NCBI GenBank assembly: GCA_044892525.1 | Contig: CM097887.1 | Span: forward strand, 120,878,397 to 120,942,396 | Reading direction: 5' to 3' | From: Schmidtea polychroa | Taxonomy: Eukaryota | DNA length: 64,000 nt | Part shown: positions 1-64,000 of the stretch, piece by piece | Numbering within the stretch: the stretch's first letter is position 1 | How the letters are laid out: every line of letters starts with the position of its first letter | Notes under the pieces: generated by a model | Databases searched by the model: none | Told to the model about the DNA's origin: nothing | The model's input: only the letters and a program-made list of their open reading frames with translations | Program-made: the position numbers and the translations under genes

Positions 1-2
1 CC

Positions 3-656
3 TGTGCAACGAGGAAAAACACTGGATCGAAATGGAAAGCACCTTTGACGCCAATGCCGGTACCAATAGAGCCGATGACAATGATATCAATGGACGTAGT
101 TGGTCCATTACCGGAATCGGATAGAGGAAACGTTTATATTTTAGTGATTACAGACTTTCTCACGAAATTTCCAGAAGCATTCGCGATGCCAGACCAAAAA
201 GCTAAAACAATCGCAAAAATTTTGGTAGAAGAGATATGTTGCCGATATGGAACACCAAAACAAATATTAACCGATCAGGGAACTAATTTTATGAGTGAGA
301 TAATGAGCGAAGTAACGAACTATTTCAAAATCGCAAAACTAAGAACATCTCCATATCACCCTCAAACCAATGGGATGACGGAAAGATTTAATGGAACACT
401 TATACAAATGCTATCAAACTACGTCGATCGTCACCAACGAGATTGGGACGAATATATAAACCTATGTCTTATGGCGTACAGAATGTCGATTCACGCATCA
501 ACGAAAATGAGCCCATTTAAATTAATGTACGGAAGAGAATGTAACATGCCAATGGACCTGGAATACCACCACCGATATCGCAGTATATGGAGATCAACGA
601 TTATGTTACGAAATTCAAGGAAAGAATGCAAGAAATTTGGGAAACTGCGGGATTAA
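3..656 (+). CDS. Ty3/gypsy integrase core (frame open from the window edge; frameshifted near 563-586)
   Basis: Motifs SMDVVGPLP, ILTDQGTNFMS and PQTNGMTERFNGTL give an intact D,D(35)E triad. The frame is open from nt 3 (CATRKNTGSKWKAPLTPM). Confidence 0.95.
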   Translation, partial: CATRKNTGSKWKAPLTPMPVPIEPMTMISMDVVGPLPESDRGNVYILVITDFLTKFPEAFAMPDQKAKTIAKILVEEICCRYGTPKQILTDQGTNFMSEIMSEVTNYFKIAKLRTSPYHPQTNGMTERFNGTLIQMLSNYVDRHQRDWDEYINLCLMAYRMSIHASTKMSPFKLMYGRECNMPMDLEYHHRYRSIWRSTIMLRNSRKECKKFGKLRD

Positions 657-3367
657 ATATCAAGTTCTACCAGGAAAGTTATAAAGACTTACACGATCGA
701 AAGAAAAACGTGAAGCAACATACGTTTCAAACAGGTGATTGGGTAATGATAGAAACCCCGGAATTAATTCCAGGAACCACAAAAAAGTTACAACGCAACG
801 GAAAAGGACCATATGAGATTCTATTTGTAGGCGAAACCAATGTAAGAGTGAAATTGGTAAATAATCCATTCACCAGGCCAATATACGTGAACGTGGCACG
901 ATGTAAATCAATTCCAAAAACCGCCACCAGTCAACCGGAAGGTCGAACATTAACCACACGTTCGCAAACATACAGAATGAACATGATGCAACAACTCGCA
1001 GAACCTATCACTGGACGATTGGGCATACAACCATCGGAAGCGGAAAAAATCGTACGAGAGGTAAAGATAAAATTACCCGGATGGGCAAAAGATCGATTAG
1101 ATTTCGAAATATTAGGAGGATTATTGACGATGATCGAAAATTATGCGAACAGAGAGAGGACACATCCGTTATTGCGAGTAGTTAAAAGTCAATGGCCAAT
1201 ATTATTTACAATAACAGATCATTATGGAGACACACCATTACACAAACTCATGAAAGTAGGTAACAACGAGCAAATACTAGAAACAATAGAAGCATTTCAC
1301 GACTGCAAGCGATCAACAGAACAAGAAAACAACCAAGGTTACACACCATTAATGATAGCAGCAAACAGAGGCAAAACCAAAGACATTATAACCGCATTAC
1401 TTGATACTGGATACGAGCGGAAAAATGCACTACATCATGCTATCGAAGGGAAAAGTACCGAGGCATTCACGTCTTTGATGGAACTACTATCATATGAAGA
1501 CAATCGAGAAGTCGGAAACATGTATGATGGATTGTTAACAGCGATCAAAGAAAAACTGACAACAATTACCGGAATATTAATTACATGGAGAAATCCAATT
1601 AAAAATGATTATATGATCAACGTAAACGAAGCGTTCACGAGAGGAGAGAACACGCTGATGAGAGAAGCTATGAAAGGACATCATTTATTCGAAATCCCGA
1701 ATCAATTACTAGAACGAGGGATAAAATTCACAAATCATAAAGATGAACAGTTAGCAAAAAAGCGAATCGACACATTCGAAAAATCACTATTCCAATTTTC
1801 TAACCAAGTACGAAATAAATATTGGGAAACGGTAAGTGTGTTATATATGATGGACACAATGAATAACATCCGCGAGAATTACCTGGATATTATCCAAATA
1901 CTTACAGCAGAGGAACGAATCAATAATCCAAACGGAAAGAAAACGAAAATAAGGTATGGGAAATCAAGGGAACCAAAGTCGACAACGAACCAAACGGTCA
2001 CAAACAACGTCATCGAAACCAAATCAATGAGTATAGATCAAGAGGCAATAATACGCAAAGCAAAAGAAGTATTCTTCGAGGAAATGCTAGAGCTGTCAGA
2101 CGAAATAATATTGTCAAAAATAATAAAAGCCGTACACACATACGCAAGAGACCAAACCACGGGTTTAGATATCGGGAAAATCAAAACCTTCTTGCCTCGA
2201 GCATTTACGATGGTAACAAAGGATTCCAGAACACCTCTACAACAAGCAATACTAGCTGCAAAAGAGAATAGAGCAATAACGATCATGAGAATCCTTGGGG
2301 AGATGGGCGAAGAAACCAACACGAAAAATGAACAAGGCGAAACCGCCATGATGTATGCAGCTATAACGAAAATACACCCAAAAACACTCCACATACTACA
2401 TCAATCGGGATCGAAACTAGACGAAAGGTCCAATGAAGGAAATTCCACCTTGGACTGGGCAACCATACAGCCAAACTTAGAAATGATCAGATTTATTTGC
2501 AAAAATGCGACAAAAGAAGAAGTTGAAAATATATGCAGAAACACATCTCAATTTCAGTGGAATACGGTACGGAAAAATCTAGAAGCAATGAAATTATTAT
2601 TAACATGGAGAGTACCACAAAATAATAAATACGCGATAAATGTAAACGAATTCTACGAAAACGGAGAAAACGCGATGGTAAAGAATACATTAACTAAAGG
2701 GGGGACACCAAAAATTATTTTAATAGTATTAAACAGAGAAGACCTCAAATTCACGCAAAATCAGAACGAGCAACAACGAGTTGGAAAACATCGTCGTATT
2801 CAATTGAGAGAGTTAGTCAAAGAATGGAATAGAAAGAGACATGCTGCAACGGGTAGAAAAGAGTTTGAATTCGAAGCAAAATTAGCAAGAAACAGAGTGC
2901 TAACAGCATATCGCAGATTATTGAACGATATAAATGTCGAGGACGACATTTTAAACGACAGCGGGGGAGATAAACACGATGACAATGACGGAAAAGGCCG
3001 AAAAGAGGATAAAGGGAAAAGAGAACCGGAAGAGGATAAACCGGAAAACAAGGATTTGGATACGAAAAGAGAGGGAAACAGCCCGGGAACCAAGACCAAA
3101 GAGGAGGAAAAACCGAATAATGGAAAACAGAGGGTATGCCTACCTTTCACTAACAAAGAAATAGAGACAAATATGATATTAATGATAATTATGCTTACCA
3201 TGATAGAGTTAGTAACAGCTCATGGAGGGACGAGAACGATAAAAGAAACCAAAGAAGCGGAGAATCAAGATAGCAAAGAGGATGAACTAAAACAAGAAAA
3301 GAAAAAGCAAGCACAAGAGCAGCAGTGGGATTTAAAGGAAGAATGGGACTTAAAGGAAAGGGACTAA
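587..3367 (+). CDS. Integrase C-terminal (GPY/F, SH3-like) region fused to an ankyrin-repeat protein with a hydrophobic tail
   Basis: FQTGDWVMI..KKLQRNGKGPYEI is a typical gypsy IN C-terminus. Ankyrin consensus matches: YGDTPLHKLM, QGYTPLMIAANRG, KNALHHAIEG, SRTPLQQAILAA, QGETAMMYAAI, EGNSTLDWATI. Confidence 0.85.
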   Translation: MEINDYVTKFKERMQEIWETAGLNIKFYQESYKDLHDRKKNVKQHTFQTGDWVMIETPELIPGTTKKLQRNGKGPYEILFVGETNVRVKLVNNPFTRPIYVNVARCKSIPKTATSQPEGRTLTTRSQTYRMNMMQQLAEPITGRLGIQPSEAEKIVREVKIKLPGWAKDRLDFEILGGLLTMIENYANRERTHPLLRVVKSQWPILFTITDHYGDTPLHKLMKVGNNEQILETIEAFHDCKRSTEQENNQGYTPLMIAANRGKTKDIITALLDTGYERKNALHHAIEGKSTEAFTSLMELLSYEDNREVGNMYDGLLTAIKEKLTTITGILITWRNPIKNDYMINVNEAFTRGENTLMREAMKGHHLFEIPNQLLERGIKFTNHKDEQLAKKRIDTFEKSLFQFSNQVRNKYWETVSVLYMMDTMNNIRENYLDIIQILTAEERINNPNGKKTKIRYGKSREPKSTTNQTVTNNVIETKSMSIDQEAIIRKAKEVFFEEMLELSDEIILSKIIKAVHTYARDQTTGLDIGKIKTFLPRAFTMVTKDSRTPLQQAILAAKENRAITIMRILGEMGEETNTKNEQGETAMMYAAITKIHPKTLHILHQSGSKLDERSNEGNSTLDWATIQPNLEMIRFICKNATKEEVENICRNTSQFQWNTVRKNLEAMKLLLTWRVPQNNKYAINVNEFYENGENAMVKNTLTKGGTPKIILIVLNREDLKFTQNQNEQQRVGKHRRIQLRELVKEWNRKRHAATGRKEFEFEAKLARNRVLTAYRRLLNDINVEDDILNDSGGDKHDDNDGKGRKEDKGKREPEEDKPENKDLDTKREGNSPGTKTKEEEKPNNGKQRVCLPFTNKEIETNMILMIIMLTMIELVTAHGGTRTIKETKEAENQDSKEDELKQEKKKQAQEQQWDLKEEWDLKERD

Positions 3368-3389
3368 AAGAAAGGGACTAGGAAGATGC

Positions 3390-4184
3390 ATGTCTAGAGC
3401 GTATCAGAAACTAGTACTGATAAATGAGGACACAGAACCAATAACAGAAGTAAGAATACAAGAAGCATACCGAAATCGAAACGGGAAGAGAATAACGAAC
3501 GTTAAAGGAAAAGAGGTACACCTAGGAAAAGGTGGTGAAGTAGTAATAACGCAGCTCCAACCTAGAAAAGAGCACAAAGTCTGTATTTCAAGATTAGGAC
3601 CCGGTGAGAGATGCCATCAATATGTGACGCAGCAGCAGCCGCCGAAAGAATACACGGTTTGTATCTGGAGAAACGAATCAAAAAGAGAATGCCGACGATA
3701 CCCGGGGAAAAGAGGAAAGAAAAGAAAAAACCACGACGAAAAGGACGAAGGAGGAAAGCACAAGAAAACCGGCGAGGAAGCTCAGGACAACTATGTTTCG
3801 GAGGAAGAGATGGAAAAAATACAAAAGATGGCAAAGGAGGGTATGAACGAGGAAATAGCAAGAATACGAGAGATGATGAAAGGGAATGGCAAAAGAGGGA
3901 ACGAGAAAAGTACAGAAGCAATATCAACATTAACAAACAAGGAAAAACCAGAGAGTATAAGCGTGAAGCAGATGATGTGGATCAGTGGGATAATAATAAC
4001 AGGGGCCTTCCTAATCATAACGGGGGGAACAATAAAAATAATTAAAGATAAACGACATCGCGGAGAACTAGAGATGACCCGAATCAGAAATTTCCAACAT
4101 CGAGTGAAACGACCAAGTGATATCAAACAAGAACAGTGGGTGGAGGCCTGGAACGCTCAGCGCCCTCCAAACTCACGTATATAG
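3390..4184 (+). CDS. Element A accessory ORF, unknown; duplicated Cys-pair motif and one predicted TM helix
   Basis: 264-aa ORF in the element's A-rich style. TQLQPRKEHKVCISR..RCHQY and TQQQPPKEYTVCIWR..ECRRY; hydrophobic MMWISGIIITGAFLIITGGTI. Confidence 0.7.
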   Translation: MSRAYQKLVLINEDTEPITEVRIQEAYRNRNGKRITNVKGKEVHLGKGGEVVITQLQPRKEHKVCISRLGPGERCHQYVTQQQPPKEYTVCIWRNESKRECRRYPGKRGKKRKNHDEKDEGGKHKKTGEEAQDNYVSEEEMEKIQKMAKEGMNEEIARIREMMKGNGKRGNEKSTEAISTLTNKEKPESISVKQMMWISGIIITGAFLIITGGTIKIIKDKRHRGELEMTRIRNFQHRVKRPSDIKQEQWVEAWNAQRPPNSRI

Positions 4185-4344
4185 AAAGGAATATAACTGT
4201 ATATAATTGTAAAAAGTAAGTATATCTTATGTATATAACAGTACTATATCTGTATATAAGCGTGGTATCAATATTATACAATAACGGGAATCATAAAATA
4301 AAATTAAATTTAAATAAGAGTTGAAAAGTGTATATAAATTAAGA

Positions 4345-4704
4345 ATGGATCAAGGAAATAACGAAATGAACCACAATACAGTAACTGAAGAATTATGGAA
4401 GCAACAATGTGCCGTATTAGCACAATTAGTGTCCAATTTGCAAGAACAAGGATTGACGATGCACAGAAACCTAATCGAGAGTATGAATAGAGGATTTAGT
4501 TATTTGAAGACAATTGAAGACCAGAGGTTGAAAATCGAACAAATGCAAAGAGAGATAGAGAGGATAACCCAATATAGCCGTAGACAGGAAATTGAACTAG
4601 AAAGAATGATGGAGGAAGCAGAACAGACAGAAATAGAAGACTGGTCGGAATGGCTAATGAATAGAGAGGAGAGCGGACACGAAGCCGACTCTTCCGAACC
4701 CTAA
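4345..4704 (+). CDS. Element A accessory ORF, small coiled-coil protein
   Basis: First ATG at 4345 follows an AT-rich spacer; helical E/Q/R-rich sequence. Confidence 0.6.
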   Translation: MDQGNNEMNHNTVTEELWKQQCAVLAQLVSNLQEQGLTMHRNLIESMNRGFSYLKTIEDQRLKIEQMQREIERITQYSRRQEIELERMMEEAEQTEIEDWSEWLMNREESGHEADSSEP

Positions 4705-4789
4705 ACCAAACCTAGCTTAAAATGTAAATAATTGTAAATAAAATATCGAACCTATATCGATAAGAACTATATGTACATATAATTATAGA

Positions 4790-6178
4790 ATGGATAAACG
4801 ACAAAGAGAAGAGTTCAGAGAGATTGTTGAACGAGTCCGAAAGTCTACAACGATCAGAATACACAAACATGTTATGTGCGGAATATGTGAAAAGTTGTTA
4901 AAAGAACCTCACCAAACTCAATGTGGATGCAGAGTATGTAAAGAATGTATCAGTGAAGCAATAAAGAATAGACCACAGTGGTGCCCGGTGTGTAAAGAGA
5001 CACTAATATCGAGTTTAGAAGACACTAACGAGGATAAAGCCGCAGTGAAAGACATGTTAAACACCAACCTGGGATGCAAAAATGCCCCATGCGAATGGAA
5101 AGGAGTAATATGGAAGGTAGTACAACATATGGGAGAATGTATGTACAGAATTGGCCAGTGTGAAAGGTGCCATAAAACCATTCGAGCAAGCGAAGAAAAA
5201 GAGCATCAAAGGCAGTGTGAAGAGAGATTGGAAAGATGTGAACATTGTGGAGAAATAGATACGTGGAAAAATCTCACCCTCAAACATCACAATGTCCAAG
5301 AGGAGAGGGAATGTGCAGAGTTCAGTGGGGAATGCCCAAACGGATGTAACCAAGGGGAAATAATAAAGGTGGCACAGCATCTAAGGGAATGTGAAAAGAA
5401 AAGAATGACATGTGTACTAGGTAAATGGGGTTGTCAGAAACTACTACACCGAGGGGAGTTACCACATCATTTAGTAGAAAATGCTTCAACCCACGCAGAA
5501 ATGTGGTCGACTGCGTTACAAGAAAGCGAAGAGAAAGTAAAACAAATGGAGATAGAGATAACATCGTTGAAAGTGCTAGTCAAAGAATTACTAGAAGAAA
5601 GGGAAGCGTTCGAAGAAGCCCGAGCAAACATAAAGATGCAAATAAACCGAATAGAAATCAGTAATAATCAGGCCAAGGAGCTACATCAGAAAATACGGGA
5701 AATAAATCTAAATGAGATAACCCCAACAGCACCCTACATATGGAAAATAACGGGAGTAAAAGAAAGAATACGAAAAGCAAAACCCGGAGAAGAGACAAGA
5801 ATAACAAGTCCTGCATTCCATTCTTGGAAAAATGGGTACAAAATGAAAATGAAGATATATCCCAACGGGGACGGAACCGGATTAGATACACACTTTTCGA
5901 TTTTCTTTCTGTTATGTAAAGGGGAATACGACGAAATAATAGAGTGGCCGTTCCAGGCAAAAATCGATATTGCACTAATGAATGACCGAAGCATCCACGA
6001 ACAAAGCTTCAAGACAACTGGAAACCAAATGTGTTACCAGAGACCTACGGAAGAAGAAGGATCAGCAACAGGAGCACCTACGTTCATCCTACAACAAAAA
6101 GTAGAAGATATGGCAAGAAATGACACGGTGTATATCAAGATGACCGTGAGGAAAGAGGAGAAGGGCAGAACGGAGTAA
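4790..6178 (+). CDS. TRAF: Full-length intronless TRAF (TRAF2/3/5-like): RING, TRAF zinc fingers, coiled coil, MATH
   Basis: RING CGICEKLLKEPHQTQCGCRVCKEC..CPVC; zf-TRAF repeats (CKNAPCEW..HMGEC, CPNGC..HLREC); MATH PYIWKITG..GYKMKMKIYPNGDGTGLDTHFSIFFLLCKGEYDEIIEWPF. Confidence 0.95.
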   Translation: MDKRQREEFREIVERVRKSTTIRIHKHVMCGICEKLLKEPHQTQCGCRVCKECISEAIKNRPQWCPVCKETLISSLEDTNEDKAAVKDMLNTNLGCKNAPCEWKGVIWKVVQHMGECMYRIGQCERCHKTIRASEEKEHQRQCEERLERCEHCGEIDTWKNLTLKHHNVQEERECAEFSGECPNGCNQGEIIKVAQHLRECEKKRMTCVLGKWGCQKLLHRGELPHHLVENASTHAEMWSTALQESEEKVKQMEIEITSLKVLVKELLEEREAFEEARANIKMQINRIEISNNQAKELHQKIREINLNEITPTAPYIWKITGVKERIRKAKPGEETRITSPAFHSWKNGYKMKMKIYPNGDGTGLDTHFSIFFLLCKGEYDEIIEWPFQAKIDIALMNDRSIHEQSFKTTGNQMCYQRPTEEEGSATGAPTFILQQKVEDMARNDTVYIKMTVRKEEKGRTE

Positions 6179-6371
6179 CTAATCGAATAATGTTGTATAT
6201 AATAATCTGTATATATCGGTGTATATAACCAATAAAATATTATATAATAATAGTATGAAAACCCTAAATACGAAAACCCAAAAATGATGCAAAAATTTCC
6301 AAAGAAACAGTAAATAATGAATAAATTCCTTTTTCATAATAAAAAGATTAATCGATGTCTATGATTTAGAG

Positions 6372-7427
6372 ATGACACAAGAGAAACTAACCGAAACTGC
6401 GATAGCCCCAACCAATGTCAACAAGACACAAATTCCCCGAGAACATAACAAAAAATGGAACAAAGTAATGTTCCAACTAACTAATCTCACCCGAAATCAC
6501 ATCGAAGAAGCTAGAGAGGATGAGAATAGTCAATACCAATGGTTAATACACAACTTAAGAGCGGAAGGAGAAGCATGCAAAAGAGCATCAAAATGGGCGT
6601 CACTAGAAAATACCCGCCAAGAAGCGCACAGCCACTACTTAAAGCAGCTAGTGCAGGAAGCGAGAAAGAGACTTACCGATGAGAACACCAAGCGCGAAGC
6701 GGAAAAGCAAATAGAAGGAAGGAAAATGATGCACTTAGTGGCAGAAGCGAGAAAATGGAAAAGACAAAACAGTGAAATGAAAAAAGAGATGAAAGAATTG
6801 CCCATGAGACTCGGATATGAAAGCGAACAAGGTAAATGGGAGGAGAATTTAATAATAAAGGAAGAATTGAAACGGTTGAGAAAGGTCGCCGCCCGAAGTC
6901 AAACCTGGCAAACAAAGGCTATGGAGTTTGAGCGACATTTCGCAATAAAATGCGACATAAGAGAGCACGAGAATGCCGCAATGGAAGAGATGATAACCCA
7001 ACAAGCAGGACGGGTTGTGGAATTAGTAAATCAGGTAGAAGAGATGAAAAGAGACCTTAATGGATTACAAGGATCGTTGGAACAAAGAAACATGGTCCTA
7101 GCTGGAAAAAACAGAAAATTAGAAAACGAAAGGAAAATGTACACCGAAAATATCAAAAACTTGGAAATAGAAATTGAAAAATGGAAGGGCGACGAGAAAA
7201 TCAAGGCCCTAGATAGACAAATAGAGATGAAAGACGAAGAGACAAGGTACCTCACCTACCTGCTCGACGAAGAGCTGAACATCACTCGAGCTCTAAGAGA
7301 CGAAATTAATGAGTTGAGAGCCCAAATTCCCCAATATTACCTACCATACGACCCTATTGCGATACAGTTACATCCCGCGGTCGATAGTGATGAAGGTTAT
7401 GTAGGCCAGGAGGAAACCTTCGTATAA
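6372..7427 (+). CDS. Element A accessory ORF, long coiled-coil protein of unknown family
   Basis: Uninterrupted 351-aa E/K/R-rich helical ORF flanked by AT-rich spacers; ends ETFV. Confidence 0.7.
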   Translation: MTQEKLTETAIAPTNVNKTQIPREHNKKWNKVMFQLTNLTRNHIEEAREDENSQYQWLIHNLRAEGEACKRASKWASLENTRQEAHSHYLKQLVQEARKRLTDENTKREAEKQIEGRKMMHLVAEARKWKRQNSEMKKEMKELPMRLGYESEQGKWEENLIIKEELKRLRKVAARSQTWQTKAMEFERHFAIKCDIREHENAAMEEMITQQAGRVVELVNQVEEMKRDLNGLQGSLEQRNMVLAGKNRKLENERKMYTENIKNLEIEIEKWKGDEKIKALDRQIEMKDEETRYLTYLLDEELNITRALRDEINELRAQIPQYYLPYDPIAIQLHPAVDSDEGYVGQEETFV

Positions 7428-7593
7428 GGGTGAATAAAAGATGAAAACAAAAATCGGGACGTATATCCCAAAAAAAAAAAATTAAAGTATTGTAAAAGTA
7501 TTTAAGGGACTGTAACCCGAACTATTAAATTTTATATAAATGTATATGTATAAGTCGCACTATAGCGCACCATTAACTGTACATATTACAGAT

Positions 7594-8298
7594 ATGAAAA
7601 TCGAGGAAATAATAGAAATTACGAGCGACGTAGAAGAGGGAGAGATTGAGGCAGAAACAACAGAAACACAAACGTTAAAGGCCGAGTTACGGGAAGAGAA
7701 GTACGAAAACGAGAGACTAGTAAACAAATATATAGAAGACCGAAAAATGATTAAAATACTTAAGAAAGAGTGCGAAGTGCTAGGAGAAATAAAGAGAGAA
7801 GCCGAAGAGAAGAATGAATGGCTGCAAGAACAACGAAAACGAGGAAGAAATTGGGAAAGGATTGCAGAGGAACTATGGCAAGAGAGGGCAAGCTTCAAGG
7901 CAGAAGAAGTAATCCAGGATTATTGGAAAACAGAGGCGAAAGAACGCCAAATAACTATAAATAAATTAAATCAACAATTGGAGGAAAAACAACGAGAAAG
8001 TGAGGAAATGAAGAAATGGATTCGCAAATACCAAGAGATCGAGAGAAAACAACAACAACAACAACGAAACCTTTCGCAGGAAAACGAACAAGATTTCCTA
8101 CAAATCGAACTAAAAAGGAATCTCGACAAAAAACGGGAAGAAATTAGAAGACTGAAAAAGGAGATAAGGCACATGAAAAGGGAGGTCCGTGAAAAGAACA
8201 GACAGTTGGAAATGCTGCCCGAGTTAAGACACAGAGTCATTAAAGCGGAATCCACCTTGATGAGAATCGCCGAAAATAACCCAAATCAGAACCATTAA
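7594..8298 (+). CDS. Element A accessory ORF, coiled-coil protein of unknown family
   Basis: Long charged helical ORF; likely start at ATG 7594 after TTACAG (the track starts at 7540). Confidence 0.7.
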   Translation: MKIEEIIEITSDVEEGEIEAETTETQTLKAELREEKYENERLVNKYIEDRKMIKILKKECEVLGEIKREAEEKNEWLQEQRKRGRNWERIAEELWQERASFKAEEVIQDYWKTEAKERQITINKLNQQLEEKQRESEEMKKWIRKYQEIERKQQQQQRNLSQENEQDFLQIELKRNLDKKREEIRRLKKEIRHMKREVREKNRQLEMLPELRHRVIKAESTLMRIAENNPNQNH

Positions 8299-8353
8299 AT
8301 TAAGGGTCACTAAAACCAATTGTAAATAAACATAATGAATGTATAATAGTATC

Positions 8354-8998
8354 ATGCGAGGCGAGATGATGATAACAATGACGGTATTGATGATTCTGAT
8401 GGAGAACAAACAAGTAAACGCCCAACCGAAAATCGTACGAGATTACCGCAATCAAAATCAAGAACCTAAACAAGAATCCGGCAAATGCACATACCCTATG
8501 ACAGTAAAAACCCATATCATCCAAACCATTCAATCAACCCGATCACACATCAACAACATCCAAACAATGTGTAAAAAGAATCCCATTTGTACAATGATAA
8601 ACAAACAAATTCTCGAACAAATCCAACAATTCGACCAGTTAGAACAACAAATGCAACAAGAGAATTTTGAAAATCTTGTAGAAAAGCCAAAAACACCTCC
8701 CGAAATCAATGACACCCATTATCTCATATATGTGGTGATTGCAGAAACCCTCCTCCTATGTCTACCAATACTCATGAAGATTTACGAAGTTAGAAATAGA
8801 TGTAGAATCTCGACATCAATAAGAGTAATCTCGAACAGAAATCCTCAAGAAGTGCCACTGACAAATCTTAACCCAACCCCATTCCGACCTCGAATCCCGA
8901 GTAACCAACCAATCCAGCCGAATTCTAACAGTCAGACCTATCTCAACATCAATACCCAAACCAACCAACAGCCGCCAACAGAAGCATCAAATGATTAA
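8354..8998 (+). CDS. Element A accessory ORF, predicted type I membrane protein
   Basis: Signal-like MMITMTVLMILMENKQVNAQ, two Cys in a Q-rich ectodomain, TM YLIYVVIAETLLLCLPILM, N/Q/P-rich tail. Confidence 0.65.
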   Translation: MRGEMMITMTVLMILMENKQVNAQPKIVRDYRNQNQEPKQESGKCTYPMTVKTHIIQTIQSTRSHINNIQTMCKKNPICTMINKQILEQIQQFDQLEQQMQQENFENLVEKPKTPPEINDTHYLIYVVIAETLLLCLPILMKIYEVRNRCRISTSIRVISNRNPQEVPLTNLNPTPFRPRIPSNQPIQPNSNSQTYLNINTQTNQQPPTEASND

Positions 8999-9575
8999 TA
9001 GTTCATAAATTCTAACTCAAACATTTGTGTTATCATATGTGGAAACTTTTATTGTATATACAAACTATCACCTTAAGTGATAATTGCTTGGTCTTGATTT
9101 GACCTATATCTTAGAATAAAAATTTTTTGTTTTTGTATAAATGTTTCGATATATCCTTTTTATGAATGCATGAAGTAAGATAACTATGCAATTGCGGGAC
9201 GCAATTTTGATGGGTCCCCGAGTGATTTGTTGGGCTGAGCCGAAAGATAGCTGGGAAATCAGGTTAAACTTAACTAAAGAAAAATAAAAAAAGAAAAATA
9301 AAATAAAAAAAATAAAATAAATAGATTGAGAAATAAAATAGAATAGAATATAAGAAAAGCAATAATTAGAAAATAAGAATTAAAACAAAAAACATAAAAA
9401 TAAGAACAATTAAATAGGACAATAGAATGACGAAAAATAACGTAAAAGGTAGTAGATAATAAGGAAATTAAGGGAAATAAATAAAAACATAATTTTAATA
9501 AAGAAAATAAGAAGAAATAACCCAAAAACAAGGAAAAAAAATTAAATGAATAAAATAAGGCGGTACTCAATTCTG

Positions 9576-9609
9576 ATTGGTCCGCATAAACAAAAAATAC
9601 CTATATAAG
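9576..9609 (+). promoter_or_regulatory. LTR promoter: reverse CCAAT box (ATTGG) and TATA box (TATATAAG)
   Basis: ATTGG at 9576 and TATATAA at 9602. The same arrangement recurs in the LTR-like repeats at about 49,700(-) and 32,190(-). Confidence 0.55.
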
Positions 9610-11652
9610 TAAACAGCAAATTCACTATAGTCAATGTTAAAACCAAACCAATTATAGGTAAGAATAGTATTAACTACATAAATGTTAAAACCAAACCAAT
9701 TATAGGTACTCGACAATCAGGAAAACCAAACCATACTCAGACGACTATTAGGGACAGTTCTATAGACTACTCATTCATATAACCGATTTGATCAGTTTAT
9801 ATTTCGGCTCAGCCTTTGGAACTACAGAATTTTTCAAATAATAAAGTAAGGGTGTATTGCTGTTATGAAATTTGTTTTTGAAGGATTAAATATTTCTATT
9901 ATATTAACCTAACCTTTGAATAAAAACTTCTCCATTCGATTTCAATTTTTTAATGATTTTATAGTTCATAAATTAATTTAAAGGTTAATGATATATAAAT
10001 CTTTATGCTATGTTTTGTCATCGAACGTATTGATTATGCTAAAATTATTTTTTTGAGAAACGTGGAGTTGAGGAGACCCACGCCATGGTATGAGGAGCCT
10101 TCGGGAGCTCAGCCGGCGGGTGTGGATCTCTTCAATCACGCAGCTGACGTGGGCCGGAATGTGGGGGCTTCCTCACGGGTCCGTCGCTGAGGGAAATAAA
10201 ATGCTGCAAGCACGGGTTTAAAGTACAGAGGAATGTATTCCAATATTGAAAAGTAGAGCAAATTTGAATTGAAAATGACTGAGGTGGCTACAAACTCTTA
10301 GTAAACATTACACTCTGAAATTTCATCCGACATCAGAAATCGTATATTGACATCAACTGACATTCCATCTTTTAGCAGAAAAATATTTTTCTATCAAAAC
10401 TTACTGCGTACAAATAGGTTCATCAAATGCGAAATCAGAATATAGAGAGCATAAATAAAGATTTATTCAACAAAAGATTTGTAGCATAAATATAATTGTC
10501 AACAAACGCTGTAATTTTTCCATTGCTTCTGAAAATCCACGATAGCGGCAACGCGAGGTTCTTTCTATAAATGACTCTTTCGACCAAAATAAGAGAGATT
10601 TCTGTTGAATGAACTGCTGGGAATATTTCCCGAAATCACAACATCCAAGTTGAAAAACGGAGGGAACTGCACATCGCGAGAATAAAATTCCAACGTTCAT
10701 GCGCGGTGAGAATTACTCATAGAGAACATATTGAATAACTAAAATAATTCCAACTCGCAGTGTGAGACGATCAGCTGCAACCCGTTGACATAGATAGTAA
10801 GGAAACAGACAAGGCAAATCACACGCATTGCCACATATAAATACACACTGACATATGCCGCATGCATCCTTTTCCCAGCCCGCTGATGACGGTGAGAACA
10901 AAAATTGAAGCACACGCTCATGACATAATCATCTCCAATAGATATGTATCTTTCCGATTCATGTGGCTAATGATTTCTACGAGTGATTCATGCGTCGTCG
11001 GATGACTGTTAATAATCGACTAAATTTTATAGGTTGATTGCACTAGTAGACTCCATAATGAAAAATAAATTAATTGATTTTAGGATGGGGATAGAAATCT
11101 GATCATACGCGACTTATTAAAAATCTAACAGTAGCACGTTGATTAACCGGGTTTTCTGAATTTAATATTCAAATATGAGTTACAATTTGGGGCCATAAAT
11201 TTAAGGATCGTTCACGCGGCCCTGGAGAATTTGTTTTACGTTTTTCAAAAATAAATATCTGTAGTCGAAAAGCTATGTGCAAAAATGAGCATTAATTATT
11301 CAATCATGCAAATATTCCTGATTCTTCCTAAACCATTTCTATGGTAAACTGTAAATCTAATGTCCATTATGTCAATACATTCGCGAGTCATTTTTCACGT
11401 AAATATTTGAAAATCTCAGATAACGGTAGGTAATGAATATTTTGAGTATAACCATAAATTTTTGGCAGAGTATTATCCAAATGTTAATTTCTCTTACACC
11501 CTAAATAGACCTCTAAAAATTCACTGAATGCAATTAACACTATTTCTAACGAAACTATATCATTTATTCTTTCCCCTTTTACTTAATTTTACGAAAATCA
11601 ACAAATGATTGTGTCCATACTAGTTTAGTAGAGATCGCTGATCTTAATTCTT

Positions 11653-12303
11653 ATGCTCATTGTTTCTTTGTTACAGCTATCAACAATGTTGCCAAGCTCG
11701 AAGCCGTCGCTCAAACCCTGTTTCTCCTGTGCCGACAAAAATACCGTAATCCGAGAATTACAGGCCCAGATCGGTCGATATAAAAAGAAAATCGACGATC
11801 TGGAAGGTACATGGTTTAGCCCAGTACAAATGAAGGAGGTTCAAAAGAAATTGTACCGCAGTGAGCATTGTCGCGATGCTTTGATAAGCGAAAGTAGAGC
11901 TCAGCGTAGCCTAATCAAAGAGCAGTCCGAAGCTCTACATAAAGTTTACGTCCAAGCCGCTACAACCCGAAGGATCGTTAGTATTCCGATTAAAGAAGCG
12001 GACAATGTCTTCCCCGTTCACCATGAACCTTCATTTAGTTCGCCACCCTTGTCGAAAAGATCTTGTCAGGAATGTGTGGAGGCCGACCTCTCCCCCAGGC
12101 CATCGGACGTACCTACTCCCGGTACTGGCAAGGTATCGCATTCAGCCACGACGTCCTCGGCAATCTTGTCTGCTAACCCCTCAAAACCTAAGCGTCGCCA
12201 ATTGTCCAGAGCGGAGCGTAAGAAGCGCCAACGTGAACGGGCAATTGTCAAACAACGAGAACTATCTGCCAACCCCCAAGTGCTTCGAATGATCCACCCG
12301 TAA
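11653..12303 (+). CDS. Unknown repeat-borne ORF (CxxC, coiled coil, basic tail), copy 1; probable start ATG 11686 after a splice acceptor
   Basis: LKPCFSCADKN..QMKEVQKKLYRSEHCRD..IKEQS; two degraded homologues in the window; TTTCTTTGTTACAG acceptor ends at 11676. Confidence 0.55.
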   Translation: MLIVSLLQLSTMLPSSKPSLKPCFSCADKNTVIRELQAQIGRYKKKIDDLEGTWFSPVQMKEVQKKLYRSEHCRDALISESRAQRSLIKEQSEALHKVYVQAATTRRIVSIPIKEADNVFPVHHEPSFSSPPLSKRSCQECVEADLSPRPSDVPTPGTGKVSHSATTSSAILSANPSKPKRRQLSRAERKKRQRERAIVKQRELSANPQVLRMIHP

Positions 12304-13004
12304 CGATCGATCTGACCGTAGGAATCCCAGGGCGAATCATATCTGCCGCTGGTGTGACTTGGGAGGAGAATGCCTCCGAGTTTTTTTATCTAGAAGAGCT
12401 ATTGGCGGATGCGGGGTGGGAGAAGTGAGGGCCGCAACACAATACAACCGTGCAGGGCGCGAATGGACAAATATACTATCATGACTCCTTTTCTTCTTAA
12501 TCTATTCTCCACCAAGTGTACTTGTTATGTAGTGTATAATTATCTAATGTATCATGATAATAAAATAAAGAAATTTTTGGTTAAAATTTTGTTGTTGTTT
12601 AAATCTAACTAGCTGTGGTAAAGGTTCAGAGTAGTGTTCGCAAAGCGAGAGTAAATTTTGAGTTCGAGAGGCAGTGGTCAATTTTGTGCCGAACCATGGG
12701 TCAGGGTAGAGAGAGAATCTGATGAGGTAAACAGACGTAAGTCCTTCCAGCGGCCGTCAGAAAGGGAAGTCGAGGCCTCATTAAGGAGTAGTCCTAAGGT
12801 AGGGGCTCACCTGCTTACTGGAGTCTCGCCAGCATAGCACATTTCCAACGTGAAGCAATTCGCGGGTGCTATGTTGGAGGGCAGGTTGTGCGGGGTCCTG
12901 CTCCGGGTGGACACGGGCGTATGTAGCGTACTGATATGGACACGCATCCCCTAGACAAGGACGTAGATTGAGCAGAGTCAACCAAGCACTACCCCAGCAC
13001 AACA

Positions 13005-15992
13005 TTAATATAATAAATTATTTGTAATAAATTATTTTTAGGATTTTTATGAATTTTATGAATTTATTTGGAATTATTTCGATATATTGTAAGTCAGATT
13101 TATGTTTAACTAAAAATAAATAAAGTAATCGCGAAACACAATTCTCATTTCTTCCATAGATACATAGAAATTGGATTCAACGAAATCAAACAACTTATTT
13201 CCTGGTTCTTCTGAAATCAATTGCCTTATTGCTAACTTATACCCTTTGGAAATTTTCACATATTTTTAATACCAGAAAATTATTATTCCAATAGATTTTT
13301 TCGTGATTTCAAGTAATCTTCAAAATTCTTCGTGATTCTCAACATATTCAAAAAAATATTTTTAGTTGAGTTTTGTCATGTTCCGTAATTAATATTTGAA
13401 TTTTTTCCTGTAAATTCAAAGCAATTGAAGAACACCGTAATTAATATTTGAAATTTTATCTTTAATTCGATATTGATTGTATTCCGGTTATGTAGATAAA
13501 TCTGATGACAAAGATAATGGGGTTTCTATATCGATCAGGATCTGGTTCAACAGTGATTTTTCAGCATGTGGAGATTTTTGTTAACTCTATTAAATTTCAG
13601 ATTTTTCCGGAATTCACTTTACTGGTAAGTTCTATTTGTTGTTGAATAAATATTTTAAAAGAATTTGTTATTATGATTTTTTAAGTAAGATTTTTTTAAT
13701 TTTTAAGTAAGTTTTAAAGCTTAAATTCAAATCTCAGATAAAAATGAGATCATTATTCAAGCTCTTAAATATTACTTTTAGTCAACATTAATATTATAAA
13801 TTATTTGTAATAAATTATTTTTAGGATTTTTATGAATTTTTTGAATTTATTTGGAATTATTTCGATATAATGTAATTCAGACTTATTTTTAACTATAAAT
13901 AAATAAAGTAATCGCGAAACACAATTCTCGTATCTTCCAAAGATGCAGAGAAATTGATTGTATTCCTGTTATGCAGATATTTTTGATAACAAAGATAATG
14001 GGATTTCTATATCCATCAGGGTCTGGTTAAATAGTTTTTTTTGAGTATGAGGATATTTTTGTAAACTCTAGTTTATTTCGGATTTTTTCGGAATTCACTT
14101 TACTGGTAAGTTCTATTTGTTGTTGAATAAATATTTTAAAAGTATTTGTTCTAATGATCTTCAAGCAAGTTTTGTTTTAATTTTTAATAAACTTTTAAGG
14201 CTTGAAATCAAATCTCATATAAAAATGAGATCATTATTCAAGCTCTTAAATATTACTTTTAGTCAAAATTAATATTATAAATTATTTGTAATAAATTATT
14301 TTTAGGATTTTTATGAATTTTATGAATTTATTTGGAATTATTTCGATATAATGAAAATCAGATTTATGTTTAACTATAAATAAATAAAGTAATCGCGAAA
14401 AACAATTCTCATTTCCTCCAAAGATTCATAGAAATTGATTTCTGTTATGCAGATATTTTTGATAACAAAGATAATGGGATTTCTATATCGATCAGGGTCT
14501 GGTTAAATAGTTTTTTTTTGAGTATGAGGATATTTGTGTAAACTCTAGTTTATTTCGGATTTTTTCGGAATTCACTTTACTGGTAAGTTCTATTTGTTGT
14601 TGAATAAATATTTTAAAAGTATTTGTTCTAATGATTTTCAAGCAAGTTTTGTTTTAATTTTTAATAAACTTTTAAGGCTTGAAATCAAATCTCATATAAA
14701 AATGAGATCATTATTCAAGCTCTTAAATATTACTTTTAGTCAAAATTAATATTATAAATTATTTGTAATAAATTATTTTTAAGATTTTTATGAATTTTAT
14801 GAATTTATTTGGAATTATTTCGATATAATGAAAATCAGATTTATGTTTAACTATAAATAAATAAAGTAATCGCGAAAAACAATTCTCATTTCCTCTAAAG
14901 ATTCATAGAAATTGATTTCTGTTATGCAGATATTTTTGATAACAAAGATAATGGGATTTCTATATCGATCAGGGTCTGGTTAAATAGTTTTTTTTTGAGT
15001 ATGAGGATATTTTTGTAAACTCTAGTTTATTTCGGATTTTTTCGGAATTCACTTTACCGGTAAGTTCTATTTGTTGTTGAATAAATATTTTAGAAGTATT
15101 TGTTATAATGATTTTCAAATAAGTTTTATTTTAATTTTTAATAAACTTTTAAGGCTTGAATTCAAATCTCAAATAACAATGAGATCATTATTCAAGCTCT
15201 TAAATATTACTTTTAGTCAACAATAATATAATAAATTATTTGTAATAAATTATTTTTAGGATTTTTATGAATTTTATGAATTTATTTGGAATTATTTCGA
15301 TATAATGTAAATCAGATTTATGTTTAACTAAAAATAAATAAAGTAATCGTGAAAAACAATTCTCCTTTCCTCCCAAGATGCATAGAAATTGATTGTATTC
15401 CTGTTATGCAGATATTTTTGATAACAAAGATAATGGGATTTCTTTGTCGATCAGGATCTGGTTTAATAGTGAATAATAGATCATTATCATTTTAAGGATT
15501 TTTATGAATTTTATGAATTTATTTGGAATTATTTCAATATAATGTAAGTCAGATTTATTTTTAACTATAAATAAATATAGTAATGATATTTAATGATATT
15601 TATATAATGATATTTATATAATGATATTCAAATAATGATATTTATATATCGATCAGGGTCTGGTTTAATAGTGATTTTTGAGTATGTGGAGATTTTTGTA
15701 AACTCTAGTTAATTTTGGATTTTTTCGGAATTCACTTTACTGGTAAGTTCTATTTGTTGTTGAATAAATATTTTAGAAGTTGTTGTTAGAAATGATTTTC
15801 AAGTAAGTTTTTTTTTAATTTTTAAGTTACTTTTAAGGCTTGAAATCTGATCTCACGTAATAATGAGATCATTATTCAAGCTCTTAAATATTACTTTTAG
15901 TCAACATTAATATTATAAACTATTTGTAATATATTGTTTTTTGGATTTTTATGAACTTTTCTGAAATTATTTAGAATTATTTCGATATAATT
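13005..15992. repeat. Tandem satellite, about 477-481-bp unit, about 6 copies (first and last irregular)
   Basis: Marker GAGATCATTATTCAAGC recurs at 13746, 14227, 14704, 15181 and 15865. Confidence 0.92.
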
Positions 15993-16121
15993 TAAGTAGT
16001 TGATGCTAAATTATTAGTAAGTCCCGTGTGTGATGAACCATTAGTATTAGCCGATCATGAACTTGGTCTTAATGCTAGAAGTGCAGTTTAATCATTGAAA
16101 ACTAAGGAAATTTGCTATAAT

Positions 16122-16123
<2 letters not shown>

Positions 16124-16187
<64 letters not shown>
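16124..16187. repeat. (AAT)n microsatellite
   Basis: Direct reading. Confidence 0.98.
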
Positions 16188-17170
16188 TTTTATTATAATA
16201 TATTCTTTTAAATATATTCATTGCTCCAATAACCAAATACTTTCATCCCGTTATTACTCAATAAAAGTCATGTGGCAGAATGACTTTTAAAAAGGAAAAT
16301 AATAGTTTTTTTCATTTTAAAAGTGGAAATTATTAAATAATTTCTAATGAATATAGATTCTGCTTTTAAATCGATATTTTCTTTAATTAGCTATAATTTA
16401 TAATATTTAACACGTTAGCTGCTACAATGTTAAGAAAAAATTGTCCTCCTGGGCCAATTCGGTAGTTCGGCTATTATTATCTGTATTATTATTATGGTGG
16501 TCCGCGCGGCTAAATGTTATGGGGTAAGTCAGACACGGCACAATTGTCGCGTGGTAGATAACGTGTTAATAGGTATAATATTTATAATCTAATTATAGAA
16601 TTGTCAATTGTTCATTTTGATTATTTTATTGACATTTTATTGATGTTTTAGGATATTTTATGAAATTCGTATGTTTATAACTTTTGTTGAATTTTATCAA
16701 ATTATTAGATTTGAGTTCGCTAGATTGAAATTTTTCATTGGAATTCCAACCAAGCACACCCGGTCACCGACCGCTTCCCACTCTTTCTCAGTGAATTCCG
16801 ATTGATATTGTTTCCGTTCAACGAGTCAATGCTTGAATCACTAAAAGAGCTTTTCATATCACACTCCATCGATTTTACCTTCTCTGTATTCACTAAAGTT
16901 TCTGCTATATGCATTGGTATCAAATTTGGTTCACCTTTTTTGAAATTGAAATACATTTAAAATTCCAAAGAAATTCCAAAATCACAAAATTATATTTCAA
17001 TAAATCGAGCCACAAATTCGAAATGAGATACAAATACAAACAAAGACAACAAGTCAATTCCAAACAATTCTTGAAAATTCGATTAATTGTTATGATAAAC
17101 AACAAAAAAATCCAGAAAGAGATCCAATTATATATGATCCACAGAATAGTGTTCAAAATTAAAACTACTT

Positions 17171-17317
17171 AAAACTTTTATACGCTCTACGATGAGACAA
17201 GAACGATTAGATGCCCTGGCCACTTTGTCAATTGAACGTGAAATTGCCAAAAATTTTAATGAAGAGAAATTAGTTTATAGGTTTGCTTCTATAAAATCTC
17301 GAAAGATTAGTTTTTAA
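17171..17317 (+). pseudogene. hAT transposase C-terminal dimerization fragment
   Basis: KTFIRSTMRQERLDALATLSIEREIAKNFNEEKLVYRFASIKSRKISF* matches the hAT (ZMYM1-like) C-terminus. Confidence 0.75.
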
Positions 17318-18197
17318 ATCAACATACCAAGAGCAGTAAGTATATCTTATGATTTGGAAATTACTTGAAGATTAAATTACTAAATTATGATTTTCTTATT
17401 TATAGGTTTTATTGTTAATGGATTTAATGAACTCTTAAATATTGAATAAAAATATAAATAACTCTTAAATTTTAAATAAATAAATTCATACATTTTTCCC
17501 AAATATTTTTATTATTAAAATTTTACGAAATAATTTTGGGGCGGAAAAATTTATATTTGCACAAGGCGCCACAACTGTTACGGAGCCCAAAATTCCAGCA
17601 TATACACACAATTAAATAACATATACAACTCCATTACATATTAATCAGCTGAAACAGGCTGCGGTTCAATTATATCATGATTCATTTGTGAACTGGGTCA
17701 ATTTCGACAATGGTTGATTGTCTTACTGAGTCAGTTGTCATGGAACCCTTTATAACGTGTTATTTATAAACGTATTCATTATTTTATTTATTATTATTAA
17801 TACTATTATAATATTGTTATCTTGTTTTTTTGCAAATATTTTTTCTACTGGTCAATTCAAATATAATAATTCAGATATTATATTTACTAAATATATTTAC
17901 TAAGATCATTTTAAATTATTATATTTCAATTAATATTAAATTATTTAAAATTTAAAAATATATTGTTGTTTGAATATACTAATATTTCAAATAAAAAGTG
18001 TCTAACAAAATTACAAAAATGAAGATTTATCAGAATCGAATTTCAATCCAGTAAATTAACGAATAGATTCACAATTTTCTGTTAGAAAAATTCCATGCGA
18101 ATTGTGAGCGATATGGATCTTTAAATTACTTTACTTAGTTATTATAATATTTGTCTATTAGGGCTCTCGAATCAGCCGGAAATAATACTCGTTTTAA

Positions 18198-19135
<938 letters not shown>

Positions 19136-19433
19136 GTGTATTTATTTATTTATTTTTTTGTCATGTGTACATATATATCAATAAAAATTTTTTGAACTAC
19201 TTTTGTCTTCTATATAATTTTTTTTTAATATTTAACGAAAAAAAAACATGTATTTAAAAAAATATACAATTTACTATTTCGCCCCGCCCCCAGGTAAAGT
19301 ACACTTGCTACGCCACTGAAAACAATTTTTTTTTAATTTAATTAGTTATATAAACAAAATTTTCACTTAAAAAAATTCGATAAATTTTGCCTTTAAGCGA
19401 CAAATAAAAATTGAAAAATAAAGTTGAAGCAAA

Positions 19434-19560
19434 TGTTGGATGACAGAAGCAGGAATATCAAGTACTTCCAGCTCTACGATAACTATAGAACAGGCCATAA
19501 CAAATACAGGGTTAATATCTATGCGGAGCAGGCCCAACGAAGTGAACAAGACAAATAAAA
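19434..19560 (+). repeat. Diverged LTR fragment related to the element B LTR
   Basis: Starts TGTTGGATGACAGA like the element B LTRs; translates (L)DDRSRNIKYFQLYDNYRTGHNKYRVNIYAE versus LDDRGRRIEEFELTHYYRTGSNKFRINIYVE. Confidence 0.75.
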
Positions 19561-20448
19561 GATGCAGATACCAAAATAATCCAGTGCACAGTGCCAAAGA
19601 GACAATTATGTCATCCATCCATCCATCCATCAAATACACATTACGTGATGTGACTTTTTATGTGACTATCATTGTGATCAGTTAACTAATAATTGACAAT
19701 AATTTAACTAATTGGTGGATCATATGTTGTATATATTTTTATGAGTAATTTATCTGATAACGCACATTATAGTTATGGGTTATTATTATTTTTTATTTTT
19801 TTATCCTTATTTTATTAGTATATTTATGATTTATTCTTGTCATTTTCTAGCAAAAAAATTGAAGAAAAAATTTGGGGCAAATAGAAAATAATATTATAAT
19901 TCTATTAAAATTTTATAAATGATATTAATCTAAAAGTACATAGATTAATTAATTTTATTATCCTATTTATTCAGGTTAACATAAATAAATAATTTAACAT
20001 CTTTTCAGACAATCTAATATAAATAAATATCTTGACGATTTAATAGTATCAATTGGATATATAATATAAAAAATTTAAATATCACAACCAAAAAATAGTA
20101 TAAATACTGAGTAAAAATTCAGTATCTTTGCCAAAAATCACTCGTACAAAAACTTTTTAATTTCCAGGAATTAAAACATATAGCAATTTGTACACAACAT
20201 TTTAACACATATAAAGCAACCACACTATTCATTGTAAAATAAATCTGTAATTTGGATATATTGATTTCATACGATTATTGGTAATGTTGGGCTAGAAAAG
20301 AAAAAATAATTTCGTATTAAATAGGTTTCCTTATTCCTTTTTATTTCTATAAAACTAGGTAAATGGTCAACTGAGACGACCCATAGAGCAACGAAAACGC
20401 AAAAAGTATAATTAAAATCATTTTAAACATTAACTAAAACAAAAATAT

Positions 20449-22147
20449 GGTTCCAGGAAAATTCACAGAATGGAAAATTCGGGAATCTGGGCATATCTGT
20501 GCATAATTAGATTTAGATATACAATAAACATAACAATATAAAATGTTTTTAATCATTATTATTTTTACAAATTTAATTGTCTAATATGGCCATTCAATTC
20601 ATAAAGAGCGAAAAGGGTAAAAATAAGCTTGTAATAGGTGGTCACTTATTTTTTAAAGATAAAGAAACAGAAAAGACATATTTGAAATGTGAGATGTATC
20701 AGAAGCACGTGCCGTGTTAGTGCCATAATAAATGGCAATAAAATTGAGGCAGTAAATGGGGTTCATAATCATGTTGGGGATTATGCGCGTATAGAAGCTT
20801 TGAAGATCCAATATATTATATGTAATCGGGCAATAAATAACATGCATCTCAATATATCATATCAAACGCTTCAATTGGAATCAGTCAAGCTACTGTAGGT
20901 CATATTGTAAAAACTGATAGTATCAAAAGAACAATACAAAATATCAGAATAAGGAATCAATCAACACCAACATTGCCTTCATCTTGGCAAGAAATTGTAT
21001 TTCATGATGAGTATAAATTAACTAAAGAGCACCGTTCTTGCTTTTCGATTCAAGTCCAACAGAAGATAGAATAGTAATATTTTTAACTTCAAGAAATCTA
21101 AGATTAATGTCTTCATCTGAGCATTGGGTTGGGGATGGAACTTTTAAAACAGTTCCCCATTTATTTTATCAACTCTACATAATACATGGAATTCGCGTTA
21201 ACAGTTCAATACCACTTTTATAAATAGAGGCAACATATGTTAGGCTACTGAGACAAATTAAACCACTTTTACCTGATGTATCCGCATTGACATTTATGAC
21301 TGATTTTTAATCTGTTATTCGTCAAGATTTTCCAATATCTAGACATAGGGGATGTTTCTTCCATTTTTCTCAATGTATATTCCGAAAGATTCAATCTGAA
21401 GGTCTTCAAATATATGAAACTGATGTGATTTTTGCAATGAAATTGCGTTTATTATCTGCTTAAGCCTTTGTTCCAACAGAGGATGTTGTAGAAGCATTTG
21501 TTGTTCTAAGTGGTAATGGGATGCCTGAAGAAGCACAAGGAATACTTGATTATTTTGAAAATTGCTGGATCGGACACCCTCAAGAATACACAGGGCGTCG
21601 AATACCTGGCTTCTTAATCGAAATGTGGAACTGCTATAATGGAGTAAGATATCATCTTCCAAAAACAAATAACTCGATTGAAGGATGGCACCGTGGATTT
21701 GAAGTGCAAAAATCTGCAACACATCCTAATATCTGGGAGTTTATCAAAGCGATTCAGCGTGAGCAAAATATAAGAACATTGCAAATTGAGCAATGTAAGT
21801 GGTCAGCAAAGTAATCCTGTACGTAAGAAATATAGGGATTGTGCTGAAAGACTTTTTCAGAGAAGTTTCAAATTATGACCGAAATAATATTTTGGAATTT
21901 TTAAGAGGTGTAGCACACAATATTGATTACTAATAAAGATTTTGGTTACGATTCTTTTTATGTGAGACGATATTTGTTATTACGTTTATTTAATTTAAAA
22001 TATTTTTAAAGCTATTTATATTTTATTTTTATTATTTATAGCTAAAATAATTCATATTAAACACATAATAAATATTTAAATTTTAAATAAAACATTAAAA
22101 AGACTATTGTTTATTAATTTTTCCATTCGGTGAATTTTCCGGACACC
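20449..22147 (+). mobile_element. Mutator-like (MULE) element with FLYWCH and DDE transposase pseudogene (about 20586-21933)
   Basis: About 31-bp TIRs (GGTTCCAGGAAAATTCACAGAATGGAAAATT and its near complement at 22116-22147); motifs SEKGKNKL..HNH, WVGDGTFKTVPHLFYQLYIIHG, KTNNSIEGWHR; many stops and frameshifts. Confidence 0.88.
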
Positions 22148-22800
22148 AAAAAAATCACAACTACAAACAATCTCTACAACAAACGAAACAACAAAACACT
22201 CTAAAGCCCAATTCAAAACAGGAGGAAAATTTAAGCTCAGAAAGACACTCCGAACAACTCACACTCGTCTAAAAAAACCACGAAGACATCTGCATCGAAC
22301 AACGAAAAGAAAGATCACATGAGGAAAATTATTCCAAATCCTCGAACATGATAACTGAATAATCAAAAGTAAAATTCCACGTATTTTAAAGTTTTTATGT
22401 TTTGATTTAAAAGCTAAATCTTGTAAAAAACATTTTTTTTCATTTAATTGTCTCGATGTCAATAAATTTTTGTAAATTATGATTTCATTTAAAATAGAGC
22501 ATTTAGGTATAAGATGGGTTGCGACGGCAAGTGACCTGATCGTCTTTTCAATTTTATTTTTTTTTGAAATTAATAAATTGTTTAGCGATAGTAAGATGAA
22601 GTTGGACACAGATATATGCGATGAGGAGTGTAATGTATAGTTATTTTTATTAATATTTTAGTGTTCACTATTAGGAATTGTGAATAGTATGATATAAATT
22701 GCCACCATCTGGGAAATCCAGATTTTCAAAAAAAAACTATATAGCGATAATTTACTATGGTAAATTATCGCTATAGAAAATTTGAAAAAAAAAAATCAAT

Positions 22801-23200
22801 AACCAAATCCAGCAACTAATATTTATTAATTCGGAAGTTGTATTAAATTAAAGAATCAAATCCAGCAACTAATATTTATTAATTCGGAAGTTGTATTAAA
22901 TTAAAGAATCAAATCCAGCAACTAATATTTATTAATTCGGAAATTATACTAAATTAAAGAACCAAATCCGGCAACTAATATTTATTAATTCGTAAGTTAT
23001 ATTAAATTAGAGAACCAAATCCGACAACTAATATTTATTAATTCGGAAGTTATATTAAATTAAAGAACCAAATCCGTCAACTAACATTTATTAATTCTGA
23101 AGTTATATCAAATTAAAGCATCAAATCCGGTAGCTAATGTTTATTAATTTGAAAGTAACACTAAATCAAAGGACGAAATCCCAGTAATCAAGGTTTTTAA
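22801..23200. repeat. 53-bp minisatellite, about 7 copies
   Basis: Unit CAAATCCAGCAACTAATATTTATTAATTCGGAAGTTGTATTAAATTAAAGAAT at 22804, 22857 and onward, decaying rightward. Confidence 0.92.
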
Positions 23201-24510
23201 TTTTGATTAAATAAAAGTACTAGTTCAATATATATTATTGTTTATTATTATTTTTATTTTATTTGTTGTTATCTTATTAGTAAACTCAGCACGCACCCCG
23301 ATTGTCCCATCACATTTTTTATCGGTGACTCTATCGGGTCCTTCAAATCTCTTAACAATAACATAACAAGGAGTATCAGCAATCCGAACGGACAATCAGC
23401 ATCAATTTTACTTAATGATGAGATGATCTGATGACAAGTACCATAGTTTTGGGATTGGGTCTTTGGGTTTTTTAATTTTTTTTATTCTTTTATTTTTATT
23501 TTTAAATGTAATCCTTTCATTAAATCCTATTAAAAAAATTTTTTTAATAATATATTTTTTGACAACGATTGGAATATTTTATCACAAGTTGAGCAAGCAC
23601 TACATATGATGAATATTTCGAATACCCGGGAGTAGTTTATCTACTCCTGGTGGTCTGATGGAAAAGAGAACGAGTGAGGCCGGTAGGCAAAAATGTAGGC
23701 AAAATGTAGCTACAATCCTACAATATTTAAACTGGTAAATATTGAATTGAGATTCTCAAATGTTAATTATCATTTGTCAATAGAAAAATATCAAAATCAG
23801 TTATGCCAATTATTTTTTTGTAGCAGAATTTTATGCGAAAGTAGTAAATTTAACCTGGATTCTTGCCAGATGTAAATAAATATTATCACAAAGAAATTCC
23901 TGGGATTCGTTAAATGTAAAACTAAGTAATTTCCCGTGAATTTTAACCCCGGAAATCCCGGGAGTAACACACTAGATGAGTTAATAAATAATTTGAAAAG
24001 TAACAAAACATCATGGCCGAAAACGTGTGCAAAAAAAGCAATGAAGAAATCCAGCATTATAATGGAAATGGAACTTGTCGTCGTTATGCCTTTTGTAGAA
24101 CTGTGAAAGATACAAAAAGAACTGTATGTGTATACACTGTAAACAGTGTAATATACTTTGTGCGTTTTGTGTTTTGAACCAATTTACAAGAATGGTTATA
24201 AAAAATATAATTAATATTTGTTTAAAATGTTTTGTAATATTTTTTTTTGTAATAAAATTTTGTACAAAATATCTATCTTTTTATTACAAAAAAATTATTT
24301 TTCTAACATGGCGTAAAACAATCCTTAGTCAATATATTAAGCGATGAAATCTTTGATTTTTCTGACGAACTAAGAAATATTTTTATTTTTATTTATCAAA
24401 TTTATTTTATCTAGGCAATAAGTATTTTAAAATATATTAGTTAAAATTCAAATGCCAAAATAATTAATTTGTCCTATAAAGAGTTAATATTTCAATCTAA
24501 TCAGATAGGG

Positions 24511-27002
24511 CATAGATTCCCAACCTGTGGTACGCGTACCACTAGTGGTACGAATTGATAATTTTGGTGGTACGCCAAGAGTTTTGTACTTTTAAAAAAC
24601 TTATATTTTATGCTAAGATAACAAAAAAATTAATCAAGCTATAAATTCGTATATTCTTCTGATAGAACGATACATACCCAACATATTCAGAAAAATATGC
24701 GTAGTTAAAAGAAAAATATTTTTAGTACTAACACGTTCGAACAAATCCAGAAATATACTATTAGGTTTAGTTTTTATTTTAATTTACAAAGCAAGCTGGG
24801 GTGTGATAAATTTGTATCCATCTTATTAAGAAATAGTCCATAAGTAAATTATTATTTTTTAGATTTTTCAAAAAGAAAAAAATATTTCTATCCGGATTCG
24901 AACCAGCCCCCGAAGTTAAGGTCTTACCAATTTTTTTACCCATTGATAATGAAAAATTTTGCCGATAACAATGAAAATTTAAGTTCATATAGCGAAGAAG
25001 AGGAAATCTTTGAAAAGACAAATTGTGTGCAGAAAAAAAAGCATAAAAAGAAAGAGAAAGTAGCCAGGCTCTATAATCCAGAATACTTAAGCTATGGATT
25101 TTCAATTAAATCTGGCTCAGAGTCTTTTCCGATTCCGCAGTGTGTTATCTGTTTCGAAACTTTATCAAATGGATGCATGAAACCATCACTTTTAAAAAGG
25201 CATTTCTCAACTAAGCATCTGGAACTAAAAGATAGGCCTTCGGAATATTTTCAAAGGAGGGTTGCGGAACTGGGCCTTCAAAAAGCTTTTATGACATCTT
25301 TCAGCAATTTAAACACAAATTATGTTCGGGCTTCATATTTAGCGAGCTTACATATAGCAAAATGTGGAAAGGCACATACAATTGGTGAAACTTTATTGCT
25401 GCCTGTTGCTAAAGATATCGTAAGATCAGTATTTGGCGAAAATTCAGCGAAGGAAATCGAAAAAATCTCATTGTCGAACAACACGGTAAAGTCACGAATA
25501 GACGATATGGCAAATCAGATAGAAAAAATTTTAATCTGCAGATTAAAAGACTGTTGGTTTTTTTCTTTGCAGCTTGACGAAAGTACCGACGTTTCAAATT
25601 TGGCTCAATTACTTGTCTATGTTCGATTTGATTTTATGAACGAAATACACGAAGAAATGCTTTTTTGTAAACCTTTGAAAATGAGAACAACATCTAATGA
25701 AATTTTTAACATACTTACTGGTTACTTTGCTGAAAATGAAATAGACTGGAATAAATGTGTAGGGATTTGCACACATGGTGCTCGAGCCATGATTGGAAGC
25801 TTATCTGGGGTAGTTACAAGAATTAAAGAAGTTGCCGTTATGTATTTCTACGCATTGTATAATTCATCGTGAATCTTTGGCGGCAAAAAATATGCCCGAT
25901 CCCTTGATAACAGTTCTAAACGAAGCCGTAAAAAAGATAAATTTCATAAAGTCTCGAGCACTTAATTCCCGATTATTTTCAATTCTATGCAGTGAGATGG
26001 GAAGTGACCATACCACACTGTTGCTGCATACTGAAGTCCGGTGGCTTTCAAAAGGAAAAGTTTTAAGTCGACTATTTGAATTGCGAAATGAGGTAAAAAT
26101 CTTTCTTAAAACTTCCCAAGAGCGAAACGATATTAATTTTACAAATGAAATTTGGTTGTCTAGGCTTGCATACTTATCAGATATTTTTGCTAGGCTGAAT
26201 GAATTAAATTTAAGCTTACAAGGCGCAAACAATTCGGTGTTTGATCTCAACGACAAGATATTAGCATTTAAGAGAAAATTAAGATTAATATTGCAACAGA
26301 TTGAAAAAGGAGATATTTCAATGCTTTTTTCTTTAAGCGCCTTTGTTGATGAAAACAAAATTTCTGTTTCTGAGCAAGTATTGGCCGATATTAATCAACA
26401 TATCATATCCATGTTACAATCCTTTGAAAAGTATTTCCCGGAAAACGTTATTTCTCAAAATTGGATTCGAAATCTCTTCGCATTCCAATTTGATATCCCA
26501 GATAATGTTAATGATAAGGAATCTTTTATTGATCTAATTAGCGATGGCAATTTAAAAATTAAATTCAGTAACTCTAATTTGTGCTCATTTTGGCTTTCCA
26601 TTCGTAAAGAATATCCTGAATTGTCAAGTCAAGCTATTAAATTTTTAATGACATTTAGTACTACGTATTTGTGTGAAACTGGATTTTCAACCATGTCAGC
26701 GATAAAAAATAAATACAGATCATTGCTTAGTATAGAATCTGATCTTCGTCTCAAATTGTCGAAAATTTCACCAGATATTTCCATGTTAGTTAGGAATAAA
26801 CAAGCTCAACCATCTCACTAAATAAAAAAAAATATTATGAGCAAAAAATTTTTAGTTTTTTTGTTTGATTTTTTTTCTTAACCACAAAAGAAATTTTTTA
26901 TATATAAAATGCTAGATTTAAAATAAGCCCCCCAAATTTTTTACGTGGTACTCAAAAATTATTTTTAGTGGTACGAAACCCAAAAAAGGTTGGGAACCGC
27001 TG
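24511..27002 (+). mobile_element. Full-length hAT (Buster/Charlie, SCAND3/ZBED8-like) DNA transposon
   Basis: TIRs CATAGATTCCCAACC and GGTTGGGAACCGCTG; perfect 8-bp TSD AGATAGGG (24503-24510, 27003-27010). Confidence 0.95.
24943..26821 (+). pseudogene. hAT Buster transposase, frameshifted near 25,835; second catalytic Asp replaced by His
   Basis: BED finger PQCVICFE..LKRH, SLQLDESTD, CTHGARAM (canonical CTDGA), THCIIHRE, HTEVRWLS, TYLCETGFS, split over two ORFs. Confidence 0.93.
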
Positions 27003-30000
27003 AGATAGGGTTTTAAACTTTTTAAACTTTTTAGTTGTCATGGTCTTGTTAGAACTCATTCTAAAGTCCTCTATGGTACTGATTTTATAGCTATTTGAAT
27101 GTTTCTGAAGGTTCATGGATTTTTTAAAAATTTTTTTTAATCGATAGGGAATTATTAAAGGTGTGGGATTAAAAATAAAACTTTTAATTTTTGTACTTTT
27201 TAAACTAATTTTGCCAGTTGGGGGATTATTAGAGAGTCAGGAATTATTAGAGGGTCTAGAGTATATGAATTGAGATTTATAACCCGGAAAAGCATGTCAT
27301 TGAATATTTTGGAGTTTTGATTTTGAGATTATAGTATTTTTGAATTATAGTATTCAGTATAATTAATTTTTGCTTGCCTCATTTTATATAGTTATTATAT
27401 ACATATCAACGATTTATCTTAGTATTCTTTGATTCAATTTACAGTTTTAAACAATTTTGTATTTAACGTATCTCCTATCTAAATTGAGTGTTGAGTAGTG
27501 CAATAAAGTAAAACTCAAATGTAGTTTTCATTTTCTTTAAAAAATAGATAAGCAGTTTCAGAAATTTAAAATGAAATTTGTGCTAGAAAAATTAATAATT
27601 TGTTTACGTACTGTAATTTTGATTTAGCCATCCGAATACCAGCGAACTAGAAAAACCGACAAGTTAGATATCCATATGTCCGAAAGGCCAGATGTTTGCC
27701 AACCACCAAGTGTCATTGACCTAGAAGCTTGTTTGATTATGCACAATATTTACAAATGCTAAACAGATAACTCAAAAATGCCGCTACTATAAAGAACGAA
27801 CCGTCCTCAGGAAAAGGAGTCACACGCTGGGGCTAATTGTCTCACACCACTGAACTAATAAGATTGGATCGAGATGGATGGAGAACGGTCGTTCTATTAT
27901 TCCTAATATATCCCCTCTTAAAGTTTATTCCCAGCGGGTAAATCGAAATGTTGATACCTTTGGTCGGGTGTGCTAATTTAACTAAATTTAAAATAAATAG
28001 ATAAAATAACCTTATAATTAATATATAATGAGTGCAAATACTTCTTTAAAATTTTTAGCAACAACAGACAGGTGGTGGAAATTAATTTTCTTTAATGCCT
28101 ACCTCAGCTATTATTCCTATTCTCAGTTAATTGACTGCTCATAGTGGTCACTCAATGCTTTTAAATTGATATTGATTTAAGCTTGTTTAATCATTCTGTC
28201 TCTGATGACTATTTCATCTCAATTTATATTAATATTTTATTTATAAATAATATCTTCTATTATATAAATTACTATATTCAGTACATAATTTAAATATAGT
28301 AAATTTATACTATTTCTATTTTAAGCTACCATTTTATCAATCTCAACCCCAACAATAAAATTAATAGAGATATTTACAATAGATACACCAATAAATACAT
28401 TAGAGTTTATTGAGAAAGACAAATTATGTTCAGATTCGTCGGTATCACTCACACCATCAAGACGGTTGTTGATTTGTTGAATATCAGATTCAGCAAAACG
28501 AATTTGTGATGCAGATAGTTCGATCTTGGTGAAACTACAGCGCTGTAGATTGGAGAGATATGAATTACAATCGTTGAAATCTATTTTCATTTGATAAACA
28601 TACATTTCATACATTACTTGCTGAGAAACTAGTTCTTCAGATTGTGAGTAATGCATTTCTATTCTCTTTTTGAGCAGTTGAAAAAACGTGTCGAAATAAT
28701 ATTAAAACAAAAAATAACACTTTGTTATTTTTAATAACGTATTTGTAATTTTTGAAGTTAAATAATTTAAAAAATTAATAAAATGAACATTTTTCAGACA
28801 CTACTACTAGATACTCATTTTTTATTGTAGGCTTTCATATAAAACCCTTGATCTCAATTCAATAATAGAAACCAGTATTTAAATATTTCAATGCATAATA
28901 AAGTATACACATTACAAGTTAAATTTAGATAATTGTTAGTATGTTCTTATCATTTGCTAAATATTCTAAACCAGTAGTTCCTAAACTGAGGGGACTCCGA
29001 AGAGATGTTTAGTGTAAATGTTTTGTATAAAATTTTAAAAATACAAATCACTTAGATTTTCCATTAATGACCTACCCTCGGCAAATAATTTATTTTAAGA
29101 GCAATCTTTTATTTGATAAATGATGAAAAAGCAAAGATCCCTAAGGAGCAAATGTATTGCAGAGATTTCCGGATATCAATGGCAACCATATCCCACTGTT
29201 TCACCGATGGTCTAAAGACTAATAATTCCTTATACGACTACTTACAAGTGTGATTCAGCATTTAAGTATACACTTGTTTGTATAAAAAAAATCCAGAAAC
29301 AGATTAGAAGTAGCAAATGATGTGACTTTATGAAAAACCAAACCAGGCATTTACGCACTGATTCAGACAAACAAATACATATATCATATTAACATTTTAT
29401 TATATATTTCATGATTAGCAATTTCAATTTTCAAAATAAAAAATTTCAATTTAAAATTTTAAGGGAACTCCGAGCCATCAAGAAACACTAGGGATCTTCA
29501 TTCAAGAAATTTTGAAAAGTTTGGTAAGCGTTATTTATTTGGTAATAGATTAATAGCTAATTATAACAAAATATAATATTGACGAATATTTAGTCTTAAT
29601 AATCTAATAATACTAATAATATTTCACGTAAATGTTTTATAAATAAAATATAATACTGAATAAATAATTTAATATTTATATTTAATTGAAATTAATATAA
29701 TATCTAGCATCTCCTTTCGGTTTAAAATCGTACCCTTCATATCTCAGTCTATAGCTTCTATTATGTATTTTTTTGACAATTTAAAATGGTCGCGAATATT
29801 TTTCTTCTTTTGAACAGATGTTAATCTTAACTAAAACTTTTTCAACAACTTAGAAATTTTGTTATACTCGATCCTCATCTTTGTATTTGTGCTTATCTAA
29901 TATCATTATCTCACAAGAAAATCTTATCTACATTTGGCTCCTATTCCCTTGTCAGTTTAAATCCAAAATACACCTCTGCCAAAATTTTAGTATTCTGAAT

Positions 30001-30539
30001 AGTTGTGTTCATTGTAAATTTAATTTCGGACAAAATCTTCATCCAATTTTCACCCTCTACACCACCTTGTACCTCTACAACATCTTATCCCAATTACAAT
30101 TCTCCAACAAAAAAATCACTATAATCATGCGAATGCCAATTAATCTATTGACAATGTCAACCAACAGAAAATTACAAAATCAAATACAAGTACCCATTCC
30201 CAATGTCCCAATATCAAACCAATATCAATGTTTTGCTCTGTATTTTCCATAGCTAGTCTATGGGTACAACCAAGAGCACGTTTAACGCTTGAGCATCGGC
30301 ACAGCGTTTGGAGGAACAGACTTAACAGCTTTAGAATACTGAAGGGTTGAGAATTTCTCCCCTTATGCCGTAACTGGCCGTTGTATTAGAATAATAAAAC
30401 TTTGAATTTTTTAGACACAGCTGGTGATATTGTCAATGAATATATTCCTAGATTTTATTTGTCCAATTACATTGAATCGGCCTAGAAGGAGACGGCCTCG
30501 GCCCTCAGTGAGGATGTCATCTTATTAAAAATCATTTGC

Positions 30540-31194
30540 GACTACCTCGTCCCGTGGTAGAGTTACGGGAGGGATGACACGCGGACGTAGCCAGAGCGGC
30601 TGCTCGAGCGTCGGCTTCCGCCTGTCAAAGGCGCTTTCTCCGTGTTCATTCGGAACGAGACAGTTGATGTATGTTAGGTCGAATGGGTGCAGTTTGAGGC
30701 ACTTGCATTGGTGCAGTTGAAGTGGACGGGCCAGGAGCTGAACTGATCCCGGTGAAAATAACTTCCGGTGCGGGTGGAGTTCTCGGTGTTACTGTGTACC
30801 CTACGCAAGCCTGACATCAAGATATGATATGTCCTTCCGCCAGATTATAGGCGGAGTAAATGTTTGTTTCGTTCGCTAATGGGAATTCTCTGATTCTAGA
30901 TCTAATCTCTTTGTCAGTGTAGATTTGGTGTAAAGCTGATGCCTGCTATTTGATTAACATTCGCTGCGCTCGGTTCTCTTCCAATAAGTTGTCGCTGGAA
31001 TGCTCCACACGTAGGAGCTTCTTGTTTGCCTCCTTCATTTGGAAGGGGTAAACCAAATCGCCCCTAAATGATCGATTTTCTGTCTCAATAATCTAATTTC
31101 TTCCCGACATCTGCTCAGTTTCACATTCTTATCGGCGCAAGAGAAGCAAAGTTTTAACACTGCTTTCGGAGTGACAGGAGTGGTGATATTCTAG
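30540..31194 (-). pseudogene. Unknown repeat-borne ORF family, copy 2 (degraded)
   Basis: Reverse strand reads VLKLCFSCADKNVK..WFTP/QMKEANKKLLRVEH..IK*Q; downstream DNA matches 63,790-63,880. Confidence 0.75.
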
Positions 31195-32059
31195 AAACAT
31201 ATAATTCTATGAAAACAAACGCAGTACAAGTTCGATTACAATTGGACTGCAGTCAATTTCTAAACAATTCTAAACAATTAAACAAGGAATGAAATAAAGA
31301 ATCGACCAGGTCTGGTGATGATAGAACTTTTTAGCATCCATATTATTGAAGTTTTTGTCTTATGCGTGAGTTATTATAATTATCTAAATTTCAGGCGGTC
31401 TTCCCAATCATACTTTTATCATGTAGGATTTAGTTCGATTACAAAATGACTCTATCAAGATGTTTAAATGTTCCTTAATGATTCGTTGCACTGGTGATTT
31501 AATCCATTTATACTCAGGGTCGGTGGTTAAAGGAAAGTTAACAGTAATTTATGTTACTCAAGATGTTATTTGTTCCACTATATTTTATCAACTTTCAATG
31601 TTTGAATATTAAATTTTATCTATAAATTTTAACACAGAATCGATTTTTGAATTAATATTCATTTTTATGTGATTTCACCTGATCTAGCGAGAAACTTACT
31701 CTCGCAGTTAAGAAAATTCCGTCACAGTTGACTGTTATAATGCACGGAGGCCACTAGATTTTTAAATTATTGATTAACTGTAGTCTTTAGTTACTGACTC
31801 TCTATATGCGGCCAATGGTTATTTTATTGATTCACCAATACTAAGTGGACTTTAGGGCTTGCGAGACGATTCGGAAAAGATTATAATTAATGGAAGGCAG
31901 TTAACAAAATTTTTTTATTAAATACATTATTCGCAGCAAAAGGCTTAAATTATCACTTAATTGTTTTAGATTAAATTTATGTATATTATTATTATTATAT
32001 CATACGCAAAGAAACGTAAAAGAAATTACTATAATGTTCCAAAATGTTCCGAATGGAAT

Positions 32060-32648
32060 AAACTGGGCTATAGTTGAAAATTTACGAATTAAGTTTCTAT
32101 CAATGAATGTTATCTGAAATTGAAAATTGAGATGATTTTACTATGAAATTGAAATAATGAAAGATGAAAATGTCTGCTGAGGTGGTTGCTTATATAGTTT
32201 TTTGGGTTCTGAACCAGCCAATAAGGATAGACTAGTATGTAATTTTATTGTATTTATTTTTAGGTATTGTTATTTTTCAATTAAAACATTTTAATTGGTT
32301 TAAATTCATTTTACTTTTATTTAATTAATTTTTATTTTTATTATATTTTTAATTTCGTGATTTTGATTGTTTGGTTTATCGCTTTCGTCCGCCATCTTTA
32401 TTTAGAGGCGTTCTCTGTTTTATGTGTCATTTTAGTGATTATTTTGATTTAATGCTCCTATCACATGTTTCTTGTGCAACTTCTTGTGACTTTCTCATTT
32501 TATTCCTTGTTTTTACTTAATTTCCCTCATGTTATATTTTTATTTTGTTTTATTTGGTGTTTTTATTATTATTTTAATTAACTTTGTGTTTTTTATTTTC
32601 TATGTTCCTACTCTCAGTCGACTTTTCATCTTTGTTATTTTTTACTAA
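32060..32648 (-). repeat. LTR-like promoter repeat; paralog of the sequence interrupted by element B
   Basis: Reverse complement aligns with 55127-55564 joined to 61744-61830 and contains GTTC only once. Confidence 0.8.
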
Positions 32649-32749
32649 TTAAGACAAACAAAAAAAATTTCTTCTAGTCTAACATATTGTTCAAGTACAA
32701 GATCATATGCAGTCACTTTCAGTGGTTTTTAATCTTCACAGGACCGACG

Positions 32750-33397
32750 CCGAAAAATATTTTAACACTAGCATACCAACTAAATATTGAACTAACTCTA
32801 CCTCGACAGTTGTAACAAACAGAAACATCGAAGTAATCCTGGATAATCAACTGTAGAAAACTATTTTCGACAAACTATATTTGTACCATATTTAGAATCA
32901 ATAATTAATTCTTTGAAATGTCGTTTGTCTGAAAATAATACTGCGCAATTCAATATGTTTGCACTCCACCCAAATTAAATTCATAAGATCAATCGTCAAA
33001 CCTATGCAGAAAAAATTGCTGCGGTAAATTATACATAAGAAATCGAAAATTTCGAAAATGAAGCAATGGCATGTTACGATATGTATTCTACATCAGCAAG
33101 TTTAGGTTCAAGTAATTTGGAATTTCTCAGTTTGATATCAAAAACTGACTTCTTTCCATCATTTTGTTCGGCAATTTTGATATTATTAACATTGCCTACA
33201 ACAACCTGTATAGTAGAGGTCTTTTAGTACACTACGAAGGGTCAAAACTTGGGTGAGATCGACTATGTCTGATGACCGTTTATCTGGTCTATGTATGTTA
33301 AGTGTACACAGAGAAAAAATTAATAACAAAGAAAAATTTATGGAGTGTAATTAATGAGTTTGCTACTGACCGAAAAAGGCTTCAATTATTATTCTAA
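32750..33397 (+). pseudogene. hAT (THAP12/PRKRIR-like) transposase C-terminal relic
   Basis: NYFRQTIFVPYLESIINSLKCRL and LLTLPTTTC..SFSTLRRVKTWVRSTMSDDRLSGLCMLSVHRE. Confidence 0.8.
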
Positions 33398-34263
33398 TAA
33401 AAATTACTCCCTCTGTCCAAAAATGATAGTCCAGTTTGACAACTGGACTAATATGCAACTGGAGGGAGTATAATGTAAAATAATTTCTAATAAAAACTTA
33501 TTTACTTACTTTAAACGATAATTTTTAATTTCTTACAAATTCTTATTTTATAATGTGAAATTCATATAGAAGTTATCGGTATGTTCCACATTAATGCTCT
33601 CTGTGTCCCAAATTGTGTAAAGTAATGTATTTGTAAGATTCTTGGTTTATTGAACATAAAGTCTTAAAAGTTTTAACCCAGTAAACTTGATTCTATCGAG
33701 TACCTTTTCAATTCGTTTTAGATGATTTTCCTTATTTTTACAAAATATTAAAATATCATCTAAATAAACAATTGTTTATTTATTAGTATAACATTATTAC
33801 TGTTAAATAAAATATTATTGACTACTTTTATTATTATGACTACTTTTTATAAATTCTTTTAAATTTATTACTACATTTAGGTTGAAAATTATCAATATTA
33901 AATAAATTATTACCGATTATCGCATTGCTCAAATCATCTCATCCATTGAAGGAACTTTTATTTTTGGTTATCCTGGCATTTCAGTTAAGTCATTACTGTC
34001 GTCATATCATGTATGTTACCGTATCGAATTACTGTTATCTGATTACATCGTAGCTACTGATTGTCTACTTCCAAAACTTTCTGATCTCTAGTTTTCCCTT
34101 TTCCCCTGCCCTGAAAAATAAAAATTACCTCTCGTGTCTCTGAATTAGTATTTCAGTGTCATCTTTTATAACAATGAGATAATGACAAATTTTGGCATTC
34201 ATTTCTAAAGTGTCCTTTACATACCCAACAAACTTGCTGACGACAATTTGAGTTTTCACATTC

Positions 34264-34548
34264 TCAATTAAAATGTCTTTTTTGCACGCAAGAGTAACAA
34301 ATTAGCGCTCTTTTCTTTTTGCATTCTCTGCTTCTATGACCAATTTTCTTACAATGATAACATATGTTCTTTTTAAATAAATCTTCAACTGAAATGTTAT
34401 TGCATTTGAAATTCATTAAATTCTTAGATTTTTGTTCACTAGATTGAACTTCTCCATTGAGATTCGAATCAATTCTATTACATTTTGCATGAAGAATTGG
34501 ATTACGTCGATATTTTAACCAAGATAAATTTCTACAATGAGCAAACAT
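34264..34548 (-). pseudogene. Gag-like CCHC zinc-knuckle remnant
   Basis: CYHCKKIGHRSREC followed by a degenerate CYSCVQKRH. Confidence 0.45.
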
Positions 34549-35623
34549 GATACATCATCCATGGTCCTATGTTTCAATTGAAACTATTAAACATTGTTTT
34601 TGTAAGGCGGGATTCTTATAAAATGAATATTTGAGTACTGGAGAAACGACAATTGAAGCGATTGAAGATGAATTATTGAAAATTGAAAACGATTTTCTAC
34701 CTGAAGAATCGCAGAGGATTCTGCTACATTTATTATCAGCGAAGCCAATAATTATGTTATCGAAGATTTTGATGCAATAAAGGAGGAATTTTTTTGCTAT
34801 TCGACTAACAATGAAGTAATTATGGCAGTTGATCTTATGTTGGATGGTATATAATTCTCCAAAATGCGTTTGCATATTAAAGTCAATAATTGATGAGATA
34901 ATACTCGAAGGACAATCTAGGAAGTCTAAATTAACAGACTTTATGAATAAAATAATTGGCATAATTTTTGAATCTCTTATGTGAACATTATTTTTTTAAA
35001 CTAAGTGTTCATATTAAAAACGGGTTGACTGTATTAAATAAATTATTTCATATTAATTTAATATTTATATTAACACTAGGTACTTTAGACATATCAATAC
35101 GTTATGCATTTTTTGTCCGATGTTGCACATGACGCTCTGATACGTCATTGAAATTGCAACAATATTTAACATGTTTATTCAGGTTTGTTTGAGAGAAATT
35201 ATTATTAATCTAAAACAAATATTTTCAGTCTCATTGACCTTGTTTAGGTTAGACAGCTCATAATGGCAAATATAAATATATTCTATGAAAGTGATAGCGA
35301 CTGTTTTCATGAAAATAGTGAATTTCATCAGCCTGAAGAAAATTCTATTGATTCCTTAATAGTGAATTTCAATGAGAAAATGATTTAGATTCTAGCGCAG
35401 TAGAAAGTGATATTAATTGTGAAATATTACAGAACCGTAAAAGATACTTATAAACCAATGATGGTGAATTATTTGGTGAAGAATTCAATGAATGCATTTG
35501 GGAAGAAAAAGATAAAAAAATTTTTCAATTGTTTTGTAATACTAATTGGCTTCAGTCATCTCAATATATTGTAAGAAGATGGGAGAATACTGAACATTTT
35601 GAAATTGAAATATTATATAGTTG

Positions 35624-35781
35624 NNNNNNNNNNNNNNNNNNNNNNNNNNNNNNNNNNNNNNNNNNNNNNNNNNNNNNNNNNNNNNNNNNNNNNNNNNNNN
35701 NNNNNNNNNNNNNNNNNNNNNNNNNNNNNNNNNNNNNNNNNNNNNNNNNNNNNNNNNNNNNNNNNNNNNNNNNNNNNNNNN
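35624..35781. other. Assembly gap (N run)
   Basis: Ns. Confidence 1.
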
Positions 35782-35925
35782 CTGCGGAGAGAAATTCGAG
35801 ACTTAAATGATGATCTACATCGATTATGACAATTATATTATTCTGATAGCTGTGATTATATATTTTATTTCGATTGATTCATTTTTGGTGAATGATTATA
35901 TTTTGATATTTGGTTTCTTGTTTGT

Positions 35926-36176
35926 GGTATCACGACAAGTGGTTCACTGACTTATGGTTCATCGACAAATGGTTCACGACAATTTGTTCACTATCTTTTC
36001 TCTGTGTTCTCGTAGACTAACTGAAATTTATAAACTGCCTGCCAGCTTAATCTTTAAACTCCTTTTTTTGTCGTGATCACTATTTTCAAATTGTTATTGT
36101 CACACAATAGTGAACCAAATGCCGTGAACCAATTGTCAATGAACTATTTGTCAGTGAACCAGTTGTCGTGGATCCC
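35926..36176. mobile_element. MITE with about 68-bp internally repetitive TIRs (Mutator-like)
   Basis: GGTATCACGACAAGTGGTTCACTGAC.. is inverted to ..GTCAGTGAACCAGTTGTCGTGGATCCC; no clean TSD. Confidence 0.7.
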
Positions 36177-37967
36177 TTGGTGGTATTATATATTAAACTA
36201 CATTTATTTTTGGGTTTCTTGATAGTAGCATAAATTAAAATAAACAACCATATATAAATAATTAATTAATTAATAATTAAATATCTTAATATTAATTAGA
36301 CGCAAGACGTCAGAAATTGTTGAATCAATTGAATCGAAATAACTTTTCATTTTTTTCAGGTGTAACGAAAACTTCGTCAGTAATAACAAAAATTCGTAAA
36401 GAATAATCAACCACGACAAATAATCAATAAAATTTTGATTTTTTTCTAAAATAAACAATCTGTTGGACTAAAAACTAAAATAAATTGGTTTTCTTATTTT
36501 GATAGAATTTTCTTGTTTTAATCAGTAAAAAATATCAACAGTGAAAAGTCAAAGATATATTCTGGGCAGTGTCGTTGGAACCTGTTTTGGTCAAGGTGTG
36601 GAGAGACCTTTATGTCTTCCAACCTTATGGGTCAACCAATGTTTCAATCACTCGGTAGATTGGACGTCGATCTGGAGGGGCTCCAGCGAGTCCATCACTG
36701 TTATGATTTTATTGGTTAAGTAGATAGGCATTTTCTATGATAAAGGTGATTAATAACAATAGAATGTTCCAGTGAAACGAAATTTATTGAGTAATAGCGG
36801 TAGAATATTTTAAAATAGTAAAATCCTTTTAAAAATAAAAAGTATTAGATGAAAATAGTGGTTGGGGCGTCAAAAAGGACAACATGATTTCGAGATTTAG
36901 ACACATTTTTCGATAATTGGAATGTCGCTATTTCTTCATAAAATCATGCCGAGGTAGCGAGAGTTAGAGAAAGACTCTTCATTGATTTACCAGCATCAAT
37001 TTCTGAGAGTGAATAACCAAACACGAGCATAAGCTAAATCCACGGTCAACCTGAGTATTGTTGATAGGTAGGACAGAGCATAAAGCCGAGGCCCTAACTG
37101 CCTTAAGCAGCACCAAAGCTGCAGCGGACCTGATTAATGCCATAAATATTAGTCACCCAGAGAGATTTAGAGTAATTGTTTAAATGGTGGTATTACCACC
37201 AATTAAAACTACAAAATTTCGTTAAAACTGCATTTCAAAATGGTAACTATAATAATAATAATTATTATAATAAAAATATTAATTATATTTTAGAACAATA
37301 AATTTAATTTGACCCCACAAAATGACCTTCGATAGACAAAAATTTAAAATAGATAACATATTTCTTTTCATTTTGAAACATTTAAATGCGATTTTTGTTT
37401 TCTTTTGAAAAGCTAAATCTTGCCAAAATAATTAATAAAGAAATTCTCGTTTTGATATAAGAACCCAATTACTTAAACTTAACAATTTTGTAATATTTCC
37501 ATTACTGTTTATAGTTACTTCATACTCGTAAATGAATATGTTGTATCAAACCTAGAAGTCGGTAAAATCGATGGAAAAATATTGATTTTAAAATTTCAAT
37601 CAATGCATAATTAATATACAATTTATTTGCAAAATGCCGCTAGAATTCATTAAACGTGATAAGAATATTAATTTTTTATTAGTTGATAGTTATATATTTA
37701 AACAGGAAAAAATTATAAAAGAAAAGAAACATTGTCTGATTATGATAAATTTAAATATCAAGCTCCTTGTGATACTGATGGTGAAGATATTGTGAAAGTA
37801 TCGTGCTACAAATATCTCTCCGATGCAGTAACAGTTCAAATTATAAAAACGGCGGAGAAAATCAAAACTCAAGCGAAGCCAACAAGAGTCAATACATTAG
37901 ATTTTCACTGCAACACTACGAAATGTAACTACAGCCGCGCACCTTGCACAGTCCACATGTAGAATTT

Positions 37968-38213
37968 TGTATTTTGGGTCCCTACTTATTTGAAGATAAT
38001 GTCACAGTGAACGTCAATTTTGAGCTATATTGCGTGTTGTTGGACACTTTTCTTCGACCAAAATTGGATGAAATTGACGTCAAAAATAATGTTTAGTTCC
38101 AACAGAATGATGAAGCAGCCCACGCATCTAGACGTTCAATGGAAATTTTGAAAGAAATCTTCACCGGTTATTTACTTTCATTCCAAGGTAACCTCCGTTG
38201 ACCTGCTCGATCA
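37968..38213 (+). pseudogene. Tc1/mariner DDE/D transposase fragment
   Basis: GPYLFEDNVTVN..FQQNDEAAHAS..*PARS, a degenerate FQQDGAPAH and WPARSPDL. Confidence 0.75.
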
Positions 38214-38416
38214 GGTTTTTACCGAAGAATAAAACTATCTAGAATGAAATGTATGATTCATGGTTAATTAAATTTGTTCGGCAATAGTTCTATTATAAAT
38301 GATATATTAGAATTTTCAAAATTTCAAAACATTATAAAATATTTAATTTGTATGAAATTCAAAATTGTTAAAATCCCATATTAATATTGACCGTATTTCC
38401 AGTATTCGTACTGAAA

Positions 38417-38830
38417 ATGGAGTTTTCTAGAGAGGATATTCGAAAAATCATTTATTACAACTGGAAGAAAGGACTAGCAACTGACAAAATTATTAAAGAA
38501 ATCATTAAAAAAGAAATCAACTGCACACTCGGTGAAAGCACGGTTTGCCTCAAAACATGTTCTACTGGGTACTGGGATGAATGTTCTGACTATCACTGTC
38601 AAATATTACTGCAAACTATTGGGAAAACTGAATATAGTTGTTTTTGAAAAACCTCGAATACGAATATTTGATGGCAACCTTCAGCACAATAATGTGAAGC
38701 CCTATACGCATATAATCACGTAGAAGAAGGTTAAACAGCTTCGTTTGGACGTCCTTCAATGAAGGCATCAATAAGCTACCGAGAAGATAGCAAGAATGCA
38801 TTAATCACATTGGTGAATATTTTGAAAACT
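38417..38830 (+). pseudogene. Internally deleted mariner (Mos1/SETMAR-like) transposase
   Basis: MEFSREDIRKIIYYNWKKG HTH start, HNNVKPYT (cf. HDNARPH), KLPRR*QECINHIGEYFE end. Confidence 0.7.
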
Positions 38831-40225
38831 TATGTGTAGTTGAAGATTAGACAACTTATTGTTATTGAAATTTCGACAGAAACTTTTTAACTAAAATACT
38901 AAAAATAGATTACATGTATTTTTATTTAGTTTAAGTACTGATAAAAAATTAAGTAGAAGGGCAGAACAACTTATCGCACAATTACTGGCAAATTAGAACA
39001 TATTTCATCTTTCTCGTTTGGATATATAATTGAAAATTTTTATCGGAACTAATTGAAATTTGTCTATTTATAGATTTGGATCGCATTTATAGAAATTTAA
39101 CTATTTTCATTGAATACATTTGATCTTTAGTATCTGTAATATTTTTCTTAATGTCCTACTTGTAGTATCTATTCGATTTTTAATTATATAATTTTTCATA
39201 TCACCTATACCGGATTTTCAACATCTCTTAGAAACAGCTTTGGTACTTTGTAATACCTTTAGTGCGGTTTGACATAAACAATCACTTTTTTCAGAAAAAA
39301 GCAGTTAGTACACAAGTTATCAAAATTTAGCGCGCTTTTAACTACTTTTGTACTATTAATTTTACAAACCATTGCTTCGAAATCTGACTCAAAATAATAC
39401 TTCCAGAAAGAAAAGTATAGAAACCCAAATTTTTCAAAAATAATATCAGAGAGACGTTTTTTAGTACAAAATCATTTACATTTTTCAAATAACGAAGAAT
39501 GTAACAAAGTATTTCAGATAAATTATATAAAATTCATGTGGTTTTGAATTATTAACAAAAGAATTTATAGCTGTTTATAAAATAGAAAAGCATGTTTCTG
39601 TTGGAGGAGTCACTAAACTTTCATTGAAACAACATATTTCCATATTTCCGATCACTTCTTAACATAGATTTCGGCATTGAAAAACGTCTCTCTACTGCAA
39701 CAGACGTGCAGGGGCATTTTTTGATATCAGCATAGTCTTTCGGGGAAAGTTAATGATTAGCAAATTATTTTTGGAAAGTCGGAGTTATTTAATCGATCAC
39801 GTATATATTCAGTTATTTCGACTGGATGCTCGAGGAAATCAAGGCTGTTTATTAAACTCCAGTTATATTCGATGCTTGTATTTCCATCCTCGATTTAATC
39901 CAAAAATTTAACAATATTCGAGTAGCATTGGTGTATTAAAATCAAATCTTGGTATATTCTTACCTTAAAATACACTTCCTTCGCCCTTTCATATAAAATT
40001 CCATCATTCTTTACCAGAGTGATTAAATCTCGTACATTGTTGAAATTTTCAAAGTAAAAAAATTGCCGCGTTAAGCCAGCTACTCCACCTTGTAACTATC
40101 ACATCGGGAATATAATGGCCTTCATTAATTTGTCAACGTTTGGAAAGTAGCATTTTATACGAGATGCACAATTAGATGTGCAAAGCAATTTACGTGAAAC
40201 AAATTTTCGAATACTTTTTTTTCAA

Positions 40226-40645
40226 ACCACAGGCATGTCTGCTTGCCTATCGAAATGCAGTTAACGAGCGTACTGGCGAAACACCTTTTTATCTAATGTA
40301 TTTGAGACGAAACATTAGGAGTTTCAACCCCAACTTCTCAATACTTGGACGTTCCGAATAATAAAGTTATAATGCAAGAATGATTACATTCGCGCGGGGT
40401 TAAAAATAAAGTATCGCCAGGAACAATACAAAAACAGCTATGATAAAAAGGCGCATGAGCATGGAATAAAAATCGGAGATTTAGTATATTCGAATAAACC
40501 GGAACCAGTAAAAGGCCTATCTACAAAATTGCAAATACCATTCAAAGGTCCATACACTGTGTGTGATGCTACGACAACTAATTTAAAGTCACGTCTAATA
40601 AATAACAAAAGAGCAGAAACTATTATAGTTCATGCCAATCGGTTT
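40226..40645 (+). pseudogene. Ty3/gypsy integrase C-terminal relic related to element A
   Basis: LLAYRNAVNERTGETPFYLMY; YDKKAHEHGIKIGDLVY..KLQIPFKGPYTV. Confidence 0.75.
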
Positions 40646-41287
40646 TTATTATTTATTCTATATTATTCTTTATTTTTAGATGCGTTCGATTGGTAAAATG
40701 TGACGGAAGACGAATAGCTCCTCAATGTGGACCAAATATTTGGTAAATTTTATTATTTTTTTGGTTTATAAAATTTATTTTTCATTTTAGAAAATGATCC
40801 AATTAATATTAGCGACGACGATGATGTCGTATTTATTGGGCAAACCAATGCCTCTGTTTTGAATAAAACAAGTAAATTTTATTTTATTTTAGTTTGTTTT
40901 TTAAAAAACATTTTAGTTCAAAATGTTGACTTGGACGAGGAATTTGATGCCCAACTTACGAAATTAATGCTCCAACTGCTGGAATTAATAATGAAATGGA
41001 TGCCCCAACTCGGGATGCCCTCTCTGAGGATGAAACACGTTCCGACATGGAATCTCAATGTTAGTTTTTATATATTGATTTTTAAAACTAAACATTTTCT
41101 TAACAACGTAATATATTCTTTAAAACTTATAAATTTCTAAAAAATGATGAAAATGCAAATATTATAAAAAATATTATGCAAATGTTTAAAATAATATACT
41201 AATGAAATTAATAAGTTTTTAAGAAAATAATATAAATTGACCAATGTAGTGTAAAACTATAGCTATCTTTATAATAATATTGATAAT

Positions 41288-41352
<65 letters not shown>

Positions 41353-41392
41353 TGATAATAATAATAATTATATTGATAATCTCTCTATAAAT

Positions 41393-41953
41393 AAAAAAGC
41401 TAATGGTCCCCTCCATCCGGATTTTACTTTCTTTTTTTTATTATCTTTTTAACTTTTCATTATTGTTTTTATTCTTTTGTAGTTATCGTTCTATATTACT
41501 TTGAACTGGTTTATGTTATTATCTTTTATCATAGTTATGTAAACATATTAATTCATTATCTCTCTATATATAAAAAAGCTAAGGATACCCACCATCCGAA
41601 TTTTACTTTTTTTATTATTTTTATTCTTTTGAATTTATCGTTCTATATTATTTTGAAATGGTTTATTTTATTATCTTTTATCATAGTTATGTAAACATAT
41701 TAATTCATTATCTCTTTATATATAAAAAAGCTAAAGATACCCACCATCCGAATTTTAATTTTTTTTATTATTTTTATTCTTTTGAATTTATCGTTCTATA
41801 TTACTTTGAAATGGTTTATGCTATTATCTTTTATCATAGTTATGTAAACATATTAATAAACTGAATCTTAGTCCTGTCCACGAATATCATTATCATTAAC
41901 CCCGTGTTCTAACAGGGTTGGTGAAGCGAAGCGAACAGGGGCAGAGCCCCTGG
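41393..41953 (+). mobile_element. Non-autonomous Helitron-like repeat with about 150-bp internal tandem units
   Basis: Three units starting ATAAAAAAGCTAA; 3' hairpin AGGGG-CAGAG-CCCCT (41937-41951) ending CTGG|T (CTRR). An inverted copy lies at 47362-47617. Confidence 0.55.
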
Positions 41954-41959
41954 TAATAC

Positions 41960-42035
<76 letters not shown>
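41960..42035. repeat. (AAT)n microsatellite (others at about 41290-41370 and 46990-47065)
   Basis: Direct reading. Confidence 0.97.
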
Positions 42036-42037
<2 letters not shown>

Positions 42038-42597
42038 TTGGGCTGAATTGAAATAAAAAATAAGAAAATAACATTAAGAAATAGTACAAACATGATAAAC
42101 AAATCAGGAAAAATAAATGTGATGAACTGTTTTTGCTTGTAGTATCTATGTTCTTCTTGTATATTGGCAATTAAATAAACAATTTTTGTTTAAATCCTTG
42201 GGTTTTGTTTTGTGTAATGTTATTTTTTTTTATTTTTCTCTACCACCGGAAAGGAATAATTTTGTTGGCTGAAATCTTCGAATAGTATATGACGGATACC
42301 GAACTCAGGAAACGATGGAGTATCGAGTATAGAGAAGTAGTGAGACGTAAGAGATTCTATCGGTAGTCAGGGAAAGGAAAGTCGAGGCTTCAGGAAAGAG
42401 TAGTCCTAAGGCAGGGGCTCACCTGTTTTCTGGTGTCTCGCCGGCATAATACAGTACCAACATGAAGCAGTTCATGGGTATTATGTTGGAATATAGATCG
42501 TGTGGAGTCCTACTCGAGGTTGACGGAAAAGGGAAAACGTGAGTGTAACAGACCATCATCCTCTAGACGGGACTTAAAAGTCGTTTCAGTCAACCGG
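42036..42597 (+). repeat. Truncated LTR of the TGTTGGGCTGA family
   Basis: TGTTGGGCTGAA start; shares GAGTAGTCCTAAGGYAGGGGCTCACCTG and flanks with 12735-12990. Confidence 0.65.
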
Positions 42598-42761
42598 CAA
42601 TAATAATAATAATAATAAAACTTTGTATTAAATTTTATAAAACTATGTAATAATAATAAACCTTTATTTTATTTTATTTTACAATAAAAAATTAAAACCA
42701 GCTTTTTTTATAAGTATTTAGTTTTATATATTTTAGCTTTTATATATATTTTAGTTTTTAT

Positions 42762-42895
42762 NNNNNNNNNNNNNNNNNNNNNNNNNNNNNNNNNNNNNNN
42801 NNNNNNNNNNNNNNNNNNNNNNNNNNNNNNNNNNNNNNNNNNNNNNNNNNNNNNNNNNNNNNNNNNNNNNNNNNNNNNNNNNNNNNNNNNNNNNN
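42762..42895. other. Assembly gap (N run)
   Basis: Ns. Confidence 1.
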
Positions 42896-42899
42896 TAAT

Positions 42900-43450
42900 A
42901 TATATATCGAAAAGTCTTGCATTAGGCTTTAAAATGAACCATCGTTCAGTAAATTCCGTAGGCGGGAACTTTGAAAATTTAAATTTTAAAAATATGACCT
43001 TGAAAATAATATTTTGAAAAATAATAAAATAGTAAGATGACCTTGAAAATGGTCTTGGGAAAATGTTAAAATCTTTACCAATAATAATGATAATAAGGAT
43101 GTCTATAGCTCATTCGAAAAGTCTTGCACCAAGCTTTAAAATGAGCCATCAATCAATGAAATATAATGATAGGAATAATAACTTTTGGCATGCTAAATAG
43201 TAGGTCAACGCTAGACCACTTAATAATATTTTTGAAAAATAATAAAATAATATTTTTAAAAACAATAATATGACCTTGAAAAAATATATATTTAAAAATA
43301 ATAATATGACCTTGAAAATGACCCTGGATGACTCATATGGCCTTGCAAATGGCCTTGAATGAGTCATGGCATTAAAAAATAGCATTAAAATACCCTGAAA
43401 ATTTTTTTGACCTTGATGAGTCATGGCCTTTGTTTAAAATTTGACCTTGA
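42900..43450. repeat. Low-complexity repeat built from ATGACCTTGAAAA and TCGAAAAGTCTTGCA modules (HINE/DINE-like)
   Basis: Modules recur several times; the family assignment is inference. Confidence 0.4.
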
Positions 43451-43767
43451 AAATTTTTTTATATTTTTATAACCTGGACGAGGGTGGTTTAGCGGTGCCC
43501 AATCCATTATTATTATTATAAGTATTAATATTATTATTATAATTATTATTGATATTATTATTATCATCATTATAAGAATTAATATAATAATTATTATTAT
43601 TACTATTATTATTAATATTAATATTGTTATTACTATTGGTATATCAAATTATAAAAAAAATCTATTTAAAAAATCAAAAAAATAAATAAATATACTTACA
43701 TTGCCACTTTTAGTTGGACAGATATGTGGGAAAATTACTTAATAATATCAAAATCAATCTTATACAT

Positions 43768-46026
43768 CAGGGGTGCCCACTAATTTTTCTAGGAGAGCTA
43801 CATTCACATCCAAAATGTGTATGCGATCTACTTTTTTAATACTTACATAATATTTACCTACAATGCAATAAATTCATCATAATAAAACAAATATATGTCA
43901 AAATATGGAAAATTAAACTATATAACTATTTATTATAAAAAAATGTAACTTAGGAAATCAAATTTAATGAAAATTATTTTTATATAGAACTTTTCGATGT
44001 TGATGCTCTACATTGGGTTGAATCCACAAGATTTTTGTAGTTTGGGATATAAGTGCTAAGACAACTTCTTAGGCTGGATTCCAAATGGTCATCTGTTAAT
44101 GTTGCTCGGTACTTTGACTTTATAATTTTAATATGTGAAAATGCAGACTCACATAAATAAGTTGAACCAAAAAATGATACTAAATTTTCGAAGCATTTTT
44201 TCAAGTTTGAATATTTATCCTCGGATAGATATTTCCATACATTTGGTTCGGAAGATCTTGATTTAATGAAGATATCATTTTGAAGTGTGATTATTTCCAT
44301 TTCAAGTATAGGGATATCCATTTTAAACAAAGTTGAAATTGAATCTGCAACAATTTCTGGTTTTATTTTTGGATTAAACGGAAAGGACATAAATGCAGCC
44401 ACAATTTCAAGTTTCTTGAAGTCTTGAAAACGTCTCTCGAACTCTAAAACCAAAATTTTGATCTGTTCCGCATATCTCGTAATATTAAAGTTGACATTTT
44501 CAGATTCTTTTAATTGTGACAACATATTTGGAAAATAACTTAAATTTTTGTCTTCTATTTTGGTAATAAGTAAATGAAGCTTTTGTATAAATGCATTGAT
44601 TGAACTTATCATATCGAATATCAATTTATCCTTAACTTGTAAGTCGAGATTTAATTCATTCAGAATTGCAGTAATATCTACTAAAAATGCCAAATCCAAG
44701 AGCCAAACATCATCTTCCAATTGCTTGAACTCATCACCTCTTGCGGCAAGGAACAACTTAATCTCAGAAAGCAAATCTCTAAATCTTTGTAAGAATTTTC
44801 CTCTACTTAGCTACCTTACATCTGAATGCATCAGTAATTCAGCAGGACCTTCGCTATTACTTTCTTCAATTTGTAATTTGAAAAGTCGTCTCTGAAGACT
44901 TCTTGCACGAATCGAGTTAGCAATTTTGAATGTTATTTCCATAATATCTCTCATATTCAGAATGTTAGCACGCAAGGCTTGTTGATGAATAATACCGTGG
45001 TAGGAAAGAAAATCTGGGAATTCACAATCATTCCTACAATATGCTATAAATCCGTTGTGACGCCCTGTCATAGCTGGTGCGCCATCTGTTGTTATTGATA
45101 CAAGCTTACAAATTTGGAGCTGAATGCTGTTGGCATAAGCTTTAAAATTCTGAAATATATCCTCACCTCGAGTTTTACTTTTGAGTGGTATAATTGTTAA
45201 TAATTCTTCCTTCGTAGAAAAATCTTTAAAGACCATTCGAATAAAAATTATAAGCTGCGAAATATCAGCCGCATCAGTTGATTTGTCTGCTTGCAATGAA
45301 AATGCGGTACAATTTCCTATGTCTAACATTAACTGATTTTTTAAATTGGTACTTATTTCTTGGACTCTCCGTGTAACTGTATTACGGGACAATTGCATAT
45401 CAGTAATAGCAGAAATTATATCTGATTTATTTTTAAAATCACAAAATAATGATTCTGCCGCTTCTAAAAATGCTTCTTTTACAATTACTCCATCACTAAA
45501 AGATTTCTTATTTTTTGCCAGAATGTAGCTTACTCGGAAAGATGCAGCTGTAGCTGACTTTGATTTGGATGTTAGCTTCGTAAAAAATGACTGTTGAAAA
45601 GAAATGCATGTTTTCAGTTCCATGATTTTAGACTTACGTAGTTCACTGTCAAGTGGATAATCAACTACAAAATTCTTATGAATTGTCTTGAAATGCCTTT
45701 CCAAATTCCCTCTTTTTGGTAATGAAATAGTAGCTTTACAAATTAAGCAACAACATTTACCTTTAATCATTACAAAAAAGTACTCCTTCTCCATTTCTTC
45801 GCTATAATGATAAGTCTTGGCTTTTTTATTTAGCATTTTTAAACAAAATTAATTTAACAAAAAAGCTTAAGAAAATTTTTCACTTTGTTACACAAAAATT
45901 TAAGCATAAAACAGAAATTTTATATAAAATCTAAATTTATATAAAAAATATTTTTTTTATGAAGATCTACTAAAAAATCCTTCGCGATCTACCGGTAGAT
46001 CGCGATCGACCTTATGGGCACCCCTG
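43768..46026 (-). mobile_element. Full-length hAT (SPIN/GTF2IRD2-like) DNA transposon
   Basis: TIRs CAGGGGTGCCCA and TGGGCACCCCTG; perfect 8-bp TSD TTATACAT (43760-43767, 46027-46034). Confidence 0.95.
43980..45836 (-). pseudogene. hAT transposase with one in-frame premature stop (HSDVR*LSRG, W to TAG)
   Basis: The two track ORFs are in frame; motifs CCLIC..LERH, SLQADKSTD, TTDGAPAM, STYLCESAFS. Confidence 0.93.
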
Positions 46027-47001
46027 TTATACATCAATCTTCAAACCTACTTGTGGAATATATCGTTTTGGTAATTAAATAAATTTTATCTTCTGCCACT
46101 TTTAGTTGACATATTTGTGAGAAAATTACTTAATAATATCAAAATCAATCTTGAATTTAAATGCAAAAAAATTATTCCTTTTAATATTAATCAATATTTG
46201 AAATCTTCTAATAGATAAATATTCACAGTGACAGCAACCATTGAAGTGCTACTCATTTATCTGTTAAGATCACAAAAACAACATTTTTATTATTTACTCA
46301 AAGTTAATATGGGCTCCAAAGTTCAGTCGACATCAGCTTTTGATAAATCCAGGAATAAATTATTAATGAAATCTGATTTATAAGCCACATTATCCGCCAT
46401 ATTTATGTGTGAATGAAGTAATCTGTCATATAGCAGCGAGCTGGTGCATTGATAAATTTTCTCCTACTCTTTCTATTACTTTCTGTTTTCTCTTGTTATT
46501 AACAGTTTTCCCAGAATTTATTCCACAGACATACACACCGAGACAGCACACACAGACACAGAAACACACCTAAGCACATCGACATGTACATGCTATGGAA
46601 TGCACACATACGTGATCCTCGACTAAAATCAGAATTAGTGCGGTATGTGCTTTTAATGTTAGCATCCAGTGATGCTGCCGTGTGACTGGGTGTATCGCAA
46701 TTGATAGGCGATATACACATGCTGGTCAGGCAATTTTGCTATTTCTGATGGCACAAAGATGACAAAGTGCCACAATTTCAAAATGGCACCAAGTTCCGAT
46801 CGCATAAATTTTATCTGGACATATATCCAGATAAGGGAAAATGATAAAGGCACAAAAGTGCCGCAATTCTAATTGGAACCAAATGTTATAGCTGATAAAA
46901 TTTAAATAATGTAAATAATTTTAATCACATTGATGTTGGTATAAAATTATTATTATTGATATTGATATTATTAATTAGTAATATTATTATTATTATTGCT
47001 A

Positions 47002-47062
<61 letters not shown>

Positions 47063-47098
47063 CATTATAAATTTTAGTATAAGGATTATTATTAATAT

Positions 47099-47361
47099 NN
47101 NNNNNNNNNNNNNNNNNNNNNNNNNNNNNNNNNNNNNNNNNNNNNNNNNNNNNNNNNNNNNNNNNNNNNNNNNNNNNNNNNNNNNNNNNNNNNNNNNNNN
47201 NNNNNNNNNNNNNNNNNNNNNNNNNNNNNNNNNNNNNNNNNNNNNNNNNNNNNNNNNNNNNNNNNNNNNNNNNNNNNNNNNNNNNNNNNNNNNNNNNNNN
47301 NNNNNNNNNNNNNNNNNNNNNNNNNNNNNNNNNNNNNNNNNNNNNNNNNNNNNNNNNNNNN
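47099..47361. other. Assembly gap (N run)
   Basis: Ns. Confidence 1.
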
Positions 47362-47617
47362 NCCCTGTTCGCTTCGCTTCACCAACCCTGTTAGAACACG
47401 GGGTTAATGATAATGATATTCGTGGACAGGACTAAGATTCAGTTTATTAATATGTTTACATAACTATGATAAAAGATAATAGCATAAACCATTTCAAAGT
47501 AATATAAAACAATAAATTCAAAAGAATAAAAACAATTAAAAAAAATTTTAAAAAAATAATAAAAAAAAGTAAAATTCGGATGGTGGGTATCCTTAGTTTT
47601 TTATATATAGAGAGATT
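47362..47617 (-). mobile_element. Second, inverted copy of the Helitron-like repeat at 41393-41953
   Basis: Near-identical reverse complement (CCCTGTTCGCTTCGCTTCACCAACCCTG..); both give the PVRFASPTLLEHGVNDNDIRGQD shadow ORF. Confidence 0.8.
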
Positions 47618-47959
47618 ATAAAATAATAATTTCTTGGTAGCACCATCAAGAACTATCTTATAGTCGAAATTTTTTCATTAAATACATTATTTGCAGCAAA
47701 AGGCTTAAATTATCATTTTATTATTGTTATTATTGTTATGGTTCTATTATCCTTATTATCATCATTATTACTATCACAAGATTTAGTAGGAGTATGAGTA
47801 TTGGTATTGTTAGGAGTGTTAGTATCAATATTTATTTAGTACAGTCAACAAAACACAGGATATTTTATGAGTTAAAATTACAAGGGAATTAATACAATGT
47901 ACATTACAATAGACTCCAACAACTATAGGATGGAATAATTAGTTATTTTTGGGTTTTAA

Positions 47960-48997
47960 CCATTTAACAGTTTTGCACGAGCGTGACTCGGGCATTGATT
48001 TGGTTGACATAGTGACATACCCGAGCCTCGTTCGGGCAAATTCTGTTTTGACTTGTAGAGAGTGATTTTCAAGAACCGTGCTATTTCATGGGTGCTAGTG
48101 AATTAAAACACGAATGTTCTAGCTGCGCTTTGAGTCGTGGGAGTGGGTGAAATGATTTCGCGTGCGCTGTTTGGCTGTTTACAGACACGAATTTAGTCGT
48201 TCACATTTCGCAAGTTTATAACGTGGTGTCTAACGCTTATATGTATATTATAACTATTTGATCCACTGTTATACAATTTTTGTTCACATTTCAGACGTAA
48301 GTAAAATATGTAGTATATATACTTATTATTATACTCATTTTTATTTTATCTTTGATTTAGCCCATAATGTCTGAAGCAGATTATGAAACTGATGAAGAAC
48401 TGTTGATAAGCGAATCATACTATGACAGTGAATCAGAATCATCTGATTCTTATGATTCTGTTTCAGAAAACGAAGATGTCGGTTCATTCAGAGAAATTTT
48501 TGAAATAAATATTGAAAATTCATCTCTGCCTCCGCCAAGGTTTCTGTATAACGATACAGCTGGTGTAAACTTGCAATTTGATGATGATAGTGAGGAGACA
48601 AATTTACGCTACTTCGAATATTTTTGGAATACAGAAATCCTGGACTTGATTACAACTGAGACTAACCGGTATGCAGGCCAATGCAGCAGTGGGATTTTGC
48701 GAAGATTTTCGCGTTTGAAGAAATGGACATAGACAGATAATGGAGAAATTATGGTTTCTATGCTCTTCAAATTCTACAAGGTATTATAAATAAGCCGAAA
48801 ACCGAATGGTACTGGTCTAAGAAGGATATGATTGAAACACCATTCTTCGCAAAAGTTATGTCCTACAAGCGTTTTGTCTTATTGAAGCGTTGTATTCATT
48901 TTACAGATAATTCAACATATAATCCTGGAGCGCACCCAAGCACCAAATTAAATAAGTTATGGTCTATCATTGAACATCTAAATAAAAAAATTTCTTC
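47960..48997 (+). mobile_element. 5' part of a piggyBac (PGBD4-like) element; transposase relic 48367-48997, truncated by an LTR
   Basis: TTAA|CCATTTAACAG start; acidic N-terminus, YFEYFWNTEILDLITTETNRYA, YWSKKDMIETPFFAKVMSYKRF..CIHFTDN..KLWSIIEHLN. Confidence 0.82.
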
Positions 48998-50225
48998 TGC
49001 GATGCCGTCTGGGTTTCGATCATGATGTCTTTCGTCATTTAATTGTTCCTTCTGCATATTTTCCGTCAGGACATAACGTACTTTCTTCTATGACATCTTT
49101 CGTGTCTTGACGTCATTCCGGCAAGAGATTCGACCCTCTCCATACTTGAAGCTTGACGTCATTAAATCATCATTTCCATGCCACGAGACGATAATTGTTA
49201 TCTGCCGGTTTTGGCTCATATTTCATTCATGTCTTGAATTCATTATCAGTCATTTTCCGACTCGGCTCAAAGGCCATTTACAGTTCCTTGGAATCATGAT
49301 CGGACAGCATCGTCGCCAGTCCCGTGAAGAAGAAAAAATCGAACTGCTTCATTATCAGAATGTTTTATTAATCAGTATTTTATCCATAAAATGATTATCA
49401 TTATGAATCGAAATATTCAACATACAAAATAATCCAACATCATTACTTGGATCTTTAGAAGTTAATTCAAAGGTTCTGAGACTAGATCGGATGTATGTAT
49501 TCCCAAATCGTTTTCCAATTTATCTGTCGTGAATAGTTTCCTTCGTTGACTATCTTATAACAATGATTGTCCCTGCGTACAATGAGTTTTGTATATTGGT
49601 TGAGATAATATCTGTTCCTGTTAGTGAGCTGTAATCAATTCGGTTGAGTTGAATTTGTATAAAATTTTTTGTGGAGTTGATGTAATAACTTCGCTTTTGT
49701 CTTATATATTATTTTTGGTCCAATCAGGACTGAGCTATGTTGTATTTTGTTCATTTTTTGTTATTTTTTATTTTTAAGTTGTTTTTGTTGTATATTGTTT
49801 TGTTTCCATTTCATTAATTCATTGTTTTATTTATTTCCTATTTTCTACATAATTTTGTGGGTTTTCCGCTATATCCTCTGTGTGCAGTCATTCATCTTCT
49901 CCATTTTTTCTTAATTTGGTTGGTGTTTTATGTGTTCTATGTTTTTATTTAGTTTTTTCCCCTTTTTTCGGCTTAGTTTTCTTTATTAAATTATTTTTCT
50001 TCTTTTTCTATTATTCGTGGTTGGTATTATTTCTTCTACTTACTCCTATTTCTTATGGTATTTATATAGAATAGATTTTCTTTATTTTCTCGCATATTTA
50101 CTTTATTCTATGTTAAATTTATTTTATTTTTGATCTTTTCTCTTTTTTATCCGATTTAGTCTCAGGCTTCACATCTACATCCGACTCAGTCTCAAATCAT
50201 TCGAACCTAGTTATTCAGCCCAACA
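48998..50225 (-). repeat. Solo LTR-like sequence of the TGTTGGGCTGA family
   Basis: Minus strand starts TGTTGGGCTGAA, then an A-rich U3 and CCTGATTGGACC..TATATAAG as at 9574-9609. The left boundary is uncertain and no TSD was found. Confidence 0.6.
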
Positions 50226-53078
50226 CTAATATAACAATTTAATTTAAATAACTAAGTAATTTGAGAGATTAAGAAAAGGAAATACGAGAACTCGAAATTC
50301 AAGTTTACAATTATAAATAGTTTGAACACTTGTAAATCGAGAGATAAAATTTTAAAAATGAAATTAGAACTAATTTCAACTAGATATAATCTTATCGATT
50401 TTTGGACTAAAATATAGTAATGGTTCGTTTTAAGTCAATTTTATCGTTCATTTGAAATTTTCAGAAAAAATCAGATCTGTAAATAAAACTAGAAATAAAG
50501 GTATTAACATTTTCACTAACTGTTGAAAATTAAATCAAATCAATTTTTTAATTAAAGCGTTAAAATATTAGTATTGTTTGGATACTTTGGTAACCTTAAA
50601 TTGTTGAGAAGAGCTTTAGATACTGTCGCGGCAAAAGTTTTTGAATTCCTCGTCTTCATCCAATCACTTATACCGGTCTGAAAGTGCATATTAGGGCCAG
50701 CCTTGGTGCTTAGAAGTATTTTAGGACGATTTGTATAACCTATCTGTTAATGTTTTAGCTATTGTTTCATAATCATCACAAGCTTTTTTTTATAATAAAT
50801 CTTAGTTAATTTGATTACTTATTTGTTTAATAATATAATACACACAGCACCTCTAACCGCAAAATCTTTTGGATTCAGGTATTGAAATTCTGTTAGTCAC
50901 GTCCCCGCTATATGACCTAACATAAAAGTGGAAGAAAACTCCAGGGAATTATTCTTTAGAAAGTTGTCAAATCCTGCATATGAACTAGTTGAAAGGCAAG
51001 AAGAATTTTGAAAATTTACGACTTGAAATAAAAGGCCAGAGACAGACAATAATATAAATGCTATTTGTTATAGTTAGAGTTAGGTTAAGATAATTAACGT
51101 AGAAGTTATTTAAATTTAAAAATATTAATTAAATATATTATTATTTTTGGAAAAATGTGTAATTACGGTTTTCGGAAACATAATATTTTATAAGAGAAAA
51201 ATACATAATTTTAGTAATTGATAATTATTAAATATAGTCATTTATTAGAATATTTCATACAAATAAGGTCAGACAACCTTACCAAGAGATACCAAAATTA
51301 TACGAAAGCGAATATCTTTATTATTCAAATATACGTCCAAGTATACGTCTCAATGTTCACAAACAATATAAATAATCAAATCGCTAAAACTAGTTCAAAG
51401 AAGAGAAGTCTTGGAATTTGTTATCATTAATTAATTAGTGACATTTTTAATCATCTAAATTTGTGAAGCTTATCGTCAAAATTCGCGAAATTTATTACTA
51501 TTGAATAAGCTATGGATAATTATTTGGAACTCAAATTTGAAGTAACTAAGATATTAGCATTTGAGTTATTGCTAATTTACTTAAATTAATATGTTGTGTA
51601 AATTCGCCAATAAATTCATAATACAATTTTATATTGGTTCCTTGTTTGATGTAAAATCTGAGGGTATTTTAGGTTAACGTATCTCTGGCTTGATATGATC
51701 GCACTAATTTTGCGTTGTGAACTTTTTCCTTGATAAGACACCTTACATGGAGCTGTTGATTAAATATTACTACCAGATTTCATAACCTAGCAATATATTG
51801 GGGTGGTCTGTCTAACCGATCTTTTATTCCACAGGAAAGTCAGCGAGACAATTTTCTGGCTCACATAATTTGGTTTTAGCTATAATTTAAGAATTTTGGA
51901 GTTCACATGTAGCCCGATTAAGGATGAGGAGGTTAATAAAACATTGTAAACTGTGTTAATTATTTATTAATATACGTATTTTTTATTTGTGATATCTTTT
52001 GAAGACAGGTATTTGTTTCATAAAGATCGATGTCAATTGTGTCAATTAATCCCCATAATAAAACTTTCAGTTATAAAAAGGTACGTGCTGAATTAACGAG
52101 ACCTTCCTGAAATTGTTCATCAACTGATCAGGTGCTCAGAATGACACACTGAGCACCCGCAAGGAAATACAGCAGAAACTCAGAAGAGTGGAATTCTACT
52201 TGAGTAAAATAAAAGGATTTATATAGTCGATCAAAACTACGACAAAAAACAATAAAACACAACTACAAAACAAAAAACAGCTACGAAACAACGAAAAACC
52301 ACGAGAACTAACCGAAAGGCGGAACGAAAACTAACTAACTATAGGATAAACAAACCCCACTCTCGAAATTAAAGAAAAAGAAGCAGGAACAGTAACACAG
52401 CAGCTGCAAACCAAAGAGAAAACCATCTAAGCAAACATCTACAGAGTAAAATCTCAAAAGAAGATAGAATTCTGAAAAAAGGAAATGAGAAGATGTCACA
52501 ACAACCGATTCAGAAAATCAATTTGAACATATCAGCAGGAAGAACGAGAAATAAACGAACGAATACTGAAAGTAATTATCGAAAAATCAAATCAGTCAAC
52601 AGAAATCAAAAGTAAAATTCCGCCATTTTTTGTCAATAAATATGTTGAGATTAAATTAATTGTGCTTGTTTCGAAGCCAATAAATATTTACTTTTTAATC
52701 GATTATTTTAGGAGATTATCGCATTTTATTTCAAAAATTATTGCATTTTAGGAAGGTAGGATAATTATGTCACGGATTGAAGGCTCAATCGTTCAAAGAC
52801 TCCAACTTTTTGTTTTTAATTAATTAAATGAATTTAACAATATTCCACTTCTATGTAGGTTATGCGATAATAATATGGCTAATGTTAGATGCGATATGAT
52901 TTGAATGCGATGTTCGGAAAGAATGATGAAAAGAGATCGAAAATGTTGTTGAGCCGACAAAGGGGTCTAGTCAATTGTAAACTAATCACGATTTCGTAAG
53001 ATCAATAGTTATATAATAGGAATAACTTTAATATAATTTGTTATATAATTTAATATAAATTACGGATATAGAATTAAT

Positions 53079-53575
53079 GGGCCTTGGGTTGTTGGTCTTG
53101 TGGAAGAAGATACCGATTATGTTTTGATGTTTTATGTCGAAAAGAGGAATTCGGATACTCTAATTCTGATCATTCTGAATAATGTTGAATTTGGCACGGT
53201 TATAGTTTCAGATGGTTAGGCAGCTTATCGCAGTATTTGCAGTTTTGGATTTGAATATGAAGTAGTGATTCATGAAGAAAATTTCGTTGATCCCATAACT
53301 GGAGCCAACACACAAAGAATTTAGTGAGTGGGGACATGCCAAATTGCTTATCTTGAAGTTGAAAAGGGGAACTACATTGGAACTCTTGCAATCCCATCTT
53401 GATGAATACTGTTTTAGGAAAGAATTTAAGGAAAAAATATTTATCGAATGGCTGAAAAGATGTAATAATATTTAATTTATGAATATTATTAAATTTATAG
53501 GTAATTTTTTTGTTTAAGTATTATGTCTTTGAAATGAACGTTAATAGGGGGGGGGGCCTGAAAGCTAGTAGTGCC
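53079..53575 (+). mobile_element. Merlin (IS1595/ISXO2-like) transposase 3' relic with right TIR
   Basis: WVVGLVE..VEKRNSDTL..IVSDG*AAY..VIHEENFVDPITGANTQRI..LQSHLDEYCFR; TIR-like CTGAAAGCTAGTAGTGCC. Confidence 0.82.
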
Positions 53576-55564
53576 CAAAAATATTGGCAACTTTATTTAT
53601 ACATTATGGTTAATTAATTAAAAACAATAAAAATTATCGATTCAAAAATGTATGTAAAATTAAACTTTACTTTTGAGTATAGGTGCCGTAAAAAAGAACC
53701 AATTTATCACGATAAAAATGTCACTGCTTCGAAATATTCTTGGTTTTTAATGCTAAATTTTCAATTGATCGAGTCATGTTAATAACTTATTTGTTTTTTG
53801 TTTGAATAACTAATTATGAAGTTATTATTCGAGAAACATCAATTCCAGGAAAAACAACATCAATTCGGAAGCCCAATTATTTAAATAAAAATCAACAGTT
53901 ACATAATTTATCATATATTATAAATAATCAAATCTTACTTTAAACGGAATTTTATTTGTAGTTTATCAACTTTAAACTTGAAATGCAATTAATTTCTATT
54001 CACGAGATATATGGTCATTATTAATAATAATGCAAATTGGTTTAGATATTCAAATTACATAACTAAAGAATAATAATTCTCAAAAAATAACACCAGTTCA
54101 AGTTTTTTTTCCAAAATTAGTCAAAATAAAATTAGAACTTAATATAACTTTCAATTAATATATAAAACACAAAATAGAAATTTCTTACATAATGCTTAAA
54201 TTTTAGTACACTTGTATAAAAACTAATTAAAAAGTAGATATGAAAATAACAAAATTAACGAATTTTAGTTCAGATAACTTAATATAACAATATAAATATT
54301 GATCAAGGCTTTAAAAAAATTGTATTAAATCAAGTAATTGAAATTACCTTAAACAACAAATCATTGAAATCATTATATAAACAAGTACTGTTTTTTAAGA
54401 AAGGAGTGTTATTTACTTAAACAATTTACATATTTCGACAATTTTTAATTTTTAGTGTAAACGAAGATGTGAAATTTTTTATTTAGTAACAAATTCAAGA
54501 TTATAGCTGTTTATATAACAAAAATTTTATAATGTAAATCATTAATTAATTTTATAATAAATAAGATTCAACACATACAGTCATATAGTTTGAGTTCCTT
54601 AAGCCTTTCAATCCTTTAGGAACATATTGTCCCAGAAAATTTCAGATATATACCTTAATGTAATAGATGATTGCAATTGTGTTGGGATGTGTAATTTCAG
54701 CACTGTGTAATCATAGGTACCTAGACAATTCTATTCATGCAATTCTATTTTGAAAAATTCGTATTGAAAAGGTCAAGTAAGGTTACAAATATATATATAT
54801 TAGATAAAGAAGATATGATACTTGTACAATTTTTACTATTTTTTTTTATATATTTTTGTTTTACATTGCTTAAACATATTCTAGCAAATTCTATATTCAT
54901 TAGAATATCAATAAGTTGAAATCAGTCATATTTGTGATTCTGAACCATTTTTTTGCATTATGGTACACTTTTATCAATTTAAAAATTTGGCAGCACTTTG
55001 ACAATCGAAATAATATTAAAGAATTTTCCTTGATCAATGGATTGATGTACCTCTTGTTGAGCTAGAAGAAAATTTCTTTTATCATTTGTTTAACTCTTCT
55101 TTTTGAGAATGTTTTTTTTGTTTTATTTAGTAAAAATTATTGAAAATGAAAAGCCGGCTAAGAGTAGAAACATAACAAATAAAAAGCATGAATTTAATTA
55201 AAATAATAATAAAAGCACCAAATAAAACAAAATAAAAATGTAACAAGAGGAAAATTTAATAAAAATAAATATAATAAAATAAGAAGGTCACAAGATGTTG
55301 CACATGAAACATAATTAGAGCAGTAAACCAAAGTAATCGCTAAAAAGAGACATAAAGCACAAAAAACGCTTTTAAATAAAGATGGTGTACGAAAGCGATT
55401 GACCAAACAATCGGGATCGAGTAATTAAAATATAATAAAAATTAAAATTAATTAAATAAATGTAAAAATAACTTAAACCAATTAAAATGATTCAATTAAA
55501 AAATGAAATACCTAAGTTAAATACAATAAAAATTACATACAGGTTGATCTTGGTTGGTTGGTTC

Positions 55565-56611
55565 TGTTGGATGACAGAGGAAGAAGAATCGAAGAGTTTG
55601 AACTAACACATTACTATAGAACGGGCAGCAACAAGTTCAGAATCAATATATACGTAGAGCCCAGATAACTCAAGCCGGACAAATCAAAACAATTATCATT
55701 ACAATTTGATTACTGACTTATGTACATTAGTTATTTATCGGACTATTATTTTATGACAATTATTATTACGGTGTTTTATATTATTTTATCAATGTATCTT
55801 ATTTATTTTATGGATTTTATGTTTGATATTTCATGTAAATAAAACATAGTATGGGGATTAATTAAATAATTAATATCAGTATAGCTACAAAATACATAAT
55901 ATTGAAAATAATAAAAATATAAGTGGACACTTTAAATAATTGAAAAACATATGTTTTAAAATCATAGGAGCATGAGTGGTTCTCGAGTCGTGGGAACATA
56001 ATAATAATTAATAGCAATAATAATAATTTTAGTAATAATAATAATTTTAATTTTTTTATCACAAATTTTTAGCAATCATAAATAATTTTAATATTTTAAT
56101 TTTTAGCAATCATAAATAATTTTAATATTTTATCACATAACAATAATCAATTTTGTAGCAATTATTTAATAAGCATGTATATAAAAATATATTAATTTCT
56201 TAATTATATTTCACTTCTTAAGTACACTTGAAAAATATAACAATTTAATTTCATATACAAAAAAAGTATAAATAGCGAGTCAAAATTCATTTTTTTCGCC
56301 CCAAAATTTTAACCGCGTTAACATACTAAAAAGGTTAATCCTTATTAGTGCTAAAACTCGAACAGACAAACAGAAACGTTCAAAAGCCTACACGCAACAC
56401 AGCAAGAGAATACATAACATTCACACAGTACATACAAGCATATTCGGTTGGATATTTGAAGGATTTTTGGATTTTTGTAACCTAGCAACAAATTCATATT
56501 GGTAAATTTTTCTTTATAATAAAAGTTTTATAAATCACTTTGTCTTTTGATATATTTGTACATATATAAGAACCAGTAAGTTGAGTGTTCCCGAATATCG
56601 AGACCTCAACA
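55565..56611 (+). repeat. 5' LTR of element B
   Basis: No differences from 60693-61739 seen by eye; identical 66-aa shadow ORFs offset by 5,128 nt. Confidence 0.97.
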
Positions 56612-56613
56612 TT

Positions 56614-56631
56614 TGGTGCCGCGAACCGGGA
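56614..56631 (+). promoter_or_regulatory. Primer binding site TGGTGCCGCGAACCGGGA
   Basis: Starts with TGG 2 nt after the LTR; resembles the complement of tRNA-Phe 3' ends (TGGTGCCGAAACCCGGGA), less so tRNA-His. Confidence 0.85.
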
Positions 56632-56850
56632 CTTTAAAATCAATTATTGTTATTCACAATTTGGGGGATAGGAATTGAGATCAGAGGGTATAGTATTTTA
56701 TATTGGGAAAATATATTTATAAAAATAATATCATTGATCAATTTTTAAATAAATAAATTCAGTTTTGAAAATTATTAAATAATTCAAAAAGATAAAATAG
56801 ATAATCAACCCTAAATAGTTTATAATCTCAGAAATAGAATAGTCTATAGG

Positions 56851-59247
56851 ATGAATAATAATAATAATAATTGCATAAAAATTTTACCAGTAGAACCATA
56901 TAGAGGAGAGCCTGAAAAGTGCGACGATTTTTTCACTGAGATCGCTCAGTATACAGAAGCTTGTGGTTGGACACCTGATGAATTAAAAATGAGAATCCCA
57001 TTATACTTAAAAGGTTATGCGTTACAGGCATACAATAACTTAGAATGTAAAGGGAATAATTTTGATCAACTCGTAAGATATCTGAGAGCAGAAATAGTAA
57101 TCGATAGCGATTTACAAAAGATAAATGTTCAAAAATTTAGAAACAGATATCAAGGAACTAGAGAATCAGTTGGTGAATATGTATATACAATTACGGAATT
57201 AGCGAAAAAGGCATTTGGTGCAGGCGAGCACACACCAAAGTTAATTGAGGATCAGTTTTGGAACGGTATACAAAAATATTTATATAAAGCATTAATTATG
57301 GTAGAATATGGTAATTTAAATGAATTAGTTCATAAAGCTAAACGTATAGAAGCAATACAACGAGATAGATTTAGCTCACATGTAGATGCAATGGAAATCC
57401 AAAAACCCATCGAGGTAAAATCTGAGTTGGGTAAGTCAGATGACAACATTCCATGGGAGGAGATGAAGCAACTATATTTAAACTTTGTAAAAAATAGACG
57501 AAGGGTAAGCCCGAGTCCGGATAGAAGTCAATCGCCTGAAAACAGGAGGAGATTTGATAATGTGAGAAACAGAAACTTTGAGAATAGAAACAATAGAAAC
57601 ACTTTTGATAGAGATAATCGATACGAATACAATAGAAATAATTATACGAGAGATAATCGAGTCGATTTTAATAGAAATAATTTGAGAAATAATAAATATG
57701 ATAGAAGTAATAGATATGATAATAGAGATAATACAAATGATTTGAGACGTAGACAGACAAGTCCATATAGACAGAATTCATATAGAGAAAGGCGAGGAAG
57801 CCCTTATAATAATGATGGTAGAGATAAAGTAAATTTTAATGGACAAATCAAATGTTATAATTGCCAAAAATATGGTCACTTAGCTAAATTATGTAACAAT
57901 GCGCGAAGCGAATCGCCTAATAGAGTGAGATTTAAAAATGAACCTGAGATAAAACAAATTAATAGTGCTGAGTTGATATCAGCTAATGAGGAAATAAACA
58001 GTTTGAGAGAGGAATTAAAAGAATTTAAAACTCAATATGGGAGACTTATTGAGAGAAAGTTAGAAATGTCATTAAATGAGTTTCAGTGTTTTACTAATAA
58101 TGTAGATATAGATAATGATGAGTTTCGCGAAGCAAGAGAAGCGGATGAGAAATTTCTTGCAGAAGCAAATAGATGTAAAGAATTAAAAGAGGAATTGAAA
58201 GAGACATTAGAGAAATGGCCTTATGATGACAATGAGACATTGCGTATAATAAATAGAGTTCAAGTCGAAGGAATTGACTTAGAATATTTGAGAAATTTGA
58301 TACCACTAATGGTAAAGAGGCAAAATATGACAAGAGTATTTGAACTAGAAATAGAATTGAAAGAAATGATAAAGTGTTATGGTGAATTTGTGAGAAAAAA
58401 TCAGAAATTACATGAGTCATTGAATATAACTATTGAGGCAAAGGACCTTTCGAGAATACTTATGCGTAGTACAGGGGTACATGTTTGCACAAAAGTGAAT
58501 AAAGTGAAACAGATGGCCAGAGCAAATTGGCCCGAGAAATTGGGAGATAATGATAAAGTGAAACTGTATTTTAACGGCGTAGAAATGATGAATAATGAAT
58601 ATATAATTGACTATGGAGTAAACGTCATTGATAACAATATTATTTCTGCAGTAATAGAAAGGCAAGAAAGTAAAGAAATTGATACACCAACTCCATCAGT
58701 AGAATTGAGTATAAATGACGAAAATGACTATGATAAATTATTTAGATTGTGGGATGCTTCTTCAGGAGGAGCAATGAGGTCACCAACAGTTAGCGATGAA
58801 ATCTTTAAACCTATTGATACTAAATATGATAATTTACATGAGACAATAGAAAAAATTGCGAAACAAGCAAATATGCAGGACGCAGAGACGATGAGACGAG
58901 GTAGAGGAAGGCCTCGAAAATCGGAAATAGTCGAAAAGTCAGATGACAGAAAGGCAGCAGAGCGTCTAAGAGATATTGCAAATAATATGAGACAGGAAGT
59001 CCCAAAAATTCAGGATAATGACAAAGATATAAAGATGATAACAGAGTTAGTTAAAGCAATGAATATGAGACGATTTCCGGAAGCAAAACCATCAGCGTTA
59101 ATAGAAAATATAGTTAAAAAGATTAAATTAATGGAAAAAGAGATTAGAGAATTGAGTGCAGAGGAAGCAAATGAAGAGACAGTGTTAAAGATATTATTTA
59201 CAACAGGAGTTAATCGAGATAAAGTGATTACGCAATGGCATATTTAA
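56851..59247 (+). CDS. Gag (capsid plus CCHC) extended by helical, ubiquitin-like and AT-hook regions
   Basis: PYRGEPEKCDDFF..GWT..IPLYLKGYA capsid; CYNCQKYGHLAKLC at 57853-57894; KLYFNGVEMMNNEYIIDYGV Ubl signature; RRGRGRPRK. Confidence 0.9.
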   Translation: MNNNNNNCIKILPVEPYRGEPEKCDDFFTEIAQYTEACGWTPDELKMRIPLYLKGYALQAYNNLECKGNNFDQLVRYLRAEIVIDSDLQKINVQKFRNRYQGTRESVGEYVYTITELAKKAFGAGEHTPKLIEDQFWNGIQKYLYKALIMVEYGNLNELVHKAKRIEAIQRDRFSSHVDAMEIQKPIEVKSELGKSDDNIPWEEMKQLYLNFVKNRRRVSPSPDRSQSPENRRRFDNVRNRNFENRNNRNTFDRDNRYEYNRNNYTRDNRVDFNRNNLRNNKYDRSNRYDNRDNTNDLRRRQTSPYRQNSYRERRGSPYNNDGRDKVNFNGQIKCYNCQKYGHLAKLCNNARSESPNRVRFKNEPEIKQINSAELISANEEINSLREELKEFKTQYGRLIERKLEMSLNEFQCFTNNVDIDNDEFREAREADEKFLAEANRCKELKEELKETLEKWPYDDNETLRIINRVQVEGIDLEYLRNLIPLMVKRQNMTRVFELEIELKEMIKCYGEFVRKNQKLHESLNITIEAKDLSRILMRSTGVHVCTKVNKVKQMARANWPEKLGDNDKVKLYFNGVEMMNNEYIIDYGVNVIDNNIISAVIERQESKEIDTPTPSVELSINDENDYDKLFRLWDASSGGAMRSPTVSDEIFKPIDTKYDNLHETIEKIAKQANMQDAETMRRGRGRPRKSEIVEKSDDRKAAERLRDIANNMRQEVPKIQDNDKDIKMITELVKAMNMRRFPEAKPSALIENIVKKIKLMEKEIRELSAEEANEETVLKILFTTGVNRDKVITQWHI

Positions 59248-59630
59248 TAGCAAGATACAAGAAACTTTTGCGATTGAATCCAAAGAATCAAATAGAAAAT
59301 ATCGCTAAAATGATATATAATAAATTAAAGATAGATGCTATGCCATGGATAAAATTAAAGGGAGGATGGAAAATACTGTATGATGAGAGTCTAATCGAAA
59401 GTGCTCAGGAAAGCGTAGAAGATAATATTAATGTAGAAATAGATGATACGGAGGAAACAGTAAAAAATCTAGTAAATAAAACAACTATGAAACCAAGTCA
59501 AAAAGAAAGAAAGTCGACAATGTCAATAGTAATTATAGTAATAACATTGTTATTAGATCTGATAAAAGGGCAATCATGTTCGTCGATGTCAAAGAAGTAT
59601 GCGACATCAATAACAATCTCAGACCAGTAG
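59235..59630 (+). CDS. Element B ORF2 (possibly the frameshifted tail of ORF1), ending in a hydrophobic signal-like segment
   Basis: 13-nt overlap with ORF1; MSIVIIVITLLLDLIKGQ. Confidence 0.5.
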   Translation: MAYLIARYKKLLRLNPKNQIENIAKMIYNKLKIDAMPWIKLKGGWKILYDESLIESAQESVEDNINVEIDDTEETVKNLVNKTTMKPSQKERKSTMSIVIIVITLLLDLIKGQSCSSMSKKYATSITISDQ

Positions 59631-60796
59631 AGATATGCATCAGAAATTTTAGAGGAGAAATCGTATACAATAAAAAGGTGACTCCACGCACCAAAATCCA
59701 ACATTATTACCCGGAGAAGACAAGAGCAGACAGAGATTCGATAAGAGGAAACGAAGACGAATACCAAGCGCTGATCGACATACAGAAGCTGCTACTCGGA
59801 AAAATCATTGTGGGATACGAAATAATAAAGAAACTCAAGACGCTGACATTAGATCTGTACAATGTCATGGGAGTCAGAGAGTTAGCTGATGATGTGTTCA
59901 TGTGTTCATTCGTCAAAAATGTAGCACCACACAGAATCAAATTATCGAATCTCGCATACAAAGTAATCGCAACACACCCAAAATGGAAGAAAGACAAAGC
60001 AATCAACAACATCCTCAAAAAACCCGAACCGTTCTCAGCAGAAGATACAACACTAATCGCAAAAGTCATCTACCTTTTGGTCGAGAAGCAGTGGGAAGAA
60101 GTCATAAGGTGGGACATGACAGCATTCCAAAAGGATAATGGCCATCAACTCAGTCCAATAGAAGAAAACAGCGATGAGCCAGAGGAATTTGAGGAAGATA
60201 TATATATCGAACCCTCACAAAGAGAATTGAAATTCAATAAAGATGGGAGCAGATGTACCTTTGAAGATGAACTAATAGACAGCGATGATGACATCATATT
60301 CGTCAAAGAGGACAAAAAACCACAAGCAATCACAATAAAGGAAGAACCTCAGACATCAAGTAGTTACAACTATGCCGACCCACAATGTGATTTAGACTCG
60401 GATGAAGAATATTTCTCACCGAGCGAAGCAATGCAGATAGATGACGAACTAGGACCAGAGCCAAATGTCGAGTTGGAGGAGCCAATGTTCATCATCAAAG
60501 AGGGAAGATCCACTATCTCGGAAAAAGAAATACATCAACACTTCGGTAGACGAATTATTGATGGTGATGTGTTAAAATTGGCATTAAAGAAAGGATTCCA
60601 AAGAGCAACAATGTATATAAACGGTTGCGAAATCGAATTGGTCCTTAGCGATAAAGGTAATGAGGACATTACTTTATCGGCCCTAGGAGGAGTGTTGGAT
60701 GACAGAGGAAGAAGAATCGAAGAGTTTGAACTAACACATTACTATAGAACGGGCAGCAACAAGTTCAGAATCAATATATACGTAGAGCCCAGATAA
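59576..60796 (+). CDS. Element B ORF3: REX4/ISG20-like DEDDh exonuclease fold (catalytically degenerate) with acidic tail; ends inside the 3' LTR
   Basis: MFVDVKEV, VEICIRNFRGEIVYNKKVTP, IQKLLLGKIIVGYEIIKKLKTL, VRELAD, KLSNLAYKVI and PFSAEDTTLIAKVIYLLVEKQWE are colinear with the REX4 motifs. Confidence 0.8.
   Translation: MFVDVKEVCDINNNLRPVEICIRNFRGEIVYNKKVTPRTKIQHYYPEKTRADRDSIRGNEDEYQALIDIQKLLLGKIIVGYEIIKKLKTLTLDLYNVMGVRELADDVFMCSFVKNVAPHRIKLSNLAYKVIATHPKWKKDKAINNILKKPEPFSAEDTTLIAKVIYLLVEKQWEEVIRWDMTAFQKDNGHQLSPIEENSDEPEEFEEDIYIEPSQRELKFNKDGSRCTFEDELIDSDDDIIFVKEDKKPQAITIKEEPQTSSSYNYADPQCDLDSDEEYFSPSEAMQIDDELGPEPNVELEEPMFIIKEGRSTISEKEIHQHFGRRIIDGDVLKLALKKGFQRATMYINGCEIELVLSDKGNEDITLSALGGVLDDRGRRIEEFELTHYYRTGSNKFRINIYVEPR
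60685..60692 (+). promoter_or_regulatory. Polypurine tract AGGAGGAG
   Basis: Directly abuts the TG of the 3' LTR; short, and lies inside ORF3 (LGGV). Confidence 0.7.
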
Positions 60797-61739
60797 CTCA
60801 AGCCGGACAAATCAAAACAATTATCATTACAATTTGATTACTGACTTATGTACATTAGTTATTTATCGGACTATTATTTTATGACAATTATTATTACGGT
60901 GTTTTATATTATTTTATCAATGTATCTTATTTATTTTATGGATTTTATGTTTGATATTTCATGTAAATAAAACATAGTATGGGGATTAATTAAATAATTA
61001 ATATCAGTATAGCTACAAAATACATAATATTGAAAATAATAAAAATATAAGTGGACACTTTAAATAATTGAAAAACATATGTTTTAAAATCATAGGAGCA
61101 TGAGTGGTTCTCGAGTCGTGGGAACATAATAATAATTAATAGCAATAATAATAATTTTAGTAATAATAATAATTTTAATTTTTTTATCACAAATTTTTAG
61201 CAATCATAAATAATTTTAATATTTTAATTTTTAGCAATCATAAATAATTTTAATATTTTATCACATAACAATAATCAATTTTGTAGCAATTATTTAATAA
61301 GCATGTATATAAAAATATATTAATTTCTTAATTATATTTCACTTCTTAAGTACACTTGAAAAATATAACAATTTAATTTCATATACAAAAAAAGTATAAA
61401 TAGCGAGTCAAAATTCATTTTTTTCGCCCCAAAATTTTAACCGCGTTAACATACTAAAAAGGTTAATCCTTATTAGTGCTAAAACTCGAACAGACAAACA
61501 GAAACGTTCAAAAGCCTACACGCAACACAGCAAGAGAATACATAACATTCACACAGTACATACAAGCATATTCGGTTGGATATTTGAAGGATTTTTGGAT
61601 TTTTGTAACCTAGCAACAAATTCATATTGGTAAATTTTTCTTTATAATAAAAGTTTTATAAATCACTTTGTCTTTTGATATATTTGTACATATATAAGAA
61701 CCAGTAAGTTGAGTGTTCCCGAATATCGAGACCTCAACA
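60693..61739 (+). repeat. 3' LTR of element B
   Basis: See the 5' LTR; followed by the GTTC TSD. Confidence 0.97.
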
Positions 61740-62083
61740 GTTCAAAACCCAAAAAACTATATAAGTAGCTACCTCAGCAGACATTTTCATCTTTCAATTC
61801 AATTTTTCATAGGTGTTCAATAGCGGAATCCTTAATTTCAATTTTCAATAGAGATTTTAACAGAGAAATCTAGTAAAATGATTACAGCAATTTTATTCAG
61901 TTAGGAAAATTCTTGGAATACTAATTAATTTTAATTTTTTTCTATATGTTGTAAAGTACTAAATGTCTTAAACATATTCCAATGTATAGTAATGTATACT
62001 AACTTAATCATTCATTAAAAATTTTTTTGATCATTTGCTTTTACTCTTTCCATTTATATCTATGGTAAATTATGAGCTCAATG

Positions 62084-62236
62084 CGCGTCTGTGTGCGCGT
62101 TGTATTGTGTGATTGGTTTGTGTGCGCACACAAACGCGAGCAATGTCATTTTTTGTGTTGGGTTGTTAGTTTATCTCGCGTCTGTGTGCGCTATTCTTTT
62201 CTTTGTTTTTGGCTTGTGTGCGCACACAGACGCGAG
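62084..62236. repeat. Tandem pair of GC-rich inverted repeats
   Basis: Perfect 17-bp arms CTCGCGTCTGTGTGCGC / GCGCACACAGACGCGAG (62175-62191, 62220-62236); a 14/15 copy at 62084-62138. Confidence 0.85.
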
Positions 62237-62465
62237 CAAGAGAAGTTAATTAGATTTATTGATTGTTTTTGATGAGTTATGTTTCGATTTAAGGGAGTCG
62301 AATAATTTGGTTTTCTAAGGATTTTTCGGATAGAAGATGGCTGCTTTTAATGAAGAAATGGAAGTGGGAAATGCTACCAACGAAACTGATGGTTCCTTTT
62401 TTATGACCCCAAGAGATCCTGATAATGTTAATGGTGTTTTTGGCCAACTAATATTAAATTTATTT

Positions 62466-62850
62466 TGTGGATGGATTTCCGTTGGTATTCGATGCAATAA
62501 TTGTGATGAAGTAGTTACATAAAGAAAGGTTACAGATAAAATGATTGAGAAGAGTTCAGCTACAAGGTTGTTTAATATTACTGAAAGTCCTGGAGGGGTC
62601 ATGACTGGTATGATCCCTGATTATCGATCTCAAGTATGTCGTGCACAAATGGAAGCAGCTCGATTTAGATATAAACATGGATATGAAATGCCTTGTGACA
62701 TAATATGTCGTTCTATTGCGGATATTAATCAGCTTTATTCCCAATCAACTGAGATGCGACCATTAGGTTGTTCAATGATGGCATTATCTTATGGTATTGA
62801 AATGGACAAACTGTTGTTATTCAAAACTGGCTCTGTGGATGGAAATAAAA
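62466..62850 (+). pseudogene. PSMA6: Proteasome subunit alpha type-6 fragment with an in-frame stop
   Basis: SVGIRCNNCDEVVT*RKVTDKM..RLFNITESPGGVMTGMIPDYRSQV..YKHGYEMPCDIICRSIADINQLYSQSTEMRPLGCSM matches alpha-1/PSMA6; both termini are missing. Confidence 0.88.
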
Positions 62851-63219
62851 TTATTATTCGTTATCTTGAATTTAAACAATCTATAAATTTAACTTTAGAA
62901 ATACATTGAAATATTTTGATTTTTATGGCAGTAGTGATTTTTATATTTTTATGCAGAAACTTGAGTGGTGCACTATTCAAGGGCAAAGGGAGACTTACCT
63001 TAGGAACTAGGCATTTTGTCAAGACGATTCAGTGATAGCTCGTAGGCCCTTTATGGGTCAAGTCGCTTAGGTTTTCATTATGAATTATAAATTACTAAGA
63101 TTGAATTTTTATTAGTAAAGACAAAGAAGGTAGTTTTATTTGAGAACATATAAGCAGAAATGTATCGTTGTAAATGTAATCTTGCCAGGCGTATGGTGTG
63201 TTTTAAATCTTTCTAGAAG

Positions 63220-63870
63220 ATGCCTACACCAGTTGCTCTTAAGCCAGTATTAAAACCATGCTTCTGCTGCGCGGATAAAAATATGCAATTAAGCAAATGT
63301 CACAAAGAAATTTGGCTATTGAGGCTAAAAATCAAACATTTGGAGAAGACTTGGTTTATCCCCTCCAAATGAAGGAAGCAAACAAGAAGCTCCTTCACGT
63401 AGAGCATTGTCGCGATAATTTGCTGGAGGAAAATCGAACGCACCGAACTCACATCAAAGAACAATCGAAAACCTTGTGCCAAGTCTTCACGGACAAGGAG
63501 ATCAAATGACGAATTCGGGAGCTTCCCGTCGTAGACGCGGGGAATATCTTTCCCGCTCATCATCTAGCGGAAAAGCCTACTATCTCTGTAGGTCAGGCCT
63601 GTGCAGGTCACTCAATGCCTATGAGAACTCCAACCGTATCGGTTGTCATTATTACGAGTAACAGTTCTGCTCCTGCCCATCCACCTAAAAAGTGCAATGC
63701 CAGAGTCTCGTCATTTTGATCAGATAGGCGCGGGTTGAGACTCTGTCCGGTTCAGAGCAGACAAAAAGAAACCGCCTTCAACAGGCCAAAACCGATGCTC
63801 GGGCAGCCGTCCTGGGTATGCCTGCCCCGCCAGCGCGAATCATTCCACCCGTAGCTCTACCATGGGATGA
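63220..63870 (+). pseudogene. Unknown repeat-borne ORF family, copy 3 (degraded)
   Basis: MPTPVALKPVLKPCFCCADKN..TWFIP/QMKEANKKLLHVEHCRDNLLEENR..IKEQS..*RIRELPVVDAGNIFPAHH. Confidence 0.78.
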
Positions 63871-64000
63871 GGTAGTAAACACCGCAATTTAGCAGTGATC
63901 ATAGACCCAATGAGTAAAGACAGCCTCTCACTACATTATGATAATGCCATCAACCTCTTAGACACCATTCTTAGCCTCCAAAATATCGTCAGCCAAGTCA

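Follow-up and report, generated by a model that had tools for sequence, protein, structure and literature searches.

A Burro-type giant gypsy element of Schmidtea polychroa with conserved accessory genes, including a full-length TRAF

The Burro1-4 elements of planarians carry MATH_TRAF_C, BIR, ankyrin, and BCL2-like motifs, and meddling with apoptosis and ubiquitination has been proposed for them (PMC6431247). Burro1/GYPSM1 spans about 30 kb, with multi-kb LTRs, accessory ORFs, and a TRAF-C within the element; its single polyprotein of 4.6-4.9k aa includes Gag, CCHC, Ubl-like, BCL2-like, an in-frame env, PR, RT, RH, IN, and ankyrin repeats (PMC6431247). In these features it resembles the family described here, where the Ubl-like and BCL2-like segments are candidates. 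An anti-apoptotic function of the Burro1 IAP, protecting planarian stem cells, was reported by Lee et al. 2026, according to the passages of PMC13465017 devoted to it. By its sequence, the element analyzed here belongs to the Burro-type giants already known from planarians, full copies of its family having an internal region exceeding 20 kb, an in-frame env, and ankyrin plus TRAF-C cargo. A preliminary description of the locus had named no precedent for the joint TRAF and ankyrin cargo, but both are already published for Burro, and the architecture was largely annotated beforehand since these Burro motifs are listed in PMC6431247.

The window, i.e., the whole stretch of 64,000 nucleotides that was analyzed (contig CM097887.1), probably contains the 3' two-thirds of a deleted and frameshifted copy of a Burro-type gypsy LTR element of about 30 kb, its family encoding the polyprotein and five conserved accessory genes, among them a likely host-derived TRAF that would support survival. 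The element had been called giant, which is true of the undeleted family copies (29.5-30.2 kb, internal region of about 22 kb), whereas the window copy measures 17.6 kb because it is internally deleted. The missing stretch of about 11.9 kb held the putative PBS, gag, and env, so that this copy is not autonomous. Two frameshifts are also present, one in the integrase frame near 567-575 and one in the tail near 3365. The integrase core (3..575, + strand; Pfam rve E 7e-14) retains all three DDE motif stretches and ends a PR-RT-RNase H-IN pol frame of the Ty3/gypsy type starting 2.7 kb upstream of the window, where RVP, RVT_1, RT_RNaseH, and Integrase_H2C2 domains were found with Pfam. It is followed on the same strand by the integrase C-terminus, two ankyrin blocks (Ank_2 E 2e-17), and a hydrophobic signal-like stretch (587..3367), then by the polyprotein end (3390..4184), which comprises a predicted ectodomain containing Cys, a single TM-like hydrophobic stretch, and a short tail. 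As the tail is split by frameshifts, the ORFs first taken for an ankyrin gene (926 aa) and a membrane gene (264 aa) are pieces of the polyprotein; the ankyrin repeats are real, as is the TRAF, and a separate ankyrin gene was ruled out since the repeats belong to the polyprotein. A by-eye likeness of the last polyprotein domain to a fibronectin-III fold was discarded: an AlphaFold model built from 4 sequences reached a pLDDT of 32, too low for use, and nothing usable came from the ESM Atlas.

The family has two LTR types, of which the 3' LTR (9228..12999, + strand; 3,772 bp, TG...CA) represents the second. This LTR includes an ORF at 11653-12303, has at least 40 genomic matches, and shares 99.6% identity across 1,588 bp with the upstream 5' LTR, itself truncated at 1.59 kb, and 96.8% with both LTRs of one full copy. 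A 4-bp target-site duplication (13000..13003, + strand) repeats the four bases preceding the 5' LTR. The insertion site is a satellite array with a unit of about 477 bp, and the empty-site context was found in other satellite units. Part of what had been noticed from the letters alone was confirmed: the stop-free same-strand ORFs (587-3367, 3390-4184, 4345-4704, 4790-6178, 6372-7427, 7540-8298, and 8339-8998), the DDE-intact integrase, the LTR-like start at 9228, and the A-rich style throughout, with a positive AT skew (+0.28 to +0.55) over 1-9000 and an A content that was 38-46% in every one of six ORFs. The upstream contig supplied PR and RT, the truncated 5' LTR, and the duplication, gag being deleted.

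In undisrupted form, the polyprotein has 4,617 aa in the order gag-env-pol-ankyrin-membrane, and its frame is open in two of the five copies checked. For one undisrupted copy, Pfam returned successively Retrotrans_gag, zf-CCHC, Monjiviricetes_fusion, RVP, RVT_1, RT_RNaseH, Integrase_H2C2, rve, and Ank_2, an order matching that of Burro in PMC6431247. In full copies, the env (PF24664) lies in frame between gag and PR; the virus-like character proposed earlier is therefore stronger than claimed, because these copies encode an in-frame fusion glycoprotein. Segments ahead of env gave weak matches below the Pfam cut-off to ubiquitin (E 0.013) and Bcl-2 (E 0.029) at the places expected for Burro, and a PDB search with the same segments gave no match. 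Full copies also show, 7 nt past the 5' LTR, a TGG-starting stretch that we take to resemble a tRNA-Pro primer site; no clear purine run was seen ahead of the 3' LTR as a polypurine tract. The element would copy itself through its RT and integrase, its own protease presumably cutting the polyprotein.

The LTRs of the family are young: the two members of a pair are 99.4-99.97% identical, and the copies examined are flanked by 4-bp target-site duplications. DNA matches to the cassette number at least 40, all scored ones being 96-100% identical, and protein matches to the TRAF at least 150 copies (85-100% identity for all scored ones); a word-based protein search yielded 1 relative among 3,892 candidates. 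All eight segments occur together in 27 of 35 sampled copies, the ORF119-TRAF-CC351-CC252 row is kept and collinear in 34, and the polyprotein tail runs unbroken through about position 4184 in 22. Computed between lineages at dS>=0.3, dN/dS is 0.06-0.25 for the cargo, 0.01 for the integrase, 0.06 for each of the two ankyrin blocks, and 0.13 for the polyprotein end, i.e., purifying selection. The cassette had been proposed as cargo of the element, and it is indeed multi-copy, collinear, placed between LTRs with target-site duplications, and under purifying selection. A sister family, Burro1-like and BIR-carrying, is present in the same genome, with RT-RNase H 88-90% identical. It displays the same ORF row plus a BIR-RING ORF and a MATH domain in the polyprotein, in open frames of 4,791 aa. 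No BIR-RING (B-IAP) ORF was found in the copies of the window family examined, and MATH is absent from the polyprotein of an undisrupted copy searched with Pfam. Upstream of gag, the window family has just a short ORF encoding a RING, which is 38% identical to that of the IAP.

Five accessory ORFs lie downstream of the polyprotein on the same (+) strand. ORF119 (4345..4704; 119 aa, dN/dS 0.10) belongs to no known family and has a homolog with 31% identity at the same position in the Burro1-like family. It is followed by the TRAF (4790..6178), then by two proteins of coiled-coil-like composition, CC351 (6372..7427; 351 aa, dN/dS 0.08), with a homolog of 31-34% identity in the Burro1-like family, and CC252 (7540..8298; 252 aa, dN/dS 0.07), whose conserved start is probably at 7594. 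The last ORF (8339..8998) encodes a predicted type I membrane protein of 219 aa, with a signal-like N-terminus, a TM stretch, and a variable tail; it is the fastest-evolving cargo (dN/dS 0.25), and its match is free of stops in 21 of the 35 copies. An LMP1-like module, in which this membrane protein would recruit the TRAF of the element, was considered and rejected, as the motif-like end of its tail is absent from divergent lineages; no TRAF-binding-like motif in this tail is conserved across lineages.

The TRAF ORF is intronless and full-length (462 aa, dN/dS 0.11), with RING, zinc fingers, coiled coil, and MATH. Pfam detects MATH (E 3e-26) and a weak RING match, and the best PDB matches are TRAF3, TRAF1, and TRAF2 (E ~1e-27). 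The layout is that of TRAF2/3/5-like proteins, namely RING, TRAF zinc fingers, coiled coil, and MATH, with zf-TRAF scored in the TRAF of the sister family. In the RING, a Cys replaces the usual His (CGC type) and all ligands are kept; among the TRAFs checked in host context, 12 of 13 have this type as well, and it also occurs in 7 tree rows outside the planarian group. The serine-rich loop of TRAF3 binds receptors. The MATH stretch aligned to it differs from TRAF3 and varies between lineages, so that the partners of the element TRAF need not be canonical. Its closest named relatives are TRAF-2 and TRAF-4 of the planarian Dendrocoelum. In the tree, Burro TRAFs cluster (SH-aLRT 93) within a group that includes host TRAFs (94), both supports being unstarred, and in a MATH-only tree support for Burro TRAF monophyly is just 37/79. 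A full-length RING-zinc finger-MATH TRAF is common to both sister families, and its grouping with planarian host TRAFs makes a host origin likely. A single capture from a planarian TRAF would have preceded the split of the two families. Host TRAFs are required for planarian cell survival, according to a passage of PMC8807557 and the title of PMC7586133, and the element TRAF would likely prop up survival or stress signaling in host cells expressing the element.

Six spacers of 41-229 nt, one after each stop, separate the ORFs and the LTR (4185..9227, + strand). Each contains one to four TGTAHATA motifs, 13 in all against 0.76 in shuffles, and 13 was reached in none of 500 shuffles. The motif was first spotted by eye; under one multiple-testing null, in which A-runs were permitted, the observed shared count was reached in 12 of 200 simulations, and when low-complexity words were left out, no simulation out of 300 went above 5, the observed count being 9. 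Of the 14 motif occurrences in the sister family, 6 fall outside spacers. An AG stands at most 5 nt ahead of the next ATG in four of five window spacers; the host control gave 3 of 12, several of these starts being uncertain. Host TRAF 3' flanks contained no spacer motif in 4,400 nt. The order stop, TGTAHATA (Pumilio-type), AG, ATG, shared by both families, suggests operon-like subgenomic mRNAs, and the signal likely acts in the RNA. The accessory ORFs would then likely be made from short mRNAs, TGTAHATA and AATAAA serving 3'-end formation or Pumilio control and the AG serving splicing, either in cis or by spliced-leader trans-splicing. None of the data sets containing the sequence is on record as RNA. 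In two runs guessed to be RNA, contigs covering the cassette were mostly 90-95% alike, with no canonical GT..AG joint among those listed, a result that speaks neither for nor against expression; no splice junction or poly(A) site was seen.

Other explanations differ in what they make of the cargo. One that is most improbable sees the ORFs as genes of the host, recently transduced and carried along passively, or as a TRAF/ankyrin cluster of the host adjoining an integrase relic, the element having no role. Intronless full-length TRAFs in host context do exist in the genome (seven frames), but these are only 27-31% identical to the element TRAF and their third codon positions hold 30-34% T against 16%, while the cargo sits between LTRs in many dispersed copies with dN/dS far below 1 between lineages; copy number, collinearity, and selection rule out the cluster beside a relic. 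For the TRAF itself, a role as decoy or destroyer, poisoning host TRAF trimers or ubiquitinating innate-immune adaptors and so damping antiviral or stress signaling, is rather unlikely. It would fit the fully retained RING ligands combined with a diverged receptor-binding loop, the fusion glycoprotein and other virus-like cargo, and the lack of an IAP in the six family copies covered over their whole length or nearly. However, the entire TRAF, MATH included, is under purifying selection, and the tested cargo of the sister family is reported as pro-survival in PMC13465017, citing Lee et al. 2026.

The spacers could instead be internal promoters, TATA-like or forkhead-like, which would give every accessory ORF a small transcription unit to itself, an arrangement found in large DNA viruses, and the motif would not be an RNA element; this seems unlikely. 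When TGTAHATA is set against TATA-like and forkhead consensus sites, the T variant (8 of 13 window motifs) overlaps a TATA-like word and the A variant (7 of 9 in the sister family) resembles a forkhead site, and AATAAA follows the stop in most spacers. Against this, A, C, or T can stand at the fifth position whereas the others are nearly fixed, as in the Pumilio element; the first motif is tied to the upstream stop, not the downstream start, lying 13-22 nt past that stop in 8 of 13 spacers; and 10 of 11 spacers have an AG ahead of the ATG, where 2.3 would be expected. The operon-like reading can be extended, tentatively and as a possibility below even chances, to a host-style operon in which a long transcript would be cut at the AG by spliced-leader trans-splicing, or adenovirus-like leader splicing, gated by Pumilio sites after the stops. 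The full-length TRAF, kept by both families while the IAP was gained or lost, would then be the oldest signaling weapon of an env-bearing planarian endogenous virus.

As it lacks the IAP and keeps the full TRAF, the window family lends itself to a comparison with Burro1 that asks which of the cargo genes matter and whether mutualism extends past one gene. For the question of how five or six downstream ORFs are expressed from a 30-kb LTR element, the spacer pattern offers a concrete and testable answer. Element-borne TRAF/MATH copies (at least 150, plus the sister family) could confound planarian TRAF counts, RNA-seq mapping, and RNAi. If the operon reading is true, hundreds of element TRAF copies would feed host survival signaling and inflate the reported planarian TRAF expansion, which is not solely element-borne because host clusters exist too; the passages on TRAF in the planarian literature consulted, PMC6109357 included, draw no link to elements. 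In the parts of the literature consulted, no report was found of a separate full-length Burro TRAF gene, which Grohme 2018, Lee 2026, or their supplements may map, nor of the spacer motif. The separate full-length TRAF in both families and their shared spacer pattern may thus be new.

Flatworm operons with spliced-leader trans-splicing, as presented in PMC12582326, likewise have same-strand genes less than 300 bp apart, the window spacers being 41-229 nt long with an AG before starts; they differ in being made of host genes of parasitic flatworms, and no trans-splicing was observed in the window family. Planarian host TRAFs (Dendrocoelum TRAF-2/TRAF-4, and the expanded family in the passages of PMC6109357 concerned) share the RING-ZnF-coiled coil-MATH layout, the CGC-type RING, and about 31% identity with the element TRAF, but these host genes are located outside LTRs, an intron is present in many of them, and the spacer motif is missing from their 3' flanks. 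Compared with Burro1/GYPSM1, the window family has different LTRs, neither a MATH in the polyprotein nor a BIR/IAP ORF, and its TRAF solely as a separate downstream full-length gene. The Burro-like element of Dugesia tigrina (PMC6431247) similarly combines a polyprotein devoid of MATH with a TRAF-C in a separate accessory ORF; this ORF is upstream and the polyprotein has 5,140 aa, whereas in the window family the TRAF follows a polyprotein of 4,617 aa. Burro-2, -3, and -4 (Grohme et al. 2018, via PMC6431247), compared by description only, carry the same motif set with a BCL2-like motif, and the window family may be one of them or their counterpart in a related species.

The window opens inside an integrase, after which seven ORFs follow on the same strand up to 8998. 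Such a row of same-strand ORFs is in line with the preliminary description, and the integrase, ankyrin and TRAF that it named are borne out by Pfam matches to rve, Ank_2 and MATH plus a weak RING. The A-rich style it reported also holds, as the coding strand of the ORF region is A-rich, in contrast to the remainder of the window. The copy is located on contig C3 of the searched assembly, G000 (781 Mb). Its 3' LTR spans 9228-12999, and a 1,588-bp stretch within the 40 kb upstream of the window is 99.6% identical to 9228-10815. Located 3' of this LTR stretch, a pol frame encodes protease, RT, RNase H and the integrase zinc finger. Identical four bases stand at both ends of the copy, inside a satellite of ~477 bp. 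This satellite (window 13000-16000 and upstream stretches L012-L014) covers ~19 kb, with a 477-bp unit and a 1,251-bp higher-order repeat, and is broken by the element. Compared with a full copy of the same LTR type, ~11.9 kb is absent; the segments lost are the remainder of the 5' LTR, the PBS, an upstream RING ORF, gag and env. The frame is broken upstream of protease, near 567-575 and near 3365. The window copy is young and cannot be autonomous.

The TRAF DNA of the window recurs at 96-100% identity at all 40 scored places (the best 40 of 356 candidates) and its MATH domain at 85-100% identity at all 150 scored places (at least 150 matches), mostly in 478-codon open frames. Five MATH-matched copies from four regions were read over their whole length. 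They are ~30 kb long with 4-bp TSDs, and their LTRs measure 4.16-4.20 kb where unnested and are 99.4-99.9% identical. Two of the five include an unbroken 4,617-aa frame with, in order, Gag, CCHC, a fusion glycoprotein (PF24664), PR, RT, RH, IN, ankyrin and TM, and weak ubiquitin-like and Bcl-2-like matches lie 5' of env in the polyprotein. Among 35 copies taken from the MATH match list at intervals of about four ranks, a sample biased towards intact TRAFs, all eight segments are present in 27, ORF119-TRAF-CC351-CC252 are collinear in 34, and the frame runs unbroken through ankyrin into the TM tail in 22. Because of this survey, the ankyrin and first membrane segment, previously described as separate ORFs, are assigned to the polyprotein, and the true accessories are ORF119, TRAF, the coiled-coil-like CC351 and CC252, and the 219-aa membrane ORF TM219.

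Two LTR types exist, 80% alike at their start and 66% in the LTR ORF, and their near-identical interiors point to recombination between lineages. The LTR-borne ORF of ~249 aa (window 11653-12303 and full copies, e.g., L030 and L033) is 66-74% identical between the two types in the lineages compared and matched no Pfam family. A RING ORF of 161-178 aa (L031:1383-1916) separates the 5' LTR from gag both here and in a sister family of Burro1-like elements carrying a BIR-RING protein (IAP), and it shares 38% identity with the IAP in the RING. At G000:C4:46226001-46296000 (L015-L021), two tandem copies, 99.98% identical over 34 kb at 26.2-kb spacing, have LTRs in common, an insertion in each LTR and the beginning of a third interior, explained by tandem amplification or else by an artefact of assembly.

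Pairwise Nei-Gojobori dN/dS was calculated only for copies in which a stop-free match covered 85% or more of the segment (29-33 of 35; 21 of 35 for TM219). At dS of at least 0.3, with part of the dS values near saturation and pairs non-independent, ratios were 0.01 for IN, 0.06 and 0.06 for ankyrin and 0.13 for the tail in the polyprotein, and 0.10 for ORF119, 0.11 for TRAF, 0.08 for CC351, 0.07 for CC252 and 0.25 for TM219. Bootstrapping of the most distant pair gives upper limits of at most 0.36. All cargo proteins are clearly under selection between replicating lineages.

Among solved structures, the cargo TRAF best matches TRAF3, TRAF1 and TRAF2 (E ~1e-27) and its RING matches TRAF6/5/2. 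Planarian TRAF-2 and TRAF-4 are its closest named relatives among ten sequences looked up. Host-context TRAFs in G000 comprise intronless full-length genes (27-31% identical to the cargo TRAF) and two-exon clusters, and 12 of 13 checked share its CGC-type RING, with Cys in place of the usual His (CGH-type). Large clusters of two-exon TRAF-like host genes occupy ~105-124 Mb and 1-5 Mb of contig C2, and the intronless full-length genes lie apart from these clusters on C2 and C4. A tree of 48 rows was built from 7 host and 5 Burro TRAFs together with database rows of CGC-type (18) and of CGH-type (the first 18 of 62). In it, the Burro TRAFs cluster with one unnamed protein (SH-aLRT 93), nested with host and Dendrocoelum TRAFs (SH-aLRT 94); a MATH-only tree gave no resolution of the Burro grouping. 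The simplest reading, though not a proven one, would be that a planarian TRAF was captured once, long ago. Third-position T amounts to 16% in the cargo TRAF vs 30-34% in three host TRAFs, and, judged by composition, the cargo TRAF has acquired the codon make-up of the element. Homeostasis and cell survival depend on host TRAFs (PMC8807557, PMC7586133), a family reported as expanded (PMC6109357).

A BIR search of G000 returned at least 150 scored matches, mostly 392-393-codon frames. Two matched regions correspond to an element of the sister family with the same plan, i.e., upstream RING ORF, polyprotein, 151-aa ORF and 474-aa TRAF, followed downstream by an additional BIR-RING gene, two coiled-coil ORFs and a membrane ORF. 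Its polyprotein has an extra MATH domain between Gag and env, and open frames reach 4,791 aa at other loci. The two families are 88-90% identical in RT-RNase H and 30% identical in their TRAFs.

Both families also share a spacer pattern. The motif TGTAHATA, which matches the Pumilio element and includes UGUA, a word of 3'-end formation, occurs 13 times in the 909 nt of six window spacers (gaps after each stop, 4185-9227) vs 0.76 in dinucleotide shuffles (none of 500 reaching 13), twice on the opposite strand, and nowhere in the coding parts or LTR of the window copy. Spacers of a divergent lineage hold 11 (0.72 expected) and those of the sister family 8 (0.79 expected). The top-ranked gapped 8-mer common to the spacers of both families is TGTANATA, for which the null maximum was 5 with low-complexity words left out, and a null retaining A-runs matched the observed count in 12 of 200. 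All 12 sense-strand motif matches of one 30-kb copy fall within the spacer zone, as do 8 of 14 in the sister family. Across 10 related divergent copies, 48 of 840 motif cells differ from the window vs 778 of 5,600 other spacer cells. In the 4,400 nt that flank 22 host TRAF frames on their 3' side, which are T-rich, not A-rich, the motif is absent. In 10 of 11 spacers an AG stands no more than 5 nt ahead of the ATG, where 2.3 would be expected (0 of 5,000), with start codons picked by the analyst, in part by conservation. We infer that the accessory ORFs may be expressed as subgenomic single-gene mRNAs. Flatworms possess operons that have gaps below 300 bp and are resolved by trans-splicing (PMC12582326).

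At 55565-61739 the window holds another LTR element, 6.2 kb long, with 1,047-bp LTRs 100% identical and a 4-bp TSD. Its 810-aa Gag-like ORF is 30% identical to the N-terminus of the Burro Gag, it further has a weak Bcl-2-like piece (E 0.014) and a 438-aa ORF of no family, and no pol or env was seen within it; it appears to be a non-autonomous relative of very recent origin. Short diverged matches to the LTR end and LTR ORF at 42343-42524 and 63402-63466 suggest older related LTR fragments. Stretches L011-L012, 40-22 kb upstream of the window, contain ORFs resembling by eye Maverick/Polinton genes (DNA polymerase B-like, packaging ATPase-like).

Burro elements of planarians are described in PMC6431247 as exceeding 30 kb, with a 4,873-aa ORF1 and Gag, Ubi/SUMO-like, BCL2-like, in-frame env, MATH_TRAF_C, BIR and ankyrin motifs, the same motifs being recorded for Burro-2 to -4, and interference with host apoptosis and ubiquitination is proposed there. 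Since MATH_TRAF_C and ankyrin both figure in that description, the TRAF-plus-ankyrin cargo is not new. The Burro1 IAP is reported to shield stem cells (Lee et al. 2026, as cited in PMC13465017), and BURRO1 and BURRO4 are controlled by PIWI (PMC8532177). Selection on all cargo, a full-length TRAF gene common to both families and the spacer pattern itself appear to be new in the literature searched, Grohme 2018 and Lee 2026 lying outside it. Compared by description, the sister family, with its BIR-RING and in-polyprotein MATH, agrees with published Burro1. The window element is of a real, well-supported and known kind, a Burro sister family without the IAP, present here as a dead copy.

Follow-up and report, generated by a model that had tools for sequence, protein, structure and literature searches.

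Twin ankyrin modules behind the integrase in the polyprotein of a young planarian Ty3/Gypsy retrotransposon

We describe a young, multi-copy, envelope-carrying Ty3/Gypsy retrotransposon whose polyprotein reads from the integrase straight into two ankyrin modules and on into a second predicted membrane protein. Both modules are, by the pattern of codon substitution, under purifying selection and are functional cargo. We lean slightly towards the view that they form a host-modulating protein released by the element's own protease, with IkB mimicry making up about a third of that probability. The family was met in a window of 64,000 nucleotides from Schmidtea polychroa (GCA_044892525.1, CM097887.1), the start of which had been read in an earlier note as an integrase C-terminus fused to ankyrin repeats.

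Results

The copy in the window lies on the forward strand. Its integrase catalytic core is found at 3-570 (rve, E 8.8e-14, at 69-362) in a frame that spans 3-656 and extends upstream beyond the window through RT/RH/PR. A second frame, stop-free for 940 aa at 545-3367, leads from the integrase C-terminal stretch directly into ankyrin repeats (Pfam Ank_2, E 1.7e-17 over three stretches), so that the observation of the earlier note is confirmed in part. The SH3-like (GPY/F) module at 725-910 in this frame was recognised from its sequence and aligns with its counterpart in two related families, Y and W; its Pfam score (SH3_Tf2-1, E 0.23) is under the cut-off. In this copy, then, the GPY/F module is in frame with ankyrin as that note had it, but the catalytic core is not. 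Comparison with the copy at 31.42 Mb (G000:C1) places a frame break near 568, which splits the core from the ankyrin tail, and a second break near 3365, and shows seven residues to be absent inside the first module. The stop at 3367, where the region had been taken to end, is therefore due to damage, and unbroken copies continue to a stop at 4184.

The truncated 5' LTR of the window copy begins 4,624 bases before the window, and a deletion runs from within this LTR to the end of env. The 3' LTR of about 3.8 kb (9228-12999) contains a 223-aa ORF at 11632-12303 and is followed by CAAC, the 4-base target duplication that flanks the copy. Given that the LTR pair is 99.6% identical across 1,588 common bases, that the target duplication is present, that the deletion joint occurs only once and that the frame is broken, the copy is a recent, dead insertion. 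A non-autonomous subfamily sharing the deletion was also considered and was rejected, as the joint was found once in the genome.

When the genome itself was searched with the ankyrin region as query, 765 candidates came up. Scoring covered 78 of them, which are all 96-100% identical, and in 44 of these the region lies in an open frame that measures precisely 4,732 aa from stop to stop. In one frame of an unbroken copy (L039/L040), Pfam finds gag, CCHC knuckles (three in the polyprotein of this family), env, PR-RT-RH-IN and ankyrin, with the Monjiviricetes_fusion match (E 3.4e-56) ahead of the protease, which places env between gag and pol. In two copies both ends could be resolved; these are 29.8 and 30.4 kb long and have LTRs of 3.9-4.2 kb. 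The element has the TG...CA LTRs, primer site and short target duplication of a Ty3/Gypsy LTR retrotransposon; 4-base duplications could be resolved in 17 of 20 copies, in which the paired LTRs are 99.9-100% identical.

The frame was followed in the 30 best loci, which had been selected for likeness in the ankyrin region; the window copy is one of them, and a few others are probably duplicates. At 27 loci (the window copy not among these) a single frame holds both the integrase core and the first of the ankyrin repeats, the second membrane protein is in frame with ankyrin at 23, and at 21 the frame is unbroken from the integrase core to the last membrane stretch. Fusion of the whole integrase to ankyrin is thus demonstrated, but only by copies other than the one in the window. 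In intact copies the frame continues from integrase to ankyrin uninterrupted by a stop, and the Ank HMM matches are significant; neither of the two outcomes that the earlier note had named as refuting the fusion was thus observed.

Since the window copy has frame breaks before and after the region, one might suspect that the fusion stems from faulty assembly or from chance read-through, or that it is neutral baggage. This suspicion, which we regard as highly improbable, is refuted by the following observations. Dozens of dispersed copies with target duplications of their own have kept the frame, with a dN/dS of 0.08 in each module, and the sister family Y carries a module at the same place. 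In addition, both modules are matched at 80-90% identity by contigs from other public runs, among them one that spans the integrase-ankyrin joint; diverged relatives therefore exist elsewhere, though contigs are no sign of expression. Public run X7 gave no cover over module 1.

Behind the integrase, the tail consists of a basic linker, module 1, a spacer, module 2, an acidic linker, a hydrophobic stretch, an ectodomain, a membrane stretch and a short tail. Module 1 (1040-1835; about 290 aa; Ank_2 E 1.1e-16 in the unbroken copy L007) starts with a helical cap, followed by three clear repeats at about 1226-1500 and then by degenerate repeats. Module 2 (2039-2950; about 305 aa; Ank_2 E 3.2e-9 in the same copy) shows three clear repeats (at about 2228-2530), then degenerate ones and a C-terminal helical hairpin. 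The count of at least six repeats given in the earlier note holds, with three recognisable in each module, whereas its figure of about 800 aa of ankyrin shrinks to about 600 aa in the modules. Canonical repeats take up about 100 aa per module, and the remainder of the region is made up of degenerate repeats, spacer, linker and the signal-like stretch. The two modules are 25% identical over 250 aa (E 8e-18) and share 20 of 105 residues in their repeat cores, and module 2 is thus an old, deeply diverged duplicate of module 1.

The acidic/charged low-complexity linker that follows (2951-3165, defined by sequence) leads to a hydrophobic stretch at 3170-3220, a predicted internal signal peptide with a hydropathy peak of 1.78 that is found at the same place in families Y and W. 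The second predicted membrane protein (3221-4184) forms the natural end of the polyprotein, with an ectodomain of about 250 aa before a membrane stretch at about 3972-4035, assigned by hydropathy, and a short tail. It belongs to no Pfam family and gave no usable Atlas match; by hydropathy, its pattern of hydrophobic stretches repeats that of env. Pairwise dN/dS over the 30 loci, calculated from pairs that are not independent, is 0.02 for the integrase, 0.08 for each module and 0.24-0.26 for the spacer and acidic linker (0.26 for the latter alone). The 30-codon linker between integrase and ankyrin, at 0.03, is as conserved as the integrase.

Two co-resident relatives differ in exactly this part of the polyprotein. 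Family Y is 35 kb long and encodes a 4,791-aa polyprotein that is 57% identical to that of the window's family over env-pol; it has a single ankyrin module at the same position, MATH inside the polyprotein, and TRAF and BIR-RING ORFs downstream. In family W (3,334 aa, 38% identical to the window's family), the integrase-SH3 is followed by the hydrophobic stretch, ectodomain and membrane stretch, without ankyrin; this family, too, is young and abundant. Comparing the three families, the slot between integrase and signal stretch holds two, one or no module. Given that W lacks ankyrin and Y has one module there, the module is cargo inserted into a slot, and spread does not depend on it. The joint occurrence of ankyrin and TRAF in the two sister families counts as one event, not two.

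In both ankyrin-bearing families the modules directly precede the predicted signal stretch, and the helical hairpin next to the linker is retained in module 2 and in family Y. These features would suit an ER-held scaffold that connects the capsid, pol or the second membrane protein with the machinery of budding or trafficking. We nevertheless consider such a role unlikely, since in family W the envelope and the second membrane protein are laid out alike without any ankyrin, and since a doubling followed by deep divergence would presumably fit two changing host partners better.

Release of the modules would need a cut in the basic linker, where a TRSQT stretch and a candidate retroelement-protease site, RMNMMQQ, are predicted at 956-994. 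Sites were scored with a matrix built from ten sites in three families, the motif being picked by eye at the CA-NC junction, the NC end, the protease start and the RH-IN junction. The linker site has the top protease-like score of the 760-aa interval in the window's family (rank 8 of 4,725 windows) and the second best in family Y (rank 21 of 4,784). However, shuffles of the interval reached the best protease-site score in 155 of 1,000 cases for the window's family and 412 of 1,000 for Y, which is not significant. With the same matrix, no good site was seen between integrase and signal stretch in family W, and release may therefore come from a membrane protease, which would leave integrase and ankyrin joined. 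Taken together, a cut by the element's protease between integrase and ankyrin is likely at the predicted site. The protease-release alternative of the earlier note thus fits the anatomy and is the reading that we prefer, although the score of the site itself does not stand out from shuffled sequence.

Structure prediction confirmed an ankyrin fold and gave only generic solenoid matches. A single-sequence AlphaFold2 run on both modules was discarded (pLDDT 32). With a three-row alignment, module 2 reached a mean pLDDT of 74 (79-91 in its first 170 residues), and the model looks like a generic ankyrin solenoid. The fold matches are generic: the top Z score is 15.5, and EHMT1 (13.7) and NF-kB p100 (13.0) are tied. 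In the Foldseek PDB list, Bcl-3 is the first natural protein, at rank 7 with 12% identity and tied with designed repeats, and no IkB-family chain occurs among the 60 PDB sequence matches listed. Among the viral fold matches of module 2, at least 500 in number, the best is a piece of a planarian nidovirus polyprotein (E 1.1e-5, TM 0.48, rmsd 10.4), which leads the next match (E 1.5e-4) tenfold only; we infer that this piece is the ankyrin domain of the nidovirus. Protein searches and a 1.84-billion profile search returned generic ankyrin proteins or nothing, with no close relative and no host donor. As long repeat proteins crowd match lists, this absence is weak evidence.

A host NF-kB-like precursor was sought in the genome. 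The RHD_DNA_bind profile was silent everywhere in the host search, and the controls were equally silent. RHD_dimer matched one host gene, with no ankyrin exon in the 100 kb examined; by its motif this gene reads as NFAT-like, and its RHD exon as a query matched only itself. Ten host ankyrin loci match the module profile over generic repeats only.

The position behind the integrase GPY/F module normally holds either nothing or an extra domain, the chromodomain. The earlier note had offered a new integration-targeting module as its other alternative, in which the modules would not be cut off the integrase and would hold the integration complex at a chromatin mark or a protein. Several observations are in keeping with this. 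The modules occupy the chromodomain position, in frame at 27 of 30 loci and under purifying selection, the protease site is statistically weak, and the ankyrin domain of EHMT1 is among the fold matches. PMC4255711 describes the methyl-lysine cage of G9a/GLP as made of a Glu and three Trp residues (W839, W844, E847, W877). Its W-x4-W-x2-E spacing, even in a loosened aromatic/acidic form, is absent from all three modules of the two families, though a cage of another geometry may exist.

The insertions themselves likewise argue against a tether. After removal of two copies on an unplaced contig and of two close neighbours from the 78, the remaining 74 copies are distributed over four large contigs in proportion to contig size (chi2 p 0.27, KS p 0.21). 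The families with two, one and no module share 4-base duplications (resolved in 17 of 20, 9 of 10 and 5 of 10 copies, respectively) and an A/T preference three bases outside. Their flanks, in the same order, are similar in GC (0.27, 0.30 and 0.27) and in repeat content (8 of 17, 5 of 9 and 3 of 5). The comparison of insertion sites thus revealed no difference among the three families, in samples that are small and in a measure that is blind to chromatin state. An uneven contig spread of family Y was set aside, as the listing covers the best 150 matches, with ties ordered by contig. Given also that the ankyrin-less, young and abundant family W spreads too, we think it rather improbable that the modules serve in integration targeting.

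Downstream of the polyprotein, the window copy has a 128-aa accessory ORF of no known family (4318-4704), a separate TRAF-like ORF with RING, zinc fingers, coiled coil and MATH (4742-6178; TRAF-mep_MATH E 3.3e-26, zf-C3HC4 E 2.5e-4), and three further accessory ORFs of 368, 252 and 219 aa (6321-8998), the first two with counterparts in family Y. The TRAF-like ORF is 29% identical to that of Y. Bcl-2-like (E 0.036) and ubiquitin-like (E 0.004) matches are under the Pfam cut-offs, and these stretches align with family Y. No dUTPase-like domain was matched by Pfam in the window's family, and neither a BIR-RING ORF nor an in-polyprotein MATH is among its scanned ORFs.

Discussion

The anatomy of the polyprotein suggests how the modules might work. 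Read from hydropathy only, one of the hydrophobic stretches would be an internal signal peptide and the other would anchor the protein in the membrane. The part from pol to the ankyrin modules would then lie in the cytosol, with the env anchor before it and the second signal stretch behind it, and both of its ends would stay fastened to the membrane as long as no cut is made; an uncut integrase-ankyrin protein would be held at the membrane through the hydrophobic stretch directly behind the modules. The element's own protease probably severs the modules from the integrase, and the freed modules would act on host signalling as separate protein-binding units. Their likeliest target would be ubiquitin, cell-death or immune signalling, which the TRAF, Bcl-2-like and ubiquitin-like cargo of the family would also address, as would the BIR-RING cargo of the sister family. 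Overall, the evidence weakly favours a free inhibitor over an integrase tether.

A more specific proposal is that the two modules are protease-released IkB mimics that share a common origin with the nidovirus domain and work with TRAF in stem cells. The ankyrin domain of the planarian secretory cell nidovirus has been proposed to be an IkB mimic and is closest, with strong sequence matches, to planarian RHD-ankyrin proteins, according to PMC6211748. The modules could have arisen from a host NF-kB-like precursor or by virus-retroelement exchange, and together with the element's TRAF they might damp immune and death signalling. This would extend the host-transposon mutualism reported for Burro1, whose BIR-RING cargo is said, second-hand in a passage of PMC13465017 citing Lee 2026, to protect stem cells. 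We consider this combined proposal quite doubtful.

Planarian genomes hold many Burro elements, which are young, and a cargo protein of Burro1 has been reported to aid regeneration. Their ankyrin cargo has been listed since 2007 and has not been dissected in the literature searched. Were the modules free IkB-like inhibitors, the retroelement would adjust the immunity of its host in the manner of poxviruses and polydnaviruses; were they to remain on the integrase, they would be a new targeting device. As the three families share one genome and differ in module number (two, one and none), they offer a natural comparison for module function.

Several known systems share single features with the element. 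The chromodomains of chromoviruses are likewise an extra domain behind GPY/F, and the G9a/GLP readers share the ankyrin fold. Here, in contrast, the G9a cage spacing is missing, a membrane protein follows and no target bias was seen. The planarian secretory cell nidovirus, as PMC6211748 describes it, similarly carries three ankyrin repeats that are divergent, inside a giant polyprotein near a membrane stretch, but it is an RNA virus, and sequence matches to host RHD-ankyrin proteins are a feature of the nidovirus. The Platyhelminthes GAG-ENV-POL errantiviruses of HSV/gB type are Ty3/Gypsy elements that also have env between gag and pol, as given in PMC13524379, in whose main text the words 'ankyrin' and 'Burro' do not occur.

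The closest likeness is to the planarian Burro group, to which the window's family likely belongs. Burro/GYPSM1 is a gypsy-like element of more than 30 kb with a 4,873-aa polyprotein and env between gag and pol. It carries MATH_TRAF_C, BIR, Bcl-2-like and ankyrin motifs, and ankyrin is also present in Burro-2 to -4; the four elements are reviewed in PMC6431247 after Jurka 2007 and Grohme 2018. The window's family resembles it in its length of about 30 kb, its multi-kb LTRs, a single gag-env-PR-RT-RH-IN-ankyrin polyprotein of 4,700-4,900 aa and its TRAF/MATH cargo, along with the weak ubiquitin-like and Bcl-2-like matches. Family Y, with MATH in the polyprotein, a BIR-RING ORF and 35 kb, has the layout of Burro1. 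The window's family differs from Burro1 in that MATH is missing from the polyprotein, no BIR was found in the scanned ORFs and a full TRAF ORF lies downstream, and it has two ankyrin modules where Y has one. Judged from the published description, not from sequence, it may be one of Burro-2 to -4.

The text of PMC6431247 gives neither number nor place of the repeats and no second membrane protein for Burro. Our literature search found nothing on the number, place or function of the Burro ankyrin repeats, although figures and supplements of Grohme 2018, Jurka 2007 and Lee 2026 may show their place and doubling. Ankyrin cargo in such elements, like MATH/TRAF and BIR, is already in print for Burro/GYPSM1 (PMC6431247), and the module is therefore not new as such, contrary to the earlier note. 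Novelty may lie in the twinning of the module, in the two-one-none series among the co-resident families and in the weak connection with a nidovirus domain.

Results and Discussion

The long terminal repeats (LTRs) of the focal family fall into strongly diverged types, which are often 70-85% alike between copies and over parts only, despite a polyprotein that is 97% identical among these copies. The two LTRs within each copy are nevertheless near-identical, and each LTR contains an ORF of 223-264 aa that belongs to no known family (3' LTR of the window's copy, 9228-12999 on the plus strand, and the fetched loci L034-L049). This pattern suggests that LTRs have been exchanged between sublineages.

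In all three families (focal, Y and W), the polyprotein ends with a second predicted membrane protein (window 3170-4184, plus strand; L063:7890-9191). Its ectodomains are dissimilar from family to family, and none of the three has a Pfam match or a usable Atlas match.

The window's copy is surrounded by a tandem repeat with a unit of ~480 bases (window 13000-16000 and 4.6-21 kb upstream). Another focal-family copy appears to be inserted in a family W LTR (L106/L107), where a 4-base duplication of the family W element flanks both elements. Elsewhere in the window, a different gypsy-type element contributes a gag-like ORF at 56815-60796; the 438-aa ORF that comes after it in this interval looks exonuclease-like when judged by eye. 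Fragments at 18464-19027, 24844-26821 and 43980-45848 look like piggyBac- and hAT-type transposases.

Host-type MATH/TRAF exons are densely clustered on contig C2 of the source genome (105-124 Mb and 1-5 Mb), and these clusters are a possible donor pool for the TRAF of the focal element. Many arrayed ankyrin matches, ~144 bases apart and with frequent in-frame stops, lie near contig ends (C4:86-93 Mb, C1:263-265 Mb, C3:2-8 Mb).

At the LTR borders of the focal family (L038-L041, L046-L049), the primer site starts 7 bases after the 5' LTR end and looks tRNA-Pro-like. The 3' LTR lacks a purine tract in front of it at these borders, whereas families W and V carry a normal one in that position.

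Follow-up and report, generated by a model that had tools for sequence, protein, structure and literature searches.

How an LTR element of some 30 kb with one promoter could express five or six apoptosis- and ubiquitin-related accessory genes is a question raised by a 64,000-nt stretch of the Schmidtea polychroa genome (GCA_044892525.1, contig CM097887.1, positions 120,878,397-120,942,396, forward strand), hereafter the window. The region studied comprises window positions 4185..9227 together with the adjoining ORF1 tail and the 3′ LTR (Table 1).

A giant Ty3/gypsy element and its accessory genes

Positions 4185..9227 hold the 3′ array of accessory genes belonging to a giant Ty3/gypsy element of Burro type, a class given by domains and layout and not by identity to a named Burro family. 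An intact relative (L016-L017) has a single very long, gag-first ORF with Pfam matches to Retrotrans_gag, zf-CCHC, RVP, RVT_1, RNase H and integrase, within which the gypsy pol order PR-RT-RH-IN is found, and an env-like fusion domain (PF24664) lies in frame between gag and protease in both the family of the window copy (family A, E 1.6e-67) and a sister family (family B, E 2.7e-68). The LTR-to-LTR spacing is ~26 kb, to which a 3.8-kb LTR is added, and candidate copies occupy 363 places. The window copy itself is broken: a 5′ deletion has shortened it to ~17.6 kb, the PF24664 domain is deleted, and ORF1 lies in three pieces (54-656, 587-3367 and 3390-4184) that relatives carry as a single uninterrupted frame. 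The ORF ending at 4184, counted as cargo in the first-pass annotation, is the tail of this broken giant polyprotein. Conservation counts below refer to 17 copies of the window family unless stated otherwise.

The crude dN/dS is 0.06-0.29 across all five accessory ORFs. Ankyrin and MATH/TRAF domains are recognized by Pfam, and a BIR-RING ORF is present in family B only, with no BIR among the family A proteins scanned; Bcl-2, searched for in Pfam only, has no match in either family. TRAF genes exist in the host as well. As the integrases of the two families are 80% identical, the families do not represent independent origins. No third family with a 3′ array was found in the 40 kb downstream of the window, and 16 stretches downstream of env matches correspond to a compact array-less family or to broken copies. 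No relatives in other organisms were found in metagenome contigs.

The Burro/GYPSM1 elements of planarians are ~30 kb long and encode a polyprotein of ~4,600-4,800 aa with Gag, env-like fusion protein, PR, RT, RH, IN and ankyrin (PMC6431247); size, polyprotein layout, MATH/TRAF, BIR (in family B) and accessory ORFs are common to both, whereas in family A the TRAF gene has an ORF of its own downstream of pol, and that family yielded no BIR. The description of Burro/GYPSM1, as far as the excerpted text goes, covers domains only and is silent on the expression of the accessory ORFs, an LTR leader and Pumilio elements (PMC6431247).

Table 1 Features of the accessory array and its flanks (window positions).
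Feature	Position	Strand	Basis
Giant polyprotein ORF1, 3′ part (integrase, ankyrin repeats, C-terminal tail)	1..4184	+	Pfam rve, Ank
Stop-anchored TGTATATA, 13 nt past ORF1 stop; extra sites 4230, 4251, 4329	4198..4205	+	at +13 in 16/17 copies
Weak acceptor candidate AAG	4341..4343	+	AAG in 8/17 copies, TAG-GA-ATG in 9/17
Accessory ORF, 119 aa, no Pfam match	4345..4704	+	crude dN/dS 0.07-0.20
Tandem TGTAAATA pair, first 18 nt past stop; third site 4772	4723..4740	+	at +17 or +18 in 17/17 copies
Predicted 3′ splice acceptor TAG	4786..4788	+	YAG in 17/17 copies, C/T swap at -3
Accessory TRAF-like ORF, 462 aa, RING + MATH	4790..6178	+	Pfam; crude dN/dS 0.07-0.14
Three TGTATATA (6194, 6208, 6220), first 15 nt past stop	6194..6227	+	at +15 or +16 in 16/17 copies
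Predicted acceptor TTTAG	6365..6369	+	TTTAG kept in 17/17 copies though ATG distance changes
Accessory ORF, 351 aa, no confident Pfam match	6372..7427	+	ORF list, Pfam, dN/dS
TGTACATA, then predicted acceptor CAG; position 5 C/A swap between subfamilies	7578..7591	+	copy comparison
Accessory ORF, 234 aa from post-acceptor ATG (252 aa from 7540)	7594..8298	+	ORF list, Pfam, dN/dS
TGTAAATA, 22 nt past stop	8321..8328	+	at +18 to +22 in 17/17 copies
Predicted acceptor TAG	8347..8349	+	YAG in 17/17 copies, C/T swap at -3
Last accessory ORF, 214 aa (219 aa from 8339)	8354..8998	+	ORF list, Pfam, dN/dS
TGTATATA, 54 nt past last stop, not stop-anchored	9053..9060	+	site at +46 to +70 in 9/17 copies
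Predicted common poly(A) signal: AATAAA, then U/GU-rich, upstream of LTR	9115..9170	+	AATAAA in 17/17 copies, T fraction 0.50
3′ LTR, TG...CA, then 4-bp target duplication CAAC	9228..12999	+	99.5% identity over 1073 nt to 5′ LTR piece upstream of window
Predicted core promoter: CCAAT box (reverse, 9576), TATA box (9602)	9576..9609	+	same layout in 17/17 LTRs
Predicted 26-nt leader exon, YAG at end	9632..9657	+	LTR comparison
Predicted 48-nt GT-AG intron, donor AG/GTAAG; 3′ part an exact leader copy	9658..9705	+	in 14/17 LTRs

The TGTAHATA motif is anchored to upstream stop codons

The 13 TGTA[ACT]ATA sites that the first-pass annotation had placed in the spacers are all found there, on the + strand and within 888 nt, and the seven flanking ORFs scanned contain none. 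Its expectation of 0.3 sites was too low, as dinucleotide shuffles give a mean of 0.74, but with a maximum of 5 in 3000 shuffles the enrichment survives this TA-rich control; elsewhere in the window the density is 0.26 sites per kb. In intact family A the 665 nt of internal spacers hold 11 sites, with none on the + strand of the 13.9-kb ORF1, 4.2 kb of accessory ORFs and 3.9 kb of LTR, while intact family B has 7 sites in 689 nt of internal spacers and 2 in 20.5 kb of ORFs. The motif is also clearly conserved. At least one is present in every internal spacer of all 17 copies, only position 5 is degenerate (T 97, A 64, C 19 and G 0 over 180 sites), and among seven subfamily representatives 3 of 28 columns vary in the stop-anchored motif, compared with 217 of the 563 remaining spacer columns (p 0.002).

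A point absent from the first reading is that the motif keeps a set distance from the stop codon upstream of it. The first site lies 13-22 nt past the stop in 9 of the 11 internal spacers of the two sister families, namely at 13, 18, 15 and 22 nt in four of five spacers of family A, the spacer 7428-7593 being without such a site, and at 16, 17, 16, 18 and 17 nt in five of six spacers of family B. Anchoring of this kind was matched by 1 of 20000 random placements, the distances from the motif to the next ATG scatter, and none of 54 host stops has a motif at the anchored distance. Within the element, no stop-anchored site follows the LTR ORFs or the RING ORF that precedes gag.

The host possesses a canonical Pumilio, whose PUF repeats, collected from four exons, read SRFIQ, NYVIQ, CRVIQ, NHVVQ, CRVIQ, NYVIQ, SNVVE and NYVIQ, a set of eight which we take to represent the canonical Pumilio recognition code. 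The earlier suggestion that the motif is a Pumilio element appears sound, since all eight positions fit. The sites agree with the sense-strand UGUAHAUA consensus with a free position 5, and they resemble known Pumilio response elements (consensus UGUAHAUW; PMC5758885) in the exact consensus, the free position 5, the restriction to the sense strand and the location outside coding sequence. With 11-13 sites per full-length RNA the element can be compared to the PRE-rich lncRNA NORAD, which has 17; unlike in NORAD and the known PREs, the sites are situated between retroelement ORFs at a fixed place relative to each stop, and their binding and effect are putative. Ordinary Pumilio repression needs no fixed distance from the stop and so does not fully explain the anchoring. 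The literature searched, passages of PMC9661723 among it, yielded nothing on the position of PUF sites relative to stops.

Predicted LTR leader, splice acceptors and nested mRNAs

The best reading of the array, to which a probability of about one half can be assigned, is that a single LTR leader is cis-spliced to an acceptor before each gene, which would yield a nested set of mRNAs sharing one 3′ end, and that the stop-anchored TGTAHATA is bound by the host Pumilio. In 14 of 17 LTRs the donor AG/GTAAG is kept at 81-82 nt from the CCAAT box despite strong divergence of the leader, and the other three lack exactly the GT-AG segment, although plain repeat contraction could be another cause of the loss. 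In the one family B LTR inspected, no equally clear conserved donor was found. At the other end, all five AG-N(1-4)-ATG arrangements of the first-pass annotation are in place and their AGs seem to behave like 3′ splice acceptors; two of the chosen ATGs, 7594 and 8354, are nevertheless not the first, being preceded in frame by those at 7540 (16/17 copies) and 8339 (17/17). YAG is present at four of the five window acceptors and the full TTNYAG at two, UUNYAG being the consensus of parasitic flatworms. When first in-frame ATGs only are considered, YAG-N(0-4)-ATG is found at 6 of 11 ORFs, barely above the 6 of 30 in host GPCR genes (p 0.052).

A search of genomic copies for leader-to-ATG joints with the leader of the commonest subfamily gave 0 matches, the control finding 127 LTRs; leader-spliced RNAs would be without a primer site and need not be copied into the genome. 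Contigs of uncertain type from four runs, two of them tentatively taken as RNA, were compared with 1-10500: the listed joints (15 of 29) include no GT-AG, and the listed loose ends (24 of 651) include none at an acceptor. Two X1 contigs, likewise of uncertain type, run unspliced across acceptor positions. These observations point neither way. Junction signals, a common leader or an LTR intron were not found in the literature searched.

In such a model, the transcript would start at the LTR promoter, the donor of the 26-nt leader would be joined to the accessory acceptors across at least 20 kb, and the mRNAs would end near 9135-9150 or in the LTR. Pumilio would occupy the sites 13-22 nt past the stops, just beyond the stretch covered by the terminating ribosome, and would presumably act as usual, by deadenylation and repression. 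In the window copy the ORF1 RNA would carry 13 sites and the successively shorter nested mRNAs 9, 6, 3, 2 and 1, a gradation that would set the dose of the proteins and dampen them in stem cells rich in Pumilio. Complex retroviruses, foamy viruses and the adenovirus late unit likewise reach their accessory genes from a single 5′ leader and donor by a choice of acceptors, an arrangement that is predicted here from DNA; unlike in complex retroviruses, the element is a Ty3/gypsy with a 26-nt leader, an intron ending in a leader copy and five or six 3′ accessory genes.

Alternative readings and biological meaning

The strongest alternative, possible but unlikely, retains the nested cis-spliced mRNAs and lets the stop-anchored protein act on termination, either as an NMD shield for multi-kilobase 3′ UTRs or as a block to reinitiation at the following ORF. 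This would explain the stop anchoring, as well as the lack of a stop-anchored site after the last ORF in families A and B, where the 3′ UTR is short. There is a parallel in the Rous sarcoma virus stability element (RSE), which binds PTBP1 and sits directly behind the gag stop (PMC5580461), so that in both cases a protein-binding element right after a stop has kilobases of viral genes beyond it; the RSE, however, is 155-400 nt long and follows one stop, whereas here an 8-nt PUF-type motif follows nearly every internal stop. PUM is reported to activate a minority of its targets directly, but it is mainly a repressor (PMC5758885), and no PUF protein in an NMD or stability-element role appeared among the papers listed in a literature search. 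The compact family without an accessory array also speaks against a termination role, having a near-match TGTATAAA ~20 nt past its only stop.

The operon of the first-pass annotation, with cleavage and polyadenylation in each spacer, a host spliced leader (SL) on each downstream gene and a Pumilio site in each short 3′ UTR, is doubtful and less likely than the cis-spliced leader. Predicted acceptors do precede the ATGs and the motif is present in each internal spacer of 17/17 copies, as would be expected for separate 3′ UTRs. Planarians have SL trans-splicing, flatworm acceptors are often common to cis- and trans-splicing, and the SL-resolved operons of nematodes and flatworms share with the array the co-oriented ORFs, here 55-193 nt apart, and a predicted acceptor before each start (PMC12582326). 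Unlike these operons, the array largely lacks conserved internal poly(A) signals and has a cis donor, and since the LTR holds its own leader and donor, SL trans-splicing is not needed. All eight AATAAA hexamers noted earlier exist, but they are not enriched (8 against 6.2 expected, with 27% of shuffles reaching 8), and the claim of polyadenylation in each spacer is weakly supported at best, five of the seven internal hexamers being lost in 4-10 of 17 copies, spacers 1, 4 and 5 losing their sole hexamer in some subfamilies. Two internal hexamers are kept, at 4737, where it overlaps the motif, and at 6320. The sequence downstream of the internal hexamers is A-rich and not U/GU-rich, with a T fraction of 0.17-0.35 against 0.50 at 9115. 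Planarians also use AAUAUA-type variants, which might serve here. Their poly(A) signals are reported to be without upstream UGUA and no CFIm-59/68 homologue is reported (PMC5068929), which leaves the reading of UGUA as a CFIm enhancer unsupported. Moreover, five cleavage sites would endanger the genomic RNA.

It is improbable that the spacers are internal promoters with the motif as a TATA-like or forkhead-like DNA site. TATATAA does occur inside TGTATATAA, tandem sites are spaced 10-14 nt apart, and GTAAATA presumably fits the forkhead consensus, but the motif is tied to the upstream stop and not to the downstream ATG, TGTATATA is freely replaced by TGTACATA and TGTAAATA, the TATA box of the LTR itself is not TGTAHATA, and the conserved YAG would be left unexplained. 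Even less credible is that T/GTAHATA is a weak 5′ splice site and the spacers short introns, the removal of which would bring stop and start close together for reinitiation. A GT held at a constant position and a YAG at the opposite end would suit such introns, as would the G+C of 0.34 and 0.41 in the first 13 nt past the stop, compared to 0.23 and 0.19 in the rest of the spacer, and GTAAAT in one predicted host donor; yet T precedes the GT in 19/19 sites while CAG or CAA precedes 6/6 predicted host donors, none of the 15 contig joints listed, of 29, matches such an intron, and for the one family B spacer tested 71 genomic copies have the spacer and 0 are without it, in contrast to the LTR intron. 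Neutral TA-rich slippage repeats can practically be dismissed, for although the spacers are AT-rich and site 4251 is private to the window copy (1/17), the shuffle test, strand bias, positional constraint and conservation all contradict them.

In planarians, RNAi against pumilio causes neoblasts to be lost or to differentiate defectively (PMC3552358), and RNAi against smedwi-2 strongly derepresses BURRO1 (PMC8532177). A more speculative extension, conceivable but unlikely, would see a Burro-type complex-retrovirus programme in which a host PUF protein parked at the edge of every terminating ribosome is a position-dependent switch, serving as a decay shield or an insulator between genes, while RNAs with 11-13 sites from hundreds of copies could titrate Pumilio in planarian stem cells in the manner of NORAD and link transposon derepression to stem-cell failure. 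The cis-spliced leader with Pumilio at the junctions offers a testable answer to how such an element expresses its accessory genes, and the fixed 13-22 nt spacing provides a natural experiment on whether or not PUF sites act on translation termination. If true, it would mean that a retrotransposon wires a host stem-cell regulator into each of its gene junctions.

Distance of the spacer motif to the stop codon

The 13 TGTA[ACT]ATA sites (TGTAHATA, H being position 5) of the first-pass annotation all lie at the claimed positions on the + strand within 888 nt of spacers, and their reported absence from ORFs holds for the seven neighbouring ORFs scanned. Dinucleotide shuffling of the six spacers gives a mean of 0.74 and a maximum of 5 sites in 3000 shuffles, against the 13 observed. 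Its occurrence in intact copies is restricted to the spacers, with 11 motifs in 665 nt of spacers and none on the + strand of ORF1, the accessory ORFs or the LTR in the family of the window copy (family A), and 7 motifs in 689 nt of spacers and 2 in 20.5 kb of ORFs in its sister, family B.

The motif is anchored to the upstream stop codon. The first site lies 13, 18, 15 and 22 nt past the stop in four of the window's five internal spacers, and 16, 17, 16, 18 and 17 nt past it in five of the six spacers of family B, the sixth having a G variant at 26 nt; the distances from motif to next ATG run from 16 to 178 nt. In 20000 random placements, 9 of 11 first sites fell within a single 10-nt band once. 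Of the 54 host stops used as control (30 GPCR and 24 TRAF), none is followed by a site at 10-25 nt, and this control sequence has only 4 sites in 10,800 nt. About nine of these stops are likely to be false, and paralogues make up many of the TRAF rows; with the reduced host set the comparison is 9/11 versus 0/45 (p = 7e-9). Past the stop codon, the terminating ribosome occupies some 12-15 nt, so the sites start about as near to the stop as stable protein binding to a translated mRNA would allow. The accessible part of PMC11529991 gives a ribosome shadow of ~28 nt.

The motif behaves like a Pumilio element and is a predicted Pumilio site. Across 17 related family A copies (the window and 16 picked from the 150 matches listed, spanning 85-93% protein identity), T stands at position 5 in 97 sites, A in 64, C in 19 and G in none, C/A and C/T swaps preserve the site, and every internal spacer of every copy has at least one; given this relatedness the counts are not independent events. 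Among seven subfamily representatives, 3/28 columns of the stop-anchored sites are variable versus 217/563 other spacer columns. Site 4251 is found in the window copy alone, site 4329 is lost by alignment in 4/17 copies and site 9053 has a counterpart in 9/17. A PUF protein is encoded in the host genome, and its eight repeats carry the canonical residues of the Pumilio recognition code. The earlier assignment of UGUAHAUA to Pumilio agrees with the consensus UGUAHAUW in the portion of PMC5758885 available. Its companion, UGUA as a CFIm polyadenylation enhancer, is withdrawn because PMC5068929, in the sections accessible, describes planarian poly(A) signals without upstream UGUA and reports no CFIm-59/68 homologue.

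The motif or a similar sequence also occurs outside families A and B. In a compact env-bearing family that lacks a 3′ array, most copies with a visible ORF end have TGTATAAA ~20 nt beyond the only stop. A second LTR element in the window contains a gag-like ORF and a further 406-aa ORF, with none of RT size, and its last ORF overlaps the repeat; each of its repeats, which lie 5128 nt from one another, has three TGTAHATA sites, none anchored to a stop.

The retroelement and its relatives

Profile matches identify integrase and ankyrin in the ORFs upstream of the array, and RING and MATH in a 462-aa ORF. An intact relative has a single ORF of ~4,600 aa (Gag, zinc knuckles, Monjiviricetes-type fusion domain, protease, RT, RNase H, integrase, ankyrins) followed by the same five accessory ORFs. 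The LTRs of the element measure 3.8 kb, with a spacing of ~26 kb. All this fits the planarian Burro elements as described in the accessible text of PMC6431247 and suggests a planarian host. In the window copy, much of the 5′ part is deleted and ORF1 is broken up; the ORF that ends at 4184, previously taken for a cargo gene, is therefore the polyprotein tail. The 781-Mb genome has 363 candidate places for the spacer sequence, the best 40 of 363 at 98-100% identity. Crude dN/dS is 0.06-0.29 for the five accessory ORFs in 19/20 comparisons, the remaining one being saturated, which indicates that they are kept as proteins. Family B has an integrase 80% identical to that of family A and six accessory ORFs, and the spacers of the two families can be aligned only near the motifs.

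Features of the window copy and its relatives (window positions unless a locus is named; L011, stretch upstream of the window; L015, family A copy; L035, family B copy)
Feature	Position	Remarks
3′ LTR	9228-12999	TG...CA ends, target duplication CAAC
Sequence 5′ of 3′ LTR	9188-9227; L035 3720-3764	no purine tract
LTR intron	9632-9705 (including the predicted leader)	
ORF inside LTR	11653-12303	arginine-rich tail
Acceptor of LTR ORF	11675-11676	pyrimidine-rich, before in-frame ATG 11686
AATAAA after LTR ORF	12559-12569	with U/GU-rich tract
5′ LTR of window copy	L011 5376-6960	
160-aa pre-gag ORF	L015 7947-8432; L035 8883-9365	
Second LTR element	55565-61738	

The 5′ LTR of the window copy ends after ~1.6 kb and runs directly into the region before the protease; most of this LTR is deleted, along with gag, env and the primer site. 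Identity between the LTR pieces is nevertheless 99.5%, and the copy retains an intact target duplication. Both families have an ORF between primer site and gag, with a RING finger in family A, YAG immediately 5′ of its ATG and no motif 3′ of its stop. Immediately 5′ of the 3′ LTR a short inverted repeat and a GGG.CCCCGAGTG block are conserved in both families, in contrast to their otherwise unalignable spacers. In family B (L039-L042) there are two MATH domains, one of them within the polyprotein and the other within a TRAF accessory ORF; a further accessory ORF is of BIR-RING (IAP-like) type. Large host TRAF/MATH gene clusters on C2, at about 3-5 Mb and 105-124 Mb, may have given rise to the cargo TRAF or derive from it. 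Subfamilies (L019-L033) are mosaics, identity to the window shifting ORF by ORF and LTRs being far more different than the internal region, a pattern that points to frequent recombination.

Predicted leader, acceptors and 3′ ends

The LTR has a CCAAT box, a TATA box, a 26-nt leader with a YAG end and then GTAAG, which lies 81-82 nt from the CCAAT box in 14/17 LTRs, although the leader itself is strongly divergent; it opens a GT-AG segment of 46-52 nt, and 3/17 LTRs lack exactly that segment. The transcript thus offers a cis donor right at its beginning, which we infer is joined to the accessory acceptors; genomic copies in which the leader of the commonest subfamily meets an ATG numbered 0, versus 127 unspliced LTRs as control. 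The predicted LTR intron ends in an exact leader copy of 24-33 nt in 14/14 LTRs with the intron, although leaders differ strongly between subfamilies, as would be expected if packaged RNA carried a splice at its 5′ end and every round of copying wrote the leader into the intron anew. The ORF inside the LTR, with its acceptor and later AATAAA, suggests a very long R region.

All five AG-N(1-4)-ATG contexts exist as claimed. YAG is kept before the ATGs at 4790, 6372, 7594 and 8354 in 17/17 copies, with C/T swaps at -3 and varying distance to the ATG, and the candidate at 4345 is AAG in 8 and TAG-GA in 9 of the 17. With the ORF starts originally proposed, YAG-N(0-4)-ATG is found in 8/11 ORFs (p = 5e-7 at a background of 0.088 per spacer position) against 6/30 host GPCR starts (p = 0.003); with first in-frame ATGs it is found in 6/11 (p = 0.052 versus GPCRs). 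Upstream in-frame ATGs at 7540 and 8339 are conserved, which weakens the case for the acceptors before 7594 and 8354. One upstream ATG of family B is lost in 2/4 copies, and the ATG after TTTGTAG is retained.

The AATAAA hexamers attributed to the spacers, all eight present, are at chance level (8 versus 6.2 expected; 27% of shuffles reach 8). Five of the seven internal ones are lost in 4-10 of 17 copies, 4737 (within a motif copy) and 6320 persisting, and the sequence 3′ of these internal hexamers is A-rich (T 0.17-0.35). All 17 copies have the AATAAA at 9115, with U/GU-rich sequence (T 0.50) 3′ of it. None was seen in the last spacer of family B, so the shared end of that family may lie elsewhere.

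Models of expression

We favour, at a probability of about 0.5, a model in which one LTR promoter would drive the transcript and the LTR leader would be spliced in cis to alternative acceptors, giving nested mRNAs with a common 3′ end, of which the later ones would carry progressively fewer Pumilio sites; Pumilio would bind just beyond each stop and repress in the usual way. On the same nested mRNAs the stop-proximal site might instead influence termination and so shield the RNA from decay, a tentative proposal by analogy with the RSV stability element as presented in the accessible part of PMC5580461. The operon resolved by spliced-leader trans-splicing, as first put forward, is doubtful beside the conserved cis donor and the chance-level internal AATAAA. 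Internal promoters in the spacers are improbable. That the spacers are introns is very improbable, as the base before GT is T in 19/19 sites and, for the one family B spacer tested, 0 spacer-less genomic copies were found against 71 with the spacer. Neutral repeats, set beside the stop anchoring, have next to no credibility.

The element type is already known and the motif feature is real. Our search on Burro, giant retrotransposons, Pumilio, NMD and LTR splicing, in literature mostly outside subscription journals, found no published account of this junction grammar; the present analysis adds the measurement of stop anchoring, its control on host stops, the test of position 5 and the recognition code of the host Pumilio.

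Follow-up and report, generated by a model that had tools for sequence, protein, structure and literature searches.

A full-length TRAF gene lies within an array of reading frames that follows a retroelement integrase in the window, i.e., the whole stretch of 64,000 nucleotides of Schmidtea polychroa DNA analysed here. The gene, an open reading frame (ORF) at positions 4790-6178, was confirmed to encode a real, full-length, and well-kept TRAF. The best explanation, to which a probability of about 72% can be given, is that this TRAF is a long-held accessory gene of a planarian-type, Ty3/gypsy-like (Burro-kind) LTR retroelement and that it would redirect host TRAF signalling. The estimate is a joint one, as it also covers the proposed descent of the protein from the planarian TRAF radiation and its long residence in an A-rich retroelement lineage. 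Taken by itself, this locus is of modest weight: it adds a cleanly resolved RING-to-MATH TRAF cistron behind an integrase to the Burro phenomenon.

Domain structure of the TRAF protein

The ORF consists of 462 codons on the forward strand, running uninterrupted and intronless from ATG to stop, and the chance of such a stop-free run, by arithmetic from base composition, is ~2e-14. Translation likely begins at the ATG at 4790, since the N-terminus of the protein aligns with those of its nearest relatives. The domains follow in the order RING, five TRAF-type zinc fingers, a 77-residue coiled coil, and MATH (Table 1). Among Pfam profiles, TRAF-mep_MATH (PF21355) matches the ORF with 92.6 bits (cut-off 27.4) and MATH_2 (PF22486) with 91 bits, the RING is recognized by zf-C3HC4 with 21.4 bits (cut-off 21), and zf-TRAF gave no match even at E<=1. 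The sequence comparison with PDB entries returned the TRAF domains of TRAF3, TRAF1, and TRAF2 (E ~2e-27), as well as the RING-zinc-finger chains of TRAF6 and TRAF5, aligned over residues 22-157 (E ~6e-14). In two alignments, little or no variation is seen at the Cys/His ligands of the five fingers, and the RING ligands C30, C33, C45, C50, C53, and C65 are nearly invariant across the family alignment.

The AlphaFold2 model of the protein, built on 46 sequences, has a mean pLDDT of 92.4. It consists of small zinc-finger-like units up to residue 231, a single helix spanning residues 232-308 with pLDDT above 90, and a beta-sandwich formed by residues 316-455. When this model was compared with PDB structures by Foldseek, the TRAF domains of TRAF1-6 were found with TM scores (target) of 0.7-0.84, and the top of the list contained TRAF domains only. 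The conservation of the primary structure was analyzed in alignment A2, where 58 columns are at least 85% conserved in the 45 other TRAF sequences. The window TRAF keeps 53 of these 58, and all five departures are located within its MATH domain. The claim of the initial annotation that all TRAF domains are intact is borne out by these data: the ligands of the RING and of the five fingers, the coiled coil, and the MATH domain are all present.

The same annotation had pointed to a His-to-Cys replacement in the RING as a special variant; the replacement is real, and its special status is not supported. Residues 45-50 of the window TRAF read C-G-C-R-V-C, with Cys as ligand 4, and Cys is able to replace His as a zinc ligand. 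A pattern scan of 59 RING-bearing relatives identified Cys at this position in 13 and His in 46 of them; the former group includes TRAF-2 and TRAF-5 of Dendrocoelum lacteum and TRAF3-like proteins of echinoderms (two crinoids and two sea stars). In alignment A1, Cys is found at ligand 4 in all seven RING-bearing planarian-type TRAFs, including TRAF-2 and TRAF-4 of D. lacteum and the protein P0010 (discussed below), and the corresponding column of alignment A2 (46 sequences) contains 20 Cys and 20 His. Judged by these alignments, planarian TRAFs ordinarily have Cys at ligand 4. This residue says nothing in particular about the retroelement, and the RING variant drops out as a point of interest.

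The array behind the integrase

The rve integrase core was detected on the forward strand at the left edge of the window (Pfam, E 8e-14). It is followed by two blocks of ankyrin repeats (Ank_2, E 2.4e-17), and the ankyrin region shares a single reading frame with the integrase C-terminal domain. As the integrase frame is open from base 3 of the window, pol continues leftward, outside it. The same side would hold gag, protease, reverse transcriptase, and RNase H. The integrase-ankyrin gene is followed, up to position 8998, by 6-7 same-strand ORFs, all of them open and separated by spacers of 22-193 nt (Table 1). None of the accessory ORFs except TRAF has a match in Pfam, whether to a viral or to another family. 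BIR, BCL2-like, SUMO-like, and env-like modules likewise gave no Pfam match within the window's portion of the element; in Burro they lie upstream of the protease, a place that would fall beyond the window edge, and this negative carries little weight. The 264-aa ORF weakly resembles the tail of the ankyrin ORF (E 0.001), and the start contexts of the 127-aa and TRAF ORFs are alike (motif family D1, 74% over 34 nt). By eye, the product of the 219-aa ORF looks like a small membrane protein. The Rfam and tRNA scans of the window gave no match.

Table 1. Features of the TRAF-bearing part of the window (positions are those of the window)
Feature	Positions	Strand	Description
3' end of pol	1..3367	+	integrase core and C-terminal domain, then ankyrin region (rve, Ank_2)
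Accessory ORF, 264 aa	3390..4184	+	lysine/glutamate-rich, hydrophobic segment near C-terminus; no family match
Inter-ORF spacer	4185..4345	+	four TGTATATAA motifs, one AATAAA
Accessory ORF, 127 aa as listed	4321..4704	+	helical; no family match; likely start ATG at 4345
Spacer between 127-aa ORF and TRAF	4705..4789	+	two TGTAAATAA motifs (AATAAA in each), TATAG just before ATG
TRAF gene	4790..6178	+	462 aa, subject of this study
RING finger	4877..4993	+	residues 30-68, eight Cys ligands, ligand 4 = Cys47
Five TRAF-type zinc fingers	5075..5494	+	residues 96-235, every Cys/His ligand present
Coiled coil	5483..5713	+	model helix 232-308
MATH / TRAF-C domain	5735..6148	+	residues 316-453
Spacer after TRAF	6179..6371	+	two TGTATATAA motifs, two AATAAA
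Accessory ORF, 351 aa	6372..7427	+	coiled-coil rich; no family match
Accessory ORF, 252 aa	7540..8298	+	coiled-coil rich; no family match
Accessory ORF, 219 aa	8339..8998	+	hydrophobic N-terminus and one internal hydrophobic segment; no family match
Non-coding 3' end of element	8999..10050	+	probably with 3' LTR (predicted); bounds approximate

The spacers are distinguished by short motifs, which in the spacer following TRAF occur in the same order as in the one at 4185-4345. The sequence TGTAWATAA is present 21 times in the window vs. 5.8 expected; on the forward strand, nine copies are located in 718 nt of spacers and none in 7.8 kb of coding sequence. Similarly, AATAAA is ~7 times denser in the spacers (8 per 718 nt) than in the coding sequence (12 per 7824 nt). 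The TATA-like TGTATATAA is also found in both LTRs of the second LTR element of the window. The motifs of the spacers would fit internal TATA-like promoters combined with poly(A) sites, or processing signals. A splice acceptor before each ATG was considered as well and rejected: AG is located at most 4 nt upstream in four of six ORFs vs. a background of 38%, which is not significant (P 0.15).

Downstream of the last ORF, a purine-rich tract (~9275-9560) is followed by ATTGG and TATATAAG, as identified by eye, and the composition changes at ~10050. These features suggest that a 3' LTR is probably contained within the non-coding 3' end of the element. The 8999-10300 region is not repeated elsewhere in the window, the 5' LTR side lying outside of it, and no similarity was found between the 3' end of the TRAF-bearing element and the LTR of the second LTR element.

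Relatives, age, and maintenance of the TRAF gene

The best named matches of the window TRAF are planarian TRAFs with 30-32% identity, and the highest identity to any protein found is 39%. When the 40 nearest proteins were placed in a neighbour-joining tree, the window TRAF grouped, in 100 of 100 bootstraps, with four proteins known as UniParc-only entries (P0001, P0005, P0019, and P0023), to which it is 32-39% identical. Only P0005 is full-length. P0001 is devoid of most of the MATH domain, and P0019 and P0023 diverge from TRAF after the coiled coil; the loss of an intact MATH in these three of the four nearest relatives is as expected of decaying copies.

Sibling copies of the TRAF-bearing element were searched for in protein, viral-contig, and metagenome-contig collections, and none was found. 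The exact look-up of the TRAF and 351-aa ORFs gave no match. With TRAF as a query, the word-indexed search of 5.8 billion proteins returned one match (37% identity), the HMMER scan of 1.84 billion representatives yielded none above ~40% identity, and no relative was detected in viral and metagenome contigs. The search with the integrase-ankyrin ORF retrieved generic ankyrin proteins only.

The element-like composition of the TRAF ORF (see below) and the low identity to its nearest relatives imply that any capture of it is old. It was proposed in the initial annotation that the gene had been captured from mRNA. Since any gene copied via the element's RNA loses its introns, irrespective of how it was captured, the intronless structure does not single out the capture of mRNA. 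The sequence data favour an accessory gene of long standing that has been maintained over one captured recently.

The maintenance of the gene is the subject of the first alternative explanation, in which TRAF is merely carried as a passenger without a role, and the copy in the window is a recently dead provirus with its ORF still open for lack of time. The one frameshift found within the window in the integrase-ankyrin gene, in its integrase, indicates that this copy of the element may be dead, and the loss or replacement of MATH in P0001, P0019, and P0023 also speaks for such a possibility. However, every zinc ligand and 53 of the 58 family-conserved positions were kept while the identity to the nearest relatives fell to only 32-39%, and all of the accessory ORFs are open. 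That the fold survived so much divergence speaks for prolonged purifying selection in the TRAF lineage, and the passenger explanation is considered unlikely.

Element gene or host gene

Over its first 9 kb, the window is an A-rich block of the forward strand with AT skew of 0.28-0.47, and the TRAF ORF does not stand out from it (A 0.41, T 0.18, AT skew 0.39; third positions A 0.45 and T 0.16). The neighbouring ORFs of the element have AT skew of 0.34-0.51. In contrast, the host-like proteasome exon located in the same window at 62541-62909 has T 0.45 and A 0.33 at third positions. The composition of the TRAF ORF equals that of the element and is unlike the host-like exons of the window. The initial annotation placed an intronless TRAF within a retrotransposon, and this placement is supported by the same-strand rve integrase-ankyrin gene, the packing of the ORFs, and the composition, with no LTR pair bracketing the gene in the window.

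The same observations bear on the second alternative explanation, which assumes that the TRAF belongs to the host, either as a processed TRAF retrogene or as a domesticated element-derived TRAF, and lies beside a retroelement remnant. The planarian TRAF/MATH expansion, mentioned in the initial annotation, was indeed reported in S. mediterranea by Swapna et al., who described ~100 MATH/TRAF transcripts, many of them well expressed (PMC6109357). The relatives of the window TRAF are annotated as ordinary TRAFs, and the 3' LTR of the element is a predicted one, which leaves some room for this explanation. However, it is opposed by the composition and by the embedding of TRAF among same-strand ORFs whose spacers have motif families in common. 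The marks of a processed copy are also missing: there is neither a poly(A) tail nor an A-run after the TRAF stop codon, and no target-site duplication flanks the ORF, the only flanking repeats being the spacer motifs common to several spacers. Moreover, the gene model of P0010 joins integrase and TRAF in one reading frame. A host gene at this position is, in our opinion, improbable. The third alternative, that the ORF array is another mobile or viral insert beside an integrase remnant, e.g., a fragment of an endogenous large DNA virus with its own promoters, would agree with the clusters of TATA-like TGTATATAA and AATAAA flanking the cistrons and with the existence of TRAF-like proteins encoded by DNA viruses, but it is very hard to reconcile with the ankyrin region in frame with the integrase C-terminal domain, the strand and composition uniform from integrase to the last accessory ORF, the failure of the other ORFs to match any Pfam family, viral or otherwise, and the presence of the same TATA-like motif in the LTRs of the second LTR element of the window.

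Other TRAFs near element-like genes

The window TRAF is not the only one with element-like sequences in its vicinity. The above-mentioned P0010 is a TRAF gene model of 511 aa. Its first 50 residues contain a match to the integrase C-terminal domain of the window element (15 of 38 residues identical, E 3e-5), integrase tail and TRAF forming one reading frame. P0010 shares 48% identity with the Dugesia japonica TRAF-2-like protein A, with which it clusters (93% bootstrap). The second case is P0064, a 398-aa TRAF with the Cys variant, which forms a clade with D. lacteum TRAF-2 (100% bootstrap). In metagenome contigs L003-L005, it is part of a same-strand array consisting of a coiled-coil ORF, an IAP-type RING ORF, TRAF, two coiled-coil ORFs, and an RNase_T-like ORF. 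The spacers of this array are each ~150 nt long and each contain AATAAA, and TAATTTTAG precedes all five of five ATGs, adjoining them in three cases and located within 3 to 16 nt in two. Such an arrangement resembles a polycistronic unit that is resolved by splicing. The RNase_T-like ORF of this array has a homologue, a 406-aa ORF, in the LTR-bounded second element of the window (E 4e-12). The comparison of P0064 loci for selection gave no signal, the TRAF coding DNA being identical at four loci, and the metagenome scan with P0064 returned only the already known contig. No retroelement context was found at two other loci, L001 (P0036) and L007 (P0035).

The P0010 gene model and the P0064 array may point to the recurrent carriage of TRAFs by retroelements. 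A broader proposal can be made, although we consider it doubtful: LTR retroelements could have carried and multiplied a considerable part of the planarian TRAF expansion, with at least three TRAF lineages as free-standing cistrons in accessory arrays with shared intergenic signals, namely the window clade, the clade of integrase-fused P0010 and D. japonica TRAF-2-like A, and the clade of P0064 and D. lacteum TRAF-2. If this were true, some TRAFs annotated as host immune genes would be genes of elements. Planarians are a model of regeneration. If many of their TRAFs were retroelement cargo, then immune gene counts, the "TRAF induction" observed in RNA-seq, and the persistence of elements in stem-cell-rich animals would need a second look. 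The large planarian TRAF/MATH family has been read as a sign of host signalling complexity (PMC6109357). As for the share of the expansion that is borne by elements, no count was seen in the work of Arkhipova and Yushenova (PMC6431247).

Proposed role of the TRAF in the element

In the preferred explanation, TRAF is one of 6-7 same-strand cistrons that fill the space from the integrase-ankyrin part of pol to the 3' end of the element. Transcription of the element would lead to the production of the TRAF protein, which may form trimers via its coiled coil, alone or mixed with host TRAFs. It is proposed that the MATH groove together with the RING would then redirect TRAF-dependent ubiquitin signalling, with its innate immune, NF-kB/JNK, and cell-death outputs, to the benefit of the element. 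The accessory cistrons might perhaps be expressed separately, by means of TGTAWATAA and AATAAA in the spacers or of splice acceptors near the start codons. Virus-encoded TRAF homologues and the BIR and BCL2 modules of Burro are thought to redirect host signalling likewise. The suggestion made in the initial annotation, that the element may use its TRAF to modulate survival signalling, is a reasonable one and had previously been put forward for Burro elements (PMC6431247).

Some published expression data concern Burro and TRAFs. BURRO1 RNA was found to be enriched in the intestine and to increase on smedwi-2 knock-down (PMC8532177). TRAF homologues were shown to be induced through TBK1, with TRAF5 induced throughout the intestine (PMC13563047).

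Comparison with known systems

The closest known systems come from Schmidtea mediterranea and are its giant gypsy-like elements, Burro (Grohme et al., 2018; GYPSM1, Jurka, 2007), reviewed by Arkhipova and Yushenova (PMC6431247). This family is marked by a total length above 30 kb; the window element is cut by the window edge. The modules described for Burro/GYPSM1 are a RING-type motif, Smc, MATH_TRAF_C, BIR, ankyrin, and BCL2-like (PMC6431247), and it was proposed that elements of this type tinker with host apoptosis and ubiquitination (PMC6431247). Like the window element, Burro is a planarian LTR retroelement with integrase, MATH/TRAF, ankyrin, and coiled-coil (Smc-like) modules; the proposed kinship between them is drawn from the modules as described in PMC6431247. 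The arrangement of these modules is different. In Burro1, MATH_TRAF_C is described inside the 4,873-aa ORF1 polyprotein, upstream of the protease (PMC6431247), whereas the window element contains a full RING-to-MATH TRAF that is free-standing and located downstream of the integrase. A separate accessory ORF with MATH_TRAF_C was described for the Burro-like element of Dugesia (Girardia) tigrina (PMC6431247), and in this respect it is similar to the window element; however, the ORF of D. tigrina is described as upstream of ORF1, and the window TRAF lies 3' of the integrase among other small ORFs.

The TRAFs of planarian hosts (D. lacteum TRAF-2, -4, and -5 and D. japonica TRAF-2-like A) share their domain order and Cys at ligand 4 with the window TRAF, which differs from the named planarian TRAFs in its location in a retroelement array and in its membership of a separate clade (P0001, P0005, P0019, and P0023). 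The homologues encoded by viruses resemble it in another way, the TRAF fold being carried by a virus-like genome. The Foldseek search with the model of the window TRAF identified iridovirus proteins of spotted knifejaw and orange-spotted grouper (E 1e-20 and 2.9e-15) as well as proteins of Klosneuvirinae giant viruses (E down to 2.3e-14). However, these homologues belong to DNA viruses, their identity to the window TRAF is 10-25%, and several of them are truncated. Finally, complex retroviruses and foamy-like endogenous retroviruses of fish, like the window element, contain extra regulatory ORFs in their 3' part (PMC6431247). No TRAF is reported for them in PMC6431247, whereas the window element has 6-7 accessory ORFs including TRAF. 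The TRAF cargo of planarian retroelements and the idea of meddling with the host are already published in outline (PMC6431247); what may be new is the layout, with a free-standing, full-length TRAF cistron 3' of the integrase.

TRAF genes in integrase-led and same-strand ORF contexts

P0010 (UniParc UPI00060351E8), a TRAF gene model related to the window TRAF, carries an integrase C-terminal domain at its start and is therefore another TRAF located directly behind an integrase. The TRAF-2-like protein A of Dugesia japonica may also be element-borne, since it is 48% identical to this integrase-led protein.

A second related TRAF, P0064, was found in an ORF array on three metagenome contigs (L003, positions 1-4981, L004, and L005; JGI samples 3300027940 and 3300006014, ENA ERZ27235085). 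The ORFs lie on one strand in the order coiled-coil, IAP-type RING, TRAF, two coiled-coil, and RNase_T-like, and are separated by spacers of approximately 150 nt, each containing AATAAA. The sequence TAATTTTAG precedes all five ATGs of the array; it abuts three of them and lies within 3 to 16 nt of the other two. Judged from these contigs, the array looks like a polycistron that would be resolved by cis- or trans-splicing. No difference in the P0064 TRAF coding DNA was observed among four samples. In a further metagenome locus, L008, intronless ORFs with short spacers encode a 580-aa TRAF, an 888-aa TBK1-like kinase, and a 466-aa LRR protein, and this set is an innate-immunity gene trio. RING ligand 4 of the 580-aa TRAF is Cys, the variant also present in the window TRAF.

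A motif shared by spacers and LTRs

The motif TGTAWATAA occurs 21 times in the whole window, compared to 5.8 expected, and 9 of the 21 matches fall in the spacers that separate the ORFs of the TRAF element. It is also contained in both LTRs of the second LTR element, and may act as a signal, either TATA-like or linked to poly(A). The second element is very young; its two LTRs, 1047 bp each, are 100% identical, and it is bounded by TG...CA ends and a GTTC target-site duplication. The 5' LTR is directly followed by a primer-binding-site-like TGGTGCC..., and the internal ORFs encode a 798-aa gag-like protein with one CCHC knuckle, a 131-aa protein, and a 406-aa RNase_T-like protein. Because no pol was found inside this element, it looks non-autonomous.

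Other features of the window

A family search with the 216-aa ORF of the first host-like exon gave no match. The satellite is immediately preceded by a GC-richer stretch.

Coordinates of features in the window and in metagenome locus L008
Feature	Location	Strand	Details
Spacers with TGTAWATAA concentration, TRAF element	4185-4345, 4705-4789, 6179-6371, 8299-8338
Host-like exon, 216-aa ORF	11653-12303		acceptor-like site just 5', poly(A) signal 3'
Satellite	13000-16000		repeat unit ~477-481 bp, copy number five to six, 84-99% identity
PiggyBac-type transposase fragment	18482-19027		DDE_Tnp_1_7, E 4e-17
hAT-like transposase gene	24943-26821	+	split into two ORFs
N runs	35624-35781, 42762-42895, 47099-47362		assembly gaps or masking
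Integrase C-terminal domain remnant	40394-40642		39% identity to integrase C-terminal domain of TRAF element
hAT-like transposase gene	43980-45836	-	split into two ORFs
Second LTR element	55565-61739		paired LTRs, 4-bp target-site duplication
Host-like exon, proteasome subunit	62541-62909		Pfam E 4.7e-16
Three same-strand ORFs	L008 258-6532		Tara Oceans metagenome scaffold

Planarian genomes are rich in transposons (PMC6109357), and the PiggyBac-type and hAT-like sequences of the window are consistent with that.

Follow-up and report, generated by a model that had tools for sequence, protein, structure and literature searches.

The LTR retrotransposon at positions 55565 to 61739 of the window (the whole 64-kb stretch of Schmidtea polychroa DNA analyzed here) is probably an internally deleted, non-autonomous element of the Burro type that inserted in its present short form; we put the probability of this reading at roughly 0.6. 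Three lines of evidence bear on it: the intact anatomy of the element, a coding region from which pol is absent, and a set of relatives in which the missing parts are present.

Anatomy of the element

Direct LTRs with TG..CA ends, a short TSD, a PBS, a PPT, and a Gag with capsid and nucleocapsid identify the sequence as an LTR retrotransposon. Its features are as follows.

55561 to 55564, no strand: left copy of the TSD, GTTC (flanks read directly)
55565 to 56611, forward strand: 5′ LTR, 1047 bp, TGTTG...CAACA, with putative promoter and polyadenylation signals (exact repeat)
56614 to 56632, forward strand: PBS, complementary to a tRNA 3′ end, putatively tRNA-Phe-like (match in metagenomic contig L001; tRNA gene ends)
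56851 to 59247, forward strand: ORF1, 798 aa, Gag with extension (profile, alignment, fold model)
59235 to 59630, forward strand: ORF2, 131 aa, stub of a second-ORF polyprotein (alignment to metagenomic contigs L001 and L002)
59576 to 60796, forward strand: ORF3, 406 aa, predicted ISG20-like exonuclease-like domain (profile; P0001; 775-aa ORF of L001)
60685 to 60692, forward strand: PPT, AGGAGGAG (adjoins the 3′ LTR)
60693 to 61739, forward strand: 3′ LTR, same sequence as the 5′ LTR (exact repeat)
61740 to 61743, no strand: right copy of the TSD, GTTC (flanks read directly)

The two LTRs form an exact direct repeat of 1047 bp with 0 differences, and their boundaries are sharp, the bases immediately beyond either end being unlike. 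They enclose an internal region of 4081 bp, which brings the whole element to 6175 bp (~6.2 kb). The GTTC copies abut the outer ends of the LTRs, and a 4-bp match of this kind has a chance probability of ~0.8%, calculated from the estimated local base composition. The PBS (TGGTGCCGCGAACCGGGAC, 19 nt) starts 2 bases past the 5′ LTR, and the PPT is a purine run of only 8 nt. A preliminary description of the locus had reported apparently identical LTRs and an intact TSD, PBS, and PPT, and all of these were confirmed. Within the 5′ LTR, TATAAATA at 56267 to 56274 is a predicted promoter signal and AATAAA at 56518 to 56523 a predicted polyadenylation signal.

A PBS-like sequence identical at 16 of 19 positions occupies the equivalent place, upstream of gag, in contig L001 (chance expectation in the L001 locus, 0.003), and the PBS type common to L001 and the focal element was counted for lineage membership. 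Among metagenome contigs with the core PBS pattern, four tRNA genes end in that pattern, three of them tRNA-Phe(GAA) and one tRNA-Thr; their 3′ ends show 2 to 3 mismatches to the focal 19-mer. This comparison, made with metagenomic tRNA genes, suggests a tRNA-Phe-like primer of putative isotype. Exact matches to the 19-mer in metagenomes sit in GC-rich bacterial contigs and were rejected as chance. No tRNA genes and no Rfam families were found within the 64-kb window. A proteasome-subunit exon lies 0.8 kb downstream of the element, in unique flank sequence.

Coding capacity

The three ORFs each occupy a separate frame, and ORF3 stops 104 nt into the 3′ LTR. At the composition of the element a stop is expected every 11 codons, and the chance of ORFs as long as those seen is 4e-33 for ORF1 (798 aa), 5e-6 for ORF2 (131 aa), and 3e-17 for ORF3 (406 aa), in agreement with the earlier remark that the ORFs are long and open. 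Programmed −1 frameshifting between the ORFs is unsupported, as neither overlap has a canonical slippery heptamer.

ORF1 encodes a capsid of the Ty3/Arc type (~56878 to 57420), after which come an Arg/Asn-rich linker, a single CCHC knuckle (57847 to 57894), a helical stretch, a ubiquitin-fold domain (~58420 to 58659), and a basic/acidic tail. A word-based homolog search with the entire ORF1 returned no matches; a full HMMER scan with aa 2 to 170 returned 138 relatives. A profile built from the N terminus and 13 relatives matched the dArc1 and dArc2 capsids (E values of 4.5e-8 to 1e-6) and also PNMA2 and PEG10, and Retrotrans_gag was matched by 9 of the 14 aligned sequences, so that the retention of Gag, already proposed from the letters, is borne out. 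The likeness to Arc/Ty3-type capsids covers aa ~10 to 190 of ORF1 and its relatives. dArc1, dArc2, PNMA2, and PEG10 are domesticated host genes, whereas ORF1 is part of an element with LTRs, a PBS, and a PPT. Over aa 17 to 630, ORF1 aligns collinearly with P0006, the Gag of L001 (E value of 2e-29), and aa 443 to 589 match the N terminus of the L002 polyprotein; Gag identity to relatives is low (23 to 40%). The ubiquitin fold was recognized in the structure model only (pLDDT of 70.9; Foldseek probability of 1.0 to ubiquitin, NEDD8, and SUMO1); when the ORF1 extension was searched as a profile against PDB sequences, nothing matched.

ORF2, judged by alignment, is what is left of a larger gene, a stub corresponding to the BCL2-like/env-leader beginning of the second ORF in a relative. 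Besides a BCL2-like C-terminal motif, it has a hydrophobic segment and the residues that immediately precede the env domain of the relatives; in L001 the aligned part is the N terminus of the second ORF, and in L002 it is where the env domain starts. The Pfam Bcl-2 match (E value of 0.017) does not reach Pfam's threshold, and a similarly weak match occurs in the equivalent place in L001. The N-terminal half that the BCL2-like module lacks was sought in the C terminus of ORF1, which showed no significant similarity (E value of 2). ORF2 stops at the point where the relative's env domain starts; nothing further of env remains, and pol is gone entirely.

ORF3 appears to begin with a degenerate ISG20-like exonuclease-like domain (~59624 to 60115), a profile match without Pfam support (Pfam returned no exonuclease family for ORF3), which is followed by an acidic linker and a beta-rich C-terminal part. 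In the profile search against PDB, ISG20L2 and ISG20 were the sole non-trivial matches (E values of 7e-6 and 3e-4; 8e-4 and 5e-3 in a second profile search), with alignments that are collinear over ~70 residues and resume close to the C-terminal helix. The ORF3 structure model (pLDDT of 41) was too poor to use, and its fold-search results (TM of about 0.1) were discarded. ORF3 is 59% identical to P0001, and its domain recurs in a 775-aa ORF of L001 located directly upstream of that contig's LTR and PBS. ORF3 had no record under exact-product look-up, metagenome and viral contigs scanned with its alignment gave no confirmed relative, and a word search from P0001 recovered P0001 itself only. ISG20 and ISG20L2 are REXO4-type DEDDh 3′-5′ exonucleases, whereas ORF3 lacks the conserved Asp and His: in the second motif (His-x-x-x-x-Asp type), the position of the Asp, which we take to be catalytic, is occupied by Lys in two of the three members and by Thr in the third, and Tyr stands in place of the His before it. 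Exonuclease catalysis by ORF3 is doubtful because of these replacements; the first catalytic motif falls outside the stretch aligned with ISG20 and ISG20L2.

Across the element, Pfam identified zf-CCHC only and no PR, RT, RH, or IN, and tblastn searches in which the queries were the relatives' polyproteins, ankyrin ORF, and integrase detected no remnant of PR, RT, RH, IN, or ankyrin, upholding the reported absence of these enzymes. The Gypsy-order pol on which superfamily assignment is based is absent from the focal element, so the Gypsy-like assignment rests on the contigs of its Gag relatives, which carry RT-RH-IN in that order. Since a structurally complete LTR element without pol depends on trans-supplied enzymes, mobility would have required those of an autonomous relative.

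Relatives and the Burro-type lineage

The focal element very probably belongs to the Burro-type lineage. Burro/GYPSM1 are reportedly giant Gypsy-like LTR elements of planarians, attributed to Jurka in 2007 and to Grohme et al. in 2018, the latter of whom are said to have defined Burro. Two metagenomic contigs place the focal Gag among elements of similar build. L002 carries a Gag, then a 3036-aa ORF encoding a Monjiviricetes-type fusion glycoprotein, PR, RT, RH, and IN, and then an ankyrin ORF; L001 carries a Gag (P0006), a weak BCL2-like match, env and protease, and then an ankyrin ORF. A further contig, L054, proved unrelated.

The published Burro order is Gag, SUMO-like, BCL2-like, in-frame env, PR, RT, RH, and IN, with ankyrin and MATH_TRAF modules (PMC6431247). 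Compared by that description, the focal element follows the same order from a Gag with a CCHC knuckle through a ubiquitin/SUMO-like to a BCL2-like module; the Gag and the ubiquitin fold are firm, the BCL2-like module is weak, and env is represented by its first residues only. Further points of likeness are the in-frame mononegavirus-type env ahead of PR-RT-RH-IN in relatives of the focal Gag, the ankyrin and MATH/TRAF accessory genes in the relatives and in element A (below), and an AT-rich host genome. The element was assigned to planarians on the basis of its architecture, AT-richness, and published work. The differences concern size and content: Burro exceeds 30 kb and has a giant polyprotein, whereas the focal element has 6175 bp and a longest ORF of 798 aa, a single CCHC knuckle, and an env stub only, and is without PR/RT/RH/IN and ankyrin/TRAF/BIR. 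PMC6431247 lists no ISG20-like domain, such as that of ORF3, among its Burro motifs. Because its modules occur in the relatives and follow the published Burro order (PMC6431247), the accessory domains are family-typical, and their initial description as novel effector domains did not hold.

Two further sequences in the window bear on the lineage.

1 to 9227, forward strand: element A, 3′ half of a giant element of Burro type that runs beyond the window edge (integrase match; ORFs)
19434 to 20400, forward strand: related LTR, probably solo, 3′ end uncertain (conserved blocks with the focal LTR)

Element A places giant relatives in this genome. It carries an integrase, an ankyrin ORF, a RING+MATH (TRAF-like) ORF, and further ORFs. 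Its integrase shares 56% identity with the one in L002, the contig that carries a homolog of ORF1 as its Gag. TGTTGGG at 9228 is a candidate start of its 3′ LTR, for which no end was found; the 5′ LTR, PBS, and gag of element A lie beyond the window. Element A has no DNA similarity to the focal LTR, and its candidate 3′ LTR start shares the first 6 bases only. It had been put forward as a giant relative from which Pol might be borrowed: a broad lineage is indeed common to the two, as the integrase indicates, but the role of partner found no support in the LTR comparison. The LTR at 19434 and the focal LTR are identical in their first 14 bases. Conservation between them is confined to the first ~115 nt and the TATA region, and the coding for the ORF3 C terminus is part of what is conserved. 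This LTR was also considered as the 3′ LTR of element A; since it is not preceded by an ORF3-like body and remnants of other transposons lie in between, a solo LTR is more likely.

Origin and meaning of the short form

With intact cis signals, a gag ORF, and no pol, the focal element has the composition of a gag-retaining non-autonomous LTR element. It resembles TR-GAG elements, or LARDs in the wider sense, in its complete LTRs, PBS, PPT, and gag ORF, its want of pol, and its need of an autonomous relative (PMC6431247); those classes were defined in plants, whereas the parent lineage here is an env-bearing animal element, and the focal element retains extra coding modules. Because ORF2 ends where the env domain starts, the element looks like a deletion derivative, contrary to the purpose-built satellite of the preliminary description. 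A single large deletion would have removed nearly all of env, PR, RT, RH, IN, and the post-integrase accessory genes. It would have spared the cis signals (LTR promoter and polyadenylation region, PBS, PPT, and TG..CA ends), the 5′ modules (capsid, knuckle, helical stretch, ubiquitin-like domain, BCL2-like tail, and env leader), and the 3′-terminal accessory gene, ORF3. RNA made from the 5′ LTR could then have been packaged by its own or a helper's Gag and primed by a host tRNA, and reverse transcription and integration by the enzymes of an autonomous relative would have left the 4-bp duplication. Most likely, the insertion occurred in the present short form and very recently.

It is possible, though we think it rather unlikely, that a full-length giant inserted recently and then lost its interior at the locus, the short form being unique and never mobile. 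This course of events would agree just as well with the identity of the LTRs and the intact TSD, and an arbitrary deletion would be expected to give both ORF2 as an env stub and an ORF3 without the N-terminal region found in P0001 and the L001 ORF. Consistent with such a loss, no other copy of the short structure was found in the 64-kb window (n = 1), by exact-product look-up, or by homology scans. Two features speak weakly against it: the ATG of ORF3 falls exactly at the start of the P0001 homology, and the three ORFs are open and tile the interior gaplessly, which is tidier than random loss need be.

We consider it improbable that the element represents a selected lineage of dedicated satellites with its own capsid, Pol borrowed from giants like element A, and ORF2 and ORF3 as anti-defence effectors. 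Gag and ORF3 are intact, the ORF3 C terminus and the LTR terminus are conserved in the second, diverged LTR of the window, and the resemblance of ORF3 to the antiviral exonuclease ISG20, without an acidic residue at the conserved Asp, is such as a decoy might show. However, the insertion is too young for intact ORFs to indicate selection on the short form, the parent lineage already has these modules, ORF2 is just a fragment, and the focal LTR lacks DNA similarity to element A. A more specific version, in which a propagating Burro-type satellite is kept for Gag and ORF3 and the latter, a dead captured host exonuclease of the ISG20/REXO4 type, would blunt RNA-degrading antiviral defence, is more doubtful still. 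That collapsed giant-repeat reads joined 5′ and 3′ parts during assembly, with the consensus making the LTRs identical, is very unlikely: giant repeats are difficult to assemble (PMC11410931) and the window's assembly has three N runs, but no N lies within or beside the element, both flanks show the matching 4-bp duplication along with unique sequence, and open reading frames cover the whole junction region.

The focal element is a cut-down relative of Burro, an ordinary sort of dependent mobile element and not a novel sort, and it leaves the picture of LTR element mechanism unchanged. Burro-type elements are among the largest known retroelements and account for much of the genome in planarians; the spread of such 30-kb elements and the role of their apoptosis- and ubiquitin-related modules are the wider questions about the lineage. 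This very young 6-kb derivative retains only Gag, the ubiquitin-like module, and a single 3′ accessory gene, and so offers a compact natural sample of the parts that travel together; the ISG20-like domain of ORF3, if confirmed, would be a further host-derived module for the lineage. The element also marks the Burro-type lineage as recently active in this genome.

Ends, signals, and reading frames of the focal element

The LTRs of the focal element form a 1047-bp direct repeat with 0 mismatches, begin with TGTTG and end with CAACA, and the bases outside them differ between the copies. GTTC lies directly before the 5′ LTR and directly after the 3′ LTR. The primer-binding site (PBS), TGGTGCCGCGAACCGGGAC, is found 2 bases past the 5′ LTR, and a purine run of 8 nt (AGGAGGAG) adjoins the 3′ LTR. 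The exact coordinates, LTR identity, target duplication, PBS, and polypurine tract given in a preliminary description of this element were therefore borne out. Three ORFs, all on the plus strand and each in its own frame, fill the interior.

Features of the focal element (55565-61739)
55565-56611, 5′ LTR
56851-59247, + strand, ORF1, 798 aa
59235-59630, + strand, ORF2, 131 aa
59576-60796, + strand, ORF3, 406 aa, with its stop 104 nt within the 3′ LTR
60693-61739, 3′ LTR

Because one stop per 11 codons is expected in such AT-rich sequence (genome GC, ~30%), the ORF lengths are not due to chance (4e-33 for ORF1, 5e-6 for ORF2, and 3e-17 for ORF3). No stop codon interrupts ORF1 or ORF3; the frame shifts twice across the successive ORFs, and a canonical slippery heptamer is absent from both overlaps. 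A CCHC zinc knuckle was the only Pfam match, and tblastn searches with the relatives' polyproteins, ankyrin protein, and integrase detected no remnants of protease (PR), RT, RNase H (RH), integrase (IN), or ankyrin sequences, in agreement with the earlier claim of long open ORFs without PR, RT, RH, or IN. The focal element has complete cis signals and Gag and lacks the enzymes.

Transcription would be driven by the LTR (TATAAATA at 56267, AATAAA at 56518), a tRNA would prime reverse transcription, and the enzymes of an autonomous relative would copy and integrate the element. No tRNA genes were found within the window or in related loci. L001, a metagenomic contig encoding a Gag relative of ORF1, carries a counterpart of the focal PBS identical at 16 of 19 positions, after an ...AACA end and ~650 nt upstream of its gag (chance expectation, 0.003). 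Scanning metagenome contigs with the PBS core pattern yielded 120 loci, mostly GC-rich chance matches; four were tRNA genes with the pattern at the 3′ end (three tRNA-Phe[GAA] and one tRNA-Thr), with 2 to 3 mismatches to the focal 19-mer. These four genes indicate that the focal PBS is of the tRNA-3′-end type, the isotype probably being Phe.

The absence of differences over the 1047-bp LTRs suggests a recent insertion. Identical LTRs and a target duplication are equally compatible with insertion of a full-length element followed by deletion in place. An assembly collapse would also yield a shortened element but is unlikely, because the flanking sequence is unique, carries the matching duplication, and includes an exon for a proteasome subunit 0.8 kb downstream. 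That exon-like ORF (62541 to ~62825; Pfam Proteasome subunit family, E value of 4.7e-16) places the insertion beside or inside a host gene.

Identity of the three ORFs

A full HMMER scan returned 138 relatives of ORF1, nearly all matched over aa 2 to 170. When the ORF1 N terminus was aligned with 13 relatives, 9 of the 14 sequences matched Pfam Retrotrans_gag, and the resulting profile matched the dArc1 and dArc2 capsids (E values of 4.5e-8 to 1e-6) as well as PNMA2, PEG10, and retroviral nucleocapsid knuckles. P0006, the 949-aa Gag of L001, is collinear with ORF1 over aa 17 to 630 (E value of 2e-29), so the ORF1 "extension" belongs to the Gag of this lineage. The predicted structure of aa 481 to 640 is a helix followed by a beta-grasp (pLDDT, 70.9; core, 75 to 89), and Foldseek matched this model to ubiquitin, NEDD8, and SUMO1 (probability, 1.0; target TM up to 0.88). 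The same stretch (aa 443 to 589) matches the N terminus of the polyprotein of L002, a second contig with a Gag relative.

ORF2 weakly matched the final third of the Pfam Bcl-2 profile (E value of 0.017). The N terminus of the second L001 ORF gave an equally weak match (E value of 0.013), and the two matches stop at a shared conserved motif. In alignment, ORF2 covers the portion of that L001 ORF that begins at the tail of the BCL2-like module, crosses a hydrophobic segment, and stops immediately short of the env domain. A joint profile of the two also reaches the beginning of the L002 env domain (E value of 0.06); ORF2 is, by this alignment, a stub.

ORF3 had no Pfam match. Searched singly, it gave weak matches to ISG20 and ISG20L2 (E values of 0.25 and 0.5); profile matches to ISG20L2/ISG20 had E values of 7e-6 and 3e-4, or 8e-4 and 5e-3, and a further DEDDh exonuclease domain ranked next. 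Three members of the ORF3 type have Tyr and Lys/Lys/Thr in the conserved His/Asp-containing motif. We consider it probable that ORF3 carries an ISG20-like domain that is catalytically degenerate. Its sole close relative, P0001 (UniParc UPI00061083E2; 59% identity over aa 2 to 337), is a chimeric gene model in which an ORF3-type protein is fused to an acetyl-CoA carboxylase N terminus, with a segment duplicated, probably through read-through or misannotation beside an insertion. A 775-aa ORF directly upstream of the L001 LTR and PBS holds a domain 26% identical to that of ORF3; if L001 is tandemly arrayed or its assembly is permuted, the position of this ORF in a giant element would be close to the 3′ end. 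Three short TGTTGGCG...CGCAACA units within the presumed L001 LTR (3959-4130) resemble joined LTR termini.

The last 35 residues of ORF3 are LTR encoded and are 57% identical in a diverged second LTR at 19434. This LTR (19434 to ~20400), of a family close to that of the focal element, shares its first 14 bases, the TATA region, and the ORF3 C-terminal coding sequence, and is probably solo.

Burro relatives and a proposed source of Pol

The giant Burro/GYPSM1 elements of planarians encode Gag with CCHC knuckles, MATH_TRAF, SUMO-like, and BCL2-like modules, PR-RT-RH-IN, ankyrin repeats, and BIR and contain tandem repeats; their env lies in frame between gag and pol and matches mononegavirus glycoproteins (PMC6431247). 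L001 and L002 share this published architecture. In L002, Gag (P0007) precedes an ORF of 3036 aa that encodes a Monjiviricetes-type fusion glycoprotein (E value of 2e-86) together with protease, RT, RNase H, and integrase; an ankyrin ORF comes next. In L001, the ORF after Gag (1582 aa) shows a weak BCL2-like match, a Monjiviricetes-type fusion glycoprotein (E value of 2e-90), and protease-like domains, and an ankyrin ORF again comes next. Compared with these fuller relatives, the focal element has one large internal deletion, which took nearly all of env, the whole of PR, RT, RH, and IN, the post-integrase accessory genes, and the N-terminal region of ORF3-type genes that is present in P0001 and L001. 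P0018, a distant Gag relative of 1130 aa, has its CCHC knuckle on the same polypeptide as a Monjiviricetes-type fusion glycoprotein; gag-env fusion therefore recurs in the wider group.

Element A, at the window start, likewise fits the Burro/GYPSM1 architecture and is a member of the wider lineage of the focal element. This architecture and the low GC content point to a planarian as the probable source.

Other features of the window
1-9227, element A, giant Burro-type, 3′ half only, cut by the window edge
45-656, element A integrase, 56% identical to that of L002
587-3367, element A ankyrin ORF, 926 aa
4790-6178, element A RING+MATH TRAF-like ORF
13472-15470, 477-bp tandem satellite present in 4.2 copies with 93% matches; the element A ORFs end a few kb upstream
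22739-23255, 53-bp tandem array
41455-41911, 152-bp tandem array
18482-19027, 48367-48732, 24943-26821, and 43980-45836 (- strand), DNA transposon remnants (piggyBac-type transposase and hAT-type fragments)

Tandem repeats are reported contents of Burro elements (PMC6431247). Four more element A ORFs have no family match. The proposal that element A supplies Pol to the focal element is plausible at the family level only, because element A shows no DNA similarity to the focal LTR, because its candidate 3′ LTR start at 9228 agrees with that LTR in TGTTGG only, and because its 5′ LTR, PBS, and gag lie beyond the window, so that the comparison covers the 3′ half.

Non-autonomous LTR elements that keep gag are a known class (PMC6431247), and Burro itself is known; in the literature searched, a set that does not include the original Burro description, neither a short Burro derivative nor an ISG20-like module is described. 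In L001 (7961-14612), the ankyrin ORF comes immediately after env and two protease-like domains, and Pfam matches no RT, RH, or IN there; this stretch may represent another pol-reduced derivative that arose independently within the lineage.

Follow-up and report, generated by a model that had tools for sequence, protein, structure and literature searches.

Giant Gypsy elements of planarians have a published layout, that of Burro/GYPSM1 (PMC6431247), and flatworms also harbor errantiviruses of the GAG-ENV-POL order with an HSV/gB-type envelope protein (PMC13524379). In bdelloid rotifers, the Juno and Vesta LTR elements and the Terminons carry a DEDDy exonuclease as ORF3 (PMC5408684); among viruses, arenavirus NP and the ExoN of nidovirus nsp14 are captured DEDD exonucleases, the arenavirus one suppressing innate sensing (PMC7968707). 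Dead DEDD domains that bind RNA have been described in Maelstrom and EXD1 (PMC5408684) and in PML PXL (PMC13659232).

How does the present locus compare? The window, i.e., the whole stretch of 64,000 nucleotides that was analyzed (Schmidtea polychroa, contig CM097887.1, positions 120,878,397 to 120,942,396), holds a shortened copy of an LTR element with the following parts:

55565..56611, + strand: 5' LTR of 1,047 bp, TG...CA, with a 4-bp target-site duplication, GTTC, read directly at the flanks
56614..56631, + strand: sequence resembling a primer-binding site, directly 3' of the LTR and starting with TGGTGCC (judged from its sequence)
56815..59247, + strand: first 810 aa of ORF1, gag with a zinc knuckle (zf-CCHC, E 5e-4)
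59223..59570, + strand: continuation of ORF1 in another frame, with a Bcl-2-like segment (E 0.014 for Bcl-2, short of the cut-off) and the extreme beginning of env
59565..59570, no strand: junction of an internal deletion of ~7.2 kb, with 6 nt of exact microhomology
59576..60115, + strand: ISG20/REX4-type DEDDh pseudo-exonuclease domain, the middle of a longer two-domain ORF2
60116..60796, + strand: terminal part of ORF2, acidic and of low complexity, which extends into the 3' LTR
60693..61739, + strand: 3' LTR, preceded by a purine-rich tract and identical to the 5' LTR over all 1,047 bp

This copy is a young, private, non-autonomous deletion derivative. Its ORF1 frame breaks near 59232 (~codon 818), tblastn placing aa 1-818 in one frame and 819-931 in another, and the ~7.2-kb deletion has removed env, PR, RT, RH, IN and the N-terminal domain of ORF2. 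The deletion ends just before the exonuclease domain, and its junction is spanned by only one of the 40 scored matches, namely the window itself; the full ORF2 protein is probably not made by this copy. Longer copies elsewhere in the genome measure ~13.4 kb and encode an ORF1 of 3,053 aa and an ORF2 of 722 codons, the latter being the last ORF before the 3' LTR. Their ORF1 comprises gag, the zinc knuckle, a Bcl-2-like segment (E 1e-4, under the cut-off), a Monjiviricetes-type fusion protein (E 3e-87), PR, RT, RH and IN; env, deleted together with pol in the window copy, thus lies in frame between gag and pol, with the Bcl-2-like motif upstream. Neither ORF of the ~13.4-kb copies contains a BIR, MATH or ankyrin domain, and their size is not giant. 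Judged by its domain layout, on which the Burro likeness rests since the RT tree covers loci of this genome only, the element is a Burro-like Gypsy of gag-Bcl2-env-pol order with a 3' accessory ORF.

At the C-terminus of L035 ORF1 (L004:3-695), the integrase is followed by a stretch rich in Thr and by a hydrophobic segment of membrane-like character; this region gives a fibronectin-like impression and has no Pfam match. In L032, pol is interrupted at 1954-6683 by a group of ORFs lying on both strands, including one with a P-loop ATPase-like motif; by its likeness, we take this block to be a possible Polinton-type insertion. Elsewhere in the window, positions 1-10815 hold the end of a different LTR retroelement, whose ORFs are of the integrase, ankyrin-repeat, TRAF (RING and MATH) and coiled-coil kinds, and within it a 1.59-kb repeat (9228-10815) that matches L102:5376-6959 at 99.6%, pol starting just after it and gag appearing to be absent; no exonuclease ORF was found in this element, be it at window 1-10815 or at L102. 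Two broken ORF pairs (24844-26821 and 43980-45848) look by eye like hAT-type DNA transposases, tandem arrays of ~477 bp and 53 bp occupy 13000-15970 and 22739-23255, respectively, and a degraded proteasome-subunit sequence with stops (62315-62909; Pfam E 2e-17) resembles a pseudogene. The window contains no tRNA gene.

Is the domain at 59576..60115 an exonuclease by descent? The open frame runs from 59480 to 60796 on the + strand, with an ATG at 59576, and the strings DVK, GYEIIKK and PFSAED, quoted in the preliminary description as remnants of ExoI, ExoII and ExoIII, are indeed read at 59585, 59813 and 60029. Pfam returned no match for the single ORF and no family match for the tail at 60116..60796, word-indexed protein searches with ORF2 and with an intact-clade domain found nothing at the cut-offs used, and the single sequence has only weak matches in the PDB (ISG20L2, E 0.059; ISG20, E 0.09). 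A profile of 8 window-clade copies matched ISG20L2 (5.6e-6) and ISG20 (2e-4) and nothing else; in the ESM Atlas, REX4-like/RNase_T clusters come out on top (0.93). AlphaFold reached a pLDDT of 69 with the exonuclease domain alone; a two-domain model of a longer copy, built with 53 aligned relatives (pLDDT 89, pTM 0.88), was used instead, and its best fold match is ISG20 (Foldseek E 4e-8; Z 18.2, with 163 of 168 residues superposed at an rmsd of 2.7). The window-type domain has the DnaQ-like fold, with ExoI, ExoII and ExoIII in order and a basic insert of 13 residues before ExoIII. DEDDh homology is established: profile, ESM Atlas and fold search agree, as the first reading of a REX4/ISG20 domain would have it. 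What that reading missed is that the domain belongs to a longer, two-domain ORF, the N-terminal part of which is deleted here.

The active site is another matter. In the window, the catalytic positions are D4 (59585), K6 (59591), K86 (59831), F153 (60032) and T158 (60047); the site thus reads D-K-K-F-T, with one of five catalytic residues kept and three acids and the His replaced. ExoI and ExoII align without gaps, retaining D4 and placing K6 and K86 at the second and third acidic positions, and ExoIII, anchored on the last helix, has F153 in the place of the catalytic His, with T158 where the last Asp would be. The earlier register, which equated PFSAED with HSxxED, is off by one: over 150 pairs, the mean BLOSUM score is 32.0 for the present register vs. 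-0.5 for the earlier one, HHalign arrives at the same register as ours (probability 99.6), and the D of “AED” is not catalytic and varies among 52 loci (D 36, Q 7, H 7, Y 1, stop 1). The loss of “two acidic residues and the His” therefore stands for the His and has to be raised to three for the acids.

The same site recurs throughout the family. A search of the genome yielded 1,085 candidates, of which 150, 56-100% identical, were scored; 52 loci, chosen by similarity to the query, were read (the 30 best, 20 from lower ranks and 2 more), a sample that rarer states could escape. Lys at position 86 and Phe at position 153, in place of the general-base His of ExoIII, are found in 52 of 52 loci and are invariant across subfamilies. 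Position 4 is D in 45, E in 5, V in 1 and uncovered in 1; position 6 is K in 45, R in 6 and uncovered in 1; position 158 is T in 50, A in 1 and M in 1. An acid occurs at positions 6, 86 or 158 in none of the 52, D-K-K-T standing where the metal ligands D-E-D-D would be, and two metal-binding acids have become Lys/Arg in all subfamilies. The “pseudo-nuclease” of the preliminary description, with four of five catalytic residues replaced, is thus common to every locus examined, and the decay of this one copy does not account for it. Neither outcome named beforehand as fatal to it has come about: DEDDh profiles do match, and the catalytic set is absent from all 52 loci.

If the site is dead, is the domain still needed? 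Between subfamilies, synonymous sites are saturated and dN is 0.14-0.35; the lysine codons at the catalytic positions include both AAA and AAG. A codon model puts omega at 0.061 in the dead clade (14 stop-free sequences out of 16 tried) and at 0.083 in the intact clade (17 sequences). Among five subfamily representatives, 72 of the 180 positions of the exonuclease domain are invariant, 17 positions stay basic and 12 stay acidic; the dead clade is modestly more basic, with 27-31 K+R in 173 residues vs. 19-26 in ~160 in the intact clade. Frames are open in most scored copies. Because the same replacements are found despite saturated synonymous sites, with an omega of 0.06, the family-wide pattern is that of selection on a dead enzyme, not of decay, and we regard a selected pseudo-nuclease as highly probable.

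The genome also contains what look like working versions. A Pfam RNase_T search with follow-ups identified intact sisters in other LTR families that have the same env-pol layout and RTs ~50% identical to those of the window clade. Their ORF2 has D-E-E-H-D in 15 of 15 aligned rows and matches ISG20L2 with an E of 9.6e-12; their ExoIII reads HSxxED, and the best matches are ISG20L2 and ISG20, which places them outside the DEDDy subgroup (RNase D-like, with a Tyr in ExoIII). In this one genome, both the intact and the dead clade reach high copy numbers. An intact-clade copy outside the 15-row alignment, L066, has a lone E-to-K change; such a change can therefore arise in a single copy.

In dead and intact clades alike, the exonuclease domain has a partner. 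At its N-terminus, ORF2 has a second domain, which the window copy lacks: a double-stranded β-helix of the prolyl-hydroxylase/AlkB type (residues 19-179 vs. prolyl 4-hydroxylase: Z 10.9, rmsd 3.5 over 153 residues), and AlphaFold predicts this oxygenase-like domain to be packed on the ISG20-like one. In an alignment of 53 rows (not in coordinates), the HxD/E...H metal triad is not conserved, which rules out an active AlkB-type domain; only one His and one Glu are conserved, P60, H115 and E170 being kept in 81-92% of the rows.

Where did the exonuclease come from? An exhaustive profile search retrieved 1,875 proteins at E <= 0.001, 150 of which were listed; 8 short rows were dropped before the tree was built. 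Of the matches listed, 59 cluster with the element proteins and are set off from the cellular REX4-like ones (FastTree 0.998), although one cellular-looking row falls beside the element clade in the midpoint-rooted tree. The proposed capture of a REX4/ISG20-type domain is supported by this separate element clade, in a phylogeny from which the genome's own REX4-like gene, L144, was left out. This host-type gene, apparently split, is 46-48% identical to the cellular query, as compared with only 22-28% for the element ORFs; since it is far closer to the query than they are, the capture is old, and recent capture from this gene is rejected. Among the 59 element-type clusters listed, the site is degenerate in 19; the other 40 appear intact or are truncated. 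The distant clusters are metagenome-derived, the 30 looked up coming from ENA, JGI and Logan assemblies under uninformative names. Outside this genome, a single-protein query revealed retroelement context at 4 loci in one assembly, with TRAF and RING ORFs adjoining. On the metagenome contigs L123-L126, an intact D-E-E-H-D ORF closes a cassette of RING, TRAF and coiled-coil ORFs, and on L123 a gag ORF follows this cassette. Several listed proteins (P0019, P0045, P0053, P0147, P0049, P0054 and P0058) contain two to four REX4-like domains in tandem, several of them with degenerate sites.

The preliminary description took C-rich third codon positions as a sign of separate origin. The richness itself is real (53 of 180 codons vs. 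62 of 798 in gag, Fisher p 2e-13) but the conclusion does not hold: third-position C/(C+T) is 0.68 in the exonuclease domain of the window subfamily and 0.65 in its N-terminal domain, as compared with 0.32 for a second dead subfamily and a range of 0.31-0.39 for the intact clade. Because the bias is absent from these sisters, it is a lineage trait, that of one subfamily's whole ORF2, and cannot mark a recent capture. The separate history is instead shown by phylogeny and cassette swapping, in which ORF2 travels with the LTR from one near-identical pol backbone to another. Between two subfamilies (L035/L036 vs. L038/L039), for example, ORF1 is 94-99% identical, ORF2 59-76% and the LTR 53-67%, as expected of a swappable ORF2 + LTR cassette; in the intact clade, L089 and L085 show the same break, from 96-100% identity to 64-73%. 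Has the enzyme died more than once? Mapped on a tree of both domains (53 rows), the dead state takes 4 changes, but no more than 1 is demanded by strongly supported branches, and the tree has long branches that join. Repeated inactivation is thus likely on this tree.

How ORF2 might be expressed can be gleaned from a few signals. A pyrimidine-rich AG lies directly before the likely ORF2 start codon in L004 (near 847), L104, L109 and L123-L126, and a donor-like GTAAGT is present near the LTR end at window position 56576; together, these acceptor- and donor-like sites suggest a spliced ORF2 message. In some subfamilies, no pyrimidine-rich AG is seen before the candidate ORF2 starts. Contigs of four runs across pol and the ORF2 start gave no usable splice joint; contigs are unable to show expression.

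What could a dead exonuclease do for a retroelement? In the scenario that we favor, an ancestor would have captured a REX4/ISG20L2-type exonuclease long ago, fused to the β-helix domain and used on RNA 3' ends. In the window lineage, lysines would then have taken the place of the metals, so that cleavage ceased and a basic surface remained; the dead protein could bind the element's own RNA, or small RNAs aimed at the element, and the bound RNA would be shielded or escorted against host 3'-5' decay or silencing. We give a probability of about 0.5 to the core of this scenario, i.e., that the exonuclease-fold half of the accessory protein is a non-cutting RNA-binding module kept by selection. Maelstrom, EXD1 and PML PXL would be precedents, by analogy, for RNA binding by dead DEDD domains. 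A broader version is speculative: ORF2 may be an ancient two-domain accessory gene of invertebrate enveloped Gypsy elements, an active RNA exonuclease in one form. On more than one occasion it would have turned into a dead clamp on RNA, with which the transposon would suppress RNA decay or silencing by small RNAs, and it would be swapped with the LTR as a cassette.

The RNA-binding reading must be weighed against explanations in which RNA plays no part. The loop remodeled in the dead clade is presumably the substrate-contacting loop of ISG20; the region reads YYPEKT in the dead clade and is invariant. With the substrate loop remodeled, the canonical mode of 3'-end binding may no longer operate, and a protein could be what the conserved surface contacts. 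The module might then be a protein decoy that engages a silencing factor or one of the host proteins with which REX4/ISG20L2-type nucleases associate, or that poisons the active exonuclease of competing sister elements: intact and dead clades are both at high copy in one genome, and such elements are known to carry host-modulating cargo, e.g., Bcl-2, TRAF and RING ORFs (PMC6431247, in the part available). We consider this decoy possible rather than probable, since the K/R charge reversal at both metal positions and the 17 conserved basic positions fit a polyanion ligand. It is also unlikely that the dead domain is kept only as a scaffold, for folding with a functional β-helix domain. The model does pack both domains into a single unit (pTM 0.88), and P60, H115 and E170 of the N-domain persist whether the exonuclease is dead or intact; however, invariance extends in the five subfamilies to exposed basic residues and the insert of the exonuclease domain, and the N-domain lacks the HxD...H triad.

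The remaining alternatives concern the death of the enzyme itself. A rewired nuclease, metal-independent or using one metal, with lysines in place of metal ions, would explain why the first acid is D or E in 50 of 52 loci, why K/R is fixed at two other metal positions and why constraint equals that of the intact clade. With the general-base His turned into Phe (52 of 52) and the last Asp into Thr (50 of 52), such an enzyme is improbable; we know of no metal-independent or one-metal DEDD enzyme with lysines for metals. Least credible is the neutral decay of a once-active captured gene: the window copy, which carries a deletion and a frameshift outside this domain, invites this explanation, which may apply to that copy's context, but for the family it is refuted by the same replacements in saturated subfamilies, the omega of 0.06 and the open frames in most scored copies.

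Why would this matter? Among the accessory genes that animal retrotransposons carry, few are known to help evade the RNA defenses of the host. Here, active-looking and dead versions occur in hundreds of young copies in one genome and under equal constraint, offering a ready paired comparison that can inform both the use of a captured exonuclease to a retroelement and the route from enzyme to pseudo-enzyme.

Set beside the known systems, the element shares with Burro and the flatworm errantiviruses a polyprotein that strings together gag, a Bcl-2-like segment, a class III fusion protein, PR, RT, RH and IN, as well as accessory ORFs; Burro exceeds 30 kb, whereas the window family measures ~13.4 kb and has a 3' β-helix-DEDDh ORF (as far as the available parts of PMC6431247 and PMC13524379 go). 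The available part of PMC6431247 names no exonuclease for Burro, the words “exonuclease” and “DEDD” have 0 occurrences in the main text of PMC13524379, and the literature searched, to which Repbase and supplements did not belong, contains no DEDDh or β-helix-DEDDh accessory ORF of Burro-like elements; the cargo list of the Burro group is thereby extended. With ORF3 of the rotifer elements, it has in common a DEDD exonuclease as an extra 3' ORF of an LTR element and, in the intact sister clade, the change of DEDD to DEED; rotifer ORF3 is an RNase D-like DEDDy enzyme with its residues intact, whereas here an ISG20/REX4-type DEDDh domain is joined to a β-helix and includes dead lineages (PMC5408684, available part). 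Exonuclease ORFs in LTR elements are thus already known, as intact DEDDy enzymes of rotifers; it is the DEDDh pseudo-nuclease form that is unreported in the literature searched, part of it seen in excerpt. Cellular ISG20, ISG20L2 and REXO4 (PDB 1wlj, 7yw5) have the same fold and motif order; the element domain, only 17-19% identical to them, differs in four of five catalytic residues, in its basic 13-residue insert and in forming its own clade. Arenavirus NP and nidovirus ExoN are catalytically active and were captured independently, which makes them, on the portion of PMC7968707 available, an analogy for the intact sister clade only. The closest parallels to the dead clade are Maelstrom, EXD1, Exuperantia and PML PXL, which share an exonuclease fold without catalytic residues and are reported to bind RNA (Maelstrom and EXD1 in PMC5408684, PML PXL in PMC13659232); these are host proteins from other DEDD branches, whereas the pseudo-enzyme described here resides on a mobile element.
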